DNA from: Candidatus Omnitrophota bacterium
GTDB lineage: Bacteria > Omnitrophota > Omnitrophia > Omnitrophales > Aquincolibacteriaceae
NCBI GenBank assembly: GCA_043821445.1
Contig: JBDRCT010000049.1
Coordinates: 3,872 to 67,871 of the forward strand
Length of the DNA: 64,000 bases
Direction of reading: 5' to 3'
In this document: positions 1 to 64,000 of the stretch, one piece after another
Position numbering within the stretch: the first letter of the stretch is position 1
How the letters are laid out: every line of letters starts with the position of its first letter
The notes under the pieces: model-generated
What the model saw: the letters and a program-made list of their open reading frames with translations, nothing else
What the model was told of the DNA's origin: nothing
Database searches by the model: none
Translations under genes and position numbers: made by a program

Positions 1-236
1 CTCGGGGCCATGGCCTGCTTGCACAAACCCTTGGACCTTGACCGCGTCAAATCGTTGATCCATACAGTTACGCAACGCAGTCATGCTCACGCGTCATGAG
101 GGTTCTTTTCTTTAAAAATTCAAGACTACGGGCCCCAAGCTTTCCTGATGTTTATTTTCTTTTAATGGGCGGTAGTCAGGACTGCCCCAATTTCAGCTTC
201 GCGGAAATTGATAAAAATTGGGACTGAGGTCTCTTT

Positions 237-1517
237 ATGTCCGACATTCGAGTCCGATTCGCTCCGTCCCCGACGGGAAACCTCCATATCGGCGGCGTCC
301 GCACCGCGCTTTTTAACTATCTCTATGCCCGCCAGCAGGGCGGAAAATTCCTGCTGCGCATCGAAGACACCGACCGTCAGCGCTCGACGCCCGAATTTGA
401 GCAGGAGATCCTGGAATCACTCCGGTGGCTCGGGCTTGATTGGGACGAAGAACTGGTCTATCAAAGCAAGCGGCTTGAACGGTACCGCGAGGTCGCGCAA
501 GAACTGGTCTCCAAAGGTCTTGCCTATGAATTCGAGGGAGCCATCAAGTTCAAGGTCCCCCAGACCGGGGTCAAGGTCTACGATATTGTCCGCGGGGAAG
601 TGACTTACGACTCCAAAGAATTCGATGACCTTGTCATTCTAAAATCCGACGGATATCCGGTGTTCCATCTCGCGGTGATCGTGGACGACCATGACATGGG
701 GATCACGCATGTGGTGCGCGGGGAAGACCATCTTCCGAACACGCCGCGGCATATTTTGCTCCAGCAGGCTTTGGGCTGGAAATCGCCGAAATACGCGCAC
801 CTCCCGCTCATTTTCGGATCGGACGGCACCCCCCTTTCCAAGCGGCACGGCGCGGTGGCAGTGACGGAGTACCGCAACAAAGGCTTCCTCCCGCAAGGAC
901 TTGTCAATTATTTGGCACTTCTCGGCTGGAATCCCGGGACGTCGCAGGAGATCTTTTCGCTTCCGGAGCTTGTGAAGCAATTTTCCCTCAAACGCGTGAT
1001 CAAATCGAACGCTCAATTCAATCCCGAAAAACTTCTTTGGGTGAACGGCCAGCACATCCGCGCAATTCCGGGCGAAGACTATGAAAAACAGATCACGGAA
1101 TTCTGGAAAGGCAAGATCGACCCTATTCCGGAAGAAAAATGGCGGAAACTCATCACGCTTTACCGGCCCCGGATTCAGACTTACGGAGAATTAAAGAACC
1201 AGGCGGCTTATTGTTTCGCTTCGCCCGAGTATAAGGACCCTCAGCTCATGGCGGAGATCAAAAGCAATGCGTCTGTGATGAAGCTTCTCAAGCAGTTAAG
1301 TGAGGTTCTCGAGGAGGTCGGCGATTTCGAGGATGTGCAAATCCTGGATCAAAAAACAAAACAAGTGGCCGAGGCCGCGGGCCTGAAACCCAAGGACATC
1401 ATCCACCCGTTGCGCTTCGTTCTCACAGGCGGGACTGCAAGTCCGGGGATTTTTGAACTCATGAATCTTCTCGGCAAAGACACCTGTCTCGTGCGTCTCC
1501 GGCGCTTTCTCTCCTAA
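237..1517 (+). CDS. gltX: glutamyl-tRNA synthetase
   Basis: N-terminal 'RFAPSPTGNLHIGGVRTALFNY' HIGH-motif region and overall class I GluRS architecture; 426 aa. Confidence 0.9.
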   Translation: MSDIRVRFAPSPTGNLHIGGVRTALFNYLYARQQGGKFLLRIEDTDRQRSTPEFEQEILESLRWLGLDWDEELVYQSKRLERYREVAQELVSKGLAYEFEGAIKFKVPQTGVKVYDIVRGEVTYDSKEFDDLVILKSDGYPVFHLAVIVDDHDMGITHVVRGEDHLPNTPRHILLQQALGWKSPKYAHLPLIFGSDGTPLSKRHGAVAVTEYRNKGFLPQGLVNYLALLGWNPGTSQEIFSLPELVKQFSLKRVIKSNAQFNPEKLLWVNGQHIRAIPGEDYEKQITEFWKGKIDPIPEEKWRKLITLYRPRIQTYGELKNQAAYCFASPEYKDPQLMAEIKSNASVMKLLKQLSEVLEEVGDFEDVQILDQKTKQVAEAAGLKPKDIIHPLRFVLTGGTASPGIFELMNLLGKDTCLVRLRRFLS

Positions 1518-1576
1518 AAAAGCGGATCTTTTGGTATAATTTTTTATAAAGGACGAGTAAAAAACAAACGATTCCC

Positions 1577-1978
1577 ATGCATAACAAAAAAATACTGATC
1601 GTTGAAGACGAAAAAGAGGTTGCCCAGTCGCTTGAGGATTTTCTCAGGGATGAGGGGTTTTCGGCTGTTGAACGCGCCGCGGATGGGATCCACGCGATCC
1701 GGCAGGCCCAAAAATTCATGCCGGATCTGATCCTTCTCGACCTTAAAATGCCTCGCGGGGACGGCATCACGGTCCTTAAAAAGTTAAGGCAGATCGCTTC
1801 GACGGCGAAAATCCCGATTATTGTGATTACGGGTGTTGCGGATGACACGATAAAAAAAAGGCTTTTGTCGTCAGGGGTGTGCGCGCACTTTCAGAAACCC
1901 TACAAACTCGAGCTGCTCGTGGCCGGGATTAAAAACGCTCTTGAGAGGAGAAGCAGCTCTGAAGAGGCCTGGGGCTAG
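1577..1978 (+). CDS. single-domain response regulator receiver (CheY-like)
   Basis: 133 aa; 'KILIVEDE...LILLDLKMP...GDGI' receiver-domain signature; no output domain. Confidence 0.75.
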   Translation: MHNKKILIVEDEKEVAQSLEDFLRDEGFSAVERAADGIHAIRQAQKFMPDLILLDLKMPRGDGITVLKKLRQIASTAKIPIIVITGVADDTIKKRLLSSGVCAHFQKPYKLELLVAGIKNALERRSSSEEAWG

Positions 1979-1987
1979 CGAGATCCT

Positions 1988-3676
1988 ATGGATCAGAACA
2001 TAAAACCCTCTAATTTTATACGCGACATCATTAACCAAGATATTGTCAAAGGTAGGAATGGCGGACGCGTGCACACGCGCTTTCCGCCCGAGCCGAATGG
2101 TTATCTTCATATCGGACATGCCAAGGCGATCTGCATCAGTTTCGGGATCGCCCGTGACTATCAGGGACTCTACAACCTCCGTTTTGACGACACGAACCCG
2201 GAGAAAGAAGAGGTCGAGTACGTCGATTCCATCCGCGAGGACGTCCACTGGCTTGGTTTCGATTGGGGGGACCGGGAGTATTACGCCTCGGACTATTTCG
2301 ATCAGCTTTATGAGCACGCGCTCACGCTCATCAAAAAAGGAAAGGCCTATGTCTGCGACCTGAGCCCGGAGGAACAGAGAAAATACCGGGGCACGCTGAC
2401 TGCGCCGGGCACCCACAGCCCTTTCCGCGACCGATCGCCGAAAGAGAATCTGGATCTGTTTGAGCGGATGAAGGCCGGGGAATTCGCGGACGGCTCGCGC
2501 GTTCTCAGGGCAAAGATCGATATGGCGTCGCCCAATATCACGATGCGTGATCCCACGATCTACCGGATCAAGAAAGCCTCGCATCACAGGACCAGGGATA
2601 AGTGGTGCATTTATCCCATGTACGACTTCACGCATTGCATCTCGGATTCCATCGAAGGGATCACGCATTCGCTTTGCACGCTTGAATTCGAGAACAACCG
2701 CCCGCTTTATGATTGGTTCCTGATCGAACTCGGCATCCACCGTCCGCAGCAGATCGAATTCGCGCGGCTCAATCTCACACACACGGTCCTGAGCAAACGC
2801 ATTCTTCTCAAACTTGTCCAGCAGAAAATGGTTTCCGGTTGGGATGACCCCCGGATGCCTACGATCTCCGGTTTCCGGCGTCGTGGTTATACGGCGTCCT
2901 CGATCAGGAATTTCTGCGATCAGATCGGTGTCGCCAAGTTCAACAGCATGATCGACAGGGTCGTTCTCGAAAATTCCATCAGGGAAGAACTTAACAAGAC
3001 CGCGCCTCGCGTCATGGCTGTGCTCGATCCCCTCAAGGTCGTGATCACCAATTATCCGGAAGGGAAGACCGAAGAGATGGAGGCCGTGAACAATCCCGAG
3101 GACCCGGCGGCCGGGTCAAGGAGGCTTCCGTTCTCCCGCGAGCTTTATATCGAAAGGGATGATTTTCGCGAAGACGCGCCCAAAAAGTTTTTCCGGCTCG
3201 TGCCGGGCGGGGAAGTGCGCTTACGTTACGGGTATTTCGTTAAATGCGAAAAGGTCATCAAAGACGCCTCCGGCAAGGTCACAGAACTTCACTGCACGTA
3301 CGACCCCGAGACGCGCGGAGGCAACAATCCTCCGGACGGGCGTAAAGTGAAAGGCACGATCCACTGGGTTTCCGCCAGGCATGTTTTTAAAAGCGAAGTC
3401 CGGCTTTATGATCATTTGTTCACCGCGAAAGATCCGGGCGACGTGCCGGAAGGCGGAGATATCCTGATGAATCTCAATCCCAGATCTCTCGAGACGGTTT
3501 CCGGGGCCCTTCTTGAGCCAAGCTTGAAGGACGCAAAACCCGGAGAGCGTTTCCAGTTCGAACGGCTCGGATATTTTTTCGTAGATCCCGTCGATTCCAA
3601 ACCCGGACAGCCGGTTTTCAACCGCACCGTCACCCTGCGGGACACCTGGGAGAAGATCAAGAAGGCGCAAAAATAG
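1988..3676 (+). CDS. glnS: glutaminyl-tRNA synthetase
   Basis: '[23 protein letters not shown]...NLRFDDTNP' class I GlnRS signature; 562 aa. Confidence 0.9.
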
Positions 3677-3677
3677 C

Positions 3678-3752
3678 ACGCGCAACGGGCAACGCTCAAC
3701 GCACAACGGAAAGACCAGAACGTTGCGCTTTGCGCGTGGTACATTGCGCAGA
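3678..3752. repeat. REP-like palindromic element, copy A (GCGCAACGGGCAACGCTCAACGCACAACG ... CGTTGCGCTTTGCGCG)
   Basis: imperfect inverted repeat immediately after glnS stop; same family as copies at 57892, 59032, 59952 and an in-ORF copy at ~36880. Confidence 0.5.
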
Positions 3753-3756
3753 GATG

Positions 3757-3830
3757 TGGCTGGGGGACTAGGATTTGAACCTAGACTAGGTGATCCAGAG
3801 TCACCGGTGCTACCGTTACACCATCCCCCA
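3757..3830 (-). tRNA. tRNA-Gln (anticodon CTG)
   Basis: reverse complement reads TGGGGGATGGTGTAACGGTAGCACCGGTGACTCTGGATCACC...GGTTCAAATCC...CCCCCAGCCA; cloverleaf with anticodon loop CT-CTG-GA; encoded CCA. Confidence 0.8.
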
Positions 3831-4083
3831 ACGAAGAATATGCGATCAAAAGGCGGGAAAAAGCAGGGGAATTATAGCGGGTCTTCGCCATACCGACAAG
3901 AATTCTTCTTTTCATCAAGAATACTAAGGATGCAATTGCAACATATCCTCTTTATGAACGAAGCGATCTGGGAGGCGCGGAAGGGCCTGCGTGAAGGTAG
4001 CGCTGGCTCTCATAAAGATTTAGATGAAGGATTTATTGCCGCCAGGCCGAAGCTGTGGAACGGAGATATTGGAGAATGATCTG

Positions 4084-4446
4084 ATGTTGATCCGCCAGCT
4101 CAAGGATTGTCCTGAATCCATTGCGGGAGATGCTTGTCGTCTCCGGGAACTCCTCAATGCTAAAACGGACCATCGCGCTTATCGCTACAGTCTCGCGCAT
4201 GCCGTCGTGAAACCCGGTACAAAGACCAAGCCCCATTCACTTAAAATCTCAGAGGTTTATTATATCCTGGAAGGGCAGGGGCGCATGCATGTGGACCGCG
4301 AGACTGCGGAAGTGGGTCCCGGGGCTGTGATCGATATTCCCCCAAGGGCCGTTCAATGGATCGAAAATACCGGCCAAGAAGATCTTGCTTTTCTCTGCAT
4401 CGTAGATCCCGCTTGGTGCGCGGCAGATGAAGAAATATTGAAATAA
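4084..4446 (+). CDS. cupin-domain protein
   Basis: 'YYILEGQGRMHVD...GPGAVIDIPP...WIENTGQEDLAFLCI' cupin_2-like beta-barrel motifs; start chosen at internal Met. Confidence 0.5.
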   Translation: MLIRQLKDCPESIAGDACRLRELLNAKTDHRAYRYSLAHAVVKPGTKTKPHSLKISEVYYILEGQGRMHVDRETAEVGPGAVIDIPPRAVQWIENTGQEDLAFLCIVDPAWCAADEEILK

Positions 4447-4540
4447 GGAAGGTCTTCCAAAAAACAGTTTTTCAATCCCTGACCCTTCGGATATACTCAC
4501 TTTCAATAAAACACGCCGTCATCAAATCAAAGGTGTCGAT

Positions 4541-6785
<2,245 letters not shown>

Positions 6786-6915
6786 TCCAGCCTCAATTCT
6801 TATCCATCAAAGCAGAGCGGCACTCTTTTTAATCGTTATTTTTGTTACAATTAGTTTGCCAACGAAGCTGTTTGGTGCTAGAATTCGAATCGTTCACATT
6901 TTCACGAATAGTTGA

Positions 6916-7534
6916 CATGAAAAAGATTCCTCGAAGGACGATCACGCGAGTCTTGCTTTATATCCGGACCCTGGAAACTCTGACCAAGGAAAAACGCTTT
7001 TTGATTTCCTCTGGACAGCTAGCGGACATTACGGGGCTTTCGGCGGTTCAGATCCGAAAAGACATTTCGAATTTTAAGAGCGTCGGAAAGCCAAGGGTCG
7101 GCTACCGGACGGTCGAATTGAAGAAAACGCTCGAGAATTATTTGTTGCAGGACACCACGGTCCATGTGGTGTTGTTCGGGGTGGGGAACCTCGGCTCCGC
7201 GATCTTGAAATATCCGGGGTTTCATCAAGACCAGATCCGTCTGGTGGCCGCTTTTGATGTTTCGCGTCACAAGATCGGGAAAAAGATCGAGGGTGTGAAG
7301 GTATATCCGTTGGACCGGGCGCCTGAGATCATCAAGCGGGTGCATGGCGATATCGGGATCATCGCAGTCCCGGAAAAAGGCGCCCAGGAAGTGGCGGATC
7401 ACATGGTGATCTCGGGGCTGCAAAAGATCATTAATTTCGCGCCGTGTTCGGTCAGCGTACCGGCAAGGGTGCAGATCCGTAATATTGATTTTACGATCGA
7501 GTTCTTGTCGCTTTACTGTAACACTCAAAAATGA
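6916..7534 (+). CDS. rex: redox-sensing transcriptional repressor Rex
   Basis: 'TITRVLLYIRTLE...ISSGQLADITGLSAVQIRKDISNF' wHTH N-domain + 'VVLFGVGNLGSAI' Rossmann NADH-binding domain. Confidence 0.85.
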
Positions 7535-7536
7535 CC

Positions 7537-7548
7537 GTCAATTTTGAC
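7537..7548. promoter_or_regulatory. perfect 12-bp palindrome GTCAATTTTGAC between rex and HupE-like gene (candidate operator)
   Basis: seen directly; function unassigned. Confidence 0.2.
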
Positions 7549-7571
7549 AGGGCAAGTAGGGGGAATAGAAA

Positions 7572-8225
7572 GTGACTCACGAAAGCATGATTCTCGTAAC
7601 CGCTGCATTTTCCATGGGGATCCTACACGTTATTTTAGGTCCCGATCACTATGTGCCTTTTATTGTGATGGCCAAAGCACGGCGATGGTCCTGTTTTAAA
7701 ACGGCTGTGATTACGGCGCTATGCGGCGTCGGCCACGTCGGAAGTTCCGTGGTTTTAGGGATCCTGGGGATCCATCTAGGGATCTCCTTAAAAAAACTCG
7801 TGATGTTTGAATCCGTGCGCGGTGAATGGGCGGCATGGGGACTGATCGCTTTTGGGCTGGTTTACTTTATATACGGCTTGCGGCGGGTCCTGAAGGGCCG
7901 GTTTGAGGCGCATCATCCGGACCAACAAAAACTCACGCAGTGGGTCCCCTGGACACTTTTTGTGGTCTTTGTCTTGGGTCCGTGCGAACCGTTAATTCCG
8001 GTCTTTATGTTTCCTGCCATGCAGCATGATTTGATGACCACTGCTCTTGTGACGGGAGTTTTCAGCGGCATGACGCTCCTGACGATGCTGGGGATCGTTC
8101 TGGTGTCCGTCTTCGGAATGAATTTTTTGCCATCGGTATCCGGGCAGCTTGAGCGGTATGGCCACGCGTTCGCGGGGCTTGTCATCCTCCTCTGTGGTTT
8201 CGGGGTACGGTTTTTAGGATTGTAA
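7572..8225 (+). CDS. HupE/UreJ-family membrane protein (putative Ni2+/Co2+ transporter)
   Basis: 217 aa polytopic; N-terminal 'HVILGPDH' matches H-x4-D-H HupE/UreJ signature; located upstream of [NiFe] hydrogenase. Confidence 0.55.
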   Translation: MTHESMILVTAAFSMGILHVILGPDHYVPFIVMAKARRWSCFKTAVITALCGVGHVGSSVVLGILGIHLGISLKKLVMFESVRGEWAAWGLIAFGLVYFIYGLRRVLKGRFEAHHPDQQKLTQWVPWTLFVVFVLGPCEPLIPVFMFPAMQHDLMTTALVTGVFSGMTLLTMLGIVLVSVFGMNFLPSVSGQLERYGHAFAGLVILLCGFGVRFLGL

Positions 8226-8242
8226 AAAAGAAACAGAAGTAT

Positions 8243-9280
8243 GTGATGGAAAAAGCCATTTTTCTAAAAAAATCCAAGCTGGATGATTTCCTCGGGAAGC
8301 TTTCCGAAGGTTATCGGGTCTATGTTCCCGTCAAGAAGGATGAGCAGCGCTTCTTCAGGAAATATGCCGGTCCTGCCGCGGACATCGTCATCGGCGAAAT
8401 AAGGCCTTTTGAACCGCTCAAGGCCTTTTTCACACGTTGCCGCGAAAAGGTCGCGGACGGTTTCAAGCCGGATATTCCGCATGAGAATGACAAACCCTTC
8501 GCCATCATCGGCGTCAAGGCCTGTGATCTCAAGGGGTTCAAGATCCAGGACCATGTCTTCCGGGGCCCCGATTTTCCGGATGCGTTTTACATCAAGAACC
8601 GAGAGGAGAACTTTATCGTCAGCGCGGACTGCACCTGCGCGATCGAGACTTGTTTTTGCACCGCCATGGGGATCGGCCCCCATCCGACCGAAGATTTCGA
8701 CATCAACCTCTCCGTGATCGAGGCCGGTTTTTGGGCGGATCCCGGTTCCGAAAAAGGCAGGGAATTTATCCGGAAAAATCCGTCCCTGTTCGAGCCGGCG
8801 ACGGATACACAACTTCGTGAGAAAGAAGCGCAACGGGAAAAAATCTTTCACGAGGTGGAGGGTAATGTCAGCCGGAACGAAATTCCAAAACAGGATCATT
8901 TCCAAGGCATTATCGAGCGGAATTTCAACGCCGATCTTTGGGCGGACGAAGCGAAGACCTGTGTCGAATGCGGGGCCTGTACGGTCATTTGTCCGACATG
9001 TCACTGTTTTTTGCTTTATGATCAGAAGGACGGTGAAAAAATGGCGCGTCTGCGCACCTGGGATTCCTGCATGCTCAAGGGATATGCCCGGGTCGCGGGC
9101 GGCGGGAATCCACGCGATAAATTGTTCATGCGCCTCCGGAACCGTTTTGAAAAAAAATTTGATTTTTTCCCAAAGGCCATAAATATTTATGCCTGTACCG
9201 GATGCGGCCGTTGCGTGAGCGCGTGTCCGGCGACGATCGATATTCGCAAAGTCCTAAGAAGGCTCGTGGACCATGCATAA
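8243..9280 (+). CDS. AsrA/HydB-like iron-sulfur subunit of NAD(P)H input module
   Basis: 345 aa; cysteine motifs 'CTCAIETCFC', 'CVECGACTVICPTC', 'CTGCGRCVSACP'. Confidence 0.55.
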   Translation: MMEKAIFLKKSKLDDFLGKLSEGYRVYVPVKKDEQRFFRKYAGPAADIVIGEIRPFEPLKAFFTRCREKVADGFKPDIPHENDKPFAIIGVKACDLKGFKIQDHVFRGPDFPDAFYIKNREENFIVSADCTCAIETCFCTAMGIGPHPTEDFDINLSVIEAGFWADPGSEKGREFIRKNPSLFEPATDTQLREKEAQREKIFHEVEGNVSRNEIPKQDHFQGIIERNFNADLWADEAKTCVECGACTVICPTCHCFLLYDQKDGEKMARLRTWDSCMLKGYARVAGGGNPRDKLFMRLRNRFEKKFDFFPKAINIYACTGCGRCVSACPATIDIRKVLRRLVDHA

Positions 9281-10094
9281 CGAAAATATTTACCGCCCCA
9301 TTCGGGCCGACGTGCTCGATGTGATCACGGAAACGCCTACCATCAAAACGATCCGTTTTAAACCGGCGGAGCCTATCTCATTCAGGACGGGGCAATTTGT
9401 GGAGATCACGGTTCCGGGCGTCGGTGAGGCACCGTTTACACCGTCCTCCAAGCCTTCAATCAAGGATACGATGGAAGTGAGTGTGATGAGGGTCGGGAAG
9501 GTAACACAGAAGATCCACGAGCTCAAAAAAGGCGATGTGATCGGCGTGCGCGGTCCATTCGGGGCGGGTTATCCCGTGGATCAATTCAAAGGAAAAGACC
9601 TGTTGATTGTGGGGGGAGGATGCGGTTTTGCGCCGCTCCGCAGTCTCATGTATACCCTTTTTGAGATGAGCGGGGAATTCAAGAGGTTCTATTTTCGCGG
9701 CGGTTGCAAACTTCCGACTGAATTTCTTTACCGCAAGGAGATCGAAACCTGGCAAGAGCGGAAGGACTTGAACCTCCGGCTCACGGTCGATAGGGGTGAT
9801 GAATCCTGGAAAGGAAATGTCGGTGTTGTGACGACCATTCTGAACGATCTGGATATGGATTTCAAAACCGGTATTGCCGTAGTTTGCGGCCCGCCGATCA
9901 TGATGAAATTCGGGACCAAGAAACTTCTCGAACTAGGGTTCCGGGAAGAGAACATCTACCTTTCGATGGAAAAAAACATGTCCTGCGGCCTTGGGAAGTG
10001 CGGCCACTGCCGTCTCGGGACTTATTACGCTTGCAAGGACGGGCCGGTTTTTCCCTACGCCAAGATCAAAACATTTCACGAGATCTGGGACTGA
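9273..10094 (+). CDS. AsrB/HydG(gamma)-like FAD/NAD(P)-binding oxidoreductase with C-terminal 2Fe-2S
   Basis: 273 aa; 'RTGQFVEI' FAD motif, 'LLIVGGGCGFAPLRS' NAD motif, C-terminal 'CGLGKCGHCRLG...C'. Confidence 0.65.
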   Translation: MHNENIYRPIRADVLDVITETPTIKTIRFKPAEPISFRTGQFVEITVPGVGEAPFTPSSKPSIKDTMEVSVMRVGKVTQKIHELKKGDVIGVRGPFGAGYPVDQFKGKDLLIVGGGCGFAPLRSLMYTLFEMSGEFKRFYFRGGCKLPTEFLYRKEIETWQERKDLNLRLTVDRGDESWKGNVGVVTTILNDLDMDFKTGIAVVCGPPIMMKFGTKKLLELGFREENIYLSMEKNMSCGLGKCGHCRLGTYYACKDGPVFPYAKIKTFHEIWD

Positions 10095-10095
10095 T

Positions 10096-10662
10096 ATGGA
10101 TAAGAGCGCGGAACAATTGCACCAGGGGAAAATAAATATGAGCCCGCAGAAGGGTCCGGACCAGCGGCTTTTCATCGATCTGGACGTTTGTTCGGCGGGG
10201 CAGTGCAAGGACTGCGTGATCCAGTGCAGTTATTATTATCACCGGTCAGGAGTGGGGAATAACGGGATCATCGGCTGTGCGGAGCTTGCGACTTATGTGC
10301 TTGTCTGCCGCCGGTGCGAAATGCCGCATTGTGTGAATGCATGTCCTTATGAAGCGTTGGAGCAGCAAAAGGAAAAAGGGAAACTGCTGATCCGGCACAG
10401 CATACGCTGCGTTGCCTGCAAATCCTGTTCGCACGCGTGCCCCTACGGAGCAATCTATCCGGAGAACCTCCCGCCATTGATCCACAACTGTGATTTTTGT
10501 CTGGACCGGAGGGACGACGCGAACGAACCGTTGTGCGTTAAGACCTGTTCTCACGGTGCTTTAAGTCTCAAAAGTGGGAACATACCGCTGGATGAGAAAA
10601 CTTTTTTGGTAGGGGACAATCTGATCGTCCATTCGACGCATTGGAAGTGGGAAAAAGCATGA
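10096..10662 (+). CDS. 2x[4Fe-4S] ferredoxin-like electron-transfer subunit (HycB-like)
   Basis: 'CRRCEMPHCVNACP', 'CVACKSCSHACP', 'CDFCLDRR' motifs. Confidence 0.6.
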   Translation: MDKSAEQLHQGKINMSPQKGPDQRLFIDLDVCSAGQCKDCVIQCSYYYHRSGVGNNGIIGCAELATYVLVCRRCEMPHCVNACPYEALEQQKEKGKLLIRHSIRCVACKSCSHACPYGAIYPENLPPLIHNCDFCLDRRDDANEPLCVKTCSHGALSLKSGNIPLDEKTFLVGDNLIVHSTHWKWEKA

Positions 10663-11582
10663 TGTATCTATTCTATTTCATCATGTTCGGATTTCTGGCA
10701 ACAGCCACGCTGGGTTTAGCAGCCAGCTGGATCGACCGTAAGGTTACCGCCCGGGTGCAATACCGCGTGGGACCGCCGCTTTTTCAGCCCCTGATTGACA
10801 TCGTGAAACTTTTAGGGAAAGAAACGCTTGTTCCGGCAGGGGCATCGCGAGTCGCTTTTTTTGCAGCGCCGGTTGTGGGACTCGCGAGCGTAATGCTTGC
10901 CTCGACTTTGCTTTGGATGAATGACATAAACTGGACCCGGACGTTCATCGGAGATCTGATCGTGGTGCTCTATTTATTGATGATCCCTTCGATCAGCATC
11001 ATGATGGGAGGGTTTGCGTCAAGGAATCCTCTGGCGAGCCTGGGTGCCTCCCGCGAAATGAAATTGATTTTAAGTTACGAACTTCCTTTTCTGCTTGCCG
11101 TGCTCGTCCCGGTCATTAAGTCCGGTTTTTCGATCCGGCTCGGAGATATGATGATCGCGCAGGCACAGGACGGGATCTTCGCGGCAAGCTGGTCGGGTGC
11201 CCTGGCGTTTGTGGTGTGCGTCCTTTGTGCGCAAGCGAAGCTCGGTCTTGTTCCTTTTGACATCGCGGAGGCTGAAACGGAGATCATGAGCGGGCCCTTG
11301 ATCGAATATTCCGGTTCAGGGCTTGCCATTTACCGCTTGATGAAAAACATGCTTTTATTCGTCCTCCCGTTCTTTCTGATGATCCTTTTCATGGGAGGGG
11401 CGCGGTGGGACGGGATCCATTTATTGTATGGGATCTTGAAATATGTCGGTTTGGTCGCGCTGATCACGGTGATCCGGAACACGAATCCCCGCGTCAGAAT
11501 CGATCAGGCCATCCGGTTTTTTTGGAGGCCGGTGACGGTCATGGCCATTATGGCCGTTGTGTTGGCAGTGGGGGGGTTGTAA
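10641..11582 (+). CDS. group 4 hydrogenase membrane subunit (NuoH/HycD/MbhM-like)
   Basis: 313 aa polytopic protein with NuoH-like architecture directly upstream of NuoB/C/D-like subunits. Confidence 0.65.
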   Translation: MEVGKSMMYLFYFIMFGFLATATLGLAASWIDRKVTARVQYRVGPPLFQPLIDIVKLLGKETLVPAGASRVAFFAAPVVGLASVMLASTLLWMNDINWTRTFIGDLIVVLYLLMIPSISIMMGGFASRNPLASLGASREMKLILSYELPFLLAVLVPVIKSGFSIRLGDMMIAQAQDGIFAASWSGALAFVVCVLCAQAKLGLVPFDIAEAETEIMSGPLIEYSGSGLAIYRLMKNMLLFVLPFFLMILFMGGARWDGIHLLYGILKYVGLVALITVIRNTNPRVRIDQAIRFFWRPVTVMAIMAVVLAVGGL

Positions 11583-11583
11583 G

Positions 11584-12027
11584 ATGAGCATAAAATTAAA
11601 GGCGTTACTCAGCGCGCCTTGGGTCTTCCACATGTCGACTGGCAGCTGCAACAACTGTGATATCGAGATCCTGGACTGCCTGACGCCTCGATTCGACGTA
11701 GAACGGTTCGGCATGCTGCTTGCGGGTAGTATCAAGCATGCCGATGTCCTGCTTGTAACGGGATCAATGAATCGGAAATGCATTTCAAGGGTCAAGCGGG
11801 TCTATGAGCAAATGCCGAAGCCCTGTCTTGTGGTCGCGATCGGCGAATGCTCGCTTTCACGGGGCATGTTCATCCACAGCTACAACTGTCCTGTGCCGGT
11901 CGATAAGATCATTCCGGTGGATGTTTACATTCCCGGATGCCCGCCGAAACCGGAAGCGATCATTGCGGGTGTGGTCAAACTGATCGGAAAAGTAAAAAGC
12001 GGAATAGGAAAGAAGAAAAAGAAATGA
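11584..12027 (+). CDS. [NiFe] hydrogenase small subunit (NuoB/MbhJ-like)
   Basis: 'CNNCDIE...GSMNRKC...GECS...IPGCPPKPEAI' four-Cys proximal-cluster pattern typical of group 4 small subunits. Confidence 0.8.
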   Translation: MSIKLKALLSAPWVFHMSTGSCNNCDIEILDCLTPRFDVERFGMLLAGSIKHADVLLVTGSMNRKCISRVKRVYEQMPKPCLVVAIGECSLSRGMFIHSYNCPVPVDKIIPVDVYIPGCPPKPEAIIAGVVKLIGKVKSGIGKKKKK

Positions 12028-12497
12028 CGCGCGAAGAAATTTTGAAGGACCTGAAAGAGGAGTTTAAAGGGGATATCGTCGACATTTTCGAGAAATCACC
12101 CAAGCGGGTCTATGTCGAGATCCGGCCCGGGGCGCTCGTGAAGATCGCGACCCATATCTTCAAAGGTCTGAAAGCAAGATTCAATATCGCAACAGGGACC
12201 GACCTGCGCCACTCCATGGAAATTCTTTATCACTTTACCCTTGATGACATCAACTTGGTGGTCTCCCTCAGGGTGAAATTGACGAAGCCGGATTTGGAGG
12301 TCGATTCCCTGACGCCGGTCTTCAAAGGGGCTGATTGGATCGAACGGGAGATCCATGAACTTTTGGGGATCCGTTTCAAAAATCACCCCAATTTAAAAAG
12401 ACTCCTATTGTCCGAAGAATGGCCCGAGGGTGTTTATCCTTTAAGGCAGGATTATAAAGAGTGGGATAAAAAAGCCATTCGGGACCGGGGAGTTTAG
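12024..12497 (+). CDS. hydrogenase NuoC-like (30 kDa) subunit (MbhK-like)
   Basis: size/position and NuoC-like sequence; ATG inside upstream stop region. Confidence 0.65.
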   Translation: MTREEILKDLKEEFKGDIVDIFEKSPKRVYVEIRPGALVKIATHIFKGLKARFNIATGTDLRHSMEILYHFTLDDINLVVSLRVKLTKPDLEVDSLTPVFKGADWIEREIHELLGIRFKNHPNLKRLLLSEEWPEGVYPLRQDYKEWDKKAIRDRGV

Positions 12498-12499
12498 AC

Positions 12500-13681
12500 A
12501 TGGCAAAAACGATCGTTCCCATAGGGCCCTATCATCCACTACAAGAAGAACCCGAATTTTTCACCCTGACAGTGGAAGGCGAACGGGTGGTGGAGATAGA
12601 TGTTCAGATCGGATACAACCACCGCGGAATCGAGAAGATCTCCGAGACGAAAACATTCGATCAGTCTACCTTCGCCGTCGAGAGAATATGCGGCATCTGT
12701 TCCACGAGCCATCCCGCGGCGTATACGCTGGCAGTGGAAGATATTATTCCGGTAGAGGTCCCTGAACGCGCGAAATACATTCGGACCATTGTCGCGGAAG
12801 GCGAGCGGATCCATTCACACCTTTTATGGCTCGGACTCGCGGGCCATTTCCTCGGCTACAACACGGTCTACATGTGGGCGTGGAAATTGCGCGAAGAGGT
12901 CCTGGACGTGATGGAGATCCTGTCCGGGAACAGGAATAACTACGCGATGTTCAAACCGGGCGGTGTCAGGCGCGATATCAAAGCCGAGGATATCCCCGGC
13001 GTTTTGAAGAAGATCGATTCCATCGTGCCTACCCTTCAAATGCTCCAGAAGGCCGTGATGGACGATCCCGTGCTTCATGCGCGTACCAAGGGCATTGGAG
13101 TCCTGACCAAAGAAGATGCCATCAGTTATTCTGCCCTTGGACCGACGGCGCGGGCGTCCGGTATCGCGCGCGACGTGCGCAAGGACTCCCCCTACGCTTC
13201 CTACGATAAGGTCGCATGGGACATGATTGTCCGGCATAACGGTGATGTCTTTGATAAATTAGTGATCCGTGTTCTCGAAACTTTCGAATCGATCAAGATC
13301 ATAAAATATTGCCTTACGAATTTGCCAAAAGGCGAGATCGACCTCAAGATCAAAAGTTTTCCGATCGGGGAAGGGATCGGTCACGTCGAGGCGCCGCGTG
13401 GCGAATGCTTTCATTATGTCAAAAGCGACGGAACGAACCGGCCGCTGCGCCATAAAATAAGGGCGCCGACTTACATGAATCTTCCGACTTATAAATCGAC
13501 CATTATGGGTCAAACGATTTCGGATGCGACGATCATCCTCGCGGCGATCGATCCTTGTTATTGCTGCACTGAGAGGATGGCCGTACGCGACGGAAAAGGG
13601 AAAAAACTTTTTACTGGCGAAGACCTCATCCGGCTTTCGCAGGAAAAAACCGAGAAACTCAGGGAAAAGTATGGACGCTAG
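12500..13681 (+). CDS. group 4 [NiFe] hydrogenase large subunit (NuoD/MbhL/EchE-like)
   Basis: N-terminal 'RICGICSTSHPAAY' (RxCGxCxxxH) and C-terminal 'DPCYCCTERM' (DPCxxC) Ni-Fe ligand motifs; 393 aa. Confidence 0.85.
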   Translation: MAKTIVPIGPYHPLQEEPEFFTLTVEGERVVEIDVQIGYNHRGIEKISETKTFDQSTFAVERICGICSTSHPAAYTLAVEDIIPVEVPERAKYIRTIVAEGERIHSHLLWLGLAGHFLGYNTVYMWAWKLREEVLDVMEILSGNRNNYAMFKPGGVRRDIKAEDIPGVLKKIDSIVPTLQMLQKAVMDDPVLHARTKGIGVLTKEDAISYSALGPTARASGIARDVRKDSPYASYDKVAWDMIVRHNGDVFDKLVIRVLETFESIKIIKYCLTNLPKGEIDLKIKSFPIGEGIGHVEAPRGECFHYVKSDGTNRPLRHKIRAPTYMNLPTYKSTIMGQTISDATIILAAIDPCYCCTERMAVRDGKGKKLFTGEDLIRLSQEKTEKLREKYGR

Positions 13682-15326
13682 CGGAACGTTTTTTAGATCA
13701 GATCCTCTTTCGGCTTTTGTGGCATTCTTTATTGTCTTCTTTTCCCTCCTGACAATATTTTATTCCTTAGGTTTCATGCGAGGAAAGAAGGGACTGCTTT
13801 GGTATTATCTTTATCTTATTCTCACGCTTGCCGCTTCGCTCGGTGCCGTGTTCGCCAATAATCTTGTGTTATTCATGGTATTTTGGGGAGTTCTGGGGTT
13901 CCTCCTTTATCTTTTGATCGGATTTGGAGAAAAAGAACGCACCCCTGCGACCGCCAAGAAGACATTTATCATCATCGGTGGCACGGATGCCTTGATGCTT
14001 CTCGGTCTTGCGCTTGTCTGGCAGCTGACAGGTTCGTTCCAGATGGACAAAATGAGCATCGCCTTGAATTCCAAGCTTGCCGTTTGGGCTTACCTGTGCT
14101 TTGCGGCCGGCGCATTCGCCAAAGCAGGTGCCATGCCGTTCCATACCTGGATCCCGGACACCGCCGAAGACGCACCGACGCCGGTCACGGCTTTCTTGCC
14201 GGCATCGCTTGATAAACTTTTAGGGATCTATTTTCTTGCCCGGCTTTCGTTGAGCATGTTCCAGATGAACGGGCCGATGAACACCTTTTTAATGGCGGTC
14301 GGAGCTTTTACGATCGTGGCGGCCGTTATGATGGCGCTCGTCCAACATGATCTGAAGCGGTTGCTCGGGTATCATGCCGTGAGCCAGGTCGGCTACATGG
14401 TGCTGGGGATCGGCACGGGAAATCCTATCGGGATCGCCGGCGGATTGTTTCATATGCTGAATAATGCAGTCTATAAAACCTGTCTGTTCCTGACGGGGGG
14501 GGCCGTCGAAAAGAAAACAGGGACGACCGACCTGGACAAACTCGGCGGTTTGGCAAAGATCATGCCGGTGACTTTCATTACATTTTTGATCGCGGCATTC
14601 GCTATTTCCGGTGTTCCGCCATTTAACGGTTTTGCTTCCAAATGGCTCATTTATCAGGGAATTATCGAGACAGCGAACAAAACCCGATATTTATGGATCG
14701 TGTGGCTGGTCGCGGCTATGTTCGGAAGCGCGCTGACGCTGGCAAGCTTCATGAAGCTGGTCCATGCTATTTTTTTAGGTCAGACATCCAAGGAAATGAA
14801 CCTAGCGGAAAACCAGAAAAAAGAAACCGGATTTACCATGTGGGTCCCGGCCGTTATCCTCGCGTTTCTTTGCGTCCTTTTCGGGGTCTTTTTTTATCCG
14901 ATCCCTCTAAAAATGTTCATTATCCCAAGCCTTGGGATGAATATTGAAAACTTCGGGATGTGGGATGCGGGCCTGGCGACGATTTTGATCTTCGTTGGCA
15001 TTTTGGTCGGGTTTGTGATCTACCTTTTAGGCGCGGCCGTAAAACCCAGGGAAGCCGAGGTCTTTGTCGGCGGGGAGGACTTGAAAGATCATCCGGATAT
15101 GAGAATTTCCGGGACGGAGTTCTACCGGACCGTTGAGGACATGAAGATCTTGAAACCGGTTTATCAGCTGGCAAAGGAAAAGGCCTTTGATCCCTACGAG
15201 GTGGGGGCGAAGCTCACGTTCGGTTTCAGTAAATTTTTATCCTATCTCCACAACGGCATCCTGCCGACTTATTTGGTCTGGTGCCTTTTGGGGATGGGCA
15301 TCTTATTTTACATTTTTCTGAGGTAG
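13671..15326 (+). CDS. Mrp/NuoL-like antiporter subunit (MbhH-like)
   Basis: ~550 aa polytopic, NuoL/M/N-MnhA family sequence ('HAWLPDA'-type region 'PFHTWIPDTAED'). Confidence 0.7.
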   Translation: MDASGTFFRSDPLSAFVAFFIVFFSLLTIFYSLGFMRGKKGLLWYYLYLILTLAASLGAVFANNLVLFMVFWGVLGFLLYLLIGFGEKERTPATAKKTFIIIGGTDALMLLGLALVWQLTGSFQMDKMSIALNSKLAVWAYLCFAAGAFAKAGAMPFHTWIPDTAEDAPTPVTAFLPASLDKLLGIYFLARLSLSMFQMNGPMNTFLMAVGAFTIVAAVMMALVQHDLKRLLGYHAVSQVGYMVLGIGTGNPIGIAGGLFHMLNNAVYKTCLFLTGGAVEKKTGTTDLDKLGGLAKIMPVTFITFLIAAFAISGVPPFNGFASKWLIYQGIIETANKTRYLWIVWLVAAMFGSALTLASFMKLVHAIFLGQTSKEMNLAENQKKETGFTMWVPAVILAFLCVLFGVFFYPIPLKMFIIPSLGMNIENFGMWDAGLATILIFVGILVGFVIYLLGAAVKPREAEVFVGGEDLKDHPDMRISGTEFYRTVEDMKILKPVYQLAKEKAFDPYEVGAKLTFGFSKFLSYLHNGILPTYLVWCLLGMGILFYIFLR

Positions 15327-15330
15327 AGCC

Positions 15331-15882
15331 ATGCTTTCGTTATATCTGCTTTTGGCCTTGATGATTATCGGAGCGATCGTTGCCATTGAGCTCAAAGATA
15401 TGCTTTCTTCGGCGGTGGCCGTGGGTGCGGTCGGACTCATTCTTTCCATCACGTTCCTTATGTTAAAGGCCCCGGATGTGGCCATTACCCAGCTTGTCGT
15501 GGAAATTTTATGTTTGATCATTCTGATCCGGGCGACCTTGAAAAAGGATCTTCCGTTCTCGATCACCGGCAGATGGTATTTGAACACTTTGGTCACAGGC
15601 TGTTTTATCGTTTTGTTCCTGTCGATCGCGATGAAGGCCTGCGCCGATCTTCCGCCTTTTGGTTATCCCATTATGAAGGTGGCGGAAACTTATTTGCGGG
15701 AAGGACTGCCGAAGACGGGCGCCGCCAATATCGTCGCCGCCGTCATCCTGGATTACAGGGCTTATGACACCCTGGGAGAAGCGACCGTGCTGTTTACGGC
15801 GGTGATCGGTGTTTTGGCGATCGTGCGTCGTATCGGCAGAAAACGGGAAGATACCGTTATCACGGATGAAGATGAGTCATAA
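15331..15882 (+). CDS. Mrp antiporter MnhB-like subunit
   Basis: 'NIVAAVILDYRAYDTLGEATVLFTAVIGV' MnhB signature. Confidence 0.65.
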   Translation: MLSLYLLLALMIIGAIVAIELKDMLSSAVAVGAVGLILSITFLMLKAPDVAITQLVVEILCLIILIRATLKKDLPFSITGRWYLNTLVTGCFIVLFLSIAMKACADLPPFGYPIMKVAETYLREGLPKTGAANIVAAVILDYRAYDTLGEATVLFTAVIGVLAIVRRIGRKREDTVITDEDES

Positions 15883-15894
15883 AAGGAGGGCCCC

Positions 15895-16347
15895 ATGAGC
15901 CGCGAGCAACAAGAGGGCATGTCCGTCATCGTCAAGACGATCACACGTCTTACCGTAGGGCTCATCCTGCTTTATGGGATCTACATTCTCAGCCACGGGC
16001 ATGTGTCGCCCGGCGGCGGGGGGGCGGGCGGCGTCATCATCGCGCTTTCTTTTGTCCATTTGATGCTTGCCTACGGTAAGGAGACAGCTTTTAAAAAGAT
16101 CCCCAAGGCGGCTGTTTCGTTCTTTGAGGGCATGGGCGCCATCATCTTTTTGGCGATCGCTTTGTTCGGGTTTACCAGCGGATACTTTTTCTTGAATTTC
16201 ATCTCCAAAGGGGAACCCTTCCGTTTGTTCAGCGCCGGGATCATCCCTTTGTGCAATATCGCGATCAGCTTGAAAGTGGGCGCCGGTCTTTTCGCGATCT
16301 TTGTCGCCTTAGTATTGCTAAAATTCGAATCGGAGCACAAACAATGA
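15895..16347 (+). CDS. small polytopic membrane subunit of the Mbh/Mrp module
   Basis: 150 aa, 3-4 TM helices, operon position. Confidence 0.4.
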   Translation: MSREQQEGMSVIVKTITRLTVGLILLYGIYILSHGHVSPGGGGAGGVIIALSFVHLMLAYGKETAFKKIPKAAVSFFEGMGAIIFLAIALFGFTSGYFFLNFISKGEPFRLFSAGIIPLCNIAISLKVGAGLFAIFVALVLLKFESEHKQ

Positions 16348-16682
16348 CGGCCTACATCCTTTGTCTCATGTTGTTCTGCGTGGGCATTTACGGTGTGATA
16401 AGAAAACGTAATATCATCAAGATTATTATCGGGACGATCATCGCGGAATATGCCGTGAACTTGTTTTTTATTTTGGTGTGCTACCGCATGAAGGGACGCG
16501 CCCCCATTTTTTCGCCGGACCAGTCGATCACGAACATGGTCGACGCGCTCCCGCAGGCGCTTGTTCTAACCGCCATCGTCATCGGGCTTGCGACGACCGC
16601 CATGCTGGTGGCGATCGCCATGCGGATCTATGAAAAATACGGCACCTTCGACATTACCAAGATCAGGGAGTTAAGAGGATGA
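16344..16682 (+). CDS. MnhC/NuoK-like subunit
   Basis: 112 aa, 3 TM; ATGA start/stop overlap with upstream gene. Confidence 0.55.
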   Translation: MTAYILCLMLFCVGIYGVIRKRNIIKIIIGTIIAEYAVNLFFILVCYRMKGRAPIFSPDQSITNMVDALPQALVLTAIVIGLATTAMLVAIAMRIYEKYGTFDITKIRELRG

Positions 16683-18178
16683 GCGGTCTCGTGAACCTCC
16701 TACCGTTATTTGTGGTCGTGCCGCTGGGCGGGGCTTTTTTGACCACGATCATCGGCCGCCGGGTGAAGCGGCTGCCGGACCTTGTAGGCGTGATCGCGAC
16801 CTTTTGCCTGTTCTGTTTTTCCGTCTGGGCGGTCGCTATCGTCAAACAACACGGCGTCCTTGTTTATAGCGTCGGCGCGTGGAGACCGCCGGTGGGCATC
16901 ACCCTTGTTTTGGACGCTTTGACCTCGTTCATGCTGGTGACGGTGAACACGGTCGTCTTTCTGATCGCGGTCTATTCGGTCCGGTATATGGAGCACTTTA
17001 CTTCAAAATGGAAGTTCTTCACGCTTTTTCTGTTGTTGGTAGGGGGGATGAACGGCGTGATCATTACGGGCGATCTGTTCAATCTGTTCGTGTTTTTGGA
17101 GATCGCGGCGGTCGCCAGCTATGCTCTGGTGGCCTTTGGGACTGAAAAGTACGAACTTGAAGCGGCGTTCAAATACGGCGTGATGAGTTCCGTCAGCTCG
17201 CTTTTTATCCTTTTGGGGATCGCATTCCTCTACGCCTATACCTCCACCCTGAACATGGCGGACATGGCGGCGGTTCTGTCAAAGAAGGGCCCAAACGAGA
17301 TCATCCCGATGGTATCGATCTTATTTATCATGGGGTTCGGCCTGAAGGCGGCCCTCGTTCCTTTTCACGCGTGGCTTCCGGACGCGCATCCTTCGGCCCC
17401 GGCGCCTATCTCTGCGACGCTTTCCGGCGTTCTGATCAAATCCCTTGGAGCGTATACGATTTGCAGGATCTTTTTTAATGTGATCGGATTCAGCGAAGGG
17501 GTTTCTTATGTTTTATTGGTCCTGGGAACGCTTTCCATGGTCGGGGGGGTGTTTTTAGCCGTTGGGCAATGGGACTTCAAAAGGCTTCTTGCCTATCACT
17601 CCATCAGTCAGATGGGTTATGTCATCCTGGGCATCGGCTTGGGGACGCCGCTCGGGATCCTGGGGGGCCTTTTCCATCTTTTCAACCATTCCATATTTAA
17701 ATCACTGCTTTTCTTGAACTCAGGGGCCGTGGAGTATGCCACCGGCACCCGGGACCTTCAGCGCATGGGCGGTCTTTTTAAGAAAATGCCTGTGACCGGC
17801 ACCACCAATCTTATTGCATCGATGTCGATCGCCGGCATACCGCCTTTCAACGGTTTTTGGAGCAAGCTTCTGATCATCGTGGCGTGCGTGCAGGCCGGCC
17901 GGTACGGTTTTGCTTTTTGGGCCGTATTTGCCAGCATTTTGACCCTCGCTTCTTTTATGAAAGTGATGAAATATGTTTATTACGGGAAGCTGCCCAAGGC
18001 ATTGGCCGATACGAAAGAAGTTCCCGGCTTGATGAAATTCGCCATGGTGGTCTTAGCATTTATTTGCGTGATCGGCGGACTTTTGTTCCTTCCCGGCGTT
18101 GCCGGGACGTTCCTTCAACCGGCAACGGCCGTTCTTTTGAAAGGGGTCGGGTATGCCCATTTACCCTTCATTCCATGA
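16679..18178 (+). CDS. MnhD/NuoM-like antiporter subunit
   Basis: 499 aa; 'PFHAWLPDAHPSAP' conserved NuoM/MnhD motif. Confidence 0.7.
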   Translation: MSGLVNLLPLFVVVPLGGAFLTTIIGRRVKRLPDLVGVIATFCLFCFSVWAVAIVKQHGVLVYSVGAWRPPVGITLVLDALTSFMLVTVNTVVFLIAVYSVRYMEHFTSKWKFFTLFLLLVGGMNGVIITGDLFNLFVFLEIAAVASYALVAFGTEKYELEAAFKYGVMSSVSSLFILLGIAFLYAYTSTLNMADMAAVLSKKGPNEIIPMVSILFIMGFGLKAALVPFHAWLPDAHPSAPAPISATLSGVLIKSLGAYTICRIFFNVIGFSEGVSYVLLVLGTLSMVGGVFLAVGQWDFKRLLAYHSISQMGYVILGIGLGTPLGILGGLFHLFNHSIFKSLLFLNSGAVEYATGTRDLQRMGGLFKKMPVTGTTNLIASMSIAGIPPFNGFWSKLLIIVACVQAGRYGFAFWAVFASILTLASFMKVMKYVYYGKLPKALADTKEVPGLMKFAMVVLAFICVIGGLLFLPGVAGTFLQPATAVLLKGVGYAHLPFIP

Positions 18179-18687
18179 GACCAGATAAAATAAACAGCAG
18201 GATCATTCTTTTTATCGTTGCTTTTTTAACGTGGTGTGTTTTGAACTGGCCGCCGGACTGGCAGCACCTTTTGGTAGGTTTTTTTGTGGCGGCATTTGTC
18301 ACCTATATGATCGGCGATCTTTATGTTTCTGTGCCGAGTATTTTTAAACAACCCCAGCGGTATTGGTATTTTGCGGCCCATTATCTCCCGCTTTTCATCT
18401 TGGAGTGCATCAAGGCGAACATTGATGTTGCCTACCGTGTTTTGCATCCTCAATTACCGATCAAGCCGGGGATCGTACGGATCAAGACAAAACTCAAGAC
18501 CGACACGGGGCTGACATTTTTGGCCAATACGATCACCCTGACGCCCGGGACCATGTGTGTGGATATCGATCGGGATCGCGGCATTTTATATATCCATTGG
18601 ATTCATGTGGACGCGCAGGAAGCAGAGAAGGCGACACAACTGATCGCGGGAAAATTCGAAACGATACTGGCGAAAATATTTGGATAA
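18175..18687 (+). CDS. MnhE-like subunit
   Basis: 170 aa, N-terminal 2 TM, ATGA overlap with upstream gene. Confidence 0.5.
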   Translation: MRPDKINSRIILFIVAFLTWCVLNWPPDWQHLLVGFFVAAFVTYMIGDLYVSVPSIFKQPQRYWYFAAHYLPLFILECIKANIDVAYRVLHPQLPIKPGIVRIKTKLKTDTGLTFLANTITLTPGTMCVDIDRDRGILYIHWIHVDAQEAEKATQLIAGKFETILAKIFG

Positions 18688-18705
18688 GCAGGAAGGGAAA
18701 GGAAG

Positions 18706-19074
18706 ATGAAAATGCTCAGGTGGTTCATAGGCACGGTGGCTCTTGCCGGCACCGTGGCACTCATTATCATTTATCCGCTCCCGTTTTTGTTCTATCCCGA
18801 TCTTCCCCATGTTGGATTTGTCGGCAGGGCCCTCTATATCGTTATTTTAAGCTGCTTCCTTTGTTTTTACAGGATCGCACGGGGGCCTTCGGGCGCCGAC
18901 CGGATCGTCGCGGTCGATATTCTGGGGATCATGCTCGTGGGTTTATGCGCAGTGCTCACCATTGCAACACGTCGTTCCTGGTATATTGACATCGGCATTG
19001 CCTGGGCCCTGCAAAGCTTCATCAGCACACTCGCGCTTTCCAAGTATCTGGAAGGAAAGGATTTCGATGAATGA
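18706..19074 (+). CDS. MnhF-like subunit
   Basis: 122 aa, 3 TM, operon position. Confidence 0.45.
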   Translation: MKMLRWFIGTVALAGTVALIIIYPLPFLFYPDLPHVGFVGRALYIVILSCFLCFYRIARGPSGADRIVAVDILGIMLVGLCAVLTIATRRSWYIDIGIAWALQSFISTLALSKYLEGKDFDE

Positions 19075-19402
19075 GACCCTTGGCTTAGTATTGATCGGCA
19101 TCGGGTTGGCCTTTGACCTTTTTGGGTGTCTAGGGCTTATCCGTCTTCCCGACGTTTATAACCGTCTGCAGGCGGCGACGAAATGCGTCACCGTAGGAAC
19201 TTGCAGCATTCTTTTTGGGACTTTTCTGATCATGGGATTTACCGCCGCAGGGCTGAAATCGATCTTGTGCATATGGTTTCTGGTCTTGGCTTCCCCCGTG
19301 GCAGCCCATGCCTTGGCGAGAGGCGCCCATCGTGCCGGTATTAAACTTTGGGAAAAAAGCGTGGTGGACCAGTATGCCGAGGACGGGGAAGGAAAAAAAT
19401 AA
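19067..19402 (+). CDS. MnhG-like subunit
   Basis: 'LGLVLIGIGLAFDLFGCLGLIRLPDVYNRLQAATK' MnhG signature. Confidence 0.6.
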   Translation: MNETLGLVLIGIGLAFDLFGCLGLIRLPDVYNRLQAATKCVTVGTCSILFGTFLIMGFTAAGLKSILCIWFLVLASPVAAHALARGAHRAGIKLWEKSVVDQYAEDGEGKK

Positions 19403-19405
19403 ATC

Positions 19406-20023
19406 ATGAGATTTCCATTACCGAAACTCCGGGAAGTGGTCGAGGCGGTGAAGGCGCTTATCGTAGGGCCTTACACCTCGAAGTTTCCTAAGGAACCACA
19501 TGTGCCGCATCCTAATTTCCGCGGCCAGCCCAAGTATAACGAGCAAAAATGCGTGGGCTGTCTAGCGTGTGTCGAGGTTTGTCCCGTCCAGGCACTCGAT
19601 TATAAAGATGACACCAGCGATCCTAAAGCGGCTAAAAGAACCATGATCCATTACACGGACACCTGCATTTTCTGCAGTCAGTGTGAGGCGGCTTGCATTG
19701 CGGACCATCAGGGGATCAAGGCCTCCACAGATTGGGAACTCTCCTTTTTCGACCGGAAAGCGGCATTCGAAACGATCGAGAAAGAATTGCAGCTTTGCGA
19801 GATTTGCGGAGTGACGGTCGCTTGCAAGGATCATTTGAAATGGATTGCCGAAAAACTCGGAGAATTATCCTATTCCAGCCCCACACTTTATCAATCACGT
19901 CTTCAGGACCTCGGGGTCATCGATGAGAATCTCAAGTCCGCATTGAAAGACAACGGCCGTTCCGATCGTGTCAAGATCCTCTGCGCGCCGTGCCGCCGGA
20001 AGACAACGCTCACGACCGAATAA
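19406..20023 (+). CDS. 2x[4Fe-4S] ferredoxin subunit (NuoI/MbhN-like)
   Basis: 'CVGCLACVEVCP' and 'CIFCSQCEAAC' motifs. Confidence 0.6.
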   Translation: MRFPLPKLREVVEAVKALIVGPYTSKFPKEPHVPHPNFRGQPKYNEQKCVGCLACVEVCPVQALDYKDDTSDPKAAKRTMIHYTDTCIFCSQCEAACIADHQGIKASTDWELSFFDRKAAFETIEKELQLCEICGVTVACKDHLKWIAEKLGELSYSSPTLYQSRLQDLGVIDENLKSALKDNGRSDRVKILCAPCRRKTTLTTE

Positions 20024-20057
20024 ACCAATATTGCTTTTTCTTGGGATCCCGGCCAAT

Positions 20058-20519
20058 ATGGAAGATCTTTTAATCCCCATTCTCAAAGGAAAGACCGTGA
20101 TCGTCGGCATCGGGAACCCGCTTCGCGGGGACGATGGTGTTGGGCCGTACCTTGTGGAAATTCTCCAGGGTAGGGTCAATGCTGTTTGTATCGATGCCGG
20201 GACGGCGCCCGAAAGTTACATCGGAAAGATTTTGAAGGAGTTCCCGGATACGGTACTGATCGTGGATGCCGTACACCTAGGGCTTGAGGCGGGCGCGTGT
20301 CAGGTCCTGGAGGGGGACGAGATCTTGAAAAGCGGTCTTACCACCCATGACCTTTCGCCGCGGATGTTCATGGACCATCTGAGGCAGGGAAGCAGGGCCC
20401 GGATCTACATGCTGGGGGTTCAGCCCCAAAGGGTCCTCTTCGGGGACGCTATGTCCGGATCGGTAAAAAAAACAACGGAACAACTGGCCGCAGCAATTAC
20501 GGAGGTGCTGGGTGCATGA
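20058..20519 (+). CDS. hycI: hydrogenase maturation endopeptidase (HycI/HyaD family)
   Basis: 'VIVGIGNPLRGDDGVGPYLVEIL' signature. Confidence 0.75.
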   Translation: MEDLLIPILKGKTVIVGIGNPLRGDDGVGPYLVEILQGRVNAVCIDAGTAPESYIGKILKEFPDTVLIVDAVHLGLEAGACQVLEGDEILKSGLTTHDLSPRMFMDHLRQGSRARIYMLGVQPQRVLFGDAMSGSVKKTTEQLAAAITEVLGA

Positions 20520-20754
20520 AACACATTTAATCGAACCGATCATCAAGGGGATCTCGGAGCACGCGAAAAAAGAGGGCGCTCGTTCCGTGTCCAAGGTCCA
20601 TATCAAGGTCGGCCTGTTGACCGGCGTCAAGGAAGAATCTTTCAGAGAAACCTTCGCGGTGCTTGCTAAGGGAACGATGCTTGAGAACGCCGAGATAGAA
20701 CTGACATTCTTTCCGGGCACCATCATCCAGATTCTTTCCTTCGCTATCGAGTAG
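20512..20754 (+). CDS. HypA-like N-terminal (Ni-binding MHE) domain, lacking the C-terminal Zn-finger
   Basis: 'MHETHLIEPIIKGISEHAKKEGARSVSKVHIKVGLLTGV' resembles HypA N-terminus; no CxxC...CxxC; 80 aa. Confidence 0.45.
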   Translation: MHETHLIEPIIKGISEHAKKEGARSVSKVHIKVGLLTGVKEESFRETFAVLAKGTMLENAEIELTFFPGTIIQILSFAIE

Positions 20755-20759
20755 ACGCC

Positions 20760-22067
20760 ATGTGCTATGCCATCCCCGGGAAGGTGAAGGAACTCAAGGG
20801 AAACGTTGCGGTCCTGGATTATTTCGGAGAGCTCCGGAGAGCACATTATGAGATGACGGATCTTCGGGTGGATGAATACGTTTATGCGCAGGGTGGTTAC
20901 GTCATCAATAAAGTCCCGCTCCGCGAGGCCGAAGAGATCCTATCAGCCTGGAAGACCATGTTCTTTGAACTCCAGGAAGTCGATCTGCGCCTGTCGCGCG
21001 CCGGGATCGAGAAGATAAGCGCGGACGCGGCGATCAAGCGGATCCTGGACAAGGCCATGGAAGGAAAGCCGCCGGCCAGGGACGAGCTGCTCTATCTGCT
21101 CAAGTGCCGCGATCGATCCACGCTTGACCTGGTCTTCAAATCCGCCAATTTCCTCCGTCAGAAATATCTTAAGAACGCCTGCTGCGTTCACGGCATTCTC
21201 GAGATCTCAAACCATTGTAGGGAAAATTGCCGTTATTGCGGGATTTCGACACACCACAAGGCCCTCACACGTTACCGCATGACCCCGGACGAGATCATGG
21301 CCGTCGCCTGTGAGGCGGTTGAAAAATATGGGTTTAAGGCGCTCGTCCTTCAAAGTGGCGAAGATCCCGGATATTCGATCGATGAATTCGCAAGGATCAT
21401 CAGGATGATCAAAGAAAAAACGCCGTGTCTTATTTTCATAAGTTTCGGCGAGATCGGTATTCCGGGTCTCCGGAAACTTCACGATGCCGGCGCGCGCGGG
21501 CTCTTGATGCGCTTCGAAACCTCGAATCCCAAACTTTACGCGGAATCCCATCCGGGCCGTTCCCTGGAAACAAGGCTCGAGCACCTCCGTAAGGCCTACG
21601 AAATGGGCTATTTGATCGTGACGGGAGGGCTGATCGGCCTGCCTGACCAGACCCTTGCGGATATCGTGGATGATATTTTTCTTGCAAAAGAACTTCACGC
21701 CGAGATGTACAGTTTTGGCCCGTTCCTTCCGCACCCCCAAACGCCTTTGGGGAAGGTCCTGCCTGTGCATGAAATTGAAATGTTGAAAGTGATTGCTGTC
21801 GCGAGACTTTTGGATCCGAAAGAAGCGAGGATCCTTGTCACCACGGCTTTCGAGACCTTGAGTCCGGACGCCCGGCGCAAAGGCCTTCTTGCCGGTGCTA
21901 ATTCTGTGATGCTTAATATCACCCCCGTAGAATATCGCGAGCGTTATGCGATCTACCCGAACCGGGTTTATGCCCACGAAACGGTCCGTAAACAGATCGA
22001 TGAGACGCTTGTCTTGTTGAAAGAACTCGGGCGCGCGCCGACGGACCTTGGCGCAAAGGTCCATTAA
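20760..22067 (+). CDS. fusion protein: N-terminal HypC/HupF-like domain + HydE/BioB-like radical SAM domain
   Basis: starts 'MCYAIPGKVKEL...VDEYVYAQGGYVI' (canonical HypC MC-x-AIP N-terminus) then 'ISNHCRENCRYCGIS' CxxxCxxC radical-SAM motif and BioB/HydE-like TIM barrel; single uninterrupted frame, 435 aa. Confidence 0.7.
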   Translation: MCYAIPGKVKELKGNVAVLDYFGELRRAHYEMTDLRVDEYVYAQGGYVINKVPLREAEEILSAWKTMFFELQEVDLRLSRAGIEKISADAAIKRILDKAMEGKPPARDELLYLLKCRDRSTLDLVFKSANFLRQKYLKNACCVHGILEISNHCRENCRYCGISTHHKALTRYRMTPDEIMAVACEAVEKYGFKALVLQSGEDPGYSIDEFARIIRMIKEKTPCLIFISFGEIGIPGLRKLHDAGARGLLMRFETSNPKLYAESHPGRSLETRLEHLRKAYEMGYLIVTGGLIGLPDQTLADIVDDIFLAKELHAEMYSFGPFLPHPQTPLGKVLPVHEIEMLKVIAVARLLDPKEARILVTTAFETLSPDARRKGLLAGANSVMLNITPVEYRERYAIYPNRVYAHETVRKQIDETLVLLKELGRAPTDLGAKVH

Positions 22068-23567
22068 ATGAAAACGGCGATCGCAAAAAATACAGATACC
22101 TGGCTCTTAGGCCGCATCAAAAAAGATGAGATCACAAAATATCTTGATCAGGGCCGTGATTTCATTGATGACGATGCGATCTGGAAAAAGATCGAAGCGG
22201 CCCGGGAGCCTGATGCATCCACCGTGCGCGCCATTCTCGCGCGTTCACTCGCCATCCAGACGCTTACACCGGAAGAGCTCGCGACTCTGATTCATGTGAA
22301 GGATCCCGGCATGCTTCGCGAAATGCAAGAAGCCGCCCTTGCGATCAAGAAAAAAGTCTATGACAACCGGATCGTTACTTTCGCGCCGCTTTATATGGGA
22401 AATTATTGCGTCAATAACTGCGCCTATTGCGGATTCAAGCATGAAAATCTCAGCACGAAGCGCCGCGTCCTTTCACAGGACGAGATCCGTAGGGAAACTG
22501 AAAGCCTGACGGGAAAGATCGGCCACAAGCGCATTATCGCGGTCTACGGAGAGCATCCGCTGACCGGGATCGATTATATCCTTGAAAGCATGAAGACGAT
22601 CTACGACGTGAGGGTACCGACCAAGCACGGTTTCGGCAATATCCGTCGTATCAATGTGAATGCCGCGCCGATGTCGATCGAAGAGCTCGTTCGTCTCAGG
22701 GACGGCGGCCTTGGGACTTATCAGGTGTTTCAGGAAACCTACCATCATGAGACCTACGCAAAACTTCATCCGAAAGGGACACTCAAATCCGATTATCGCT
22801 GGCGGCTCTATGCCATGCATCGCGCGATGGAAGCGGGGATCAATGACGTGGGGATCGGGGTCCTGTTCGGGCTTTATGATTGGCGTTTTGAAGTGATGGC
22901 GCTTCTTTATCACGCGATCCACCTTGAGGCCAAGATGGGGATCGGTCCCCATACGGTATCATTCCCGCGTATGGAGCCGGCGCTCAACTCTGAATACGCC
23001 GAACATTCCCCCTATAAAGTATCCGACGAGGATTTCAAGAAGATCATCCTGCTCATCCGTCTCGCCATTCCTTACACGGGCATGATCATTACGGCGCGGG
23101 AGACTGCCCAGATGCGGCGTGATGCGATCGGTCTCGGGATCACACAGACCGATGCTTCCACTAAGATCGGGATCGGAAGTTACAGCGAAGAGGGAAAGGG
23201 CCAGGAATCCGAACGTCAGCAGTTCCTGTTGGGCGACACCAGAAGTTTGGATGAATTAGTCCGGGATTTCGCGGCAATGGGGCACATTACTTCCTTTTGC
23301 ACCGCAGGATATCGTTGCGGCAGGACGGGCAAATGTATTATGGACCTCTTGCGCGGCGGCCAGGAAGGGAAGTTCTGCAAACTGAACGCTGTGCTGACCT
23401 TTCAGGAATGGCTGGATGATTTCGCCACTCCCGCGACGCGTGAAGTAGGGCTCCGGGTGCTGGAAAAAGAACTTGAAGAGATCAAGGTAAGAAATCCCCA
23501 GGGGTTCCCGGTCTTTTATCAATTTCTTGAACGTATTCGCAAAGGGGAGAGAGATCTGTTCCTTTAG
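22068..23567 (+). CDS. HydG/ThiH-family radical SAM enzyme
   Basis: 'GNYCVNNCAYCGF' CxxxCxxC; C-terminal extra cysteines 'FCTAGYRCGRTGKC...FC' as in HydG-type; 499 aa. Confidence 0.65.
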   Translation: MKTAIAKNTDTWLLGRIKKDEITKYLDQGRDFIDDDAIWKKIEAAREPDASTVRAILARSLAIQTLTPEELATLIHVKDPGMLREMQEAALAIKKKVYDNRIVTFAPLYMGNYCVNNCAYCGFKHENLSTKRRVLSQDEIRRETESLTGKIGHKRIIAVYGEHPLTGIDYILESMKTIYDVRVPTKHGFGNIRRINVNAAPMSIEELVRLRDGGLGTYQVFQETYHHETYAKLHPKGTLKSDYRWRLYAMHRAMEAGINDVGIGVLFGLYDWRFEVMALLYHAIHLEAKMGIGPHTVSFPRMEPALNSEYAEHSPYKVSDEDFKKIILLIRLAIPYTGMIITARETAQMRRDAIGLGITQTDASTKIGIGSYSEEGKGQESERQQFLLGDTRSLDELVRDFAAMGHITSFCTAGYRCGRTGKCIMDLLRGGQEGKFCKLNAVLTFQEWLDDFATPATREVGLRVLEKELEEIKVRNPQGFPVFYQFLERIRKGERDLFL

Positions 23568-23572
23568 GGGAT

Positions 23573-23645
23573 CGGGACTCGCTCCTCGCGCCTCGGGACT
23601 CGTAAAAACGAAGAGCCCAAACGAGTCCCTAGTCCCGTTTTTTTA
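23573..23645 (+). terminator. rho-independent terminator (compound hairpin CGGGACTCG...CGAGTCCCTAGTCCCG + T7)
   Basis: direct+inverted copies of CGGGACTCG followed by TTTTTTT. Confidence 0.5.
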
Positions 23646-24011
23646 AAGTGCTCAACTGGGTCAATCAAACTATGAAAACGGGCGCCTGTGCAAGGATTGT
23701 CTTGAGCGCCGGATCCGGGTGGCGGGTGCCGAAAGTGGCTATGGTGAATGGGGTGATCCGAGGCATTTTTTTAAAAACAGAAAGTTCTCTAAAAGCGGTA
23801 CCTAGTATTTGGTGCGCCCAGCCCCCGGAAAATTGCCAACGCTACGTGGTTTTTAATCAAATATTATGGACTGCGTTCTCGGTGCAGTATTTCTGTATTC
23901 TGAGCTTGATATCTTTAAAAAATATGATAGAACATAGTGCCGTTAAGTCGTCGAAAGCCTGTTTTGAGAACCCGCCCAGTCCCGGGACAGTGCAATCCAA
24001 TGAGGTGGATC

Positions 24012-24395
24012 ATGGATAAAAAAGAGTTCTATGCAAAGTCGGAAAAGATCATTAACGAGACCTTCGAGACTATCAAAAAGTACGCCAAGGTTATGGCGGA
24101 AAAGACGGGAGAGGCGGCGCATGTCACGCGTCTTCTGATCCAGAAAGCGACCCTGGAGCATCAGATGGCCAAGGCGTTCTCCCAACTGGGTAGCCAGGTC
24201 TATCAAACAACAGTGAGGCAAGGGGGAAAGCTCGAGCTTGACACTCCCGAGATGTTAAAAGTTCTTGGGGAGATCAAGAAACTCGACACCGAACTCGGCC
24301 AGGTCGAAGCGGTGCTTGAAAAAGAGCGCAAGGTCAAGGCCGTCAAGGAAGCCAAGCTGAAAGCCGTCCGGAAGCGCACGGGCAAGTCCTCATAA
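24012..24395 (+). CDS. hypothetical coiled-coil protein
   Basis: 127 aa, K/E-rich heptad-like sequence; no recognisable family. Confidence 0.4.
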   Translation: MDKKEFYAKSEKIINETFETIKKYAKVMAEKTGEAAHVTRLLIQKATLEHQMAKAFSQLGSQVYQTTVRQGGKLELDTPEMLKVLGEIKKLDTELGQVEAVLEKERKVKAVKEAKLKAVRKRTGKSS

Positions 24396-24474
24396 AGATT
24401 GACGCACCTAGCTTTAATTAGAATTGAACGGCAGCTAGGGCAACTCTTGGAATAAAAAGTAGATTTTGATTTGA

Positions 24475-24556
24475 GCGCGGGTGGTGAAACTGGCAGACAC
24501 GCCAGCTTGAGGGGCTGGTTCCGCAAGGAGTGCAGGTTCAAGTCCTGTCCCGCGCA
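24475..24556 (+). tRNA. tRNA-Leu (anticodon GAG)
   Basis: GCGCGGGTGGTGAAACTGGCAGACACGCCAGCTTGAGGGGCTGG...long variable arm...GGTTCAAGTCC...CCCGCGCA; anticodon loop TT-GAG-GG. Confidence 0.8.
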
Positions 24557-24591
24557 TTTTTTTTGATGGTTCCATAACTTCGGAGCAGTGA

Positions 24592-25965
24592 ATGACGATT
24601 CCATCCCATATTTTCAGAGAATACGATATCCGCGGTACTGCGGGAAAAGAACTCACCGAAGAGGTCGCGCTTGCGATCGGGAGGTCTTTTGGAACTCTGC
24701 TTGTCCGCGAGGGAAAACACACCCTCGCGATCGGTCACGACCATCGCTGGAGCGCGGAATTCCTCTACCGGGGTCTTTCGAAAGGACTCCAGAGTTGCGG
24801 CCTTACGGTGATCGAGATCGGTCTTGTCCCGACGCCGCTTGTTTATTTCTATGTCATACACAACAAACTCGATGCCGGCATTTCTCTTTCCGGTTCCCAC
24901 AATCCTCCGGATGAGAACGGTTTCAAGTTCCATCATTCCGGACGTTCCTTTTACGGAAAAGATATTCAGGGTCTCCGCGAGTTGATCGAGAAGAATGATT
25001 TTGTGACCAGCCAAGGCAAGGTTGAGCGCCCGGACCATGACGCGCTTGTGAAGGCCTACCAGGATTTTATTTTCAGCGGATTCAAATTCACAAAAAAACT
25101 CAAGGTGATCATGGATACAGGGCACGGGATGGCGGCCGTGACGGCCCCCGCCCTTATTCGCCGCTTTGGGCACGACGTTACCGTGCTTTACGAGAACCTC
25201 GATCCTAAAATGCCGGACCATCAGGCTGACCCTTCAGTGCTCGCCAATATGAAAGCGCTCCAGCAAAAGGTCGTGGACGCCAGGGCGGATATCGGGATCG
25301 CATTCGACGGGGACGCGGACCGCATCGGCGTGGTGGATGAGAAAGGGCAGATCATTTTCGGGGATAAACTTCTTCTTCTCTACGCTCGCGAGATCCTCGC
25401 CCGCAAACCCGGATCGATCATCATCGGGGACGTGAAAAGCTCAAAACAGATCTATGACGATATCGCCAAACGCGGCGGGAAACCCCTAATGTGGAAAACC
25501 GGGCATTCCCTTATCAAGGCCAAGATGAAGGAAACCCACGCCGAGATGGCCGGGGAAATGAGCGGGCACATGTTCTTCAATGACAGGTGGCTCGGTTTCG
25601 ACGACGCGGTCTACGCGGCATGCCGTATTCTTGAGATCCTCGACAAGGCGAATGCGCCGCTTTCCTCGCTTTTAGCGGACATACCACAACTTGTTTCGAC
25701 GCCGGAGATCCGTTTTAACTGCCCCGAAGAGATCAAGTTCAAAGTCGTGGCCCAGGCGGTCGCGGACCTGAAAAAGAAATATGAAGTGGTTGACATCGAC
25801 GGTGCAAGAGTCCAGTTCCCGGACGGATGGGGGCTTGTGCGCGCTTCCAATACCCAGCCGGTGCTTGTGATGCGCTTTGAGGCCGCGACGCAGAAGCGCC
25901 TTGAGGAGATCCGCGCGATCGTTGAAAACGAGATCACCGCACTCATGCGTGAGATGAGCCGATGA
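24592..25965 (+). CDS. manB: phosphomannomutase/phosphoglucomutase
   Basis: 'FREYDIRGTAGKELTEE' N-terminus, 'SGSHNPPDENGFKF' phosphoserine loop, 'DGDADR' Mg site. Confidence 0.85.
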   Translation: MTIPSHIFREYDIRGTAGKELTEEVALAIGRSFGTLLVREGKHTLAIGHDHRWSAEFLYRGLSKGLQSCGLTVIEIGLVPTPLVYFYVIHNKLDAGISLSGSHNPPDENGFKFHHSGRSFYGKDIQGLRELIEKNDFVTSQGKVERPDHDALVKAYQDFIFSGFKFTKKLKVIMDTGHGMAAVTAPALIRRFGHDVTVLYENLDPKMPDHQADPSVLANMKALQQKVVDARADIGIAFDGDADRIGVVDEKGQIIFGDKLLLLYAREILARKPGSIIIGDVKSSKQIYDDIAKRGGKPLMWKTGHSLIKAKMKETHAEMAGEMSGHMFFNDRWLGFDDAVYAACRILEILDKANAPLSSLLADIPQLVSTPEIRFNCPEEIKFKVVAQAVADLKKKYEVVDIDGARVQFPDGWGLVRASNTQPVLVMRFEAATQKRLEEIRAIVENEITALMREMSR

Positions 25966-27026
25966 ACTGGGCGGTCATCATGGCCGGCGGGAGCGGCACG
26001 CGCTTCTGGCCGGAAAGCCGTAAACATCGCGCCAAACAGTTCCTCAACCTCTTCGGCCCTAAGACGCTGCTTGAACAAACCTTCGACCGCGTCAAAAAAG
26101 TGATATCTCCGTCCCGCATTCTTGTCTTCACCGCTTTGGACAAAGCCGCCTCAACGGCGAGATTGCTCCCTATTCCGCGCGGGCACGTGATCGGGGAGCC
26201 GGCCGGACGCAACACGGCGCCGTGCGCGGCGTGGGCCGCATCGCTCGTCTTGCGAAAAGACCCCTCGGCGGTCCTGGGTATTTTCCCCGCGGACCATTTC
26301 ATCAAGGATGAGACCACTTTCGCGAAAGTTCTCCGGATCGCCTACGGCCAAGCGGATGAATCAGGGATGCCTGTAACGCTTGGGATCAAACCCGATCAGC
26401 CTCACACGGGATACGGTTATCTCGAAATGGCCGGAAAGAAGACCGCGGTTCGCGGCGTGCCTGTCTTTTTTCTCAAATACTTTCACGAGAAGCCGGGGTT
26501 CGCACAGGCACGGGCGTATTTCCGCTCGAAAAAATTTCTTTGGAATGCCGGGATCTTTATTTGGCGCGCGGATTGCTTGCTCGAAACCACACGCCGTGAG
26601 CTTCCTTCTGTTTTTAAAACGGTTGTAAAACTTGCAGCCGGAGGACTTTCCGCGGCAACCGTTAAAAAGCTCTTCGACAAAGTCCCGAGTGTCTCGATCG
26701 ATCATGGGCTGATGGAAAAGCTTTCCGGCAGCATTCTGACGATTCCGGTCGCGATGGGATGGAATGATGTCGGAAGCTGGGCGACGCTCAGGGGTCTCTT
26801 GCCGGTCGACTGCAGCGGGAATCTCTCCATGGGTAACAATATCCTAGTGGAGAGTTCCGGTAACGTTGTGAAAGGAGCGGGACGCCTCATCGCCACCGTG
26901 GGCCTCAAAGATCATGTGGTGGTCGACACCGGGGATGCGGTCCTCGTCTGTCCGTTGAGCGAAACGGAATCCATCCGTAAGATCGTTCTTGAACTTCAAA
27001 AAAGGAATATGCACCGTTTTCTCTAA
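25962..27026 (+). CDS. manC: mannose-1-phosphate guanylyltransferase
   Basis: 'AVIMAGGSGTRFWPESR' NTP-transferase G-loop; 354 aa; translationally coupled to manB. Confidence 0.8.
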   Translation: MNWAVIMAGGSGTRFWPESRKHRAKQFLNLFGPKTLLEQTFDRVKKVISPSRILVFTALDKAASTARLLPIPRGHVIGEPAGRNTAPCAAWAASLVLRKDPSAVLGIFPADHFIKDETTFAKVLRIAYGQADESGMPVTLGIKPDQPHTGYGYLEMAGKKTAVRGVPVFFLKYFHEKPGFAQARAYFRSKKFLWNAGIFIWRADCLLETTRRELPSVFKTVVKLAAGGLSAATVKKLFDKVPSVSIDHGLMEKLSGSILTIPVAMGWNDVGSWATLRGLLPVDCSGNLSMGNNILVESSGNVVKGAGRLIATVGLKDHVVVDTGDAVLVCPLSETESIRKIVLELQKRNMHRFL

Positions 27027-27119
27027 TACCGCGTTGCTATTGATTTTAAGGGGTCGCGGTATTGTACCGTTAACCCGTAAAAATAAATGAAAAACGGTAT
27101 TAACCATAGGAGATTTACC

Positions 27120-27350
27120 ATGAAAATGTCTCACAAGTTCTTAGCGTTGTTTCTTTTAGCGTTGGCGCTTTCAGGTTGTTCGTCATGTCCGTTCAAGAAA
27201 AAAGCGGTGGAAACGCCGGCGCCTGAAACCGTTCAAGCCGTAGCGGCGCCGGTCGTGCCCGCAGTGGTGCAGGAATCCGCCCCCACCATGCCCGCGGAGC
27301 CTGCCGAAGAGTCTGTTCCAGCCGCGACGAGAAGATACGTAAATAAATAA
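27120..27350 (+). CDS. small lipoprotein with Pro/Ala-rich tail
   Basis: 'MKMSHKFLALFLLALALSGCSSC' lipobox. Confidence 0.4.
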   Translation: MKMSHKFLALFLLALALSGCSSCPFKKKAVETPAPETVQAVAAPVVPAVVQESAPTMPAEPAEESVPAATRRYVNK

Positions 27351-27356
27351 ATATTC

Positions 27357-27398
27357 GGGGAGCGGGTGCCTGTAAAGAGCCTGCTCCCCGGACTTTTT
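27357..27398 (+). terminator. rho-independent terminator (GGGGAGC...GCTCCCC + T-run)
   Basis: hairpin followed by GGACTTTTTG. Confidence 0.45.
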
Positions 27399-27543
27399 GC
27401 GCCTGATTTTCTATTAAGAAAAAGATCGGGAAATCAGTGCTGTCCAAATCGCCATTCAGAAAAGAAAACGGAAGATTTGGGCGCGGCGCTTCCGACTTGC
27501 CGCGCAGGTCTTTCGTTAATAGGTTTCTCCCGGAGGTTTTACT

Positions 27544-28374
27544 GTGACCTTGTGGCAAGCGGTGGTGTTAGGGATCGTCCAGGGACTTACGGAGTTCCTT
27601 CCGGTCTCCAGTTCCGGCCATTTGGTGCTTTTTCAGAATCTCTTCGGGATGAAAGAGCCGATGCTGGCGTTCGATATCGCCCTGCACGGCGGAACGCTTC
27701 TTGCGATCGCGACCTTCTTTTACAAGGACATCCTCGATATCCTGAAGGATTTCACTGGGAGCGTTCAAAGAGCTATTTCCAAAAAGCCCGCTTCCGCTGC
27801 AAGTGTCCAACCACCCCATCGGGGACTCTGGGTCTGCATTCTGATCACGCTCGTTCCGACCGGGATCTTGGCCGTTTGCTTCAAGCATCTTTTTGAGACT
27901 GCTTTTGCGAATCTCGCCTTTGTGGCCGCGGCGTGGTTCGTGATGGGCCTTCTTCTGATCCTGAGCGAACGGTTCCAAAAGGGGCAAAGGGATCTTTCTT
28001 TGATCCACTACGGCGACGCGTTTTGGATCGGCTTGGCCCAGGGGATCGCTCTTTTGCCGGGGGTCTCACGCTCGGGAAGCACGATCCTTGCGGGCATGTT
28101 TCTGGGGATCAAAAAAGAGGATGCCGCAAAATTCTCGTTCCTGATCTTTATCCCTGCGATGGTGGGAGCGATCGTGATGGACCTCAAAGAAGGGATCCCA
28201 TACTTTTCATCGAACGCAGCGGTCGTTCTGGCCGGATTTCTCGCGGCCTCGGTCGCGGGATATCTTGTCATCCGCTGGCTTATGGGTCTCATCCGGAAGG
28301 GCCGCTTTTTCATCTTTGGCTACTACTGCATTGCCGTGAGTCTCTTTGCGTGGGTCGTTGCGATCCTTTCCTGA
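27544..28374 (+). CDS. uppP: undecaprenyl-diphosphate phosphatase
   Basis: 'GIVQGLTEFLPVSSSGHL' and 'GVSRSGSTI' BacA motifs; GTG start. Confidence 0.85.
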   Translation: MTLWQAVVLGIVQGLTEFLPVSSSGHLVLFQNLFGMKEPMLAFDIALHGGTLLAIATFFYKDILDILKDFTGSVQRAISKKPASAASVQPPHRGLWVCILITLVPTGILAVCFKHLFETAFANLAFVAAAWFVMGLLLILSERFQKGQRDLSLIHYGDAFWIGLAQGIALLPGVSRSGSTILAGMFLGIKKEDAAKFSFLIFIPAMVGAIVMDLKEGIPYFSSNAAVVLAGFLAASVAGYLVIRWLMGLIRKGRFFIFGYYCIAVSLFAWVVAILS

Positions 28375-28378
28375 AGAC

Positions 28379-29644
28379 ATGAAAACCGTTCGTTGCGTCC
28401 TCCAACGGGGTAAGGAACGACCCGTCAAGAACCGTCATCCCTGGATATTCTCCGGCGCGATCGACCGGATCGACGAGGGGTTCGAGCCCGGCGATCTTGT
28501 CCGCGTTCTCTCCGACAAAGACGAATTCCTCGGGGTGGGTTATCTCAATCCTGAGTCCCAGATCGTGGTGCGCATGCTGGCGTTCGAGGATATCACGATC
28601 GATGAGTCGTTCTTTGATGAAAAGATCGGATACGCACTTGAGATGCGCAAGCGGTTCCTGCCTTTGTCCTCCCATTTTGCTTCAAAAGGGTCGACAAAGG
28701 CAGGCACTGATTTCCTTGAAAAAAAAATTAATGAAAATCATGTGCTGCCGGCTGAGACGAATGCCTACAGGCTTGTCCATTCCGAAGGGGACTTTCTTCC
28801 GGGGCTCGTTGTGGACGTCTACGGGGACTTTCTGGTCGCGGAGTTCAATACGGCCGGGATCGACGCATGGAAGCCGGCGATCGTGAAATGTCTTCAAAAA
28901 TATTTCCCCGCGCATTCCATCTTCGAACGGAGCGATTCAGATCTCCGAAAATGGGAGGGCCTCAAGCGTTCCGTGGGCGTGCTCACAGGGAAGGAGCTTC
29001 CGGAAGCGATCGAGGTCCTGGAGAACGGACTTCTCTTCGGTGTCGATATCAAAGGCGGGCAGAAGACGGGATTTTTTCTCGACCAGCGGGAAAGCCGCCA
29101 GTACGTCCGGGGAATAAGCGCTGGCAAGCGAGTGCTCAATTGTTTTGCCTATACGGGTGGATTCTCTGTTTACGCGGCCAAAGGCGGCGCGAGGGAAGTC
29201 GTGTCCGTGGAATCGTCCGAATCCGCGGTTGCCATGGGGCGAAAGAATTTCGAGAGGAATCAGCTCGGCGCGGACGCGGGCGTTTGGGCCCAGCAGGATG
29301 TTTTTGATTACTTGCGCACGACAAAAAAAGAATTCGATATGATCATCCTCGATCCGCCGGCCTTTTGTAAAAGTAAAAGCCAGGTCCAGCATGCCGCGCG
29401 GGGTTATAAGGATATCAACCTGCAGGCCCTGAGGCAGCTCCCGAGAGGCGGTCTGCTTTTCACATTCTCGTGTTCGTCTTACATCACGCCGGACCTTTTT
29501 CAAAAGATCGTCTTCGGTGCCGCTTCTGACGCGAAACGCGACGTCAGGATCCTCAAGAAAACCTCCCACGCGTTCGACCATCCGATCAATATCTATCACC
29601 CCGAAGGCGAATACCTTAAGGGACTTCTCTGCGAAGTCGTTTGA
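28379..29644 (+). CDS. class I SAM-dependent rRNA methyltransferase, RlmI/RlmK-like (PUA + MTase)
   Basis: N-terminal PUA-like region, 'VLNCFAYTGGFSVYAA' SAM motif I, 'ILDPPAF' motif IV. Confidence 0.7.
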   Translation: MKTVRCVLQRGKERPVKNRHPWIFSGAIDRIDEGFEPGDLVRVLSDKDEFLGVGYLNPESQIVVRMLAFEDITIDESFFDEKIGYALEMRKRFLPLSSHFASKGSTKAGTDFLEKKINENHVLPAETNAYRLVHSEGDFLPGLVVDVYGDFLVAEFNTAGIDAWKPAIVKCLQKYFPAHSIFERSDSDLRKWEGLKRSVGVLTGKELPEAIEVLENGLLFGVDIKGGQKTGFFLDQRESRQYVRGISAGKRVLNCFAYTGGFSVYAAKGGAREVVSVESSESAVAMGRKNFERNQLGADAGVWAQQDVFDYLRTTKKEFDMIILDPPAFCKSKSQVQHAARGYKDINLQALRQLPRGGLLFTFSCSSYITPDLFQKIVFGAASDAKRDVRILKKTSHAFDHPINIYHPEGEYLKGLLCEVV

Positions 29645-29645
29645 G

Positions 29646-30155
29646 ATGAAAAAGGGGACACGAGTCAGCTTTGCTCCGATGGTTTATCCCGGCGCCAAGA
29701 TTCTGATCCTCGGATCCATGCCGGGGGAGAGGTCGCTTCAACTGAAGCAGTATTACGGCCACTCGATGAACCAGTTCTGGCGCGTTCTCCAAGAGATTTT
29801 TGGCGCCGGCGAACTCCGAAATTATCAGAGTAAAAAGACCCTGCTTCGGGATCATGGGATCGCCCTGTGGGATGTCGTGAGGCATTGTCATCGCCGCGGA
29901 TCCTCGGATCTGTCGATCCGGAAGGCCAAGGCCAATGACATCTCTGGATTTATAAAAAAACATCCCGGCATTCGTCATATCCTGTTGAATGGAAGAACAG
30001 CTGAGAAATATTTTGCCCGTTTCTTCGGCCGGGCGATGTGCTTGCCATACGATTATGTGCCTTCGACCAGCCCCGCTCATGCGGGGCTGGGTTTTAAGAC
30101 CAAGGTCCGGTTATGGAAACGGGCGTTTACAAAAGCGGGTATCCGGCACGTATAA
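29646..30155 (+). CDS. uracil-DNA glycosylase superfamily protein (DNA-deoxyinosine glycosylase-like)
   Basis: 'ILILGSMPGERSLQLKQYYGHSMNQFW' UDG-fold motif region; 169 aa. Confidence 0.45.
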   Translation: MKKGTRVSFAPMVYPGAKILILGSMPGERSLQLKQYYGHSMNQFWRVLQEIFGAGELRNYQSKKTLLRDHGIALWDVVRHCHRRGSSDLSIRKAKANDISGFIKKHPGIRHILLNGRTAEKYFARFFGRAMCLPYDYVPSTSPAHAGLGFKTKVRLWKRAFTKAGIRHV

Positions 30156-30182
30156 ACAATGCCGGTATTTGGATGTATTGCC

Positions 30183-31160
30183 CTAAGGAAGTAAAACCAC
30201 TTTCAGGGTTTGTTTTGCGTCGGTGACGAGGCGGAAACCTTCCTGGATTTTCGCGAGCGGGAGCTTGTGGGTGATCAAGTCTTTTGCAGGGATCTTGCCT
30301 TCGCTGATCAAGCGGAGCGCGTTCTCCAGATCGTCCGGCGCCGCGCCGTAAGAAGAGGTCACCGTCATTTCATTTCTCCAAAGATCCACGGTCGGAAACT
30401 GGATGTCAGTTTCCGGGATGGCGAAAAGCAGCAAAGTGCCTTTCCGGTCAAGGGACTGAAAGGCCTGTTTTACCGCCGGGAGAGCTCCGGTGCAAAGGAT
30501 GACTTTTTCCGCTTTGATGGTGGGAAGGTTTTTCGGATCAAAAACTTCATCGGCGCCGCATGCCTTGGCTTTCTCCCTCCGGCATTCTTCCGTATCCGTT
30601 GAGATCACCTTGGCCCCGTGCAATTTGGCGACCCAAATATTGAGAAGGCCCGAGATCCCGCATCCCAGGATCAATACGGTTTGACCCTTTTTGACGCCGA
30701 TGGCCTCCTGGCCCCTGAGCACGCACGCCAGAGGTTCGATCATCGTCCCTTCTTCGTAGGAAACATTCTCCGGCAGGACATAGACCCCGTGGTCGACATT
30801 GATCTTGGGGACTCTGACAAATTCGCTGTAACCGCCAGGATCGTAATTGCCGGTGTGCAGGGTTTCGCAGGCCGTGGGGTGGCCTTCTTTGCAGTATTTA
30901 CACGTGTAGCAGGGGACGTGATGGCTGACAAAGACCCGCTGGCCTGTTTGATATTCCGGAGAGTTTGACTCGACCACATCGCCCGATATTTCATGGCCCA
31001 GGATCCTCGGGGCTTTCTTGATCCGGTACCATTCCATGACATCGGTGCCGCAGATCCCGCTTGCCCGAACCTTGACGAGGATCTCGCCCTCGCCGATCTT
31101 AGGGACGGGGCGCTCTTCCAGGCGTATGTCGCAGTTATTGTAATAGACCGCTACTTTCAT
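30183..31160 (-). CDS. zinc-dependent alcohol dehydrogenase (MDR family)
   Basis: 'GICGTDV...GHEISG' catalytic Zn, 'CYTCKYCKEG' structural Zn, 'LILGCGISGL' Rossmann. Confidence 0.8.
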   Translation of the reverse strand: MKVAVYYNNCDIRLEERPVPKIGEGEILVKVRASGICGTDVMEWYRIKKAPRILGHEISGDVVESNSPEYQTGQRVFVSHHVPCYTCKYCKEGHPTACETLHTGNYDPGGYSEFVRVPKINVDHGVYVLPENVSYEEGTMIEPLACVLRGQEAIGVKKGQTVLILGCGISGLLNIWVAKLHGAKVISTDTEECRREKAKACGADEVFDPKNLPTIKAEKVILCTGALPAVKQAFQSLDRKGTLLLFAIPETDIQFPTVDLWRNEMTVTSSYGAAPDDLENALRLISEGKIPAKDLITHKLPLAKIQEGFRLVTDAKQTLKVVLLP

Positions 31161-31189
31161 AATTTTAGGAATAAGAACACTTTCTGGAT

Positions 31190-31275
31190 GCTCACAGTGA
31201 ATGGGCTAGAAGCAAGATTCAGAGAAGCAGAGAGGCATAGATCTTTTCTTTGTTTCTTGTCTCTATGTTTCTTAT
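31190..31275. repeat. hairpin element AGAAGCAAGA...GAGGCATAGATC...CTTGTCTCTATGTTTCT (related copy at 32905-32990)
   Basis: shared ~50-nt similarity between two intergenic terminator-like hairpins. Confidence 0.35.
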
Positions 31276-32159
31276 TTTTCCGGGGTATTGCGCCGCACTT
31301 GCTCGCAGTAGACTTCGTGCGCTTCTTTGGCCGTCGCGTTGTGGTGAATGATGGCATTTAAAGCCGCAGCCATCGGAAGAGGGTGCGGGTTTTGCCAGAC
31401 ATTGCGGCCAAGATTGATCCCGACCGCGCCTTTCTGCATGCCGTCCGCGACGAATTCCAGGACCTCAAGCTCGGTCTCGCATTTCGGGCCGCCGGCCATC
31501 ACCACCGGGACCGGGCATCCCCGGACGACCTTGTCAAAATCCTTTTCACACCAATAGGTCTTGACCACACGCGCGCCGAGTTCGGCGGCGATACGGCACG
31601 CGAGAGCCAAATACCGAGCGTCGCGTTTTTCCATCTCTCTTCCCACGGCAGTGACGGCCATCACCGGGATCCCATAGCTCTCACACTCGTTGACGAGTTT
31701 CGAAAGATTGGAAAGCGTCTGCTTTTCATAATCGCTTCCGACGAAGATGGAAACGCCCACGGCCGCAACGTTCAGCCGTATGATCTCTTCGATAGACGTG
31801 GTGACGACTTCGTTGGCAAGGTCTTTGCCGACCATGCTGGTGCCGCCCGAGACCCTCAAAATAACGGGCTTTCCGAAGGTCGGGGGGATGACCGCGCGTA
31901 ACGTGCCCCGCGTGCAAAAAAGCGCGTCAAAATGGGCCACGAGGGGTCTGATCGTTTCCCACGGTTGCTCGAGCCCGGTGGTCGGCCCCTGGAAATAACC
32001 GTGATCGATCGGCATGAAAAAACAATGGCCGTTCGGCATGAGTTGATTCAATCTGTTCTTCATTCCCCAGTCCATCATAGGACCTCCTTGAGCATTGTTC
32101 GTGAGTTGGTCCCTAAGGCACAGGTACTCCATGACCCTCTGCCCCTTAGGCATGTTCAA
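31272..32159 (-). CDS. class I aldolase, DhnA/FbaB family (fructose-bisphosphate aldolase or ADH-synthase-like)
   Basis: 'FFMPIDHGYFQGP' and TIM-barrel Lys-region consistent with DhnA family; alternative start sites possible. Confidence 0.5.
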   Translation of the reverse strand: MNMPKGQRVMEYLCLRDQLTNNAQGGPMMDWGMKNRLNQLMPNGHCFFMPIDHGYFQGPTTGLEQPWETIRPLVAHFDALFCTRGTLRAVIPPTFGKPVILRVSGGTSMVGKDLANEVVTTSIEEIIRLNVAAVGVSIFVGSDYEKQTLSNLSKLVNECESYGIPVMAVTAVGREMEKRDARYLALACRIAAELGARVVKTYWCEKDFDKVVRGCPVPVVMAGGPKCETELEVLEFVADGMQKGAVGINLGRNVWQNPHPLPMAAALNAIIHHNATAKEAHEVYCEQVRRNTPEK

Positions 32160-32345
32160 ATAAGTGCCGGGCTATCCAATTACTACGGCAAATTATACTC
32201 ACAAAGACCAATAAGGGCATACTTCTTTTTTGGGCCAGAGGACAGCGGCCAAAGTACAACGAGGGATTTTTTTTGTTGCCTCCTGTCCTGGGATCGTTGA
32301 ACTTTGAGCTTTGCGCCTCGCCCTATTTTAAGATATACTTCGGCT

Positions 32346-32903
32346 ATGGAGAATATTTCGATCACTACTGAGTTTACGCCGAATCCGAACTCGCTTAAGT
32401 TCAATGTGAGCATGCCGATCTGCGCGCATGGAACGGTCCATTTTGCGTCCAAAGCCGAGGCGGGGAAATCCCCCCTGGCCGCCAAGCTTTTTGAGATCGA
32501 ACACGTCAAAGAAGTGATGATCGGATCCGATCTCGTAACGGTGACGCGCGATGAAAAAGCGCAGTCCTGGAGCATTTTAATTCCGCGTGTGACCGAGACG
32601 ATACGTGAATTTCTCGTCTGCGGCAAGACGAACCCCGAGGCTTGCGAGCAATGCGCGGATACCACGAATCCTGGTTCTGCGATCGAAAAAAAGATCGTCG
32701 AGATCATCAATGAACAGATCCGGCCGGCCCTTGCCCGGGATGGCGGAGACGCGGTTTTCTGCGGCTTTGCGAACGGTGTCGTAAAACTCCAATTGAAAGG
32801 CGCCTGTTCCGGGTGCCCGAGTGCGACCATGACCCTCAAGATGGGCATCGAAGCTTACCTCAAAGAACGCATCCCCGAAGTCAAAGAAGTCGTTAGGGTG
32901 TAA
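32346..32903 (+). CDS. NifU/Nfu-type Fe-S cluster scaffold (Nfu_N + NifU C-terminal domain)
   Basis: 'FTPNPNSLKF' Nfu_N and 'GGDAVFCGFANGVVKLQLKGACSGCPSATMTLK' CxxC NifU motif. Confidence 0.7.
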   Translation: MENISITTEFTPNPNSLKFNVSMPICAHGTVHFASKAEAGKSPLAAKLFEIEHVKEVMIGSDLVTVTRDEKAQSWSILIPRVTETIREFLVCGKTNPEACEQCADTTNPGSAIEKKIVEIINEQIRPALARDGGDAVFCGFANGVVKLQLKGACSGCPSATMTLKMGIEAYLKERIPEVKEVVRV

Positions 32904-32904
32904 C

Positions 32905-32990
32905 TTTCAGAAGCAAGAGGCATAGAAGCTAAGAGGCAAAGAAAATCTATGCTTCTTGTTTCTCTGCTTCTTCCGTCGGTTATGTGAATT
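32905..32990 (+). terminator. hairpin terminator-like element (paralog of 31190-31275)
   Basis: AGAAGCAAGAGGCATAGAAG...CTATGCTTCTTGTTTCTCTGCTTCTT imperfect palindrome after NifU-like stop. Confidence 0.35.
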
Positions 32991-33292
32991 CAACCTTCCT
33001 TGATTTGGCCGATACTTTAAAGACAAAAAATCCACTTTAGGGGGGAATATGGCTAAAAAAGTTTTCAGGAAACTTTCTACGAGCAAGGTCACGACGTTCA
33101 AAATCCGTAACCGGCGCGGCTATGCTGCGATCTTCATGAATAATCTTACCGAGGGGAAAACGGTGGGAATTGCCCTGGCGCGTATGGCCAAAGCTGCGAA
33201 GCGGATGGGGTATCTTCTTGCGTAAGGAGCACGGAGTACGGTGTCTTGCGAGTTCTTCGCCGTATGCCGTACCCCGTACTTGTTTCTAGCTT

Positions 33293-33462
33293 CTAGCGGC
33301 CGCTGGCATCCTTGCGCTTTGCGAAGCAATCCTTGCAATAGACCGGACGGTCTTCTCTCGGCTTGAAAGGAACTTCGCATTCCTTTTTGCATTCACCGCA
33401 GATCGCCTTGTGCATCTCACGCGGCGCGCCTCCGAAACCACGGCCTTCTCCTTGAAACCCCA
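33293..33462 (-). CDS. small zinc-ribbon protein (CxxC...CxxC)
   Basis: 56 aa 'CGECKKECEVPF...YCKDCFAKRK'; strong RBS GGAGGAG 7 nt upstream of ATG. Confidence 0.45.
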
Positions 33463-33568
33463 TGTTATCTCCTCCTGTTGGCACTGATGTCAGTGCAGTT
33501 GTGGGAAAAAATTCCCGAAAAACCATAACTTTGTTGAAAATCGCAGGAGAGCCTCAAAGGCCTCCGCG

Positions 33569-34048
33569 TTACGACCGGGGACCTTTCCGGTGGCGAAAAA
33601 AAGGCTTGTCGCCGTGACCGAATCCGCGGGGTCCTGCGCCCGGCTTCCGGTCAAAAGGCCTCTCCTGGCCAAAGCTTCTTTCTCTTGGGCGGTCCTGTGA
33701 GAATCCACCTTCGCGTGCCCGGTCCTTTGAAAAACCGCCTTCCCTGGGACGGCCATGCGAAAATCCGCCTTCCCTGGGGCGATCATGAGAAAAACCCTCT
33801 TTCCGTGGACCGCGGTTAAAGTTCCCCTTGCCGTGATGGGCCCCGCCCCCAAAGGAAGGGCGGAAGGGTTTTGAAAACCGCTTCTCCCTGTCCCCGAACG
33901 GTCTTTCCGGTGACTGTCCGATCAAGATATCTATTTTCTTCTCAAGAAAGTTCAGCTGCTGTTGCATCTTTTTGATCAGAGACACAACATCGGCGTCGGT
34001 CTGCAGGGGAACGGAGAGTGCCTCATTTTCTTCTGAATGTTCACTCAT
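33569..34048 (-). CDS. coiled-coil + RG/RGG-repeat low-complexity protein
   Basis: N-terminal heptad region then ~11-aa tandem repeats 'REGGFS[HKQ][DG]R[PA]' (nt ~33690-33830). Confidence 0.45.
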   Translation of the reverse strand: MSEHSEENEALSVPLQTDADVVSLIKKMQQQLNFLEKKIDILIGQSPERPFGDREKRFSKPFRPSFGGGAHHGKGNFNRGPRKEGFSHDRPREGGFSHGRPREGGFSKDRAREGGFSQDRPRERSFGQERPFDRKPGAGPRGFGHGDKPFFRHRKGPRS

Positions 34049-34117
34049 GTTGCTTGGGCTCCTTTGGGTCCGGGTTTGTACTTTATGAGAGGGACAGGCG
34101 TGTGATCTCTGCAGTTC

Positions 34118-34717
34118 TTAATCTTCTCCGGCAAGCGACAAAGCCGAAAGGACCGAAGGGTTGATCCTCGACGTAGGTCCCAGGTTCTTGAGGACCTTGT
34201 CCGCCGCTTTTTTCAAAGTCGTTTTGAATACGCAAGAAAGTTCTCCCACGAGACCTTTCGCCGAACGTTCGAGCGCCTGACGTTTCCTCTGGTCTTTGGC
34301 TTCGAACTTGTCATAAGCAAAGGTTTGAAGGGCCCGCGCCAAACCCCAAGCCTGATCCTGCAGGTGCGGGGAGGAATCGGTTCCCGGATGGCCTTTGCCG
34401 TTCCCGGCCTTCAAATAGTGGAGGATCTTATTTGCTTCCCTGGGCGAAACAAGGCCGTGAAAACCGGAGATTTCAAGGTCGGTCGCCGAAATGACAAAAC
34501 GGGCTTTCATTTTGGTGGCTACTTTCGGCACCAGTGAGTAAGACAGGTCCCCTCGACTAGGCGGGCTTGGCCGGGTCACCCTTTCTACACGGCAAAGGCC
34601 GTGGATCGGGTGGTAAAGCAGATGGCCGTTCTCGATCTTTTCTTTTTTCATAAGCCTCTTTGTGAAGGTTCTGGGTAGATCATTTTTTCGAGAGGTTTCA
34701 CGCATGACTTCATCCAA
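34118..34717 (-). CDS. hypothetical protein, possible CarD/CdnL-like N-terminal (RNAP-interacting) domain
   Basis: 'LLYHPIHGLCRVERV' resembles CarD_TRCF 'VYPHHGVGVIE' motif; weak. Confidence 0.3.
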   Translation of the reverse strand: MDEVMRETSRKNDLPRTFTKRLMKKEKIENGHLLYHPIHGLCRVERVTRPSPPSRGDLSYSLVPKVATKMKARFVISATDLEISGFHGLVSPREANKILHYLKAGNGKGHPGTDSSPHLQDQAWGLARALQTFAYDKFEAKDQRKRQALERSAKGLVGELSCVFKTTLKKAADKVLKNLGPTSRINPSVLSALSLAGED

Positions 34718-35222
34718 GACGGGCTTGTTTCAGTGCTGGCGTCACCTAGGGGATTACCAGGCTCCATTGTGACTGAAGACATTATACACCAGTTTTCCTC
34801 AAAAGGGTTATTTATTCCACGCTCTCTATTTTCTGAAGCAGATGAAAGCGCGTCCCACCCGGCGGGGAGTGCGGAACTGGAAACGGTGAACGAAAAAATG
34901 ATTTTAATGGGTCTGTACTCTCCATTCCCCGTCTTTAAGCGATCAATTCCGTGATCTGTATCGGTGCTCTGATAGCTTTCCTCTATTTGCAAAGCATACC
35001 GTGCTTAAAATTGCTATATCCTGCAACGAATAGGAGGAATATTTCGCGGCATTTTACGGCATTTAATTTTCCACAAAAAAACGAAGAAAAATCATGCCTA
35101 ACCCTTGTAATATCAACATCTGTCAGTTATATTTTTTGTAACTTTTTAAAGACGCGGTATAGAACGATAAAATCTTTTTGGAAATAAGGGGATAGAAGTC
35201 CCTTGATCGAAAGGACCACGGA

Positions 35223-38200
35223 GTGAACCACTCTCGGTTATTTAAAACGCTCATTGCGCTTTTCACCGTTGTCACGTTTTCAACGACAAGCGTGATCTGG
35301 GCTCCGGACAGTTTTGCCGTGGCACAAGCGATCCGTGTTCCGGCTCCTGTTGCTCCCGAAGTTCCCATCCCTTATCAGGCCAAGCTTGATCCCGGCATTC
35401 AATTTTCAATCCCTCAGGAACTTGGGACGCTTCAATATTTCAAGGCCGGCAAAGGCCCGATGGTCGTTCATCTCCAGACCGCGCACGGTCATTATCAAGC
35501 ACAGCAACGGATCAGGGCGCTTCTGCATCATTTGGACAAACAGTATGGTATCAAAACACTCCTCGTAGAAGGCAGCGCGTTCAAGCTCGATCCCTCGATC
35601 CTGAATTTCTTTCCGAAAGATCCCAAGCTCACGCAAAAGGTCAATGACGCGCTCACGAAGCAAGCGCTTGTGAAAGGGCCGGAGCTTTATTTATTGGATG
35701 AGTTAAACGGTAAAACGAGTCCTGCGCCGCAAGCATTCGGCATCGAAAACCTTGAAGCGTACCGCGAAAACGGCCTGTCGTTCATCGATGTCCTGAAAGA
35801 AAAAAAGAAAACGGAGAAATTCCTCGCCTCCATGAACGAAGGGATCGAGCGTCTTTCCGCGGCGTACCTCAATGACGCGCTGAGGAATTATCTGAAGCAG
35901 CTTGAAGGTTTTGAAAAGAACCAGCTCCCGCTTGATGCGTGGCTATCCCTTCTGAAAAAAGAAGCGCTGAAGCGGCTGAAGCTCGATCTGACACAGCCGG
36001 GTTCCCAGCTCGACTGGCCGATGCTCGTTCGCGTTTTTAAGGTGCAGGAGCTTTCTTCAAAATTCGATAAAGATGCGTTCATGAAGGAGCGGACGGAATT
36101 TCTTAAAGTTCTGAAGCGCTTTCTTCCATCATCCTATGCTCAGATCGAGCAACTGCTCGAATCGGAACAGGCCAGCCGGCAATTACCTGCTCCCGAAACA
36201 GGCCTGCTTTTCGAGAACATGGTCAAGGCCCTGCCGCGCGATTTCAATTACGAGGCCTACCCGGACGTTTGTTATTTCGTTGGGCGTCTGCTTCTTCAAA
36301 GCGAATTGAAAGCACCGGAATTGATGCAAGAGGCCGAGAAGCTTTCCTCGAAAGTCGCGGACAAACTTGCCAAGACGCAGGCCGAAAAAAATCTCGTGGC
36401 ACTTCTGAAAGATTACCGGCTGTTGCAGAAGTTGTTCGCGCTAGAGCTCACTCCCGCTGATTATGATCAAATTCTTGGAGCGCGGAAGGCGGATGGTGGA
36501 GGACGATTGAAGCCTTCCAATCTTGTTAAGCAATTGAACGGCGCCATCCTCCATCCTTCATCCGGTATCCAAAGAGTTAAAGACGTTAAATTTACCCACA
36601 TCGCCGAACTTAATCAGTTATTCGACGCGGCCATGAAATTTTACGCCGGAGTGAAAGAGCGCGACGGTTTGATGGAGCAGATGATCGAAAAACGCCTCCG
36701 AGAGACCGGCGCCGGCAAAGTAGCGGTCATTACCGGCGGTTTCCACTCCGAACCATTCAAAAATTATTTTTCGTCGAAGGATTATTCGTACGCTCTTATC
36801 TCGCCGCGGATCACGGAAAGCGATGAAATAGGACATCAGGCGTATGTGGAGAATATGCTGAACTTTGCGCAACATTTACAGCGCAACGCGTCCGCCACAA
36901 TGCGTCGGTCGGATCCGTCCTCCGGCGGACAACGCGCAACGCGCAACGTAAGCAATTCTGCGTTGAGCGCGAGCGAGGCGACAAGAGAACTCGAATTCCT
37001 TTCTGACCCGCAAGTCTTGGTAGGTGATTACGGCATCAACGCCGCCGCCGTGCGCATCGAAGTCCGCAAGATCGTCTCCACCGTCGCCGGAAGGACGGCG
37101 CTGTTACAGACTATAGACCGCAGCCTACAGCCTACAGCAAAAGCTTTGGGTCCTCAGTCCCCGGATTCTGTTCTTCCGTCTGAAAAATCCCGCTCCGAGG
37201 CGAGAGCTGAGAAAAAGCCCGTAACGATTTCACGGAGGTTAATTGTTCTGTGGGGGACCGCAGCGGCAGTGGGCGGTCTATTGGCTATGGCATGCAGGTC
37301 GATTGCTGCACCGAGCGAAGTCAAGCTGGCTGTCAGCATTTCGTCTGCTCCAAACCTCACCCCGGCCGATCTTACCGGGTTTCCCGAAGCACCCAATCTT
37401 TTTACAACGATCTTTAACCCGGGCAGAGCCACGGTGCAGATCCTGGGGGATGATCAGGGACGAGGCATGCACTTTGCTTTTAATACGGGAACCGATGGTT
37501 ATGTGGGTGCAGGACTCGAGTTTTTTTTACCGGGAGTTAAAGATTCGGCAAATTTAAGTTCCTTGAATGAATTGCGTTTTGAGCTTCACGGGAATGTTCC
37601 GGGTGGCAAGGTCAAAATGGATGTCATCGATGCCGATGGCAAGAAGGTTACTGTTTACTTAACCGGTATTTCCACAACGGAAGGAAGAATCTGGCAAATT
37701 CCGGTATCGATCCTTCAGGGCGTTAATATGGTCCGGATCCGCGACATTAATTTTGTGGCGGAAGGACCTCAGAACTTTAGCGGAGAACTCCACGTTAAGT
37801 ACAATAAACCCTCCGCAAGCCGTTCGGAAATGCGCGGGGAGGAACGATTCACGAAAGAACAAATCCAGTCAGCGCTGAAGGATTTTCAACCAACGTGGCT
37901 CGATTATGCGTTTGTCGAGACCGGCGCAAAGCGCAGGATTGACGCCGCCAACTTTCTCGGGGAAACCAAAGACCCTCGCGTTGCTGACGCGTTGATCAAT
38001 GTTTTGAAAAGTGATAAGCATCCCGGTGTTCGAGTCGCGGTCGCCAAAGCTCTCGGCAAAATTACAGATCCCCGTGTTTTTCCGGCACTGAGAGATGTTT
38101 TTGGGAAAGAAAAAAATGACGATGTGTGGTTCACGATCGCGGGAGTCCTTTGGGAGGCAGAAGACCCGTGGATCCACACACGGATGGCCGCTGCTCTCGC

Positions 38201-41200
38201 GGATCATTCCCCCTTTGTCCGGAAAATGGCCGTCCAGTTTTTTGGGGCGAATCATGTAGCCAGTGCCATTTCCATGTTGCGGAATGCTTTAAATGATGAT
38301 TCCGAAGATGTAAGAACAGCTGCCGCGGCGGCTCTCGAATGGATCACGACCACATCGCTAGCAGAGATTTCCCGCTCGGAAATGCGAGAGGTGACAAAAC
38401 CATTGGCCGAGGCGGTTGCCGGGAGGATCCGTTATGCCGCAGCTTTGGGGAAGCCCGGTTCCGGGAAGGGAACCTTACTACAGCGATTTGTTGCGGAACT
38501 GAACCGTCATCTTGACAAAAACCATCCGTACGTGATCTTAAGCACCGGAGATGTTTTTCGGGCGATCGCGGAAAAAGTTGCCGCGAAGAAAGAAGGAAGA
38601 GTCCCGGACCTCCAAAAGGTAGGGATCTTTGAGAGCTTTACCGTCCCGGATTCCGTCATCAGCGCGATGCAGGAAGGGAAAATCATCTCAGATGAGATCA
38701 CGATCGATCTCGTCAATGAAGTTTTACGGCTGGATTTCTTCAAAAAAGCCCGCGGTATTTTCTTTGACGGTTTTCCGCGGTCCGCCGGGCAATTGGCGGC
38801 ATTAGAGCAAGGCAAGATAGGGATCGGGGATAAGCCGCTGGTCATGGATTTTAATTTTATTTTGGACATCGAAGATCAAACCGTGTACAAGCGCGCCGCC
38901 AGCCGTGTTGCCGAAGAAAAACTTGCCGCTGTTCGCGAAAAAAGAGAACCCAAGATCCGCAAGGATGACCTTCCTGAAAGGGTGAAGACGCGGATCGAGG
39001 ATTATGAGTCGGTCACGAGCCCGGCGGTCGAAACGAAGCGCGGTCAACCCGATACCCTCACAATCAATGCCAACGTGAAGCCGATCGACGGCGTTTATGA
39101 AGATTTCCTCCAAGGACTTGACGCGTGGATCGCAATGCACCCCCCTCGCTCGGAAGCGCGGTTCACAGCTGGGGAAGAGGGGATCGTCCGTCGGGCAATG
39201 AAAGATTTGGAGATGGGTTGGTTTGATTCTTTTTTTGAACGCGAGATCGCGACGCCGCGGCGCGTGGCCGCCGTTCAAAGCCTTGATGCGATCAGAGCAT
39301 CTCTGAGGGTTTCCATATTAAGGGATCTTTTGGCGAAAGAGAAAAATGGCGATGTATGGTACGCGATGGCATCCGCTCTTTGGCAAGCAGGGGACCCGTG
39401 GATCCGCCAGCGGACGGTCGCCGCTCTCGGGGAGGACTCCTCCTCTATACGCCAAATGGCCGCCCAACTTCTTGGGGAGAATCATGAAACAAGCGCTTTT
39501 TCCGCGTTGACGGCGGCCTTGAATGATCCTGATGAAAGTGTGCGGGAAGCCGCCTCGGAGGCTCTCGAATGGATCATGACCACATCGCCGGTACTGGCGG
39601 CCCGCTCAGAAGTGAGGGCGAAACTTCAGTCGCCTTTTTTTACATTATCCGGCGAACGAAAGATTGGTGAATCGATCCGCATGGAGAGGATGTGGCCTGA
39701 GATTCATGAAATGAAGATCTTGATCTCACTCCATCGGGGGAAAAACGGGAAATTGCTATTAGATCTATGGACACATACTCCGGTAATTGCCGGGAAGATC
39801 CACACGGATGCGGTCAATTGGGAACTGGACGGTCCCGAGGAGGAGATCCTCGCGGTTTTTCAACGTCTCCGGGAACCCGCGGTACAGCAGCCGTTGCGTG
39901 AAGCCATTGAGCGAGATCTAGAACCAGGTGATTTTTATTCAGAAAATGAAAGGTTTGAAACGAAGCTTACTCCGTGGGTCGAGAAGCTTTTAAATGGGGA
40001 GATCGTTTCCGTCGTTACGGGGCAATCAGATCTCAGTCAGCAGCCTCCAGCAGAAGCTGCCGCGAGAGTTTTAGCCGAAAGCCGCTCCGAGATGAGGCTG
40101 ATGCCGCTGCTGGCGCTTGCGGACGGGAGTGGGCTTGCCGGCGTGATCAGCCAACTGCGTCAAGCCTGGCACGAAAACGCTCTTGTGATCGTTGCGGTCG
40201 GCCTGGGTCTTTGTGAAATAGGTTATTGGGCCTATAGAACGTGGCAGTTAAGGAAAAAGCTTAGCCACTTTCCCAATGCCGTGAAAAGAGTGAAGGATGC
40301 GGTTAGGAGGTTTGCTGAAAAGACAGAAGAGGACGAACGGCGTTCGTCTGCGAATGATCTCGAATCCATTTATGTCGACGGATTTTTGACGCGTATTCTA
40401 TGGCGCAATATTCCGGATTCAAAACTTTTACAGATCGAACAAGAAATCAAAGAAGGTCGGGATCCGGTCCTTCAATTAGTGCCTGACGGGAATGAAGTTC
40501 TAATGGAATGGACGAGACAAGTTCTTGAACTCCGCTCTTCGGCCTATTTTCCGAGTGGCGGCGAGGATCAATACGTCTCATCAGAACCCCAGGGATGGTA
40601 CGGGTCGATTGAAGTCACCGCCGGCGAGCAGTCCCGCTCGGAAGCAAGAGGAACGCCGAAAGGAGGCGATTGGGAAGCCGCGGCGCGGGCCAGGGTATCA
40701 GAAATACAACGAAAAGAGCAAGAGGAGGAGGCCCGGGCGTTGGCTAAGATGGAAGGAGAGCGAGAGGCGATTCGGAGCATGACAACGCCACAGCTTCTTG
40801 CGCTGAAGGAAAGAGAAGTCATGGCGTTCAGCGCGGCACAGATCCAGGCGTTGACGCCTGCGCAGCTTCGTGTGCTGGAAGGGACAGATCAGGAGAAGTG
40901 GCTGAATGCCCGAGCTAATGAATTGCTGGCACAGCAAGCAAAGATTATGAAAAAGTCCCGCTCGGAAGTGAGGGTTTTTGGAAATGATAGGTTCATACCG
41001 CTCATGCGGGCAACGGTACTGTCACTCGCGATAGCAGGCCTCTCGGGATGCGCTCCAGTAATTGCAGGAATTAAAACTATGCCTTTACCTCAAGGCGAGG
41101 AATTGGGTATTCCGTCGCCCCTAACCATTGAAGAATTTCAGGAAGCAATAAACAATATGTTTGATCCCGATTCACCCACTCCACCGGATCTCAGTCTGGC

Positions 41201-44200
41201 GACGTTCCGGGAATGGCAGCGGGATGCTAAATACATGGAGGCTTTTACCCGAAAATACTTGCGCGCATTGGGGTATCAGATTCGTAGTGAAGACTGGCTT
41301 CGTGGCTTTGCCATTTGGTATGCCGCGCCAGATCACGGCGATCGTCCCTATTGGGAATATCAGGAAGAGATTTACGAGAGATTAGGGGAGTGGGAAGCAA
41401 ATGGCTATATTATAAGATTCTCCGTCCCGATTTTTCCGTTTGGCCGCTCTGAAGTGAGAAATACGTCAGTCCAGGCTGAGCAGCCCAAACATCCCATGTT
41501 TATCACCTTAGAAGTAAATAAAGACCTGCAAGGTTTGGATTTCGGCGATGTTGAAAAAGCAATCGCGAGCGGGAAAATGGCTATTGCTGAAGTTTCGGTT
41601 GATTGGGCAAGGAAAATCAAAGAAACGTATCCCAATGATGTCTACACTATTTTTATAACTCCTTTAAGCGAAAATCAAATCAGAGAAAGAATGCAAGAAA
41701 CGGGACAAACGCGGGATGCCGTTATTTTCGAGGAGATGAGCAGGCGACAAAAAGAACGTGCGCTAGAAAAACCTACCCCTGAAGAGAAACAACTCTCACG
41801 CGCCAAAGGAGCTGTTATCGAAATGGCGAGGCAGAATGAATATAATGCCGTTATTGTCAGTAATGAACTAAAAGATTTAGAAAGAGACGATGTCCGATGG
41901 GCCGGCGATGAAGGAGCTGCAGTGGTTGAGCAGTTTATGGCTGCTGTTGATGCTGCCCGAAAGGCGGGAAAAAAATTAATTCTATATTCGGGTCCTTCCG
42001 CTACCGGAAAATCCCCCTTGTGGAACCAAATACAAAAAAAACACGGCGATCAATTTTCACGCATTGTTCTTTATACAACGCGTGGCCTTCGCCCAGGTGA
42101 AAAAGATGGAGTCGATTTTCATTTCCGTTCCGTTAATGATCTTCAAAATCTGATGAATGAAAAAAATGGTCGATCCGAGGCGCGAGCGTCAGAAGAAACT
42201 CCTGCTGACAGGTTGATCAGTGGTCGCAAATTTACCGTTATCGATGTTGCGGAAAATCCCTATGCTATTAAAGTGATCAGTGATCCCGACTACAAGAGCC
42301 TGATCCTGTATGGGTTCTCGAATGCGGCTCGTGCTCTGGGAGACCTGGTCGTGCCTTTTTTTATCACGAATAAGTTGTCTGTTACCATTGACGGTATTTC
42401 GCAAGATAGTACCGTGATATTACAAAAAAAAGTGATGCCAGCTAGTGATCAATTCCAAACTTATCTGGAAAACAATGACCTGCCAAAAGCGATCGAACTT
42501 CTAAAAAAAATGGTTGAGATCGATCAAGAGATCATGCGCAGGGGATACATCCTCACCGATTTTAAAGTGGAAAACTTTGGCATTACAGCGGATGGTAATG
42601 TGCTTTTGCTCGACCCTACGGGGGTGGTTGATGGGCTTGGTCGCACGCAACCGCCGGAAGATTTCTACCATTATTACAATCAAAACAATTTCTTGTTTGT
42701 AAAAAGTGGAAGTTATCATCGCTTCTATGATGATTACAAGAACAACAAACATGCGAAAGAACTGTTCCAAGCTTTTCGCGATCTCACAGGTGTTGACTTT
42801 ACAGGAATATTACAAACAACAAAAATGAATGTGATGATTGCCTTGGCTCTCTCGGAATCTTTTGACCCCGATAATCCATTTAGCAAGCATGTTCAGCACG
42901 CGAGGCACTACCTGGAAGGGTTGACGCCCTTTGCCGCATTGTCCCAGCAACTTAAAGAGCCGGTTGCTATGCCTGCCATCCAAGTTGAAGCGGAAAGTTC
43001 TTTGCGGGGGTTTTTAGGCCATGAACAAAGGCGGGAATTTAATTTACAAGACTTGTCCATTTGGAACGAAGAAAAAGCGATCAATATTCATGTCCCTTTA
43101 CAGGAAACTAAACTTGTAACTATCGAATCCCGCTCTGAAGTGAGGGACACTCAGACCACTCCGAGCCGTTCTGCCGCGAGACAGACAGCTCAGATCGGCA
43201 GGACGTGGAAGGATTTATTCAAAGAAAATTTCAATTGGGGTATTGAAGAGGGCCTGATCACGGCGGGGTTCAGCATCGGACTCTACGCCGGACTTTTTGG
43301 CCTACCGTTTTTAATGCCATTAGGACTCAATCCCGCCCATACGGCGCTCATCGGTACCTTGCTTGGGGGCGCTCTTTATCCTGCTGTTGTCGCTGTCCGT
43401 GCAAAGTGGTTGCAAGCTGCAAAGACGGAAGATGCGGGGGGATTTGATGTAAAGACATTCGTTGATACGCTTTTAGAAGCCTCCCGGGAAGCGCGAAGCC
43501 TTTTTGATTCGGAGCAATTGGATCTTGCAAATAATATTGAGAGCATTGTATTCCCGAGAATAAGGGCGAGGAAGCTTACGTACGCCCAGCGTGCTGCTGC
43601 GAAAGCGGAGTTGAATGGCAGGTTGCAACGGGTGAAAGAAGAGATCGCTCAGATGGAGACGAGCGGAAATTTATCGGGTAATTCCCAATCTGTATTAAAT
43701 GCCCGTTTGAGGGAGATCGAGAATTCATCGAGTGATTTCGAGGCCGCATTAACTTTCCGCTCGGAAATAAGGCAGATCCTTGAGGCATTGAGAAAAGAAA
43801 AACACGTTGCGGGTGTTATAAGCACGTTTATTTTTGGGTTGGCCGGGTTTCTTTTTGGAATTTATCAGGGGATATCATTTTTTTCAAGATCAAATATCAG
43901 GCCGTATAGTACGGATGACGTATTTTGGATGGCTATTTTTGTGCTATTGGGGGGAGAATTATTAGGCGTCGCCGGTGGGATTATTGGCCTCGCCGTTTAT
44001 GGCGTTGTTTATGCCGGATTTTCTATCGTTCGTCTCGTTGTGCACGCTTTTTGGAGCGTGGCGGGTTCGGTGAGACGTAGTGGATATAGAGCGGGAAGGG
44101 GACTTGCGGGGGAAGAACGTACGACAGGTCATGCTCCGAAACGCTCGGAAGTGAAGGTTACGGAGAGGGAATTCCAGAGGGCATTGAAGGACCTGGAGAC

Positions 44201-47200
44201 CGATTGGTTTGACACGTTCTTCATTAAGAACGCAACGCAACGGCGCGTGGGCGCTATCAAAGTCCTCGGTGAGAGCAAAGATCCGCGCGCGGTTCCAGCA
44301 TTGACCGGGTTATTAAAGGATGCCGCGGTCCGTTCGTCCGCCGCTGAAACGCTCACTTCTATTAGATCCAGCGTTCCCGCGTTGCAGGCCGAAGCCGGGT
44401 TTACAACGGAGGAAGCGGGGATATTCCGCCGGGCAATAGAGGACCTGAAATTCCAATGGACGGATCTTTTCCTGTTTGAGAGAGAAACACGCCGGCGTGT
44501 GGGTGCCGTCAAAAGTCTTGGTGCGATCCAAAATCCGGCGCTCATTCTCGAGTTATACAGTCTTCTGGTGAAAGAGGAAAAAGAAAAATGGGTCAAGACC
44601 GATGAGTGGTTCGCGATCGCGGGAGTCCTTTTGCGAAAAGGGGAAACCCGGATCCTCGAAACAGTTTTTGATTCTCTTACGGATGATATCCCCGTTGTCC
44701 GCAAACGGGCCGCCGATTTTCTCGGGGAAAATCATGTGGTGAGCGCCGTTCCGGCGCTGACCCTTGCTTTGAAAGACAGTTTTGTGAAATTCGCTGCCGC
44801 AGCAGCGATCGAAAAGATCACGGGCACACCGCCGTTCAAGAAAAAGGGAGCCTTCGAATTTTTTGGCGTGAATCCTGTCGTGTTGCCGAGGACGACCTTT
44901 TTTGCTTCAGGGGGCTTGGGTTTTCTTTTCGAATTAAAGCTCATTTCGCCGTTCGTGAAGCCAGGGGACCCCCTTGGGAAAATCGCGGGCCTTCTTCTGT
45001 TGTCCTTGGGAAGCATCATCGGAAGCTATATCCTGATATCGATCGTTCAAAACAGGATCGTCGGCCTTGACCGTCTCGGACGGCCGCTTGTGAAAAAAGA
45101 AAAAGCGTCTGCCCGCTCGGAGGCGCGGAACTTGGCATTGAGCGTGCCGGCAGGGCTTCTCGAAAAGGCTTCCGATTGGTTGCATAGTCCGTGGGGGATC
45201 GTGGACTGGATCGTGGGGGGCGTTCTTTTTGGCATGGCAGCGGCTTTCGCGTTTGCCACCCTTTTGGTGGCCCTTTATACGATCGCTTCTATTTGGACCT
45301 CTTTCCAGAAAAGTGCCATCAGGAGTTTGGAAGAGAAGGAGGGCTTTGCCGCGATAGAGTTTCTGAGGGGCCTGTTGCAGAAAACCAGGGGATTTTCTTA
45401 TCTGATCTTTTCGGATGTTTATAACGAAACCGAACTTGCGGCTATTGCCGCCCTGACACACCTCAATGATTCCTTCTTGACCGGTTTTTTAACTTCGGGC
45501 GAAGGGTTTAACCGGTATCTCCGCGCCAGTGACGAGGTCAAAGCGGCCGTCGACCGCTGGAGTCCTGAAGCGTTCAGCGCCCAGATCCTCCGGAACTTAT
45601 CGTCGAATGATCTTTCACCGGCGCAATTGATTGAGAAAAGGGAGGATCTTGCCGGGCTCGGGATCTTGAGGCCTTTTTTGGTGGCGGCCTTCTCTCATTC
45701 CGATCCCAAGATCCAACGGATGGGGCTGGAAATTTTGGCAGGCTACGAGTTCTTCACGTTTGGCAGGGTGCCCACGGACCATGAAATATTCGATCCGGTG
45801 ATCCGGGAAGCCCTCGAGCCGTTTTTGCAAAAGGCGATCTCCCAGACTTCCGACGACGACCTTTTCGATAAGACAGCGATGATCATGATCCGGCAGGGTC
45901 GTTCCGGTGAGATCGTGCCCGGGGCGCTCCAGAGAATGTCCGCCGGGAACCCGGACCACTTTCCGCTGCTTGTCAAAGAACTTGCGACCGCGGAATATCT
46001 TGACGCGACTTTATTCCATCCCGACTTGAAGATCCGGGCACTGGGGCTAAAAGCCATCGAAGATACCGGTACGGTCGCTGCTCAAGACCAGTATGCTGAG
46101 AAATATCAGGAACAGCTCATTCCATTACTTCAGGATCCGGACAATGATGTTTGCAGCGGGGCAGCTATTTTACTGACCGTCGTGGGTCACGGAAAATCCG
46201 TGCTTCAAGCCGCGGCGTCCAGGAATTGGAACGAATTGCCGGAGCTTGTTAATTATTTTGATCTGCATTGGAAAGAAGCGGTCGAACTCGCCGGGCCCGA
46301 ATCGTTGCCTCTTTTGAAGTTATTGATCGACCGGAGGAAAGCCTGGGCATACGCGGACGACCCGATTGACGGTGTGGATGCCGCTATTCTTGGGAAGAGC
46401 CAGGCAGGATTGAAATTCGACCGGAGCCACATTATCGCTAAAAAAACAGAAGAACTCCGGGAATTGAAAGCAGCGGTGGACCGTTTGTCCGCCCGTTCTG
46501 AGGTCCGCCATTTGCGCCGGTTGGGCGCTCCGGACAGGGACATCGGCGACATCGTGGAAACCGTACGGGAGTCCCTGGACGGGGCAGTGACGGACGATGA
46601 ATCGCTTTGGGCCGCGCAGCAGCGGATGGGGGATTTGCCGGACCTGCTGAAAGGGCCCAGGACCGAACGGGAACTTGGGATCGAGATCGGTGAGTCCTGG
46701 AAAATACCGAATGTTCATTATCAATCCCGCCGTTCCGAAGCCCGTTCCGAAATCAGGGAACGTCTCGCACCGGTTTTCAGGGCTTTTGGGATTGATGAAT
46801 CGAGCGGAAAAACGGAAATTGAAAAAACGAAAAACCAGGCGGACCGATGGTATGTCGAAGGAATGACGCGGCAGCATGTGCATCCCAGAGGTACCGGAAC
46901 TGACGGCGCGGACGATAAGGACGGCCCCTATGCGCCGCTCCACATAAGAAATGAGAAAGGCTCGCTTAGCGAAGTTTCTCACACTGGAAATGCCGTGGTC
47001 ACGGCGATGATGGAGGACCAGGAGTTGCAATCGGTCGGGGTCTATCAACGTGCTTTTCTTGATCATCATCCCCGGGAGCGGGAGTATCTTGAGGCCGCTG
47101 CCAAGACAAATCTCATCTGGAATACGCTCGACGGCGGTATCGGCGAGAGTTTGATGCGTGAGGCGTGGCTTTTGAACAAGGGGCTTCGATCGCGTTTGAA

Positions 47201-50200
47201 GGATATTTTATCTGCGGGTGATAAGGCGGATCCGATCTATCAGGAGGCGTTGGCCGCTCTCAAGGACGCCGAAGAAAGCGGCAAGACGAGGGATATCCTT
47301 GCGGCACTCAGGAAGATCGAGAAGTTGGGCGGTTTTGACCCGCTCCAGATCAAGATGGGAGCGAAAGGAACAGACCTGGGACGCATAGAACAGATCCGTG
47401 ATCATGAGCTCTTCGTCGGAGATGCGGAGGCCCGGTTGCTTTTCATGATAGATCTCGGGCGGAGCGGACAATTCGATAGGGTCGCGTTCCAGCCTCTTGT
47501 GAATGATCCATCGAAGGCCTCTTATATCACATTACTGAAGAAGCCCTGCCTCTGGGACCTTGTTGAGGGACGCCCCCAGCCCAGATCCTATTGGACGGCG
47601 CTCTTGGACGCCGGGGTCAAGGTCATGACAATGGTCGAACAGAAAGAGCTTCCGAAATTTGAGATCGCATTGGGCGAGATCGTTGGATTTCCAACGGCCG
47701 ATGCGAAGGATGCTCGTAAGAGGCAGCCGGGCGGTCATGGGCAGTTAGGGGTCTATTTTGTGGTGGATTTTACGGAAAATGCCCCGGCGAAAGACGGGCG
47801 GCACCATATCCGCTTTTTCGGGAACGGGGACAACCGAAAGGGAAATCCGGAGGCGATCGTGGCCGGGTTCGCGATCGTTGAAAGATTGCCGATCATAAAG
47901 ATCACGACCGCCGCCACCGCGATCGATAAAAAAGGCGGCAAGGAAGTGGTCCGCATCATTCAAAAGCTGGTCCGGGGAGTCAAAAAAATCTTTAATGTTC
48001 TTGATCAATGGGAAGAAATCGATGCCATCAATGCGGGCCAGGAAAAGATCTTTTACGCTGCGGGACAGCGGCACGGTTTTGGCCAGGAAGGCAGGCAGCT
48101 TTTCAATACGAATCTGTTCTATTTTAATATCGATATGCTCCACTCGATCCTGGTCGAGATGCGCCGGATCACGGGAGATGGTGAATTTTTGGACGGGATC
48201 ATGCCCTTCTTATTCGACAAGAGCGCCAAGGCGCAGGAAATTGACGGCAAAAAATACGTTTCGATGGATTCGGCGATCGGGTATGTGGTTCATAAGCTGA
48301 ACACCTTTTACACGACGGATCCCCGCTTTGAATCTCTGAGACAAGAGTACGGTCCCCAGCTTCTCTACTATATAAACTATGGCCGTGATATTTTTGCGCC
48401 CAAGAAAAAAGCAGAGGACCAGTATCTACAAGAAGGAACGGACTATTACGGCCCATTCGATGAAACCATCAAGAATTTCCGCGACGCGGTACCGGGGCTT
48501 ACACCTCCCGGATTCAGTCTTACGGATCCTTTTGAAAAGGACGGAAGTGCCGTGGACAAGAATGGAAATCCTATTGATTCCAAGTTCTGGACCGAAGCCC
48601 AGCATTGGCTGGATTCCTTGGGACTTTCGCGCGTTCGACGAATGACCTCACTGAAGGTGGAGGGCCGCGTGACGCTTCGAAATGCGGAATATATCGGCGA
48701 CGTGGAGATCATCAACCGGTATGGTCGCAAAGACAAATCGAATCGGGCCCAGAGAGTTGTTTTAAGCAGCGGCCAGTACCTTGAGCAGCTCAAAGCGCGC
48801 GGTTTTTGGGCCGATGATCACTTGGTGCTCGAGGATCTCCGCATCACGATCGACGAAGATGGCCGGTTGCTTACGATGGCGATTTCAATGGCCCATACTC
48901 CGGAAGGCGCTTTGAGGATCCGTGATACAGAAGAGGCCATAAAGCTATTTGATGAGTTAGGGGCCCGGGGAGCCAATGTTCGTGTCGGACGCGGTTTCAC
49001 GGTCGAAAGAGGCGGAGAACTCATCATTGATCCCAGGGATTTCGGTCCAGGTGTGGATTTCTTCGTCGAGTCCAACGTGGTGATCGCCAGTGGCGTTACG
49101 ATCAACCTGCAGCTTGACGGGAAAAATCACGTGATAATCGATAGCGGAACTGTTTTTTCCGGTCCGTCCGGGCTCAGACTTGATCTGGTGCTTCAAGAAG
49201 GCGAGTGGCTCCACATTGGTAAGGGTGCTTTACAGGATGTGATCGCCGGGCTAGCGTCGGAAGAAACCCCGAGAGGGAAAACGATGACGCTCTTTCTTCA
49301 TTACCGAGAGCTTGTTAAAGCGGATGAGCTCGAAAGGGCGTTTTCTATCCGTAAGATCATAAACTCATTGGTATCCTACCCTGTGGGGGATGCCGGGATA
49401 TTCCGGAACGCTCAATGGGTAAAGAATCTGATCGACGAATTTGAGAGGACGCCTGGCCACCACTCCCGTTCTGAAGTACGGGGAGCGCTGGGGTGGTTCG
49501 AGAACGGGAGAGTACTGACCTATGAAAGAATGATCGCGGAAAGAAAAAAGGAGATCGATAAGCTCCGGCGGAGCATTACGGATGCCAAAACGCCTGAAGC
49601 GAGACGGCTGGTCCCCGGCTACGAAGCCAGGGTTCGTGACGCCCAGGGAGCTATTACCGGTTATCAGAGGCAATTATTTGCCGCCGCGATTCCCGAACCA
49701 GAAATTCTGGCGCGACTTTTGGCCGTCGTCCCGCCGCAAACACTCTACGATATCTATCAGGCTGCCAGGGCGGTTCTGCCGTTCGATGGGGCCATTCAGC
49801 CGCGGGATATGCTTCGCTTTTTCTATGGGGTGCCGTCTCAGGGTCAGGGCCCGACGATGCAGAACTATGTTTCAGCGATCGGAAATTTTCTCATGGAAAG
49901 ACAGGAAGCGCTGGTGCCTGCTTCGGCCGACGCAAGATCTTTGGAGATGCCGCAAATCCCGCGTGAACCCTTTATTCGTTTCTATCCATTACAACTCGTG
50001 GCTCTGATACAAATGGCTCGTGGGTTCTCACGCGAAACGCTCCTTGAGATGCTCCGCGTTCAAACCGTTCCTGCGGCGGAGCAAGAAAGTTCTCAGGTAG
50101 GGACCGTGAACGGCGCAAAAACAGAGCTCTTTGCTCGTCCGGCGAATGACCAAGTACTGTTTCTCGCTGTTTTTCTCAAGAACTTATTGGCTGCGGTTGA

Positions 50201-52631
50201 CCAGAAGGCGGCAGCTCCCAATACTCAGAAATTGATCGCGGAGGCGGAAACACTCAAGGATGTTTTTGCCTCTTTGCTTGCCAGGGAACCACGGCTTTTG
50301 AAAGCTCAACCTCAACCGGTGGGAGTCTTGAGGAGCGAAGTAAGGTTCCAGGTGACGCCTGTCCGGGAAGTGCCAGGACAAGAAAAGACGTTCGGAGTGG
50401 CTATTTCCAATGGGAGCGGTAGCCATGCCGGTCATTTTACGGCTGCGATTCCACAAAAGGCGGCTGAAAGGACCTATGAGATCCTTTTTCCGGACGAGGG
50501 GAAGGGTTCGAGCCAGGCACAATTCACGGTGATGGTCGATGACCAGGGGATTTTTAGGAATGTCAGCGACATCCGGGTCGTAACACCGGTGGCTAAAAGC
50601 CTTGCGGTGGCATCTCGTGTAAACCTCGGAGGCAAAAAAACCACCGCGGAGCGTTTCGAAAAAATCAAAGGTTCCATAGAAGACTTCTTAAGATCAAAGA
50701 TCGGACAGCCCTGGGGTCCGGAAATTTTTCGTACGTCTGCGGTGCCGGCTGTTCAAGAACAGGGCGCCTCCGGCGCGGTCACCGCGGCTAACGTGTCTAC
50801 GGTACGGAGTGAAATTCGGGGCGATGAACGCCGGGTCGCGGAGCTCCGGGGTGAAATGGTGGATGAACCTCTTGACGGTAAACCCGAGATCGTGTGGTCT
50901 GAAGAAGTACTCGCCAGATACGGTGGTGTTTCGTCGGCAGTTGCTCAGGGGCTGAAGTACTGGACGCGCGTTCTGTATACTCGCTGGCCGGCGGACGTGG
51001 AACGGGCCAAAACTCTGGGTGATACGCACCGAAGGAACCAAATGACTTATGAGTTGGCGGTCGCCGCGAATCTTCTGAAGAAAATGGCCACCGACTTAAC
51101 AAATGAGCAGATCAGCAAACTCACGGCCCTGGATTTTACGCAAGTGGTCTCAATTCTTGAAACCGCTATTGCAGACGGAGAGGCGCTTCAAAAAGCCGGT
51201 AGAGAATCCCGCCCTGAGGGGAGTTATGAACAGTTAAAAACCCTCAAGGAATCTCCTGACTTGCTCAGGATCGTTTTAAATAAATTGAAAAGCACTTACG
51301 AGATGGAAGCTCAGAAAGGTCGGGATGTGCGTCAGGCCCAAGGACTCATGACATCCGGCGCGGCTCCGGAGACCAGCGGTTCTATGGCAAATCTTGTTCC
51401 GGTCGCGGAAGAGCTTTTGGGGCAGGCAGGCTTGAAATTTAGCGCTGCGGAGGTCGGAAAACTTAGACCGACCCAAATCAGGGAGTTGATCGGATTTCTC
51501 AGGGCCGTTGCGCACAGCCGGGCGATCGGTTCTTCCGAAGGGGCGGCGCAGTTTGGGCCGCTCGAAAATGTTCCCGCGCCGGTTGCAGAGATCCTGGCGG
51601 AACTGCAAAGGATCCAGCAGGCCGGGGTTTCGGAAACACAGACGCCGCCGTCCGTGACTCCGGAGCCGGGCCGTTCTGAACTGAGGCTTTCGAATTTCAA
51701 TGGTGTCATCACACCCGAAGAGATCACGTTGATCGAACATTTTTATTTCAACCTTCTTCCGATGCAACTTCGCGAGTTGATCGAGGCAGCCGGAGGCCGG
51801 AAGGCCGTTCTCGAAGCACTACGGAAAATTTCAGGCATCACCGTGAGCGAGGCGGTCGTGGATATTCCGGACACTGACGTTCTCGATAAATTGTTTGCTC
51901 CCGAGGCGTCTCTTGCGATCCCGGAAGCAGCCGGCAGGGGATTGGCAGTTACAAAGACCGTGACGTCGACGGTCAAAGATCTCGGAGGCAAGGTTTTCCT
52001 CGGGCAGGACATTCTGGCAAAGCTCACCGCAGAGAATCCCCGGGCCCTTTTCTATCTTTTGAAAACCTATGCGGCTTTTACGGAACAAAATGAGCCACCG
52101 GTTCTTTTGACCGTCGGGTCACGGCAAGTCCTCCTCAAGCAGATCGAGAATGCTTTAGTCAACAAGAGTTCCGGCCTTGTGGGACTCGAGATCGTGGAAC
52201 GTAGCGCGTTGCTTCAGGCTCTTAAGCAGGAAAAGATCCTTGATGTGATCGAGCCTGCGCAGGGAACGAGCGAAGCGCAGATCATCAACGAACTTGCGGT
52301 CACGGCCCAGGGCGGGATCGCGTCGCTTCATCTGAGTGCGGACATGCTGCCGGGCTCATTACAGGGTGTTCACTTTGCATTCGGCGCAAAGAACATCGGG
52401 GCCCGCGATCTCATGGTGGCTTCCGTGCTCGCGATCGTTCTCAAATCCGTGGCAGACCTCATTCATAATGTTCCGGACGCAAAGATCAGGGCCGGGCTTC
52501 TCGGTAAATTCGTGGCAGAGAACTTGCCGGGCGTCAACGCTCAGGCACAAGGGAATTCTTTTGTGATCACCCAGATCACGAAGCTTGCCCAAGAATTTGC
52601 AGCCCGGGCCTACATCGCAACACGAGCTTAA
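35223..52631 (+). CDS. giant multidomain secreted/membrane protein (5802 aa), mosaic of nucleotide-kinase-like, sugar-nucleotidyltransferase-like, HEAT-repeat and TM modules separated by RSE[AVMIL]R motifs
   Basis: 17.4 kb frame without stop; GTG start 7 nt after AAGGA RBS; N-terminal signal peptide 'MNHSRLFKTLIALFTVVTFSTTSVIWA'; synonymous variation in repeated motifs argues for protein-level selection. Confidence 0.8.
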   Translation: MNHSRLFKTLIALFTVVTFSTTSVIWAPDSFAVAQAIRVPAPVAPEVPIPYQAKLDPGIQFSIPQELGTLQYFKAGKGPMVVHLQTAHGHYQAQQRIRALLHHLDKQYGIKTLLVEGSAFKLDPSILNFFPKDPKLTQKVNDALTKQALVKGPELYLLDELNGKTSPAPQAFGIENLEAYRENGLSFIDVLKEKKKTEKFLASMNEGIERLSAAYLNDALRNYLKQLEGFEKNQLPLDAWLSLLKKEALKRLKLDLTQPGSQLDWPMLVRVFKVQELSSKFDKDAFMKERTEFLKVLKRFLPSSYAQIEQLLESEQASRQLPAPETGLLFENMVKALPRDFNYEAYPDVCYFVGRLLLQSELKAPELMQEAEKLSSKVADKLAKTQAEKNLVALLKDYRLLQKLFALELTPADYDQILGARKADGGGRLKPSNLVKQLNGAILHPSSGIQRVKDVKFTHIAELNQLFDAAMKFYAGVKERDGLMEQMIEKRLRETGAGKVAVITGGFHSEPFKNYFSSKDYSYALISPRITESDEIGHQAYVENMLNFAQHLQRNASATMRRSDPSSGGQRATRNVSNSALSASEATRELEFLSDPQVLVGDYGINAAAVRIEVRKIVSTVAGRTALLQTIDRSLQPTAKALGPQSPDSVLPSEKSRSEARAEKKPVTISRRLIVLWGTAAAVGGLLAMACRSIAAPSEVKLAVSISSAPNLTPADLTGFPEAPNLFTTIFNPGRATVQILGDDQGRGMHFAFNTGTDGYVGAGLEFFLPGVKDSANLSSLNELRFELHGNVPGGKVKMDVIDADGKKVTVYLTGISTTEGRIWQIPVSILQGVNMVRIRDINFVAEGPQNFSGELHVKYNKPSASRSEMRGEERFTKEQIQSALKDFQPTWLDYAFVETGAKRRIDAANFLGETKDPRVADALINVLKSDKHPGVRVAVAKALGKITDPRVFPALRDVFGKEKNDDVWFTIAGVLWEAEDPWIHTRMAAALADHSPFVRKMAVQFFGANHVASAISMLRNALNDDSEDVRTAAAAALEWITTTSLAEISRSEMREVTKPLAEAVAGRIRYAAALGKPGSGKGTLLQRFVAELNRHLDKNHPYVILSTGDVFRAIAEKVAAKKEGRVPDLQKVGIFESFTVPDSVISAMQEGKIISDEITIDLVNEVLRLDFFKKARGIFFDGFPRSAGQLAALEQGKIGIGDKPLVMDFNFILDIEDQTVYKRAASRVAEEKLAAVREKREPKIRKDDLPERVKTRIEDYESVTSPAVETKRGQPDTLTINANVKPIDGVYEDFLQGLDAWIAMHPPRSEARFTAGEEGIVRRAMKDLEMGWFDSFFEREIATPRRVAAVQSLDAIRASLRVSILRDLLAKEKNGDVWYAMASALWQAGDPWIRQRTVAALGEDSSSIRQMAAQLLGENHETSAFSALTAALNDPDESVREAASEALEWIMTTSPVLAARSEVRAKLQSPFFTLSGERKIGESIRMERMWPEIHEMKILISLHRGKNGKLLLDLWTHTPVIAGKIHTDAVNWELDGPEEEILAVFQRLREPAVQQPLREAIERDLEPGDFYSENERFETKLTPWVEKLLNGEIVSVVTGQSDLSQQPPAEAAARVLAESRSEMRLMPLLALADGSGLAGVISQLRQAWHENALVIVAVGLGLCEIGYWAYRTWQLRKKLSHFPNAVKRVKDAVRRFAEKTEEDERRSSANDLESIYVDGFLTRILWRNIPDSKLLQIEQEIKEGRDPVLQLVPDGNEVLMEWTRQVLELRSSAYFPSGGEDQYVSSEPQGWYGSIEVTAGEQSRSEARGTPKGGDWEAAARARVSEIQRKEQEEEARALAKMEGEREAIRSMTTPQLLALKEREVMAFSAAQIQALTPAQLRVLEGTDQEKWLNARANELLAQQAKIMKKSRSEVRVFGNDRFIPLMRATVLSLAIAGLSGCAPVIAGIKTMPLPQGEELGIPSPLTIEEFQEAINNMFDPDSPTPPDLSLATFREWQRDAKYMEAFTRKYLRALGYQIRSEDWLRGFAIWYAAPDHGDRPYWEYQEEIYERLGEWEANGYIIRFSVPIFPFGRSEVRNTSVQAEQPKHPMFITLEVNKDLQGLDFGDVEKAIASGKMAIAEVSVDWARKIKETYPNDVYTIFITPLSENQIRERMQETGQTRDAVIFEEMSRRQKERALEKPTPEEKQLSRAKGAVIEMARQNEYNAVIVSNELKDLERDDVRWAGDEGAAVVEQFMAAVDAARKAGKKLILYSGPSATGKSPLWNQIQKKHGDQFSRIVLYTTRGLRPGEKDGVDFHFRSVNDLQNLMNEKNGRSEARASEETPADRLISGRKFTVIDVAENPYAIKVISDPDYKSLILYGFSNAARALGDLVVPFFITNKLSVTIDGISQDSTVILQKKVMPASDQFQTYLENNDLPKAIELLKKMVEIDQEIMRRGYILTDFKVENFGITADGNVLLLDPTGVVDGLGRTQPPEDFYHYYNQNNFLFVKSGSYHRFYDDYKNNKHAKELFQAFRDLTGVDFTGILQTTKMNVMIALALSESFDPDNPFSKHVQHARHYLEGLTPFAALSQQLKEPVAMPAIQVEAESSLRGFLGHEQRREFNLQDLSIWNEEKAINIHVPLQETKLVTIESRSEVRDTQTTPSRSAARQTAQIGRTWKDLFKENFNWGIEEGLITAGFSIGLYAGLFGLPFLMPLGLNPAHTALIGTLLGGALYPAVVAVRAKWLQAAKTEDAGGFDVKTFVDTLLEASREARSLFDSEQLDLANNIESIVFPRIRARKLTYAQRAAAKAELNGRLQRVKEEIAQMETSGNLSGNSQSVLNARLREIENSSSDFEAALTFRSEIRQILEALRKEKHVAGVISTFIFGLAGFLFGIYQGISFFSRSNIRPYSTDDVFWMAIFVLLGGELLGVAGGIIGLAVYGVVYAGFSIVRLVVHAFWSVAGSVRRSGYRAGRGLAGEERTTGHAPKRSEVKVTEREFQRALKDLETDWFDTFFIKNATQRRVGAIKVLGESKDPRAVPALTGLLKDAAVRSSAAETLTSIRSSVPALQAEAGFTTEEAGIFRRAIEDLKFQWTDLFLFERETRRRVGAVKSLGAIQNPALILELYSLLVKEEKEKWVKTDEWFAIAGVLLRKGETRILETVFDSLTDDIPVVRKRAADFLGENHVVSAVPALTLALKDSFVKFAAAAAIEKITGTPPFKKKGAFEFFGVNPVVLPRTTFFASGGLGFLFELKLISPFVKPGDPLGKIAGLLLLSLGSIIGSYILISIVQNRIVGLDRLGRPLVKKEKASARSEARNLALSVPAGLLEKASDWLHSPWGIVDWIVGGVLFGMAAAFAFATLLVALYTIASIWTSFQKSAIRSLEEKEGFAAIEFLRGLLQKTRGFSYLIFSDVYNETELAAIAALTHLNDSFLTGFLTSGEGFNRYLRASDEVKAAVDRWSPEAFSAQILRNLSSNDLSPAQLIEKREDLAGLGILRPFLVAAFSHSDPKIQRMGLEILAGYEFFTFGRVPTDHEIFDPVIREALEPFLQKAISQTSDDDLFDKTAMIMIRQGRSGEIVPGALQRMSAGNPDHFPLLVKELATAEYLDATLFHPDLKIRALGLKAIEDTGTVAAQDQYAEKYQEQLIPLLQDPDNDVCSGAAILLTVVGHGKSVLQAAASRNWNELPELVNYFDLHWKEAVELAGPESLPLLKLLIDRRKAWAYADDPIDGVDAAILGKSQAGLKFDRSHIIAKKTEELRELKAAVDRLSARSEVRHLRRLGAPDRDIGDIVETVRESLDGAVTDDESLWAAQQRMGDLPDLLKGPRTERELGIEIGESWKIPNVHYQSRRSEARSEIRERLAPVFRAFGIDESSGKTEIEKTKNQADRWYVEGMTRQHVHPRGTGTDGADDKDGPYAPLHIRNEKGSLSEVSHTGNAVVTAMMEDQELQSVGVYQRAFLDHHPREREYLEAAAKTNLIWNTLDGGIGESLMREAWLLNKGLRSRLKDILSAGDKADPIYQEALAALKDAEESGKTRDILAALRKIEKLGGFDPLQIKMGAKGTDLGRIEQIRDHELFVGDAEARLLFMIDLGRSGQFDRVAFQPLVNDPSKASYITLLKKPCLWDLVEGRPQPRSYWTALLDAGVKVMTMVEQKELPKFEIALGEIVGFPTADAKDARKRQPGGHGQLGVYFVVDFTENAPAKDGRHHIRFFGNGDNRKGNPEAIVAGFAIVERLPIIKITTAATAIDKKGGKEVVRIIQKLVRGVKKIFNVLDQWEEIDAINAGQEKIFYAAGQRHGFGQEGRQLFNTNLFYFNIDMLHSILVEMRRITGDGEFLDGIMPFLFDKSAKAQEIDGKKYVSMDSAIGYVVHKLNTFYTTDPRFESLRQEYGPQLLYYINYGRDIFAPKKKAEDQYLQEGTDYYGPFDETIKNFRDAVPGLTPPGFSLTDPFEKDGSAVDKNGNPIDSKFWTEAQHWLDSLGLSRVRRMTSLKVEGRVTLRNAEYIGDVEIINRYGRKDKSNRAQRVVLSSGQYLEQLKARGFWADDHLVLEDLRITIDEDGRLLTMAISMAHTPEGALRIRDTEEAIKLFDELGARGANVRVGRGFTVERGGELIIDPRDFGPGVDFFVESNVVIASGVTINLQLDGKNHVIIDSGTVFSGPSGLRLDLVLQEGEWLHIGKGALQDVIAGLASEETPRGKTMTLFLHYRELVKADELERAFSIRKIINSLVSYPVGDAGIFRNAQWVKNLIDEFERTPGHHSRSEVRGALGWFENGRVLTYERMIAERKKEIDKLRRSITDAKTPEARRLVPGYEARVRDAQGAITGYQRQLFAAAIPEPEILARLLAVVPPQTLYDIYQAARAVLPFDGAIQPRDMLRFFYGVPSQGQGPTMQNYVSAIGNFLMERQEALVPASADARSLEMPQIPREPFIRFYPLQLVALIQMARGFSRETLLEMLRVQTVPAAEQESSQVGTVNGAKTELFARPANDQVLFLAVFLKNLLAAVDQKAAAPNTQKLIAEAETLKDVFASLLAREPRLLKAQPQPVGVLRSEVRFQVTPVREVPGQEKTFGVAISNGSGSHAGHFTAAIPQKAAERTYEILFPDEGKGSSQAQFTVMVDDQGIFRNVSDIRVVTPVAKSLAVASRVNLGGKKTTAERFEKIKGSIEDFLRSKIGQPWGPEIFRTSAVPAVQEQGASGAVTAANVSTVRSEIRGDERRVAELRGEMVDEPLDGKPEIVWSEEVLARYGGVSSAVAQGLKYWTRVLYTRWPADVERAKTLGDTHRRNQMTYELAVAANLLKKMATDLTNEQISKLTALDFTQVVSILETAIADGEALQKAGRESRPEGSYEQLKTLKESPDLLRIVLNKLKSTYEMEAQKGRDVRQAQGLMTSGAAPETSGSMANLVPVAEELLGQAGLKFSAAEVGKLRPTQIRELIGFLRAVAHSRAIGSSEGAAQFGPLENVPAPVAEILAELQRIQQAGVSETQTPPSVTPEPGRSELRLSNFNGVITPEEITLIEHFYFNLLPMQLRELIEAAGGRKAVLEALRKISGITVSEAVVDIPDTDVLDKLFAPEASLAIPEAAGRGLAVTKTVTSTVKDLGGKVFLGQDILAKLTAENPRALFYLLKTYAAFTEQNEPPVLLTVGSRQVLLKQIENALVNKSSGLVGLEIVERSALLQALKQEKILDVIEPAQGTSEAQIINELAVTAQGGIASLHLSADMLPGSLQGVHFAFGAKNIGARDLMVASVLAIVLKSVADLIHNVPDAKIRAGLLGKFVAENLPGVNAQAQGNSFVITQITKLAQEFAARAYIATRA
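35440..36850 (+). other. giant ORF module: TraB/GumN/PrgY(TIKI)-like domain (tentative)
   Basis: 'MVVHLQTAHGHYQ...LLVEGS' N-motif and 'VAVITGGFHSEP' C-motif resemble TraB-family GxxH signatures. Confidence 0.3.
36880..36980. repeat. in-frame copy of the REP-like element (CAGCGCAACG...CAACGCGCAACGCGCAACGT..CGTTGAGCG) inside giant ORF
   Basis: matches intergenic copies at 3678/57892/59032/59952; translates as low-complexity 'QRNASATMRRSDPSSGGQRATRNVSNSALSA'. Confidence 0.5.
37206..37820 (+). other. giant ORF module: Tat/Sec-like internal signal ('SRRLIVLWGTAAAVGGLLAMA') + beta-sandwich domain
   Basis: hydrophobic h-region with AxA site directly after RSEAR motif 1. Confidence 0.4.
37850..38372 (+). 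other. giant ORF module: HEAT/PBS-lyase-like repeat block 1
   Basis: 'DPRVADALINVLKSDKHPGVRVAVAKALGKITDPRVFPAL' repeats ending '...ALEWITTTS..SRSEMR'. Confidence 0.6.
38440..39130 (+). other. giant ORF module: adenylate kinase-like domain
   Basis: 'GKPGSGKGT' P-loop, 'ILSTGDVFRA', 'FFDGFPRSAGQ' (DGFPRT motif) and LID region. Confidence 0.65.
39170..39602 (+). other. giant ORF module: HEAT repeat block 2 (paralog of block 1)
   Basis: 'KNGDVWYAMASALWQAGDPWIRQRTVAALGEDSSSIRQMAAQLLGENHETSAFSALTAALNDPDESVREAASEALEWIMTTS' closely parallels block 1. Confidence 0.6.
41004..41051 (+). other. giant ORF: internal Met + lipoprotein signal peptide with lipobox (MRATVLSLAIAGLSGC)
   Basis: n-h-LSGC pattern 10 codons after RSEVR motif 8. 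Confidence 0.5.
41520..42170 (+). other. giant ORF module: circularly permuted guanylate kinase-like domain
   Basis: C-terminal GK half first ('VYTIFITPLSENQIRERMQETGQTRD...EYNAVIVSNELKD') then N-terminal half ('LILYSGPSATGKSPL...VLYTTRGLRPGEKDGVDFHF'). Confidence 0.6.
42250..42800 (+). other. giant ORF module: eukaryotic-like kinase (ELK) fold
   Basis: 'YILTDFKVENFGI' (D-x4-N catalytic loop) and 'LLLDPTG' (DFG-like). Confidence 0.45.
44160..44830 (+). other. giant ORF module: HEAT repeat block 3
   Basis: 'FQRALKDLETDWFDTFF...RRVGAIKVLGESKDPRAVPAL' parallels blocks 1-2. Confidence 0.55.
47000..49300 (+). other. giant ORF module: UDP-glucose pyrophosphorylase (UDPGP family)-like domain with C-terminal left-handed beta-helix
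   Basis: 'NTLDGGIGESL' (LNGGLGTSMG-like) and 'QPGGHGQL' (PGHGD-like) motifs; hexapeptide-like repeats downstream. Confidence 0.45.
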
Positions 52632-52717
52632 GGCCGTTCCGTTTACCCGTGTACACCTCCGAGGTGTTCCTGGGGAACGATCCGGGGCATCATTCCTGCG
52701 CACGACGATGTGTTTGA

Positions 52718-52747
52718 TTGACACCTCTGAACGATTTGCTGTAAAAT
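52718..52747 (+). promoter_or_regulatory. sigma70-like promoter for trpS (TTGACA-N18-TAAAAT)
   Basis: consensus -35 and near-consensus -10, ~40 nt upstream of trpS start. Confidence 0.35.
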
Positions 52748-52784
52748 CCCTCAAATTCAAAGGTTACGGAGATTTGTCCCCACT

Positions 52785-53768
52785 ATGTCAACACGAGTTC
52801 TAAGCGGTACACGGCCCACGGGAAAACTGCATCTCGGGCACCTCCTGGGAACTCTCGAGAACTACAAGAAATTGCAAGGCCAGGATGCTTTCTTCATGAT
52901 CGCGGACCTGCATGCCCTGACCACGGAATATGAAGACAAGACCCGGATCGCGGAGGACGTGACAGAAGTTTTGATCGATTATTTGGCAAGCGGTCTCGAT
53001 CCGGCGCAGTGCACGATGTTCGTTCAAAGCGAAGTGCTGGAGCACGCCAATCTTGCGCTGCTTTTTTCGATGATCACACCGCTGGGCTGGCTGGAACGGA
53101 ACCCGACCTACAAGGACCAGCTTGCGGAACTGAAGGGCAAGGAGCTTCACACGCACGGTTTTTTGGGATATCCGGTGCTTCAGGCCGCGGACATCGCGCT
53201 TTATAAGGCCGAAAAGGTCCCGGTGGGTGAGGATCAGCTGCCGCATCTGGAACTCACCCGCGAGATCATCCGCCGGTTCTTTCATCTTTACAAGAAACAG
53301 GTCTTTCCGGAACCGGAGGCTGTGCTCACGCATGCGCCGAAAGTACCGGGGCTCGACGGCCGGAAGATGAGCAAAAGTTACGGCAACTGTATTTATCTCG
53401 CGGATTCCAAAGAAGAGGTCATCAAAAAAGTGAAGACGATGGTGACCGATCCGGCGCGGAAATTGCGGACCGATAAAGGACATCCGGAAGTTTGCCCGGT
53501 CTTTTTCTATCACAAGCTTTTTAATCAAGATCATGTGGAAACAGTCGCGCGGGAATGCCGGGACGCGGCGCGCGGCTGCGTGGATTGCAAAATGGAAATG
53601 GCCGGAAAACTGAACGGATTTATGGACCCGATACGGGAAAGACGTGAATCATGGATGAAGAAAAAAACGGAAATACGACAGATCCTCGACCGGGGAGCCA
53701 AGAGGGCGCGGGAAGTGGCGAGCCAAACCCTCAAGGAAACCCTGCAGGCGATGGGCCTGGTGTCGTAG
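52785..53768 (+). CDS. trpS: tryptophanyl-tRNA synthetase
   Basis: 'TGKLHLGHLLG' HIGH and 'KMSKS' motifs. Confidence 0.9.
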   Translation: MSTRVLSGTRPTGKLHLGHLLGTLENYKKLQGQDAFFMIADLHALTTEYEDKTRIAEDVTEVLIDYLASGLDPAQCTMFVQSEVLEHANLALLFSMITPLGWLERNPTYKDQLAELKGKELHTHGFLGYPVLQAADIALYKAEKVPVGEDQLPHLELTREIIRRFFHLYKKQVFPEPEAVLTHAPKVPGLDGRKMSKSYGNCIYLADSKEEVIKKVKTMVTDPARKLRTDKGHPEVCPVFFYHKLFNQDHVETVARECRDAARGCVDCKMEMAGKLNGFMDPIRERRESWMKKKTEIRQILDRGAKRAREVASQTLKETLQAMGLVS

Positions 53769-53809
53769 CTTCTCCCGCGACGCCTCTGGCAGAACTCTCC
53801 GGACTCCCG

Positions 53810-54556
53810 ATGATTCCGAAAGAGTCTGATCCTCTCCACGTCAAGATCGCTGTCTATGACGGGCCGCTGGACCTTCTCTTAGACCTTATCCGGAAAAACG
53901 AGATGAACATCTATGACATTCCGGTCGCGGAGATCACGCAGCAGTATCTGGATTATTTGAAGGTGATGAAGCAGTTGGATCTCGAGGTCGCAGGCGAATT
54001 CATCGTGATGGCCGCAACCCTCATCTATATCAAGTCCAAGATGCTGCTCCCCACGGACAAGGATGAGGAGGAAGGCGAAGGCGAAGATCCCCGCGCGGAG
54101 CTCGTGCGCAAACTTCTCGAGTATCAGGCCTTCAAAGAAGCGGCCAAGGAGCTCGGGCTTCTTCAGACCGAACGCGGCAAGGCGTTCACGCGCCAGATCA
54201 CGGATTATTATTTGGGAGAGTTGGATCCCGAAGACGCGGGGGTCGATACTTTTAGTGCCAATTTTTTTGACCTGATCGTCGCGTTCCAGAATGTCCTCTC
54301 GAAAAAAGAACCCAAAAAAGAGCACGAGGTTTTCGAAGAAGTTGTCTCGATCGAGGAAAAGATGATCCAGATCCAGTCCTACCTTGACGAGAAAAAAAAG
54401 GTCTCTTTCAACGATCTTTTTTCGGAGCGCTGGACGCGCAACGAGCTCATTGCCACGTTCCTTGCGGTCCTCGAGCTCGTCAGGACCCGTTTTGCCTGGG
54501 TGCGGCAGGACAAGCAATTCGGCGAGATCGTCATTGAAAAACGGGAAGAGAATTAG
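53810..54556 (+). CDS. scpA: segregation and condensation protein A
   Basis: 'YDGPLDLLLDLIRKNEMNIYDIPVAEITQQYLDYL' ScpA N-terminus. Confidence 0.8.
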   Translation: MIPKESDPLHVKIAVYDGPLDLLLDLIRKNEMNIYDIPVAEITQQYLDYLKVMKQLDLEVAGEFIVMAATLIYIKSKMLLPTDKDEEEGEGEDPRAELVRKLLEYQAFKEAAKELGLLQTERGKAFTRQITDYYLGELDPEDAGVDTFSANFFDLIVAFQNVLSKKEPKKEHEVFEEVVSIEEKMIQIQSYLDEKKKVSFNDLFSERWTRNELIATFLAVLELVRTRFAWVRQDKQFGEIVIEKREEN

Positions 54557-54567
54557 TATAACAACTG

Positions 54568-54640
54568 CCCAAGTGTCAAAGTATCAACGTATCAAAGCGT
54601 CAAAATGCTTTGATGCCTTGACACTCTGGAACTTTGACAC
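54568..54640. promoter_or_regulatory. shared intergenic motif block (AGTGTCAAAGTATCAA, palindrome ATCAAAGC-N8-GCTTTGAT, CCTTGACACTCTGGA, TTGACA x2)
   Basis: same 15-16-mers recur (one inverted) at 56641-56700. Confidence 0.35.
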
Positions 54641-54690
54641 AGATGAATGGATCACACATTTTGTTTTCTTAACGGGAGCTATTATAAATC

Positions 54691-55554
54691 ATGAAACCCA
54701 CTGCGGCACAAGAACGGGAAAAGCAAGCCAGACTCAAGACTTTGCGCAAGGAACTGGATCAGGAGATCCAGGAACAGCTCGAGGAGAAGAATGCCCTCGA
54801 GGATTTGACCGGGGCCCAAAGATTCCAGATCGAATCGTTACGCGAAGAGGACCTCCATGATCCGAAAAAGGCCAGGCAGGTGGTGGAAGCGCTGATCTTC
54901 GCGTCTTCAAAGCCCCTGACACCCGCCGAGATCCGCAAGGTCACGAAAGTCTTGACCGTGGGTCAGATCGAGACGATCGTGGCGGAGCTGAAAGAAGATT
55001 ATCAAAGGAGTGAACGTTGTTTTGAGCTTTTGGAGATCGCGGGCGGGTATGAACTTTCGACCCGGAGGGAATTCGCGCCGTGGATCCTGAAGATCGAGTT
55101 GCAGCGCAAAGCGCGCCAGGCGACACAGTCGGCGCTTGAGACGCTGGCGATCCTGGCTTACAAGCAGCCGCTTACGCGTGCCGAGATCGAAGCCTTGCGG
55201 GGGGTGGACACGAGCGGTGTGTTGAATACGCTTATGGAAAAGAATTTCATCAGGATCACGGGCAAAAAAGAAGTTCCCGGAAGGCCGTTCATGTATGGGA
55301 CCACCGAAAAGTTCCTGGAGCATTTCGGTCTCAAGGAGTTGAGGGACCTTCCGAGCATTGATGAGATCCGCCAGATGGTGGATAGCTCGGTCAAAAAAGA
55401 AGAATTGATCGGAACGAAGAAGATCGTAGACGTGCCGCAAAGCGACACGCCACAGGACGGAACAACACCAGCTTCCGGAATTCCGGAGGACCTGTCCGAG
55501 GACAGGCAAGCAACGGGAGAGGCGACACCCCATGAGAGCGAGGGAAAAATTTAA
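54691..55554 (+). CDS. scpB: segregation and condensation protein B
   Basis: tandem winged-helix ScpB sequence 'EALIFASSKPLTPAEI...LEIAGGYELSTRREFAPWI'. Confidence 0.8.
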   Translation: MKPTAAQEREKQARLKTLRKELDQEIQEQLEEKNALEDLTGAQRFQIESLREEDLHDPKKARQVVEALIFASSKPLTPAEIRKVTKVLTVGQIETIVAELKEDYQRSERCFELLEIAGGYELSTRREFAPWILKIELQRKARQATQSALETLAILAYKQPLTRAEIEALRGVDTSGVLNTLMEKNFIRITGKKEVPGRPFMYGTTEKFLEHFGLKELRDLPSIDEIRQMVDSSVKKEELIGTKKIVDVPQSDTPQDGTTPASGIPEDLSEDRQATGEATPHESEGKI

Positions 55555-55555
55555 C

Positions 55556-56635
55556 ATGGACCTGAGCCAGCTACGCAAGAAGATCGACGAATTGGACAAG
55601 AAGATCATCGGGCTTTTGAACGAGCGGACCGAATTTGCGCGCGAAGTCGGCAAAAAAAAGACCGAGGCCGGCAAGGAGATCTACGCCCCGGAACGGGAAA
55701 GCGAGATCTACCGGAAGATCGACGGCCTGGCGGGGAAAGGGGTCCTGCCGAAGGACGCCCTGAAATCCATTTACCGGGAGATCATGTCGGCGGCGCTCGC
55801 GCTGGAAAAACCGCTCGTGATCGCCTACCTCGGGCCCGAGGCGACCTTTACGCATCTCGCGTCACTTTCCAAATTCGGTTCAAGCGTGGAATACCGTTCC
55901 TGCGTGAGTATCGGCGAGGTCTTCCGGGAGGTCGAACAGGGCCGCGCCGATTACGGCGTGATCCCGATCGAAAATTCCATCGAAGGGGCCGTGAGCCACA
56001 CGCTGGATATGTTCATTGATTCGGACCTGAAGATCTGCTCCGAGATCTATTTTGAGATCGCGCACAACCTGATGTCGAATATTCAAAATATGAAGCAGAT
56101 CAAACGCGTGTATTCCAAGGCCGAGGTATTTGGCCAGTGCCGCATGTGGCTGGAGTCACATCTGCACCACGCCGAGCTCATGGAAGCTTCGAGCACGGCT
56201 GCGGCGGCCAAGCGCGCGGCGGACGAGGATGGCGCGGCGGCGATCGGTTCAAAGCTTGCGGCGACGCTCTACAATCTGCCGATCCTGGCGGCCGAGATCC
56301 AGGATTTTTCGAACAATGTGACGCGCTTTCTCGTGATCTCTAAGCAGATCCCGGGCCGGACCAAGAGCGACAAGACCTCCATCCTTGTCTCGATCCGTGA
56401 CAAGGTGGGGGCGCTTTATGAGATGCTTTTGCCGATCAAGAAATACCGGGTGAACATGACCAAGATCGAATCGCGCCCGTCCAAGAAGAAGGCATGGGAT
56501 TATTATTTCTACATCGATCTCGAGGGACATGTGGAAGATCCCAAGGTCCGGAAGATGCTTGCGGAGATGGAAAAAAAGGTCAAGTTCCTCAAAGTGCTTG
56601 GCTCCTATCCCGCTGCGGGAAACACGAAAGACTAA
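55556..56635 (+). CDS. pheA: bifunctional chorismate mutase / prephenate dehydratase
   Basis: N-terminal AroQ CM helix 'LRKKIDELDKKIIGLLNERTEFAREVGKKK', PDT domain 'AYLGPEATFTH', C-terminal ACT. Confidence 0.85.
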   Translation: MDLSQLRKKIDELDKKIIGLLNERTEFAREVGKKKTEAGKEIYAPERESEIYRKIDGLAGKGVLPKDALKSIYREIMSAALALEKPLVIAYLGPEATFTHLASLSKFGSSVEYRSCVSIGEVFREVEQGRADYGVIPIENSIEGAVSHTLDMFIDSDLKICSEIYFEIAHNLMSNIQNMKQIKRVYSKAEVFGQCRMWLESHLHHAELMEASSTAAAAKRAADEDGAAAIGSKLAATLYNLPILAAEIQDFSNNVTRFLVISKQIPGRTKSDKTSILVSIRDKVGALYEMLLPIKKYRVNMTKIESRPSKKKAWDYYFYIDLEGHVEDPKVRKMLAEMEKKVKFLKVLGSYPAAGNTKD

Positions 56636-56640
56636 AAAAC

Positions 56641-56700
56641 AGTGTCAAGGTTTCAGAGTGTCAAGGTATCAAAGTAGGCAGTTCCGATACTCTGACACAA
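56641..56700. promoter_or_regulatory. shared intergenic motif block (AGTGTCAAGGT x2, GTATCAAAGT, TTCAGAGTGTCAAGG = revcomp of CCTTGACACTCTGAA)
   Basis: paralogous to 54568-54640. Confidence 0.35.
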
Positions 56701-56705
56701 ACAAA

Positions 56706-57891
56706 TATGATCCCATTTAAAAAACACATCCAGGATATCAGGCCCTACGAACCCGGGAAGCCGATCAAGGAGCTTCAGCGGGAGTACGGGATCCGGAGCG
56801 TCATCAAGCTCGCCTCGAACGAAAACCCTCTCGGGCCATCCGGGAAGGCGATCAGCGCGATGCGCAGGGCGATCCGGGAAGTACACCTCTATCCGGAAGG
56901 GAGCTGTTATTATCTCCTGGCCCGTTTGTCCCAAGAGCTGGATCTCGACCCGGCGAACCTCATTTTCGGGAATGGCTCTAACGAAATCATCGAGCTTTTG
57001 GCACGCGGTTTTTTGTCCGAAGGCGACGAGATCATTTCTTCGGAAATGACCTTTCTGGTCTATCCGATCCTTTCTCAGGTCTGCGGTGCGAAGTTCAAGG
57101 CCGTTCCCATGAAGAACTACCGGTATGATCTCGAAGGGATCCTCCGGGCGATCACACCGAAGACCAAGCTTATTTTTATCGCGAATCCCAACAATCCGAC
57201 CGGTACTTACGTGACCGCGGGAGAGGTCGAGGATTTTCTTTCCAAGGTTCCCCCGAGCGTGGTCGTGTGTTTCGACGAGGCATACGTGGATTTCGTGGAG
57301 GCGGAAGATTTTCCGAAGATGCTCGCGTACATTAAGGGCGGCCGCCCTGAGAATACGGGCGAGCCTCGCCCTGCTTTTCCGCCGAAGGACGGATCTGTCC
57401 ACAGTATTTTGGCGGAGCAGGCGGGGCGGCCGAATGTGGTGGTCCTGAGGACGTTTTCCAAGGCGTATGGTCTGGCCGGTCTCCGCATCGGCTATGGCGC
57501 GGCCTCCAAGGAAATGGTGGATTATCTCCACAAGGTCCGCCAGCCGTTCAATGTGAATTCGGTCGCGCAGGCCGCGGTCGTGGCGGCGCTCGACGATTCG
57601 TTCTTTCTCTGGCGCACAAAATGGCTCGTGGTCCGGGGACGGAAATATTTCTACCGTAAGCTTAAGAAATTAGGGCTAGAATACCTGCCCAGCCAGGCGA
57701 ACTTCATCCTTGTCCATATGAAGACCGACGGCCAGGAAGTTTATCAGTACTTGCTGCGTCAGGGGATGATCGTCCGGCCGATGACCGCCTACAAACTGCC
57801 GGACTGGATACGTATCACAATCGGTCGGCGCAGCCAAAATGCACAGTTGATCCGGTTGTTGAAAGCGTATTTGAACAAGAAAACCGCTTGA
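56706..57891 (+). CDS. hisC: histidinol-phosphate / aromatic aminotransferase (class II PLP)
   Basis: 'IKLASNENPLGPS' and 'RTFSKAYGLAGLRIGY' motifs; ~40-aa insertion before the PLP-lysine region. Confidence 0.8.
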
Positions 57892-57958
57892 ACAGCACAA
57901 CGCTCAACGCACAACGCGCAACGTGATAACCATTCGTTGACCGTTGCGCGTTGCGCCC
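57892..57958. repeat. REP-like palindromic element copy B
   Basis: ACAGCACAACGCTCAACGCACAACGCGCAACGTGATAACCATTCGTTGACCGTTGCGCGTTGCGC. Confidence 0.55.
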
Positions 57959-58012
57959 TCAGCATAGCCTAATGAAGGCATAAGAGATAGCGATCGGAAG
58001 GGGATAAAAAGC

Positions 58013-59029
58013 ATGATTATAGTTCTCAAGAAGACCGCAACGCCGCAAGAACTGGAGCATATTTGTCAGAAAGTCCGCGAACTGGGGCTGACGCCGCAGG
58101 TTTCCCGGGGCGTTGAACGCACCGTGATCGGCGTGATCGGGGACGAAGAAAAGCTCCAGGTCCAGCCGCTCGAAGTCTTCCCGGGCGTTGAGTCCGTGAT
58201 GGCGATCCTTAAGCCTTACAAGCTTGCGAGTCGCGATTACAGGGTCGAGAACACCGAATTCGAGATGAGCAACGGCGTGAAAGTCGGCGGCAAGAAGATC
58301 GTCGTTATGGCCGGGCCGTGCGCCGTGGAGAACTATGACATGCTCCTGGACATTGCGAAGACCGTCAAGAGATCCGGTGCGACGTTCCTGCGCGGCGGGG
58401 CCTTTAAGCCGCGCACGTCGCCTTATTCTTTCCAAGGGCTCGGTGAGGAAGGCCTGAAATACCTGCGACAAGCGGCGGACGAGACGGACCTTCTGGTCGT
58501 GACCGAGGTGATGGATACGCGTCAGGTGGAGCTTGTGTCGCAATATGCGGACATGCTCCAGATCGGCGCGCGGAACATGCAAAATTTCGATCTCCTCAAG
58601 GAATGCGGCGCGACAAAAAAACCGGTGCTTTTAAAACGCGGCATGAGCGCGACCGTCAAGGACCTTTTGATGTCCGCCGAATACTTGCTTTCCAAGGGGA
58701 ATTTCAAGGTGATGCTCGGCGAGCGCGGTATTCGTACGTTCGAAACGTCGACGCGTAACACGCTTGATCTGAACGCCATCCCGGTGCTTAAAAAAGAGAC
58801 CCATTTACCGGTACTCGTGGACCCTTCGCACGGGACCGGATACCGTGATTTCGTGCCGCCCATGGCCATGGCAGGGGTCGCGGCCGGGTGTGACGGTTTG
58901 ATGGTCGAAGTCCATCAGAACCCCGAAGAGGCGAAAAGCGACGGAGAGCAGTCGGTATTGCCGGAGCAATTTGACGAAATGATGAAAAAAGTCCGTCTTA
59001 TCGCGCATGCGGTGGGAAGGGATATTTAA
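58013..59029 (+). CDS. aroF: 3-deoxy-7-phosphoheptulonate (DAHP) synthase, type I-beta with N-terminal regulatory domain
   Basis: 'VMAGPCAVENYDMLLDIAK...LRGGAFKPRTSPYSFQGLG' KDO8PS-like core preceded by ~80-aa ACT/FL-like domain. Confidence 0.8.
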   Translation: MIIVLKKTATPQELEHICQKVRELGLTPQVSRGVERTVIGVIGDEEKLQVQPLEVFPGVESVMAILKPYKLASRDYRVENTEFEMSNGVKVGGKKIVVMAGPCAVENYDMLLDIAKTVKRSGATFLRGGAFKPRTSPYSFQGLGEEGLKYLRQAADETDLLVVTEVMDTRQVELVSQYADMLQIGARNMQNFDLLKECGATKKPVLLKRGMSATVKDLLMSAEYLLSKGNFKVMLGERGIRTFETSTRNTLDLNAIPVLKKETHLPVLVDPSHGTGYRDFVPPMAMAGVAAGCDGLMVEVHQNPEEAKSDGEQSVLPEQFDEMMKKVRLIAHAVGRDI

Positions 59030-59031
59030 AA

Positions 59032-59092
59032 ACAGCGCAACGGGCAACGCACAACGCGCAACGTTAGAACTTCTCGTTGAGCATTGCACGTA
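59032..59092. repeat. REP-like palindromic element copy C
   Basis: CAGCGCAACGGGCAACGCACAACGCGCAACGTTAGAACTTCTCGTTGAGCATTGCACG. Confidence 0.55.
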
Positions 59093-59119
59093 GAACCTGT
59101 AGTAAAGGTGATAAACTTT

Positions 59120-59953
59120 ATGTTTAAGAGGATCGTTATAGTAGGCCTGGGATTGATGGGCGGCTCATTGGCGGCGGCGTGCCGGAAAAAATTCCCCATG
59201 GCCCGGATCATCGGGGTCAGTCGCAGTCGCGAAGCCCTTGCACTCGCCAAAAAAAAGAAGTGGGTTCACGAAACCACGCGGGATGTGTCGCTCGGCGCGC
59301 AGGGCGCGGACCTCGTGGTGCTTTGCACGCCCGTCGACACTTTCCTTCCTTACCTCAAAGTGATCGACAAGGTTTGCGCGAAAGGTGCCTTGGTGATGGA
59401 CGTCGGCAGTGTCAAAGTGTCCGTTCTGAAAGAAGCAGGCTCGCGCCGTTGGAAGAACCTCTCGTTTGTCGGGTGTCATCCCATGGTCGGTTCTCACAAG
59501 CGGGGGATCCAGGCGGTCAATCCCGCGCTCTACCAAGGAGGTTTGGTGCTTTTGACGCCTGACCAGAGAACCTGCCCCAGCGCCTACCGAAGGGCCAAAA
59601 AGTTCTGGCAGGGCTTTACTCCCAAGATCGTGGAGTTGACCCCCGAGATGCATGACCGGCTCGTGGGGGAGGTTAGCCATCTGCCGCACGCGATGGCGGC
59701 TTGTCTTGTGCGCACCGTGTCGGTGCCCGCGCTCAAAATGGCTTCGACCGGTTTTTATGACACCACGCGCATTGCCGCCGCCGCTTCATCGATCTGGCAG
59801 CCGATCTTTTCCGCGAACCGGAAAGTCATGCTCGGTGTTTTGAGCCGTTTCGAGAGAGAGTTCCGGACATTCAAAAAGCTCCTTCGTTCGCAGGACCCGA
59901 AAGCGCTTGAGCGCTATCTTGATAAGGCTCAGAAGATTCGTGAGCGCATTTAG
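59120..59953 (+). CDS. tyrA: prephenate dehydrogenase
   Basis: 'IVIVGLGLMGGSLAAA' Rossmann and 'HPMVGS' catalytic His motif. Confidence 0.8.
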   Translation: MFKRIVIVGLGLMGGSLAAACRKKFPMARIIGVSRSREALALAKKKKWVHETTRDVSLGAQGADLVVLCTPVDTFLPYLKVIDKVCAKGALVMDVGSVKVSVLKEAGSRRWKNLSFVGCHPMVGSHKRGIQAVNPALYQGGLVLLTPDQRTCPSAYRRAKKFWQGFTPKIVELTPEMHDRLVGEVSHLPHAMAACLVRTVSVPALKMASTGFYDTTRIAAAASSIWQPIFSANRKVMLGVLSRFEREFRTFKKLLRSQDPKALERYLDKAQKIRERI

Positions 59954-60025
59954 CGCAACGCACAACGCGCAAAGCGCAACGTAAAAGCTTTTTCACTGTG
60001 CGTTGACCGTTGCGCATTGAGCGTA
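59952..60025. repeat. REP-like palindromic element copy D
   Basis: AGCGCAACGCACAACGCGCAAAGCGCAACGTAAAAGC...CTGTGCGTTGACCGTTGCGCATTGAGCG. Confidence 0.55.
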
Positions 60026-60186
60026 AAAAAGACCCTTCCCAAATCCGGAAGATATGCTATACTCCACGCGTTCGCATTGATTTCGGTTCCGGCCCTGCGC
60101 CAGGGATCGAGAGGGAAAAACGGTGCGGACCCCCATTTTCATGCGATCCCAATGAGAAGGGGACTCTCAAGGAGGTTTTCCCTATT

Positions 60187-61749
60187 ATGAATTCCACGTT
60201 TTTAGAGTTGTACGAGAAGTCTTTTCAGGACATCAAGATCGGTGAGGTCGTCAAAGGCACCGTGATCGCGGTCCACGAACGCGATATTGTCGTCGATATT
60301 GCCTACAAAGCCGAAGGCGTCCTGCCCAAGGATGAGTTTTCCAATCCGGAACTTCTGACCGTCGGCTCAGAGGTTGAAGTGCTGTTCGAAGGTTTTAATG
60401 ATGTTGAAGGCATGGCGATCCTTTCCAAGCGTAAGGCTGACCGCCAAAAGACCTGGAACGATATTCTCTCCAATGCCACCGAAGGCGCCATTGTGGACGG
60501 ACGTATTTCGCGCAAGGTGCGCGGAGGCTTCATGGTCGATATCGGCATGGAGGCGTTCTTGCCGGCGTCGCTCGTGGACATCAAGCCGGTCCGCAATCAG
60601 GATATGTTCATCGGTTTGCAGAGCAAATTTCTCGTCGTGAAGATCAACCATAAGCGTAAAAACGTCGTAGTTTCGCGCAAGGACCTTCTCGAGAAAAGCC
60701 GCAATGAGGCCCGCACGGAAAAACTGAGCACCCTCAAGGTGGGTCAGGTCGTGAAGGGTAAAGTGAAGAACATCACGGATTTCGGCGTCTTCATCGATGT
60801 CGGAAACCTTGATGGTCTTCTCCATATCACGGACATGAGCTGGGGGCGTATTTCGCACCCCTCTGACCTTGTGAAGATCGGCGACGACATCGAAGTCGTC
60901 GTCATCTCGATCGACCAGGTCAAACAGAAGATCTCCCTCGGTCTCAAGCAGAAGGGGACCAATCCCTGGGTCGCGGTCGATCAGCGTTATGCCATCGGGA
61001 ATCAGGTCCGCGGCAAGGTCGTCAATATTCTGCCGTACGGCGCGTTCGTGGAACTTGAGCCCGGCATCGAAGGGCTGGTCCACATCAGCGAATTGTCCTG
61101 GACCAAGCGCGTCAATCATCCGAGTGAGATCCTTTCGATCGGCATGGAGCTGGATGTTGTGATCCTGAGCCTTGATACGGCCGCGAAAAAGATCTCGCTG
61201 GGCGCGAAACAGGCGCAGGAGAATCCCTGGACCACCGCGTCCGACAGGTTCCAGGTCGGCAGTCACGCGACCGGGACCATCCGGAATCTTACCGACTACG
61301 GCGCATTCATCGAACTCGAGCCTGGCATCGAGGGGCTGCTTCACGTCTCCGATATTTCATGGATCCACAAGGTCGCCAAACCCTCGGATGTCCTCAAAAA
61401 AGGGGGTGCGGCGGAAGTGATGATCCTTGCGGTGGATACGGATGCGAAGAAGATCTCGCTGGGGATGAAGCAGCTCTCCGACGATCCATGGAACGAACTC
61501 ACCAAAAATTTTCTCACGGGTCTTGAACTTCAGGGCAAGGTCACGAGGGTCGTGAATTTCGGGGTTTTTGTGGAGCTGGACAACGGCCTCGAGGGGCTGA
61601 TCCATGTCTCCGAGATCCCGGATTGTTCCGCGCAGGACCTTGCGAAACGTTTCAACGTGAGCGACACGCTCCGTTGCAGCATCCTGAACGTGGACCACGA
61701 AGGACGCAAGATCGCGTTGAGTTGCAAGAACGAGCCGATCACGGCCTAA
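60187..61749 (+). CDS. rpsA: 30S ribosomal protein S1 (six S1 domains)
   Basis: repeated 'G.V.G.V..I..FGAFV.L..G..GL.HISE' S1 motifs. Confidence 0.9.
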   Translation: MNSTFLELYEKSFQDIKIGEVVKGTVIAVHERDIVVDIAYKAEGVLPKDEFSNPELLTVGSEVEVLFEGFNDVEGMAILSKRKADRQKTWNDILSNATEGAIVDGRISRKVRGGFMVDIGMEAFLPASLVDIKPVRNQDMFIGLQSKFLVVKINHKRKNVVVSRKDLLEKSRNEARTEKLSTLKVGQVVKGKVKNITDFGVFIDVGNLDGLLHITDMSWGRISHPSDLVKIGDDIEVVVISIDQVKQKISLGLKQKGTNPWVAVDQRYAIGNQVRGKVVNILPYGAFVELEPGIEGLVHISELSWTKRVNHPSEILSIGMELDVVILSLDTAAKKISLGAKQAQENPWTTASDRFQVGSHATGTIRNLTDYGAFIELEPGIEGLLHVSDISWIHKVAKPSDVLKKGGAAEVMILAVDTDAKKISLGMKQLSDDPWNELTKNFLTGLELQGKVTRVVNFGVFVELDNGLEGLIHVSEIPDCSAQDLAKRFNVSDTLRCSILNVDHEGRKIALSCKNEPITA

Positions 61750-61763
61750 ATTAAAATCGATCA

Positions 61764-63014
61764 ATGACGAGCCCCAGGAACCGAAGAGTCGTTATCACGG
61801 GCCTGGGGGTCGTTTCGTCGGTCGGCTTCGGGAAAGAAGCCTTTTGGGATTCTATCTCCAACGGCCGTAGCGGCATTTCCAATATCACCGCTTTTGATGC
61901 CACCCAGTTCACCACCCGCTTTGCCGGCGAGATCAAGGATTTCGATCCGTCCGCCTATATCCTCCCCAAAAAACTCAAACGTATGGACCGCACGACGCAA
62001 TTGGCGGTCGTGGCTTCCAAGATGGCCGTTGAGGACGCGAAGCTTGATCTCGAAGAGCCCGGGGTCCGCGAGCGGACCGGGGTGATCATCGGCGCGGCTT
62101 TGGCGGGCGTAGGTTTTATTCTGGAGCAACATGAGGTGATGTTGAAAAAAGGCCCGATGAGGCTCAATCCCTTTACGGCGCTCGCCTCTTTTCCGGACGC
62201 TTGCGCCGGCAACGTCTCGATCGAGTTGGGTGTGAAGGGCCCGAGTTTTTCTATCGCGACCGCCTGCTCTTCGGCTTCCGACGCGTGCGGGTATGCCCTG
62301 GATGCGATCCAGAGCGGGGACCTTGATTTCTTGATCATGGGGGGCGCGGAAGCAACGATCTTTCCCGGCATTGTGGCCTCTTTTTGCGTGGCCCGCGCGC
62401 TTTCGACCCGGAACGACCAGCCCGAAAAAGCCTCACGCCCGTTCAGTATGGACCGTGACGGATTCGTCCTGGGAGAAGGGGCCGGGATGCTGGTTTTGGA
62501 GGAATATGAGCACGCCAAAAAACGGGGGGCGCATATTTATGCGGAGATCCTCGGCCACGGCATGACCTGCGATGCGTATCACATGACGGCGCCGGACCCG
62601 GAAGGGACCGAGGCGGTCCGTGCCATGCAGCTCGCGATGGAAAGCGCCGGGGTGGAACCGGGCGAGATCGACTACATCAATGCCCACGGAACCTCGACGT
62701 CTCTCAATGATAAAACGGAGACCCTGGTCATCAAGAAAGTTTTCGGTCCGCGGGCTTATGAAATCCCCATCAGTTCCGTAAAATCCATGATCGGCCATCT
62801 GATCGGCGCGGCCGGCAGCGTGGAGCTTATTGCAACGCTCCTCGCCATGGAACATCAGCTGATCCCTCCGACCATCAATTGCAACTCCAAAGACCCCGAA
62901 TGTGATCTGGACTATGTCCCCAATACGGCACGTAAAGCCAATATCCGGATCGCGATGAAGAACTCATTCGGTTTCGGCGGCAAGAATTCCATCCTGATAC
63001 TCAAGAAAGTGTAA
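61764..63014 (+). CDS. fabF: 3-oxoacyl-[acyl-carrier-protein] synthase II
   Basis: 'RRVVITGLGVVS', active-site 'ATACSSA', 'HGTSTSLNDK', 'GHLIGAAG' motifs. Confidence 0.9.
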   Translation: MTSPRNRRVVITGLGVVSSVGFGKEAFWDSISNGRSGISNITAFDATQFTTRFAGEIKDFDPSAYILPKKLKRMDRTTQLAVVASKMAVEDAKLDLEEPGVRERTGVIIGAALAGVGFILEQHEVMLKKGPMRLNPFTALASFPDACAGNVSIELGVKGPSFSIATACSSASDACGYALDAIQSGDLDFLIMGGAEATIFPGIVASFCVARALSTRNDQPEKASRPFSMDRDGFVLGEGAGMLVLEEYEHAKKRGAHIYAEILGHGMTCDAYHMTAPDPEGTEAVRAMQLAMESAGVEPGEIDYINAHGTSTSLNDKTETLVIKKVFGPRAYEIPISSVKSMIGHLIGAAGSVELIATLLAMEHQLIPPTINCNSKDPECDLDYVPNTARKANIRIAMKNSFGFGGKNSILILKKV

Positions 63015-63019
63015 CTAGA

Positions 63020-63171
63020 CTGAAGACCTCAGACTAGAGACTACAGACCAGAGCCGAAAGTCCGCGGGTGTTTCCTTGCTCAGAAAGGATACCTCTATTT
63101 ATGGATGGGCGGGATGGATTTAAAAAGTCTGCGGTCTATGGTCTGAAGTCTGTGGTCTAAAGCGGCGGGTA
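63020..63171. terminator. convergent intergenic region with imperfect inverted AGAC-rich repeats (likely bidirectional terminator)
   Basis: GAAGACCTCAGACTAGAGACTACAGACCAGAG vs GTCTGCGGTCTATGGTCTGAAGTCTGTGGTCT. Confidence 0.3.
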
Positions 63172-64000
63172 CTATTCTAGATCTTCGTTAGTTGCATCGC
63201 CGACTGTTGCGAGATTCTTGCGGTGTCCGATCGTATCGGCCGCCGCGCCGGAGCCGTCCAGGATCCCGCGTTTGGAGGCTTCGATGAACTCGACCATGTG
63301 GGCCACTTCGGGGCTCTTGAGGGAATTTTTGATCTGGTCGATCGCCTGGCTGACATTCATGCCGGAGCGGTAAAGAAGTTTGTAGGCTTCCTTGATCTCG
63401 GCGCGCACCTGCGGTCCGATCCCCGCGCGCCTCATGCCCACCACATTGATCCCTTGCGCCACGCCCGGTCGGCCGCCGCAAACCACGTACGGAGGAATGT
63501 CCTTATTGATCGCGGTCAGGGCGCTGACCATGGCCAACGTGCCGATGCGCGTAAATTGGTGAAAGCCGGTCATGCCCGAAAGGAACGCCTTGTCCTCGAC
63601 CACGCAGTGGCCGGTCAGAGAAGCTTGGTTTACCATGATGATATTATTGCCGAGGTGGCAATTGTGCGCGATATGGCAATAGGCCATAAGAAAATTTTCG
63701 TCGCCGATCACAGTAGCCGTGCCTTCTTTTGTGCCGCGGTGAATGGTGACGAATTCGCGGATGACGTTCTTAGAGCCGATCTTGGTGAAAGTCTCCTGTC
63801 CTTGATAGGCAAGGTCCTGGGGTTCGTGGCCGATCACGGCATTCATGTGGAGGATGTTGTAATTCCCGATCTCGGTCCCGCGAGCGAGGTAAGCTCCGGC
63901 CAGGATCTTATTATGGGAGCCGATCTTGACCCCGTCCTCCAGGATGACGTGCGGGCCAATGATGTTATGAACCCCGATCTCGACCTGTTTTCCGATAATG
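63172..64000 (-). CDS. lpxA: UDP-N-acetylglucosamine O-acyltransferase (partial; N-terminus beyond window end)
   Basis: hexapeptide left-handed beta-helix continuing without stop to position 64000; C-terminal 'GINVVGMRRAG...EIKEAYKLLY' LpxA helical domain. Confidence 0.85.
   Translation of the reverse strand, partial: IIGKQVEIGVHNIIGPHVILEDGVKIGSHNKILAGAYLARGTEIGNYNILHMNAVIGHEPQDLAYQGQETFTKIGSKNVIREFVTIHRGTKEGTATVIGDENFLMAYCHIAHNCHLGNNIIMVNQASLTGHCVVEDKAFLSGMTGFHQFTRIGTLAMVSALTAINKDIPPYVVCGGRPGVAQGINVVGMRRAGIGPQVRAEIKEAYKLLYRSGMNVSQAIDQIKNSLKSPEVAHMVEFIEASKRGILDGSGAAADTIGHRKNLATVGDATNEDLE

Follow-up and report, generated by a model that had tools for sequence, protein, structure and literature searches.

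The DNA window analyzed here, a stretch of 64,000 nucleotides from an uncultured Omnitrophota bacterium, contains a tightly packed operon of 22 genes that extends on the + strand from rex (position 6917) to the end of the HydG gene (position 23567). We lean towards the view, with somewhat more confidence than doubt, that its products form a single membrane complex in which an FHL/Mbh-type group 4 [NiFe] hydrogenase receives its electrons from a sulfhydrogenase-type NAD(P)H dehydrogenase. This input module would replace the formate dehydrogenase or the free ferredoxin.

The initial annotation described a unit from 7572 to 20023, and all the genes listed for it are present on the + strand. The unit continues on both sides, with rex at the 5′ end and with hycI, hypA, a HypC::HydE-like fusion gene and HydG (20058-23567) at the 3′ end. 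The proposed gene order was borne out by Pfam, NCBIfam, and PDB searches except for the first gene (see below). Between 7572 and 23567 all intergenic gaps are 43 nt or shorter; the reported ATGA stop/start overlaps were found again (five exact ones), and the other overlaps in the operon comprise 8 or 11 nt. No credible + strand terminator was found within the operon, and the junctions between the AsrAB-like and the hydrogenase genes are tight or overlapping, in an order conserved in ~75 species. On these three grounds the AsrAB-like pair does not form a transcription unit of its own, and separate transcription with an own terminator, which would have refuted the initial annotation, was not borne out. 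The sole strong promoter of the operon is located 5′ of rex. It is the top promoter-like site within positions 4400-24300 (10 of 12 matches plus the TG extension) and is conserved in the nearest relative (L002).

Table 1. Features of the operon and its 5′ neighborhood, all on the + strand (E values unless given in bits)
Positions	Feature	Evidence
4541-5368	nfnA-like; NfnAB/Sud-type NADH-dependent ferredoxin:NADP+ oxidoreductase	PRK06222 2.5e-123 (Pfam, NCBIfam)
5370-6785	nfnB-like; NfnAB/Sud-type NADH-dependent ferredoxin:NADP+ oxidoreductase	gltA-type 3.2e-173 (Pfam, NCBIfam)
6856-6884	sigma-70-type promoter	TTGCCA, spacer 17 nt, TGcTAGAAT (extended -10)
6890-6907	Rex-box-like candidate operator TCGTTCACATTTTCACGA	4 mismatches to TTGTGAAnnnnTTCACAA; alone not significant
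6917-7534	rex, redox-sensing (NADH/NAD+) transcriptional repressor	NCBIfam Rex 2.9e-60; Pfam Put_DNA-bind_N + CoA_binding
7572-8225	six-TM NicO/RcnA/TauE-like (DsbD_2 superfamily) membrane protein, putative Ni/Co transporter	homologues PF13386
8246-9280	SHI-beta/AsrA-like iron-sulfur subunit	Fer4_22 5.5e-30; 9nez_B 1.6e-43, residues 7-341
9273-10094	SHI-gamma/AsrB-like flavoprotein	Pfam FAD_binding_6, NAD_binding_1, DHODB_Fe-S_bind; 9nez_C 3.8e-57, residues 1-265
10138-10662	HycB/CooF/DmsB-type ferredoxin, proposed connector	Fer4_11 6e-16; PDB matches FdnH, HycB3/4, HycB
10659-11582	NuoH/MbhM/HycD-like membrane subunit	NADHdh 4.5e-64
11584-12027	NuoB-like hydrogenase small subunit	Oxidored_q6 6.9e-29
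12024-12497	NuoC/MbhK-like subunit	Complex1_30kDa 1.1e-26
12500-13681	[NiFe] large subunit, group 4	Pfam NiFeSe_Hases + Complex1_49kDa; 6cfw_L 5.3e-88, 7z0s_E 4.7e-86
13671-15326	first antiporter-like pump, MrpA/NuoL/MbhH-like, 551 aa	Proton_antipo_M 1.2e-58; 6cfw_H 6.6e-54
15331-15882	fused MbhD+MbhE-like subunit	Pfam MbhD 9.5e-16, MbhE 7.8e-12
15895-16347	MnhB/MbhF-like subunit	MnhB 8.4e-22
16344-16682	MnhC/NuoK/MbhG-like subunit	Oxidored_q2 5.6e-26
16679-18178	second antiporter-like pump, MrpD/MbhH-like	Proton_antipo_M 5.2e-68; NCBIfam MrpD-type 1.2e-117
18175-18687	MnhE/MbhA-like subunit	MNHE 1.1e-45
18706-19074	MrpF/MbhB-like subunit	MrpF_PhaF 4.3e-17
19067-19402	MnhG/MbhC-like subunit	PhaG_MnhG_YufB 3.1e-23
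19406-20023	NuoI/HycF-like 2x[4Fe-4S] subunit	NCBIfam FHL iron-sulfur subunit 5.2e-25
20058-20519	HycI-type large-subunit C-terminal endopeptidase	TIGR00142 1.4e-33; Pfam HycI
20512-20754	short HypA (80 aa), nickel-insertion metallochaperone	Pfam HypA 2.2e-15
20760-22067	HypC domain :: HydE-like radical-SAM/BATS fusion	Pfam HupF_HypC + Radical_SAM + BATS
22068-23567	HydG radical-SAM tyrosine lyase	TIGR03955 463 bits (cut-off 312); 4wcx_A 5.3e-135

The "AsrAB-like" pair consists of full-length homologues of the NADPH-oxidizing beta and gamma subunits of Pyrococcus sulfhydrogenase I (SHI). When aligned with the SHI subunits, the pair retains the GGxGxxP nucleotide motif as well as the 2Fe-2S motif, and the cluster-binding cysteines of the beta-like protein are conserved with respect to 9nez_B. 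The gamma-like protein has a FAD domain, the NAD(P)H site GGGCGFAP, and the [2Fe-2S] motif CGLGKCGHC...C. NCBIfam scores of the beta-like protein (ShyB, 1.2e-53; HydB, 4.6e-46; AsrA, 6.4e-39) and of the gamma-like protein (AsrB, 2e-72) are all under the equivalog cut-offs. Identity to the counterparts from group 3b clusters in related metagenomic loci is 27-31% for beta and 39-44% for gamma; in these sequence comparisons the group 4-linked proteins form a clade of their own.

In the case of the hydrogenase core, the possibility that the large subunit falls outside group 4 was tested and not confirmed. Among proteins of solved structure it matches P. furiosus MbhL (5e-88) and E. coli HycE (5e-86) best, both CxxC motifs are present (RICGICSTSH and DPCYCCTER), and we regard it as a genuine, complete group 4 [NiFe] subunit. 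DPCYCCTER is followed by a 33-aa C-terminal extension that the HycI-type protease would remove. The NuoB-like small subunit contains four Cys (GSCNNC, GEC, GCPP), which would bind a single proximal [4Fe-4S] cluster, and the HycB-like ferredoxin has four Cys motifs for up to four [4Fe-4S] clusters. The gene of the latter, for which another start at 10096 is possible, overlaps the NuoH-like gene via ATGA. As predicted in the initial annotation, all Mrp subunit types A to G are covered, by eight genes (13671-19402) rather than seven and with two antiporter-like pumps. The first pump is N-terminally short by ~70 residues compared to MbhH/NuoL/MrpA, its alignment to 6cfw_H beginning at chain residue 80, and the MbhD+MbhE-like fusion corresponds to the MrpA C-terminus plus the MrpB N-terminus.

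The gene at 7572-8225 had been taken for HupE/UreJ, which was not borne out. It has no Pfam or NCBIfam match and is annotated as hypothetical by PGAP, and its homologues belong to PF13386 (DsbD_2) and are named TauE/SafE, NicO, or RcnA by turns. A role in nickel or cobalt transport is plausible, because the motifs H-x3-GPDH, GH-x2-SS, and GPCEPLIP as well as the residue H55 do not vary among the homologues, and a His-rich loop is found in relatives. In one related locus (L084) a 43%-identical homologue is encoded between the HypC fusion and HydG.

The rex product (PGAP entry MFH1801033.1) is preceded by a Rex-box-like site that begins 6 nt past the -10 hexamer and stops 9 nt short of the rex ATG. 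This site is degenerate, and the variant ATCGTTCnnnnTTTCACGA is found at the same position in all four loci with this Rex subtype, with unrelated flanks. In the window, the box overlaps the start site belonging to the promoter described above. Canonical Rex boxes (≤2 mismatches) were present upstream in 29 of 77 related loci, compared to 0.9% of random 310-nt windows, and rex adjoins the hydrogenase cluster in many of the related loci. The check for Rex operators that had been proposed earlier was thus positive, with rex as the first gene of the operon and the variant box at its promoter. In other bacteria, ferredoxin-dependent hydrogenases are also under Rex control, and therefore Rex control does not prove that NADH or NADPH is the substrate. 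Directly 5′ of the rex promoter and outside the operon lies an NfnAB-like pair (4541-6785); NfnAB also adjoins related Rex/HydG/[NiFe] clusters (L092, L095, L097, L099).

For a comparison of gene order, loci of 80 species-level genomes were retrieved with the beta-like protein (51-78% identity). The order beta, gamma, ferredoxin, NuoH-, NuoB-, and NuoC-like subunits, large (NuoD-like) subunit, and Mrp was found in essentially every locus of sufficient length. It recurs in ~75 species-level genomes, mostly of Omnitrophota but from several phyla and including the cultured Desulfosarcina variabilis. A search based on the large subunit likewise found the order conserved in all loci recovered. The beta/gamma pair was invariably present across the loci found, and none of them had an Fdh-like gene inserted in the conserved order.

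In the mechanism we propose, electrons would pass from NAD(P)H via FAD and the [2Fe-2S] cluster of the gamma-like subunit to the Fe-S clusters of the beta-like subunit, and from there via the four-cluster HycB-like connector and the HycF/NuoI-like subunit to the NuoB-like small subunit and the Ni-Fe site, where protons would be reduced to H2. Coupling of this near-equilibrium reaction to H+ or Na+ movement would be the task of the NuoH-like subunit, both antiporter-like pumps, and the complete Mrp set. NAD(P)H-dependent H2 formation is endergonic at standard conditions (E0′ of -414 versus -320 mV), and the direction therefore depends on the conditions. Where H2 is low, a small amount of energy could be conserved; with more H2, NAD(P)H oxidation to H2 would be driven by the ion gradient, and in reverse mode the complex would act as an energy-conserving H2:NAD(P)+ oxidoreductase. 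Rex would repress the operon until the NADH/NAD+ ratio rises, and the complex therefore probably serves mainly to release surplus reducing equivalents in the form of H2. NADH and reduced ferredoxin would be channeled into NADPH by the neighboring NfnAB. The NAD(P)H-linked, ion-translocating H2 metabolism suggested in the initial annotation is thus partly supported, and its NAD(P)H coupling has good support from homology and synteny. Gene content, motifs, homologies, operon structure, conservation, and Rex elements are direct observations; the assembly of the complex, the electron path, NAD(P)H as substrate, the direction, and the ion coupling are inferred.

It is possible, though we hold it to be doubtful, that ferredoxin is the main donor as in Pyrococcus Mbh, entering via the HycB-like or HycF-like subunits, and that beta/gamma is a side branch. 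The enzyme could then be a hybrid of a hydrogenase and an ion-translocating ferredoxin:NAD(P)+ oxidoreductase, Rnf- or Mbx-like, or it could form H2 from ferredoxin plus NAD(P)H by confurcation. Ion pumping against a gradient requires more driving force than NAD(P)H-dependent H2 formation normally provides, which speaks for ferredoxin, as does the function of the HycF/NuoI-like subunit as the ferredoxin-docking subunit in Mbh (6cfw_N 1.1e-10). Close relatives belong to HydDB group 4g, "putatively ferredoxin-coupled" (PMC8542988, PMC10066038, PMC5037454), and the Mrp-linked group 4g enzymes of Omnitrophota have been read as ferredoxin-coupled (PMC8542988, PMC10066038). Bifurcation or confurcation was proposed in a 2026 survey for group 4b clusters with SHI-beta/gamma homologues (PMC13582414), but those clusters had a third, Fdh-like branch that is absent here. 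Moreover, no bifurcating flavin site was recognized, the sole flavoprotein being the simple PyrK/AsrB-type gamma subunit; the HycB position is held in FHL by a dedicated donor enzyme and not by free ferredoxin (7z0s matches); and the occurrence of beta/gamma in every locus argues for a role as the primary partner.

In another reading, which appears very unlikely, beta/gamma, alone or together with the HycB-like ferredoxin, would be an independent soluble oxidoreductase such as a sulfite or polysulfide reductase remnant of AsrABC or sulfhydrogenase, and would merely be cotranscribed with an ordinary ferredoxin-dependent Mbh-Mrp hydrogenase. The AsrB and AsrA matches fit this idea, as does the S0-reductase activity of sulfhydrogenase (literature cited in PMC8542988). 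Against it, these matches remain under the equivalog cut-offs, the operon contains no AsrC, siroheme subunit, or group 3 hydrogenase subunits, beta and gamma are set apart from their group 3b counterparts, and order and tight spacing are kept across phyla, with the ATGA overlap between connector ferredoxin and NuoH-like gene. An uptake system, in which H2 oxidation reduces NAD(P)+ with ion pumping and feeds a Wood-Ljungdahl-type acetogenic metabolism, is also improbable. It would profit from the fact that H2-dependent NAD(P)+ reduction is exergonic under standard conditions, and many group 4g Omnitrophota are predicted acetogens (PMC10066038). However, Rex-type control, with derepression at high NADH, suits the disposal of reductant more than its generation, and the molecular mechanism would be that of the NAD(P)H-fed complex in reverse, differing only in physiological direction.

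Among the 3′ genes, the short HypA gene has an equivalent position in L082, L083, and L111. In the fusion protein the HypC part starts with MCYAIPGK, Cys2 being present, and the HydE-like part reaches 236 bits with TIGR03956, under the cut-off of 254.6. This architecture is common to at least 120 homologous clusters, with an invariant N-terminus in 116 of 120. HydG, the CO/CN synthase of [FeFe] maturation, is encoded here in a [NiFe] operon and has a variant C-terminal Cys motif according to motif comparison. As a lead, this conserved fusion of HypC to a radical-SAM enzyme within [NiFe] clusters may be more novel than the hydrogenase module.

The idea of an NAD(P)H module on group 4 clusters is not new and was glimpsed in genome surveys, AsrAB/SHI-beta-gamma modules having been noted in 2019 and 2026 (PMC6349859; PMC13582414). 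This widespread design could show how anaerobes make hydrogen gas from NAD(P)H. With respect to known systems, the NuoI-like subunit most resembles HycF from the E. coli FHL, with a better match to HycF (7z0s_F, 9.8e-18) than to MbhN. Together with the HycB/DmsB-type connector this points to an FHL-like peripheral arm, in which the beta/gamma pair would occupy the place of FdhF.

All genes listed in the initial annotation were recovered on the + strand by ORF listing, translation, Pfam and NCBIfam, and apart from the label of the first gene (7572-8225) the list was confirmed. Ten proteins of the region, including the hydrogenase large subunit (LSU), are identical to PGAP proteins among MFH1801033-MFH1801054. 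The ATGA stop/start overlaps described before are exact at five junctions; overlaps of 8 nt were seen at three other junctions and of 11 nt at one, and the largest gap is at most 43 nt. The functional unit comprises 22 genes on about 16.7 kb (6917-23567). A terminator of their own, which would have separated the AsrAB-like genes from the rest, was not seen: only weak intragenic hairpins were found on the + strand, and the 37 hairpins in the terminator scan are not clearly above the expectation from shuffled sequences (26.5 ± 5.3).

Genes of the hydrogenase operon and its upstream neighbors (coordinates within the window)
Feature	Position	Strand	Evidence or remark
nfnAB-like genes	4541-6785	+	just before the rex promoter
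rex	6917-7534	+	NCBIfam Rex, 2.9e-60; directly upstream of the 7572-8225 gene
AsrA/SHI-beta-like	8246-9280	+	Pfam, NCBIfam
AsrB/SHI-gamma-like	9273-10094	+	Pfam, NCBIfam
Fer4_11 ferredoxin, four Cys motifs (HycB-like connector)	10138-10662	+	Pfam
NuoH-like	10659-11582	+	Pfam NADHdh
NuoB-like small subunit	11584-12027	+	Pfam Oxidored_q6
NuoC-like	12024-12497	+	Pfam Complex1_30kDa
[NiFe] large subunit	12500-13681	+	Pfam NiFeSe_Hases and Complex1_49kDa
Eight genes spanning Mrp A-G types	13671-19402	+	Pfam
NuoI-like (HycF-like) ferredoxin	19406-20023	+	Pfam, NCBIfam
hycI	20058-20519	+	TIGR00142, 1.4e-33
hypA (80 aa)	20512-20754	+	downstream of the NuoI-like gene
HypC domain fused to HydE-like radical-SAM enzyme	20760-22067	+	
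HydG	22068-23567	+	

The LSU carries the two nickel motifs which, on a NuoD-like fold, define group 4 (RxCGxCxxxH and DPCxxCxxR/H) in the form of RICGICSTSH near the N terminus and DPCYCCTER near the C terminus, and both align with the nickel-binding motifs of MbhL and HycE. It could be aligned over its whole length with MbhL of Pyrococcus furiosus (6cfw_L, 5.3e-88) and HycE of Escherichia coli (7z0s_E, 4.7e-86), whereas the NuoD homologues of complex I gave lower scores and lacked the C-terminal part. A C-terminal extension of 33 residues follows DPCYCCTER and aligns with that of HycE, in agreement with the HycI-type protease gene downstream and the cleavage predicted from it. The NuoB-like small subunit has four cysteines, as for a single proximal [4Fe-4S] cluster, and NuoC-, NuoI-, NuoH- and NuoL/M/N-like partners are present. 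Judged by motifs and matches, the LSU is a genuine subunit of a group 4 [NiFe] enzyme and thus does not fall outside the group to which it had been assigned. Its nearest solved relatives of groups 4d and 4a score almost equally; the HydDB calls for Mrp-linked enzymes of Omnitrophota, in the relevant passages of two surveys, are 4g, a loosely clustered uncharacterized class (PMC8542988, PMC10066038). Among the matches listed, LSU identity is 82-86% to most other Omnitrophota and 90-95% to the two nearest.

The membrane arm contains a complete Mrp-derived module with equivalents of MrpA-G (Pfam matches to MbhD/E, MnhB, Oxidored_q2, Proton_antipo_M twice, MNHE, MrpF and MnhG) and two antiporter-like pumps. 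The first pump (13671-15326) aligns with MbhH, NuoL and MrpA only from about their residue 80. About 70 residues, corresponding roughly to the first transmembrane helices, are missing at its N terminus, and its start overlaps the LSU stop by 11 nt. This short form, 549-551 residues in length, is common to the relatives.

For the AsrA/SHI-beta-like and AsrB/SHI-gamma-like proteins, the sole strong solved relatives are the beta (9nez_B, 1.6e-43) and gamma (9nez_C, 3.8e-57) subunits of P. furiosus sulfhydrogenase I (SHI). Both align end to end, with the Cys motifs, the nucleotide site GGxGxxP and the 2Fe-2S site CGxGxCGxC retained; the AsrA-type Fe-S motifs of beta and the FAD, NAD(P)H and 2Fe-2S motifs of gamma are all present. 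The pair is placed by NCBIfam between ShyB/HydB/AsrA and AsrB/HydG/ShyC, with scores that never reach an equivalog cut-off. As the scores for the SHI-type equivalogs are far below the cut-offs (182 versus 690 and 192 versus 650), the pair forms a distinct clade of this family. Its partners are group 4 subunits and not the alpha and delta subunits of group 3b. An AsrABC sulfite reductase was considered and rejected: the AsrA and AsrB scores lie below the equivalog cut-offs, and no gene for the catalytic siroheme subunit AsrC was found, either in the operon or in the 80 loci related to it. The ferredoxin taken as connector is a member of the DmsB/FdnH/HycB family. For the NuoI-like subunit, HycF of formate hydrogenlyase was the best match (9.8e-18), followed by MbhN (1.1e-10).

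The HupE/UreJ label given to the first gene did not hold, as its product showed no Pfam match even at E=0.1 and no NCBIfam match; PGAP calls it hypothetical. A nickel permease of the HupE/UreJ type was ruled out by the homologues, members of PF13386 (DsbD_2) for which different sources use the names TauE/SafE, NicO or RcnA. In an alignment of 36 homologues H19, G23-P-D-H26, H55 and G136-P-C-E-P-L-I-P143 are invariant, and most homologues contain a long His-rich loop that is shortened in the window protein. The invariant motifs and the His-rich loop of the relatives make a nickel or cobalt role plausible. Of the relatives, only the nearest one, L002, has a NicO/RcnA-like gene at the corresponding position. 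In the group 3b-type cluster of L084, a NicO/RcnA-like homologue with 43% identity (7662-8354) is flanked by the HypC fusion and HydG.

A scan with the beta-like protein, with one genome per species, yielded 80 loci at 51-78% identity. When the gene order was determined by tblastn with all window proteins, the series beta, gamma, ferredoxin, NuoH, NuoB, NuoC, LSU, MrpA-like, MbhDE, MnhB, NuoK, MrpD, MnhE, MrpF, MnhG was found in essentially every one of these loci that was long enough. The three redox subunits (beta-like, gamma-like and HycB-like) precede the hydrogenase core in all loci. In the converse test, loci retrieved through the LSU always contained the beta/gamma pair. A formate dehydrogenase (Fdh)-like or molybdopterin gene was sought in the window and the 80 related loci, and none was found. 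The architecture is present in about 75 species-level genomes. Omnitrophota (with bins labeled 'Planctomycetia') account for most of the loci, and Elusimicrobia, Atribacterota, Spirochaetota, Nitrospirota, Nitrospinaceae, Methylomirabilales, Binatia and Desulfococcus are also represented; a cultured carrier is Desulfosarcina variabilis str. Montpellier, whose operon (locus L064) is located at about 6.089-6.110 Mb of NZ_CP159846.1.

Several loci are arranged differently. In most loci of Spirochaetota (L058, L070, L073, L076, L077) the Mrp block is located upstream and transcribed divergently. Where the downstream region is visible in this phylum (also L078, L080, L081), the LSU is followed directly by the NuoI-like gene and in most cases then by hycI; L078 and L081 have NuoH and Mrp genes downstream on the same strand. 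In two loci of Latescibacterota (L010, L027) the beta-like gene is followed by Mrp-type genes, and neither gamma nor the hydrogenase core was detectable. A second, divergent beta/gamma-like pair with 27-37% identity is found a few kb upstream of the operon in three loci (L043, 85-1900; L067; L068).

[quoted passage not shown] The peripheral arm would resemble that of formate hydrogenlyase, with formate dehydrogenase swapped for an NAD(P)H-oxidizing flavoprotein pair, and the membrane arm would be of the Mbh/Mrp type with an extra pump. According to the redox potentials, H2 formation from NAD(P)H is close to equilibrium and becomes uphill at high H2. Coupling to an ion gradient would be thermodynamically sensible in either direction. 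The main rival reading keeps ferredoxin as the donor, entering via the HycF-like or HycB-like protein, with beta/gamma as a branch that would confer ferredoxin:NAD(P)+ activity or confurcation. This rival would also be compatible with the evidence. The Mbh-type arrangement, in which ferredoxin is the direct donor and a dehydrogenase module is lacking, is not what is found at the gene level, where three extra redox subunits are encoded. NAD(P)H-linked, ion-translocating H2 metabolism, as proposed in the initial annotation, withstood tests for the two findings that could have overturned it, an LSU outside group 4 and a separate AsrAB-like transcript; we infer it as plausible, and it is not new. 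The complex may be a true NAD(P)H:H+ oxidoreductase that a Na+/H+ gradient drives or that builds up such a gradient, and it would then amount to an independently assembled 'complex I for protons'.

The regulatory region was inspected for Rex operators, as had been suggested. The best sigma-70-like promoter in 4400-24300 (TTGCCA, 17 nt, TGcTAGAAT; 6856-6884) precedes rex. A window scan for the canonical Rex box, TTGTGAAnnnnTTCACAA, with up to three mismatches gave two sites, neither of them near the operon and no more than expected by chance. Of 77 related loci, 29 have a canonical box with up to two mismatches, located between rex and the beta-like gene or at most about 300 nt upstream of either, compared to 0.9% of random 310-nt windows. 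The Rex subtype of the window is shared with L002 and two further relatives (L005, L021), and all four loci have ATCGTTC-n4-TTTCACGA in the same place with otherwise dissimilar flanks. In the window this candidate site, TCGTTCACATTTTCACGA (6890-6907), has four mismatches to the canonical box, begins six bases past the -10 hexamer, a location classic for repressors, and overlaps the start site. The comparative evidence for Rex control of the operon is thus good: relatives have canonical boxes, and the window's subtype has a conserved variant for which binding is predicted. The genes before this promoter are of the NfnAB/Sud type, with a FAD/NAD/2Fe-2S small subunit and a GltD-like large subunit. 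NfnAB-like genes also flank Rex/HydG/[NiFe] clusters in four other loci (L092, L095, L097, L099). Rex control and the NfnAB neighbor, which recurs beside related clusters, point to disposal of reductant as the role of the operon, and the adjacency of NfnAB hints at NADPH.

The maturation genes at the end of the operon are a more novel lead than the hydrogenase itself. The fusion protein retains the HypC N terminus MCYAIPG with Cys2, which is invariant in 116 of 120 homologues, as well as the radical-SAM cysteines, and at least 120 homologous protein clusters share the fusion architecture. In every informative locus found through the fusion, its gene follows directly after the HycI-type protease, usually with HypA, and ends a [NiFe] cluster, which is either this group 4 operon or a beta-gamma-delta-alpha cluster resembling group 3b. 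A HydG-type enzyme comes next, often with rex in between; the fusion and HydG are found together in the window (20760-23567) and in L082-L105, L107-L109 and L111. Complete Omnitrophota genomes with the fusion include CP070797 and CP070684, whereas CP070837 is without it. As an exception, the position is taken by HypA, the C-terminal part of HypF, HypC, HypD and HypE in one complete genome of this phylum. One fusion locus also contains canonical HydF-HydG-HydE. As [FeFe]-type maturases can thus coexist with the fusion, co-location alone is no proof of a joint function.

HydG of the window matches that of T. italicus with 5e-135, and instead of CX2CX22C its C-terminal motif reads FCTAGYRCGRTGKC-x13-C (residues about 405-445, window 23270-23400). 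This variant is common to relatives at 60-88% identity, including that of L107 beside HydF/HydE, whereas the paralogues of about 40% identity that adjoin the fusion in loci of the group 3b type have the canonical motif. HydG would make CO and CN from tyrosine and pass an Fe-carbonyl-cyanide unit to the fusion, a route that would take over part of the HypE/HypF chemistry and be the source of the CO ligand that [NiFe] hydrogenases carry under anaerobic conditions. We consider it rather unlikely that the [NiFe] site of this operon is matured by such a radical-SAM pathway. Literature searches for a HypC-HydE fusion, or for a part played by HydG in [NiFe] maturation, gave nothing relevant. To our knowledge, the source of the [NiFe] CO ligand under anoxic conditions is an old unexplained question, and the occurrence of fusion and HydG in [NiFe] clusters bears on it.

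Two observations were made elsewhere in the window. A single ORF of 5,802 residues (35223-52631) contains HEAT repeats with embedded adenylate-kinase and guanylate-kinase domains; giant ORFs are described as a known, unexplained feature of Omnitrophota in the passage of PMC10066038 concerned, so that this ORF fits the phylum, while kinase domains within it seem unusual. Genes for two class I Glu/Gln-type aminoacyl-tRNA synthetases adjoin each other at 237-1517 (426 residues, with an Anticodon_2 domain) and 1988-3676 (562 residues, GlnRS-like).

The family is already abundant in public genomes, and the operon joins a known kind. An 'enigmatic' group 4 cluster of Saganbacteria RX5A, with asrA-, asrB- and cooF-like genes, a molybdopterin protein and Mrp, was described by Matheus Carnevali et al., who suggested that these genes form an oxidoreductase module and found the nearest sequences in Zixibacteria and Omnitrophica (PMC6349859). 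In a 2026 paper, homologues of SHI-beta/gamma were reported from group 4b clusters whose Fdh is degenerate, and bifurcation linked to NADPH was proposed (PMC13582414). These two reports anticipate the idea of the initial annotation. Their clusters share with the operon AsrA-, AsrB- and CooF-like genes adjoining an Mrp-linked group 4 hydrogenase and differ by a molybdopterin (Fdh-like) third branch, which is found in none of about 75 loci of the window's clade; the Fdh-less architecture is the simplest case for biochemical proof. Surveys of Omnitrophota MAGs, in the passages concerned, treat Mrp-linked membrane [NiFe] enzymes of this phylum as 4g and model them as ferredoxin-driven, and those passages mention neither the beta/gamma module nor Rex nor the radical-SAM maturation genes (PMC8542988, PMC10066038). 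Other MAG papers likewise regard such 4g enzymes as ferredoxin-driven. As this architecture is booked there as ferredoxin-dependent, metabolic models may mis-assign electron flow, and the carriers are dominated by ubiquitous, uncultured Omnitrophota. The hypothesis is directly testable, since the operon is present in the cultured D. variabilis.

Formation of H2 from NAD(P)H is uphill, and the only well-established solution we know of is that of the confurcating soluble [FeFe] hydrogenases. If the proposed function is true, anaerobes would have a second solution in a [NiFe] hydrogenase that is linked to NAD(P)H and coupled to an ion gradient. Such an enzyme would also be a living example of a nicotinamide-nucleotide module added to an Mbh/Mrp-type machine, a step thought to lead to complex I.

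Among the characterized systems, Mbh of P. furiosus (group 4d; PDB 6CFW) contains the closest solved relative of the LSU, and equivalents of MbhA-H and MbhJ-N are present, including the Mrp-derived module and the NuoH-like, NuoB-like small and NuoC-like subunits. Free ferredoxin is the electron donor of Mbh, which has a single antiporter-like pump, whereas the operon adds the beta/gamma NAD(P)H module, the connector with four clusters and a second antiporter-like subunit that is short at the N terminus, and its NuoI-like subunit resembles HycF more than MbhN. With FHL-1 of E. coli (group 4a; PDB 7Z0S) the operon shares an almost equally close LSU (4.7e-86), the C-terminal extension, a HycI-type protease and an Fe-S wire of HycB-like and HycF-like proteins leading from a soluble donor enzyme. 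This donor is FdhF in FHL-1 and the flavoprotein pair here; moreover, the NuoC-like protein is fused to the LSU there and separately encoded here, where the membrane arm includes the whole Mrp set. SHI (group 3b; PDB 9NEZ) has beta and gamma subunits that are homologous over their full length, and the motifs for the clusters, FAD/NAD(P)H and 2Fe-2S are conserved, but there the pair sits on a soluble alpha/delta dimer and here on a membrane group 4 enzyme. Complex I has a homologous Q-module (NuoB/C/D/I), NuoH and antiporter-like subunits and a nicotinamide-nucleotide input at the tip of the Fe-S wire. It differs in the acceptor, which is quinone instead of H+ at the Ni-Fe site, and in NuoEFG, which are unrelated to the NAD(P)H module of the operon, a PyrK/AsrB-type FAD protein taking the place of the FMN protein NuoF.

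Follow-up and report, generated by a model that had tools for sequence, protein, structure and literature searches.

A HypC-HydE fusion beside HydG closes a group-4 [NiFe] hydrogenase operon in Omnitrophota and suggests a tyrosine-based route to the nickel-iron centre

Introduction

Why should the iron carrier of [NiFe] hydrogenase maturation be joined, within one polypeptide, to a radical-SAM barrel resembling HydE? HydE is, to our knowledge, known only from iron-iron hydrogenase assembly, and HydG makes CO and CN- from tyrosine. In the HypC/HybG-HypD systems of E. coli and T. kodakarensis, a small OB-fold chaperone carries Fe(CN)2CO on its Cys2 to the apo large subunit; it works in a complex with HypD, whose gene is as a rule close by. 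A first-pass annotation of 64,000 nucleotides from an Omnitrophota bacterium (the whole stretch is called the window here) described a canonical HypC N-terminus that continues in frame into a BioB/HydE-like radical-SAM barrel within a [NiFe] hydrogenase operon. It could not place the combination among characterised systems, and no description of such a fusion was found in the searchable literature. Here we analyse the locus and its relatives and ask which hydrogenase the fusion serves.

Results

A single reading frame joins HypC to a HydE-like barrel

The fusion gene of the window comprises the following parts.

20760..22067, + strand: HypC::HydE-like fusion, a single intact open reading frame that starts with ATG and runs for 435 aa uninterrupted by a stop
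20760..20951, + strand: HypC domain, aa 1-64, with Met-Cys2 (MCYAIPGK) and Gln44 replacing the family's conserved His
20949..20999, + strand: conserved connector WKTMFFELQEVDLRLSR, aa 64-80, within a predicted helix (54-79) joining both domains
21036..22043, + strand: HydE-like radical-SAM barrel of the 'HFG' subtype, aa 93-428

When each half was searched on its own, the reported in-frame joining held. Residues 1-64 match HupF_HypC of Pfam (PF01455) with 46.8 bits (gathering score 28.5), rising to 51 bits when residues 1-82 alone are scanned, and T. kodakarensis HypC aligns to residues 1-66 (phmmer, E 1e-9). The term 'canonical' is only partly apt: Cys2 is present and the Pfam threshold is passed, but on the NCBIfam HypC profile TIGR00074, which has a cut-off of 48, the full-length protein reaches 34.0 bits and the isolated domain 38.6 bits, and the family His is lost.

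For the second half, Pfam assigns residues 148-307 to Radical_SAM and 323-404 to BATS, and the CRENCRYC motif (CX3CX2C) named in the earlier annotation lies at residues 153-160 (21216..21239). The best NCBIfam match of the fusion is HydE TIGR03956 over residues 103-407, whose 236 bits fall just under the equivalog cut-off of 254.6; other two-domain fusions score 228-247 bits, likewise under it. T. maritima HydE aligns to residues 93-428 with an E value of 1.7e-66 (phmmer). Membership of the HmdB, PylB or BioB families was rejected, with scores far under the respective cut-offs.

AlphaFold2 modelled the whole chain with a pTM of 0.89. The HypC domain is predicted to form five strands within residues 7-52, followed by the helix at 54-79, at pLDDT 76-93, in keeping with the beta-barrel and C-terminal helix of HypC chaperones. 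In the connector, W64, F68, F69, D75 and S79 are nearly invariant among aligned fused homologues.

The fusion recurs across independent assemblies

A search of related genomes recovered the uninterrupted fusion in 119 of the 120 best protein clusters at 90% identity (59-100% identity, 97-100% coverage), in 23 species-representative genomes, in 80 kept loci out of 532 metagenome relatives from many samples, and on the closed chromosome CP070797.1. These counts are lower bounds, amounting to at least 119 protein clusters and at least 114 independent fusion loci. In three separate lineages, HypC, HydE and HydG form a single polypeptide (P0122, 906 aa; P0129, 881 aa; and, on the complete chromosome CP070797.1, a protein of 921 aa), and each of these lies beside [NiFe] genes.

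The fusion closes a group-4 [NiFe] hydrogenase operon and precedes HydG

The genes around the fusion are as follows.

6842..7534, + strand: Rex-type redox-sensing regulator (PF06971 and PF02629)
8243..10662, + strand: three genes for Fer4_22, FAD/NAD-binding (DHODB Fe-S) and Fer4_11 proteins (Pfam), immediately 5' of the hydrogenase genes
10641..20023, + strand: Mrp/Mbh-type group-4 [NiFe] hydrogenase structural genes (Pfam), including NuoH-like, 30-kDa subunit, MrpA/D-like, MbhD/E, MnhB/C/E, MrpF/G and NuoI-like ferredoxin genes
11557..12027, + strand: [NiFe] small subunit
12500..13681, + strand: [NiFe] large subunit, with RICGICSTSH at 12683..12712 and a DPCYCC motif
19968..20519, + strand: HycI-type maturation endopeptidase (TIGR00142, 114.9 bits; PF01750)
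20512..20754, + strand: short HypA, 80 aa (PF01155, profile positions 1-70 of 112)
22068..23567, + strand: HydG tyrosine lyase (TIGR03955, 463 bits against a cut-off of 312; 4WCX HydG, E 5e-135)

The [NiFe] operon context first described holds: a group-4 large subunit, Mrp/Mbh subunits, HycI and HypA lie upstream, and the fusion closes this operon after HycI and HypA. All group-4 hallmarks are present: the L1/L2 cysteine motifs, Mrp-type membrane subunits, and a large-subunit C-terminus that reads DPCYCCTER and continues in a 34-residue tail past the CTER motif, together with HycI. The designation 4g for this enzyme is taken from the Omnitrophota literature. HycI and HypA overlap by 8 nt, 5 nt separate HypA from the fusion, and the HydG ATG follows immediately upon the fusion's TAA, a spacing that is operon-like. 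The true HycI start is probably the ATG at 20058 (MEDLL). The short HypA keeps the N-terminal (M)HE nickel motif and is without the Zn-finger CxxC motifs; the identical 80-aa form is conserved in L001, L003, L017 and others.

HydG carries its radical-SAM motif CVNNCAYC at 22407..22430. Its C-terminal cluster motif is a variant, CTAGYRCGRTGKC-x13-C (23298..23378), that is, C-x5-C-x5-C-x13-C, in which Gly takes the place of the second Cys of CX2C in the usual CX2CX22C. Neither HydF nor HydA is present in the 64-kb window. A promoter and terminator scan around the genes gave nothing beyond chance. The Fer4_22, FAD/NAD and Fer4_11 trio is probably an electron-input module; the same gene order stands beside group-4 genes in L066, L098 and L109-113. 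In many related loci, Rex is found between the fusion and HydG. HydG as the next gene, the loss of the HypC His and the minority of loci that lie in an [FeFe] maturation cluster had escaped the first-pass annotation.

The HypC domain has exchanged the HypD-facing histidine

Among the fused homologues, Cys2 is found in 132 of 134 and Gln44 in 129 of 134, and all 77 further metagenome copies possess both. The HypC hallmark N-terminus MC-x-x-x-P is retained. Gln44 aligns with the conserved HypC His (H51 in E. coli, H45 in T. kodakarensis), which sits in the HypC-HypD cavity facing HypD (PMC11565642).

Across loci of at least 8 kb, [NiFe] hydrogenase genes of the group-4 Mrp type or the group-3 type stand beside the fusion in 76 of 81, the exceptions being L081, L094, L097, L101 and L105. 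The usual order is HycI, short HypA and then the fusion directly. E. coli HypB, HypD, HypE and HypF queries found no match in the 1.55 Mb flanking 114 fusions (up to 10 kb on each side); the HypD and HypE queries do detect archaeal homologues, at 1e-79 and 1e-67. Compared with the HypC/HybG-HypD systems, the window domain shares MC-x-x-x-P, a score above the Pfam HypC threshold and an operon with protease and HypA, whereas it has a radical-SAM barrel as covalent partner in place of HypD, has Gln for the cavity His, scores under the NCBIfam HypC cut-off and has no HypD, HypE or HypF near any of the 114 loci.

The fused HydE forms a separate clade

The window barrel has the TIM-barrel fold of BioB and HydE and superimposes on T. 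maritima HydE (PDB 3IIZ/7O1O) with a target-normalised Foldseek TM of 0.93, an rmsd of 1.5 A and an identity of about 40%. The fused copies (134 aligned, T. maritima numbering) keep the cluster cysteines C63/C67/C70, the Fe-binding M224 and M291, T268/T269 and K309 (as K or R); in the window these last five are M316, M384, T361, T362 and R402. HydG is a neighbour here as well. By contrast, the S3 product site differs. In T. maritima HydE, the Fe(I) product is touched at its CN ligands by R54, T134 and R155 (residue roles: PMC11826987, PMC10114646). In all 134 aligned fused sequences, R54 is replaced by H, T134 by F or C, and R155 by G or A (H144, F226 and G247 in the window), whereas unfused HydE representatives have R54 in 89 of 101, T134 in 86 of 101 and R155 in 87 of 101.

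A neighbour-joining tree computed after removal of these signature columns still groups the 29 'HFG' sequences, without exception, as a single clade. Two genomes encode a canonical HydE besides the fusion, and one of them HydF too. At the L012/L044 locus, a HydF-HydG-canonical HydE set is present alongside the fusion. TIGR03956 matches the canonical copy of L012 with 359 bits; the identity of this copy to T. maritima HydE is 52.5%, and to the fused HydE of the same locus 38%. L026 has a partial second HydE, unfused, adjoining its HydG. Judged from the aligned sequences, the fused HydE is a distinct paralogous subfamily whose product site is remodelled. It differs from T. maritima HydE further in its N-terminal HypC, its sub-equivalog score and its coexistence with canonical HydE in places.

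Which hydrogenase does the fusion serve?

A bifurcating [FeFe] hydrogenase (HydA) is encoded within 10 kb of the fusion in 14 of the 114 loci, so that HydE and HydG could serve that enzyme instead. In several loci it lies 2-4 kb downstream with Rex in between. HydF is found within 10 kb of the fusion in 4 of the 114; a HydF-fragment query listed mostly short partial HydFs from many phyla. In L081 and L082, the surroundings of the fusion are those of a typical [FeFe] cluster (HydA ... fusion ... ammonia-lyase-HydF-HydG), no second HydE was found on the contig, and the fusion may act simply as HydE.

These arrangements, together with the preserved catalytic HydE residues and the HypACDEF set published for at least one Omnitrophota genome, are consistent with a protein of two chemically independent functions. 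Its HypC would work in an ordinary HypCDEF pathway encoded elsewhere, its HydE would work with HydG and HydF for [FeFe] hydrogenase, and their joining would serve co-expression under Rex control in owners of both hydrogenase types. We regard this as possible, with a chance well short of even. Genomes that encode canonical HydE (with HydF in L012/L044) nevertheless retain the fused paralogue beside the [NiFe] operon; residues of the product site important to [FeFe] maturation are replaced in every fused copy; the HypD-facing His of HypC is lost; and HypD adjoins none of the 114 loci. The triple fusions adjoin [NiFe] genes in loci devoid of [FeFe] genes, and the same is true of an unfused HFG-type HydE that stands with HydG right behind the [NiFe] large subunit in the minimal operon of L037 and L039-41. 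No HydA on the 1.52-Mb, 848-kb and 599-kb contigs with group-4-type fusions appeared among the best 120 relatives listed, which argues weakly in the same direction; this search used an Omnitrophota HydA query and recovered the known co-located cases (contigs of 127175, 34079 and 19404 bp).

Service to [FeFe] hydrogenase only, with the HypC-like domain receiving the HydE product as an integral carrier or adaptor and partly replacing HydF, is improbable. On this account, the position by [NiFe] genes would reflect shared regulation. It agrees with the context of L081/L082 and with other HydE-like proteins that are joined to small sulphur/selenium-carrier domains (PF11823), from which it follows that carrier fusions to a HydE barrel recur. 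However, the [NiFe]-specific HycI and HypA precede the fusion in most loci, the domain still bears the Met-Cys-x-x-x-Pro hallmark of HypC, and surveys have reported Omnitrophota MAGs in which a group-4g [NiFe] enzyme is the sole hydrogenase (PMC8542988).

An assembly or annotation artefact, in which a frameshift or chimeric contig merged two genes, was considered because the window derives from a metagenome-assembled genome, and its probability is negligible: nothing was found in its favour, the connector is conserved, and recurrence across the independent assemblies counted above excludes a frameshift.

Discussion

HypC fused to a diverged HydE, with HydG next door, suggests an undescribed tyrosine-based route to the nickel-iron catalytic centre. 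That HydG and the HydE variant supply the [NiFe] site by loading the tethered HypC with an Fe-CO/CN unit is, in our estimate, an evenly balanced proposition. The fusion would then stand at the centre of a [NiFe]-dedicated maturation module of short HypA, HypC::HydE variant, HydG and HycI, an assignment to which we give half our confidence, and the chance that its radical-SAM chemistry is taken over from [FeFe] H-cluster assembly is about the same.

The proposed sequence has four steps. 1) By analogy with its family, HydG would cleave tyrosine and build an Fe-cysteine-CO/CN synthon. 2) The HydE-like barrel would process this synthon, a 5'-deoxyadenosyl radical attacking the cysteine sulphur; processing is proposed because the barrel retains all residues for SAM cleavage and synthon binding. 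3) A mononuclear Fe(CO)x(CN)y fragment would be captured by Cys2 of the tethered HypC, and neither held nor dimerised at the S3 product site for HydF, an outcome to which the rigid tether and the remodelling at S3 point. 4) As in other family members, the apo large subunit would receive its Fe unit from HypC, nickel would come next via the short HypA, and HycI would then cut the C-terminal tail. The scaffold role of HypD would pass to the HydE barrel, and the ligand synthesis of HypE/F to HydG, at least for CO. The coupling of radical-SAM chemistry to the iron carrier asserted in the first-pass annotation is backed, as architecture, by the triple fusions, the distinct HydE subfamily, the conserved connector and the [NiFe] synteny; as chemistry it would depend on the steps above.

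A stronger form of the proposal, that HydG, HFG-type HydE and HypC are a self-contained, tyrosine-fed pathway for the [NiFe] Fe-carbonyl-cyanide unit without HypD, HypE and HypF, is more doubtful, and we offer it tentatively. Omnitrophota have its parts as two- or three-domain fusions, and some small-genome bacteria have them as separate proteins. The known product of HydG carries (CO)2(CN), not (CN)2(CO), so a ligand exchange must be assumed, which counts against the main proposal above. It is also a point against the main proposal that some Omnitrophota own HypA, C, D, E and F, as does genome '231' in the part of the Seymour et al. 2023 source data covered here. In that part, three genomes fit, anecdotally, a complementary distribution of Hyp and BioB-like genes: one has HypA/C/D/E/F and Mrp and is listed with no BioB/ThiH-like KOs, and two have BioB-like KOs and are listed with no Hyp. 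Maturase terms are absent from the supplements of Williams et al. 2021.

The locus is a testable candidate in which HydG is linked, through a specialised HydE, to the iron-carrier protein of [NiFe] hydrogenase. In its stronger form, the proposal would mean that the [NiFe] cofactor can be made by a second route, independent of the first; anaerobes would then have a defined origin for the CO ligand, and their active site might differ in CO/CN ratio. If the pathway is real, both great hydrogenase classes share a supply of organometallic building blocks. Protease, short HypA, fusion and HydG might then suffice for heterologous [NiFe] maturation. Even if the protein is merely bifunctional, the HFG-type clade, whose product site is rebuilt, represents a natural HydE variant that is unstudied, and it bears on the site of Fe(I) unit dimerisation in H-cluster assembly.

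Other systems resemble the fusion in part. HypX (PMC6802093; review PMC12134894) is likewise an accessory enzyme that brings a diatomic ligand to HypC-bound iron outside HypDEF. It has an unrelated fold and draws on formyl-tetrahydrofolate under oxic conditions, whereas the candidate source for the fusion is tyrosine via HydG, in anaerobes. A review that bears on the significance of the locus mentions neither HydG nor radical-SAM chemistry. HmdB/HcgA-type proteins tie a HydE/BioB-like radical-SAM enzyme to a non-[FeFe] hydrogenase, in their case to the [Fe]-hydrogenase cofactor; with a mere 79.6 bits on TIGR03957, whose cut-off is 320.9, the window protein is not a member of this type. In green-algal HydEF, HydE is fused to the carrier or scaffold that receives its product. 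There the carrier is HydF and the target an [FeFe] hydrogenase, whereas the carrier in the window is the [NiFe]-specific HypC. HydEF and P0142, which is a HydE-HydG fusion, are precedents for fused H-cluster maturases that hand on intermediates.

Domain structure of the fusion protein

The sequence at 20760..22067 (+) is one 435-aa open reading frame, uninterrupted from its ATG start, and an identical protein is deposited at NCBI (MFH1801053.1). Pfam assigns it three domains.

Pfam domains of the fusion protein (residues)
1-64, HupF_HypC, 46.8 bits against a gathering score of 28.5
148-307, Radical_SAM
323-404, BATS

The first-pass annotation had proposed a HypC N-terminus continuing into a HydE-like radical-SAM barrel, and separate searches of the two halves bear this out. 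In comparisons with solved structures, residues 1-66 matched Thermococcus kodakarensis HypC (E 1e-9) and residues 93-428 matched Thermotoga maritima HydE (TmHydE; E 1.7e-66). HydE (TIGR03956) was also the top NCBIfam family, its 236 bits over residues 103-407 being slightly below the 254.6 cut-off; PylB, BioB and HmdB were rejected, with scores far below that of HydE. In an AlphaFold2 model from 50 homologues (mean pLDDT 90.4, pTM 0.89), a five-stranded N-terminal barrel leads through a single long helix (residues 54-79) into a HydE barrel; the latter aligns with TmHydE at a TM score of 0.93 and an rmsd of 1.5 Å. Because the inter-domain segment W64-R80 is strongly conserved and predicted to be helical, the modelled tether is structured and not a loose linker. 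Cys2 and the MC-x-x-I-P-G motif are nearly invariant in fused HypC domains. The conserved His that sits in the HypC-HypD cavity (E. coli H51, T. kodakarensis H45) is replaced by Gln in 129 of 134 fused copies.

Recurrence of the fusion

The 120 best clusters at 90% identity consist of full-length relatives throughout (59-100% identity), and both Pfam domains are present in 119. Scanning one genome per GTDB species gave 23 fusion loci, labelled Omnitrophota or, where bins were auto-named, other taxa; one of them is on a closed 1.52-Mb chromosome. At least 532 relatives were found in metagenomes, and all 80 loci kept are fused. An assembly artefact is ruled out by this recurrence across protein clusters, species genomes and metagenome loci, all from uncultured organisms. 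When representatives at 50% identity were searched exhaustively, about 15-20 fused clusters came before ordinary HydE of 330-360 aa, which began at 47% identity or less.

Operon context

The proposed [NiFe] hydrogenase setting also holds in this Candidatus Omnitrophota MAG: HycI, HypA, the fusion and HydG (the tyrosine lyase making CO and CN-) follow the structural genes in that order.

Features of the operon in the window
8243..10662, Fer4_22, FAD/NAD-binding (DHODB Fe-S) and Fer4_11 genes, directly before the hydrogenase genes
10641..20023, complete Mrp/Mbh-type group-4 [NiFe] hydrogenase, upstream of the fusion
20512..20754, short HypA (80 aa)
20760..22067 (+), HypC-HydE fusion
23298..23378, variant cysteine motif of HydG (aa 411-437)

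The large subunit has RICGICSTSH and DPCYCC motifs and a C-terminal tail. HydG, which starts at the base right after the stop codon of the fusion, scores 463 bits on TIGR03955 (cut-off 312). The short HypA retains the MHE nickel motif and lacks the zinc-finger cysteines; this nickel-binding-domain-only form is conserved in L001, L003, L017 and many other loci, and no HypB was found near the short-HypA genes. A Rex regulator gene lies upstream of the Fer4_22, FAD/NAD-binding and Fer4_11 genes, whose products are similar to the beta/gamma diaphorase subunits found in soluble group-3b hydrogenases. The same trio precedes a membrane-bound Mrp-type group-4 hydrogenase in L066, L098 and L109-113, and this position suggests a hybrid complex that is both ion-translocating and linked to pyridine nucleotides.

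Of 114 fusion loci (1.55 Mb in total), 81 span 8 kb or more, and in all but five of these [NiFe] hydrogenase genes adjoin the fusion. The enzymes belong either to group 4 (Mrp type) or to a group-3 type made up of Fer4_22, FAD/NAD, small and large subunits, the subgroup labels 4g and 3b being taken from the literature or subunit composition and not from a classifier run. The commonest order is hydrogenase, HycI, short HypA and fusion; in some loci the fusion is upstream of the operon, and in many HydG follows it directly or with Rex between. E. coli HypB, HypD, HypE and HypF queries found no match in the 64-kb window or in any of the 114 loci. Sensitivity is not the limit, since the same HypD and HypE queries match archaeal homologues at 5.5e-79 and 5.7e-67. 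No stand-alone HypC-like N-terminus occurred in the 41 loci scanned, the HydA query found no match in the 64-kb window, and a HydF motif scan matched only L012 among the loci it covered. Over the 114 loci, HydF lies within 10 kb of the fusion in four.

Fused HydE and its HydG partners

In HydE, Fe(I)(CO)2(CN)S units are held by M224 and M291, and the cyanides are contacted by R54, T134, R155 and T269 at or near the product site (S3), where mutation of a conserved residue impairs hydrogenase maturation (PMC11826987, PMC10114646). Among 134 HypC-fused domains, TmHydE position 54 is always His, position 134 is Phe or Cys (rarely another residue) and position 155 is Gly or Ala; we call this the HFG type. 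The radical-SAM cysteines, M224, M291, T268/T269, L157, V105 and K309 (K/R) are kept, and the pattern is repeated in 77 additional copies from metagenomes. Unfused HydE representatives (n=101) have R at 54 in 89, T at 134 in 86 and R at 155 in 87. Simple neighbour joining without support values, run with the three signature columns left out, placed 29 of 29 HFG sequences in one clade together with two near-variants. These sequence criteria set the fused HydE apart from canonical HydE as a paralogue of its own.

Both forms occur together in L012 and L044, where a group-3 [NiFe] operon with the fusion as its last gene is closely preceded by HydF, HydG and a canonical HydE. The canonical copy scores 359 bits and shares 52.5% identity with TmHydE, against only 38% with the fused domain. 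In L026 part of a second HydE, not fused, lies beside HydG, past an [FeFe] hydrogenase. In L037 and L039-41 an unfused HFG-type HydE overlaps the stop codon of the [NiFe] large-subunit gene, and HydG comes next. This minimal operon (5190..9504 in L039) consists of a Pyr_redox_2 oxidoreductase, a 162-aa small subunit, a 431-aa large subunit, HydE and HydG; it contains no [FeFe] genes, and its 18-kb contig has no protease, HypA or HypC. In L038 (4766..7208) an HFG-type HydE and HydG stand alone on an archaeal-looking contig with an archaeal histone gene; the 5 kb upstream of the pair and the 8.6 kb downstream hold no hydrogenase gene.

Two HydG types accompany the fusion. The window type, also in L001-3, L007, L008, L012, L014 and L017, has CTAGYRCGRTGKC-x13-C in place of the canonical CX2CX22C, with Gly for the second Cys and two new Cys at +6 and +12. 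Canonical HydG occurs in L018, L020, L022, L024-26, L033-36 and L037-39. The variant adjoins HydF and canonical HydE in L012 and L044, and such company suggests that it is probably functional.

HypC, HydE and HydG form a single protein in three separate lineages, and by Rosetta-stone logic their activities belong to one process.

Triple fusions
P0122, 906 aa, after a group-3 operon and HycI
P0129, 881 aa, within a group-3 cluster also holding an 84-aa HypA
Chromosome CP070797.1, 921 aa, after a group-4 operon, HycI and short HypA

P0142 is a HydE-HydG fusion without HypC. In P0181, P0182, P0210 and P0217 (HydE-like radical-SAM proteins of about 440 aa), a putative Se/S-carrier domain (PF11823) replaces HypC, making a second family that joins a small carrier to a HydE-type barrel.

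Possible role in cofactor assembly

The best-supported reading, to which we give roughly even chances, is a [NiFe]-dedicated module running from HydG through HFG-type HydE and tethered HypC to the large subunit, its chemistry being modelled throughout on characterised families. HydG would make an Fe-cysteine-CO/CN synthon for radical processing in the HydE barrel. The rebuilt S3 site may no longer retain or dimerise the product for HydF, and a mononuclear Fe-CO/CN fragment could pass to Cys2 of the tethered HypC. HypC would then load the apo large subunit, after which the short HypA would insert nickel and HycI would remove the C-terminal tail.

The main rival, which seems to us less likely, is that the fusion is bifunctional and joins two maturases that work independently in organisms with both hydrogenase classes. 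It draws on a bifurcating [FeFe] hydrogenase near the fusion in 14 of the 114 loci (about one in eight), on at least one published Omnitrophota genome with HypA, C, D, E and F, and on the [FeFe] cluster of L081 (1..8729) and L082. This cluster is the clearest exception to an exclusively [NiFe] association: in it, HydA, FMN reductase, DUF6941, the fusion, a HATPase_c protein, Lyase_1 (ammonia-lyase type), HydF and HydG occur with no second HydE on either contig. Both lines of evidence would fit a branch-point model with one HydG and one mononuclear synthon, which would pass through HydF to [FeFe] enzymes or by way of HypC to [NiFe] ones.

The architecture is already present in databases, as 'radical SAM protein', 'HypC/HybG/HupF family chaperone' or 'HydE' at NCBI and 'biotin synthase' at JGI. 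A full-text literature search, with most subscription journals outside it and an earlier description therefore possible, found no paper describing the fusion or tying HydE/HydG to [NiFe] maturation. In a 2025 review of how the [NiFe] cofactor is made, the source of CO under anaerobic conditions is named as the most pressing question, with no mention of HydG or of radical-SAM enzymes.

Other features of the window

Two adjacent class-I Glu/Gln-type tRNA synthetase genes lie at 237..3676; in the first, the best-matching stretch covers just the C-terminal portion of the profile for the catalytic domain. A single 5802-aa open reading frame occupies 35223..52631 (+), in agreement with the giant genes described for Omnitrophota (bioRxiv 10.1101/2023.11.21.568195).

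Follow-up and report, generated by a model that had tools for sequence, protein, structure and literature searches.

HydG retained behind a [NiFe] hydrogenase operon and a HypC::HydE' fusion in Omnitrophota suggests a radical-SAM route to the [NiFe] active site

In a 64-kb stretch of Omnitrophota DNA (hereafter the window), a hydG gene (22068..23567, + strand) was found at the end of a [NiFe] hydrogenase operon, directly behind a gene in which a HypC module is fused to a paralog of HydE (HypC::HydE'). The retention of HydG in this position suggests a radical-SAM route to the [NiFe] active site. In our preferred reading, HydG supplies HydE', and HydE' in turn charges the fused HypC for [NiFe] maturation; we put the probability of this reading at about one in two. 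HydG, a radical SAM enzyme, splits tyrosine and assembles an Fe(CO)x(CN) unit at its C-terminal cluster. To our knowledge, all [NiFe] hydrogenases are thought to obtain Fe(CN)2CO from HypCDEF, with carbamoyl phosphate as the precursor of cyanide; for anaerobes, the origin of the CO has not been settled. We found no link of HydG or HydE to [NiFe] enzymes, and no HypC fusion, in the open-access literature. The HypC-fused HydE paralog, which HydG usually follows, would be the first genomic sign that CO and CN made from tyrosine by the [FeFe] machinery can reach [NiFe] enzymes.

HydG and the [NiFe] operon in the window

The hydG ORF starts with ATG, encodes 499 aa and is intact (NCBI protein MFH1801054.1; the fusion upstream is MFH1801053.1). 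It matched the NCBIfam HydG profile TIGR03955 at the equivalog level (463.2 bits against a cutoff of 312.15, profile positions 8–468 of 470), and T. italicus HydG (4WCX) aligned with it end to end (454 bits, residues 28–498 against 18–479). The ThiH profile (TIGR02351) gave 255 bits where its cutoff is 380, and a C-terminal domain not found in ThiH was present and aligned with that of 4WCX; on these two grounds, an identity as ThiH was rejected. The preliminary description, made from the sequence of the window, had called the product a HydG-like radical SAM enzyme adjoining a [NiFe] hydrogenase, and the full-length match at the end of the Mbh/Mrp operon confirmed this.

The radical SAM motif CX3CX2C is present as CVNNCAYC. 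The segment ALLYHAIHLE, aligned to AMLYHANHLE of TiHydG, conserves a His that we take, in both numbering and assignment, to correspond to TiHydG His265, the ligand of the dangler Fe. A published review describes the dangler Fe of HydG as ligated by a His. Comparison of the C-terminal Cys motif with HydG and ThiH, which the preliminary description had proposed, returned a HydG-type domain with a variant motif, C-x2-G-x2-C-x5-C-x13-C. Relative to the canonical CX2CX22C, the first and the third Cys are retained and Gly takes the place of the second; one extra Cys lies three residues past the Gly (CTAGYRC), and another at +12. The variant is common to 23/23 class 1 HydG copies in the loci analysed and to 119 of the 120 closest relatives. 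Copies in an [FeFe] context are included, and the variant was therefore rejected as a mark of a [NiFe]-specialised HydG. Compared with the HydG of [FeFe] maturation (TIGR03955; 4WCX, 4RTB), the window enzyme shares the CX3CX2C motif, the TIM barrel, the auxiliary-cluster domain and the His; its auxiliary-cluster motif differs as a trait of the lineage, and its gene is flanked by HypC::HydE' and the [NiFe] operon rather than by HydF and HydE. The ORF is predicted to encode a catalytically competent HydG. A hairpin with a T-run was seen by eye 3' of hydG, but a terminator scan made no call and no terminator is claimed.

The head of the operon (6842..10662, + strand, Pfam annotation) encodes a Rex-like redox regulator (6842–7534), a putative Ni permease ('unk7572', 7572–8225), Fer4_22 and FNR-like sulfhydrogenase beta/gamma-like subunits (8243–10094) and a Fer4_11 protein. 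The structural genes of an Mbh/Mrp-type [NiFe] hydrogenase (10641..20023, + strand) comprise NuoH-like, small (11557–12027), NuoC-like and large (12500–13681) subunits, MbhH, MbhD/E, MnhB, NuoK-like, MrpD, MnhE, MrpF, MnhG and a 2x[4Fe-4S] subunit. The large subunit contains the motifs RICGICSTSHP and DPCYCC and matched NiFeSe_Hases (PF00374) and Complex1_49kDa (PF00346). The other subunits are a PF01058 NuoB-like protein, NuoC/H/I-like proteins and PF00361/MbhD/MbhE/MnhB/MNHE/MrpF/MnhG membrane subunits. This domain content supports the group 4 assignment of the preliminary description, and the subgroup label 4g is taken from the Omnitrophota literature only. A HycI-type large-subunit endopeptidase follows (19968..20519, + strand, Pfam annotation), with its true start probably downstream of the listed GTG. 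The next gene encodes a short HypA of 80 aa (20512..20754, + strand), which consists of the N-terminal MHE Ni-binding half without the Zn-finger domain; the same 80-aa form was found in two other loci (L001 and L002).

Downstream of hydG lie genes for a small protein (core 24012–24392), PGM/PMM, ManC, BacA and a PUA-methyltransferase (23937..29644, + strand). We annotated all other sizeable ORFs with Pfam and ran tblastn with HydA, HydF and HydE seeds. The 64 kb yielded neither hypB, hypD, hypE or hypF nor an [FeFe] hydrogenase, hydF or an intact canonical hydE, in agreement with the earlier observation that hypDEF, hydA and hydF are absent from the window.

The HypC::HydE' fusion and its distribution

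The fusion gene (20760..22067, + strand) was defined by profile matches, alignments and family conservation. Residues 1 to ~75 form the HypC module, and residues ~93–428 form the radical SAM domain. The stop codon of the fusion is immediately followed by the HydG start (22067/22068), with gaps of −7 to +6 nt in other loci, and translation of HydG is coupled to that of the fusion. The HypC module scored above the cutoff of PF01455 (46.8 against 28.5) and below that of TIGR00074 (34 against 48), and its N-terminus is an invariant MCYAIPG containing Cys2; the preliminary description was correct in placing a fused HypC beside HydG. The module shares with HypC/HybG/HupF chaperones the PF01455 match, a likeness to T. 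kodakarensis HypC and the essential N-terminal Cys. It differs from them in being covalently joined to a radical SAM enzyme, and in having an invariant Gln44 at the position of the conserved His (aligned to T. kodakarensis HypC; His51 in E. coli). HypA and HycI are present, as in HypCDEF systems, but HypD/E/F/B were not found in the window or the related loci examined.

The radical SAM domain best resembled HydE (228 bits to TmHydE; T. maritima structures 3IIZ and 7O1O). With the HydE profile TIGR03956, the window fusion (236.0 bits) and that of locus L009 (227.6 bits) both remained below the cutoff of 254.6, and unfused HydEs coexisting with the fusion scored higher (359.6 bits in L009 and 330.7 bits in L037). 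HydE' retains the SAM-cluster motif, the GPF-PHP-TPL motifs and 46 invariant HydE positions; these include Met224 and Met291 of TmHydE, which handle Fe(CO)2CN species according to the review cited above. Four substitutions are invariant across the fusion family: Arg54 to His, Arg73 to Ser and Arg155 to Gly, all three Arg being conserved in canonical HydEs, and Cys319, an auxiliary-cluster Cys, to Gln. An invariant Cys142/His144 pair has been gained. HydE' coexists with canonical HydE in [FeFe]-bearing genomes and is therefore a distinct paralog, not the HydE itself.

The fusion was found in 348 GTDB species genomes from several phyla. We analysed the neighbourhoods of 80 fusion loci, of which 65 had enough downstream sequence to be informative. 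The fusion lay nearly always 3' of [NiFe] structural genes and HycI, usually with HypA, and behind two types of [NiFe] operon (Mbh-type and group-3-type). HydG occurred within 10 kb downstream in 46/65 informative loci, and 40 of these 46 had no [FeFe] gene within that distance; the other 19 informative loci, three from Caldatribacterium among them, had no HydG within 10 kb. Both HydG classes occur behind the fusion, and at least 20 divergent species retain the arrangement with class 1 HydG (57–88% identity). In locus L035, from a closed chromosome, HypA, HypC::HydE' and HydG stand together without a hydrogenase in the available 10 kb upstream. Of the 80 loci, 8 to 10 have an [FeFe] cassette that separates the fusion from HydG (HydA in eight, plus two truncated loci). 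Canonical HydE followed HydG in four of these (L015, L016, L037 and L071), and L009 carries hydF-hydG-hydE. HypD/E/F signature motifs were absent from the first 82 related loci (L001–L082, each up to about 21 kb). A protein recurrent downstream in other loci ('unk642') was considered as a hidden hydrogenase or scaffold and rejected, with no Pfam or NCBIfam match and no Cys motifs; it looks helical and is encoded beside an HD-domain protein.

Descent of the locus from an [FeFe] cluster

Relatives with 87–91% identical HydG carry canonical [FeFe]-HydF-HydG-HydE clusters followed by the same downstream genes as the window. The shared anchor genes indicate positional orthology between the window locus and these [FeFe]-type loci. 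Where the relatives have [FeFe] genes and HydF, the window has Mbh, HycI, short HypA and HypC::HydE'. By descent, the window HydG is thus an ordinary Omnitrophota HydG of [FeFe] maturation. Since canonical [FeFe] clusters contain members of this ortholog group that share its variant Cys motif, nothing in the HydG sequence is specific to [NiFe] enzymes.

The last ~36 codons of a canonical hydE persist outside any ORF (23674..23781, + strand). This scar was detected by tblastn with residues 313–348 of the L083 HydE (64% identity, E 9e-11), and its translation reads NGRLCKDCLERRIRVAGAESGYGEWGDPRHFF against NARQCKNCLEQRIRAAGAKIGYGEWGDAPHFM. Canonical hydE was deleted at this locus, and hydG was kept. 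Among three relatives with HydG in a [NiFe] context (the window, L003 and L004), the dN/dS of HydG was 0.145, 0.109 and 0.125 at dS of 0.48–0.81, within the range of the neighbouring genes (0.055–0.19). The window hydG is under purifying selection. The window can be regarded as a natural experiment, in which the [FeFe] structural genes, hydF and hydE are gone and hydG is selected beside the fusion.

The proposed route and its alternatives

In this lineage, the neighbouring [FeFe] hydrogenase and HydF gave way to the Mbh/Mrp [NiFe] hydrogenase with its own kit of putative Ni permease, HycI, short HypA and HypC::HydE'. In the proposed route, HydG would produce an organometallic Fe-carbonyl-cyanide synthon. 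The fused HydE paralog may accept this synthon and convert it in a radical reaction like that of HydE; the product would go onto Cys2 of the attached HypC module instead of to HydF. From the HypC module, Fe(CO)(CN) would pass to the large subunit of the [NiFe] enzyme, after which HypA would insert Ni and HycI would trim the C-terminus of the large subunit. The sequence comparisons establish the identities of the genes, their synteny, the replacement at the locus with its scar, the purifying selection and the standing of HydE' as a paralog; what HydE' acts on, its transfer of the product to HypC and a contribution of HydG to the [NiFe] cofactor are what we infer here.

The preliminary description had put forward such a HydG/HydE-type route to the fused HypC, and this idea is supported in part. 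Several observations strengthen it: the HypA-HypC::HydE'-HydG module is conserved behind both [NiFe] operon types in several phyla, HydG is coupled to the fusion, hydE has been deleted while hydG is under purifying selection, and the trio occurs without a hydrogenase in the 10 kb available upstream. Counted against it are the HydG orthologs that serve [FeFe] hydrogenases, the [FeFe] cassettes with HydE and HydF in some loci, and the 19/65 loci without HydG. Stoichiometry is a further point: HydG is known to yield 2 CO and 1 CN, against 1 CO and 2 CN in the [NiFe] site. HypD/E/F may still be required, for instance to provide the second cyanide. We consider it unlikely that HydG and the HypC-fused HydE paralog make up a complete tyrosine-derived Fe(CO)(CN)2 pathway that replaces HypD/E/F in Omnitrophota and other anaerobic phyla; if they did, the iron-ligand synthon would be a point at which [FeFe]-type and [NiFe]-type maturation chemistry could stand in for each other.

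Published genomes point both ways. In favour of the route, surveys report Omnitrophota MAGs with a 4g [NiFe] enzyme as the only identifiable hydrogenase; against it are other Omnitrophota with both 4g [NiFe] and A3 [FeFe] enzymes, and genome 231 below. As far as the tables of Seymour et al. (2023) go, genome 231 has hypA/C/D/E/F KOs (K04654–K04656 among them) together with NiFe and Mrp, genome 104 has both the Hyp and the HydEFG TIGRFAM sets, and genome 190 has the HydEFG TIGRFAMs only; none of the three could be linked to the fusion. Maturation-gene data are absent from the supplementary material of Williams et al. (2021) and of the paper on the isolation of Caldatribacterium.

HydG could instead be an ordinary [FeFe] maturase whose partners, an [FeFe] hydrogenase, HydF and a further HydE, are encoded elsewhere in the genome on different contigs, an alternative that the preliminary description had also named; it would then merely sit in a Rex-regulated hydrogen-metabolism island, and the fusion would act in [NiFe] maturation without HydG, or not at all. 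We regard this main rival as possible, though less likely than not. The equivalog score of HydG and its positional orthology to copies in [FeFe]-HydF-HydG-HydE clusters are in its favour, as are the Omnitrophota with both 4g and A3 enzymes and, within the tables cited, genome 104. Moreover, some fusion loci contain [FeFe] cassettes and canonical HydE/HydF, so that the adjacency of HydG and the fusion could be the leftover of a joint hydrogen-metabolism island. However, hydF, hydG and hydE are contiguous in the relatives examined. With no hydF in 64 kb and only a scar of hydE, this explanation requires that hydE and hydF were duplicated or moved away while hydG stayed in place. The abutting fusion stop and HydG start, the 40/46 HydG-bearing loci without an [FeFe] gene and the L035 trio also argue against it. 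A relic, namely a non-functional HydG left from a recently lost [FeFe] system and not yet decayed, is hardly credible to us. The hydE scar is still recognisable and the deletion is thus not ancient, but the HydG ORF is intact with all catalytic motifs, it evolves like the neighbouring functional genes, and the arrangement has been kept in divergent species.

HydG and HydE' might also give only CO, or CO and one CN, to a canonical HypCDEF system encoded elsewhere, as an anaerobic counterpart of HypX without replacing HypDEF. This would accommodate the unsettled origin of CO in anaerobic [NiFe] maturation and the Cys2 retained in the HypC module, as well as the hypD/E/F KOs tabulated for at least one NiFe and Mrp genome. 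We nevertheless judge it quite improbable: the invariant Gln replaces the His found in T. kodakarensis HypC, and hypD was never beside the fused HypC in the first 82 loci. Elsewhere, hypC and hypD are commonly adjacent. HypX uses formyl-THF as its substrate under aerobic conditions. Under our preferred reading, in which HydG feeds HydE' and the fused HypC, both systems would be accessory suppliers of diatomic ligands to HypC-bound iron. The analogy would be functional only; the families and chemistry are unrelated, with formyl-THF and aerobic conditions for HypX against the anaerobic radical SAM cleavage of tyrosine proposed here. The account in PMC6802093 presents HypX as the aerobic CO route for [NiFe] hydrogenases.

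If the radical route is wrong, a lesson for the annotation of MAG surveys remains: HydG, and 'HydE' matches that are really HypC fusions, are unreliable markers of [FeFe] capacity, and the result thus matters for annotation in any case. The fusion also matched the HmdB profile TIGR03957 weakly (79.6 bits, far under the cutoff of 320.9). It has no Hmd or hcg context and belongs to a different lineage; nevertheless, HcgA/HmdB, of the [Fe]-hydrogenase Hmd cofactor, provides a precedent for the recruitment of a HydE/BioB-like radical SAM enzyme to a non-[FeFe] hydrogenase cofactor.

HydG and the adjacent [NiFe] hydrogenase operon

The ORF at 22068-23567 (+) is intact and encodes a 499-aa protein (NCBI MFH1801054.1, which follows the fusion protein MFH1801053.1 on a 68,246-bp contig of a Candidatus Omnitrophota MAG). 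The preliminary description had called it HydG-like, and profile searches agreed: the NCBIfam HydG profile TIGR03955 matched it over its full length at 463 bits (cutoff 312), and the ThiH profile gave 255 bits, below its cutoff of 380. T. italicus HydG (4WCX) aligned with it end to end (454 bits), including the CX3CX2C motif and the C-terminal domain, which ThiH is missing. One conserved His in this alignment is, by TiHydG numbering, presumably the dangler-Fe ligand.

The auxiliary-cluster motif (CTAGYRCGRTGKCIM...FCKLNA) differed from the CX2CX22C motif, which has been described as 'strictly conserved' in HydG. Residues ~413-445 read C-x2-G-x2-C-x5-C-x13-C, in which Gly occupies the position of the second Cys, the second Cys is displaced three residues downstream, and Cys is gained at +6 and +12. 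The variant was kept in all but one of the 120 closest relatives; across the wider HydG family it is in the minority, and the Gly is nearly always accompanied by Cys at +6. It is a lineage trait and probably a re-wired cluster site, which could make it relevant to the chemistry of the HydG cluster. We rejected it as a mark of a new function because HydG orthologs in [FeFe] contexts also bear it.

A 13-gene Mbh/Mrp-type [NiFe] hydrogenase is encoded upstream of HydG in the same orientation. The motifs RICGICSTSHP and DPCYCC are present in the large subunit (12500-13681, +), whose partners are NuoB/C/H/I-like, MbhD/E, MnhB/E/G and MrpD/F subunits, confirming the earlier assignment of a [NiFe] enzyme beside HydG. 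The structural genes are followed by HycI, a short HypA (20512-20754, +), the HypC::HydE' fusion (20760-22067, +; 435 aa) and HydG. The fused HypC noticed earlier is real, a HypC module and a HydE-like radical SAM domain (HydE') forming one protein. HypA has 80 aa; it consists of the Ni-binding N-terminal half, with its MHE, and lacks the Zn-finger domain, and this length is kept in many related loci; HypB was found in none of the first 82 related loci.

The region in front of the Mbh operon (4541-10662, +) encodes NfnAB-like proteins (a GltD-like subunit and a DHODB Fe-S/NAD subunit), the regulator Rex, and Fer4_22 and FNR-like subunits resembling sulfhydrogenase beta/gamma. Since the last two usually accompany group 3 [NiFe] enzymes, they suggest a hybrid, NAD(P)H-linked membrane hydrogenase. 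A membrane protein encoded at 7572-8225 (+) had no Pfam match; its GPDHY and GPCEPLIP motifs are invariant in its family, most homologs have a His-rich loop (HxHxHxDGxxHxH), and a homolog lies between the fusion and HydG in two related loci (L004 and L006). This recurrent protein looks like a Ni or Ni/Co permease. All remaining sizeable ORFs of the 64 kb encode housekeeping proteins or a giant HEAT-repeat protein, and tblastn with HydA, HydF and HydE seeds detected nothing else intact; therefore, the observation that hypDEF, an [FeFe] hydrogenase and HydF are absent from the window held.

Descent of HydG and history of the locus

The nearest relatives of the window HydG form about 55 clusters with 76-92% identity. 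We examined three contexts at 83-91% identity (L083/L084, L085 and L086) and two at 66-69% (L087 and L088). In all three of the closer contexts, HydG resides inside a canonical [FeFe] maturation cluster, in the order HydABC-type [FeFe] hydrogenase(s), TM1266-like gene, HydF, HydG, HydE; the two more distant loci have the same order plus an extra ammonia-lyase gene. Two tandem [FeFe] hydrogenases occur in each of the Omnitrophota loci L083, L086, L087 and L088, one of them with a ~1050-aa NuoE-NuoF-GltD-like fusion subunit. In two of these four loci, an aspartate ammonia-lyase-like gene lies between the TM1266-like gene and HydF, a placement in line with the role in H-cluster synthesis recently proposed for ammonia-lyases (PMC11736057).

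In L083 to L085, HydE is followed by genes for a 127-aa protein, PGM/PMM, ManC, BacA and a PUA-methyltransferase. Because the same series follows the window HydG (72-80% amino-acid identity; NifU, 86%), the window HydG is, by position, orthologous to a genuine [FeFe] maturase. On its 5' side, the [FeFe] genes and HydF of the relatives are replaced by the Mbh operon, HycI, HypA and HypC::HydE'; on its 3' side, 370 nt of non-coding DNA occupies the place of HydE. Within this DNA, positions 23674-23781 (+) retain the last 36 codons of a canonical HydE in a frame that matches no ORF; their translation, NGRLCKDCLERRIRVAGAESGYGEWGDPRHFF, matched the L083 HydE C-terminus, NARQCKNCLEQRIRAAGAKIGYGEWGDAPHFM, with 64% identity (E 9e-11). 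This scar was not present in L003 or L004. The scar and the exchanged upstream genes indicate that hydE was deleted, hydF and the [FeFe] genes were replaced, and hydG survived.

Selection was assessed among three relatives in [NiFe] contexts: the window, L003 and L004, of which the first two are of Mbh type and the third of group 3 type. HydG gave dN/dS values of 0.145, 0.109 and 0.125 (dS 0.48-0.81), neighbouring genes 0.055-0.19, and the fusion 0.095. HydG is not decaying.

The HypC::HydE' fusion and its loci

Scanning GTDB with one genome for each species revealed relatives of the fusion in 348 genomes, in taxa including Omnitrophota, Margulisiibacteriota/Saganbacteria, Brevinematales/Spirochaetota, Auribacterota, WOR-3 and Caldatribacterium. 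In the loci analysed (the best 80 from the scan, plus L001 and L002), the genes 5' of the fusion are nearly always [NiFe] structural genes and HycI, usually with a short HypA as well; no HypD, HypE or HypF signature was detected in any of the 82. Type I loci, such as the window, consist of Mbh/Mrp followed by a HycI-HypA-fusion-(Rex)-HydG tail. In type II loci, the same tail follows a group-3-like cytoplasmic enzyme with Fer4_22, FNR-like, small and large subunits, and type III loci are type II with an [FeFe] cassette (HK, NuoF or GltD, HydA, NuoE, RR) between the fusion and HydG. HydG lies within 10 kb of the fusion in 46 of the 65 informative loci (those that extend 3.5 kb or more beyond the fusion), and 40 of these 46 have no [FeFe] gene in reach. 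The fusion stop codon (22067) directly abuts the HydG start in the window, and the gap is often -7 to +6 nt elsewhere. Two HydG classes fill this position, that of the window and a ~460-aa class with canonical CX2CX22C. L035, a locus of a closed 1.28-Mb chromosome, has HypA-fusion-HydG without a hydrogenase in the 10 kb of upstream sequence covered.

Two further features were observed in these loci. In L021, positions 12760-12996 (+), directly 3' of a class 2 HydG that itself follows the fusion, encode 79 aa with 48% identity to the C-terminal cluster-binding part of HydF; the stretch may be either a mini-scaffold or a piece of HydF. A conserved 642-aa protein (L023, 16881-18809; homologs in about 10 loci) had no Pfam or NCBIfam match and no Cys motifs; in group-3-type loci it is encoded downstream of HydG-NfnAB-(GltB-like), beside an HD-domain protein, and may be regulatory.

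HydE' is a paralog of HydE, not HydE itself. The HydE profile scored 236 bits on the window fusion and 228 bits on that of L009 (cutoff 254.6), versus 360 and 331 bits for the unfused HydEs of L009, which also has hydF(partial)-hydG-hydE, and L037, in which an [FeFe] cassette precedes HydG-HydE. L015, L016 and L071 likewise have a canonical HydE behind HydG. When 26 fusions were aligned to eight canonical HydEs, 46 positions were invariant in both, including TmHydE Met224 and Met291, which a structural review connects with how the Fe(CO)2CN species is handled. Several residues that canonical HydEs conserve are, in contrast, exchanged throughout the fusion family: Arg54 is replaced by His144, beside an invariant Cys142 (Cys142-x-His144, mostly Cys-Cys-x-His at 141-144), Arg73 by Ser, Cys319 by Gln and Arg155 by Gly, the residue just before this Gly being an Arg. 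In the HypC module, the N-terminal Cys, which is essential in HypC, is retained within an invariant MCYAIPG, whereas the conserved His of HypC is replaced by an invariant Gln44. Cys142/His144 and Gln44 might act as ligands of a bound iron fragment.

Proposed pathway and alternatives

The window operon looks like a self-contained [NiFe] kit, with genes for the uptake and insertion of Ni, for proteolysis and for a HypC carrier, and with a HydE-like enzyme and HydG in the place of HypD/E/F. We infer the steps from the HydG product to HypC: the product would feed HydE', HydE' would load the fused HypC, and HypC would deliver to the [NiFe] large subunit. This is the most economical model, to which we assign a probability of about 0.5. 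A chemical gap remains, since the HydG product has two CO and one CN and the [NiFe] site one CO and two CN. The only known substrate of HydE is the Fe(Cys)(CO)2(CN) synthon of HydG, according to the structural review.

The main rival, that HydG is a plain maturase of an [FeFe] enzyme encoded elsewhere, is somewhat less probable than this model. It agrees with the positional orthology to HydG of [FeFe] clusters, with the type III loci and L009, and with reports of Omnitrophota having both 4g and A3 enzymes; excerpts of published tables also list the Hyp set alongside HydEFG in a single genome, and KOs for hypA/C/D/E/F in a NiFe and Mrp genome. Against it, HydG is coupled to the fusion, and hydF, hydG and hydE are contiguous in relatives, whereas the window has no hydF and its hydE is a scar. 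Williams et al. moreover reported one hydrogenase type per Omnitrophota MAG, and two genera with a 4g enzyme only. That HydG serves for CO only, with HypDEF retained, is improbable. Least probable is a relic, given dN/dS values of 0.109-0.145 and no sign of decay.

In the open-access text covered, we found no description of a HypC-HydE fusion and no report of HydG acting on [NiFe] enzymes. The window HydG is ordinary in sequence and ancestry; its context is unusual and apparently undescribed. The radical route to the fused HypC suggested in the preliminary description is plausible, if unproven, and has gained precision from the particular HydE paralog, the conservation of the module and a locus replacement that can be dated.

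Elsewhere in the window, 35223-52631 (+) is a single 5802-aa ORF of HEAT/Armadillo repeats in which adenylate-kinase-like and guanylate-kinase-like domains are embedded; Seymour et al. (2023), in their supplementary descriptions of taxa, mention very large ORFs in Omnitrophota.
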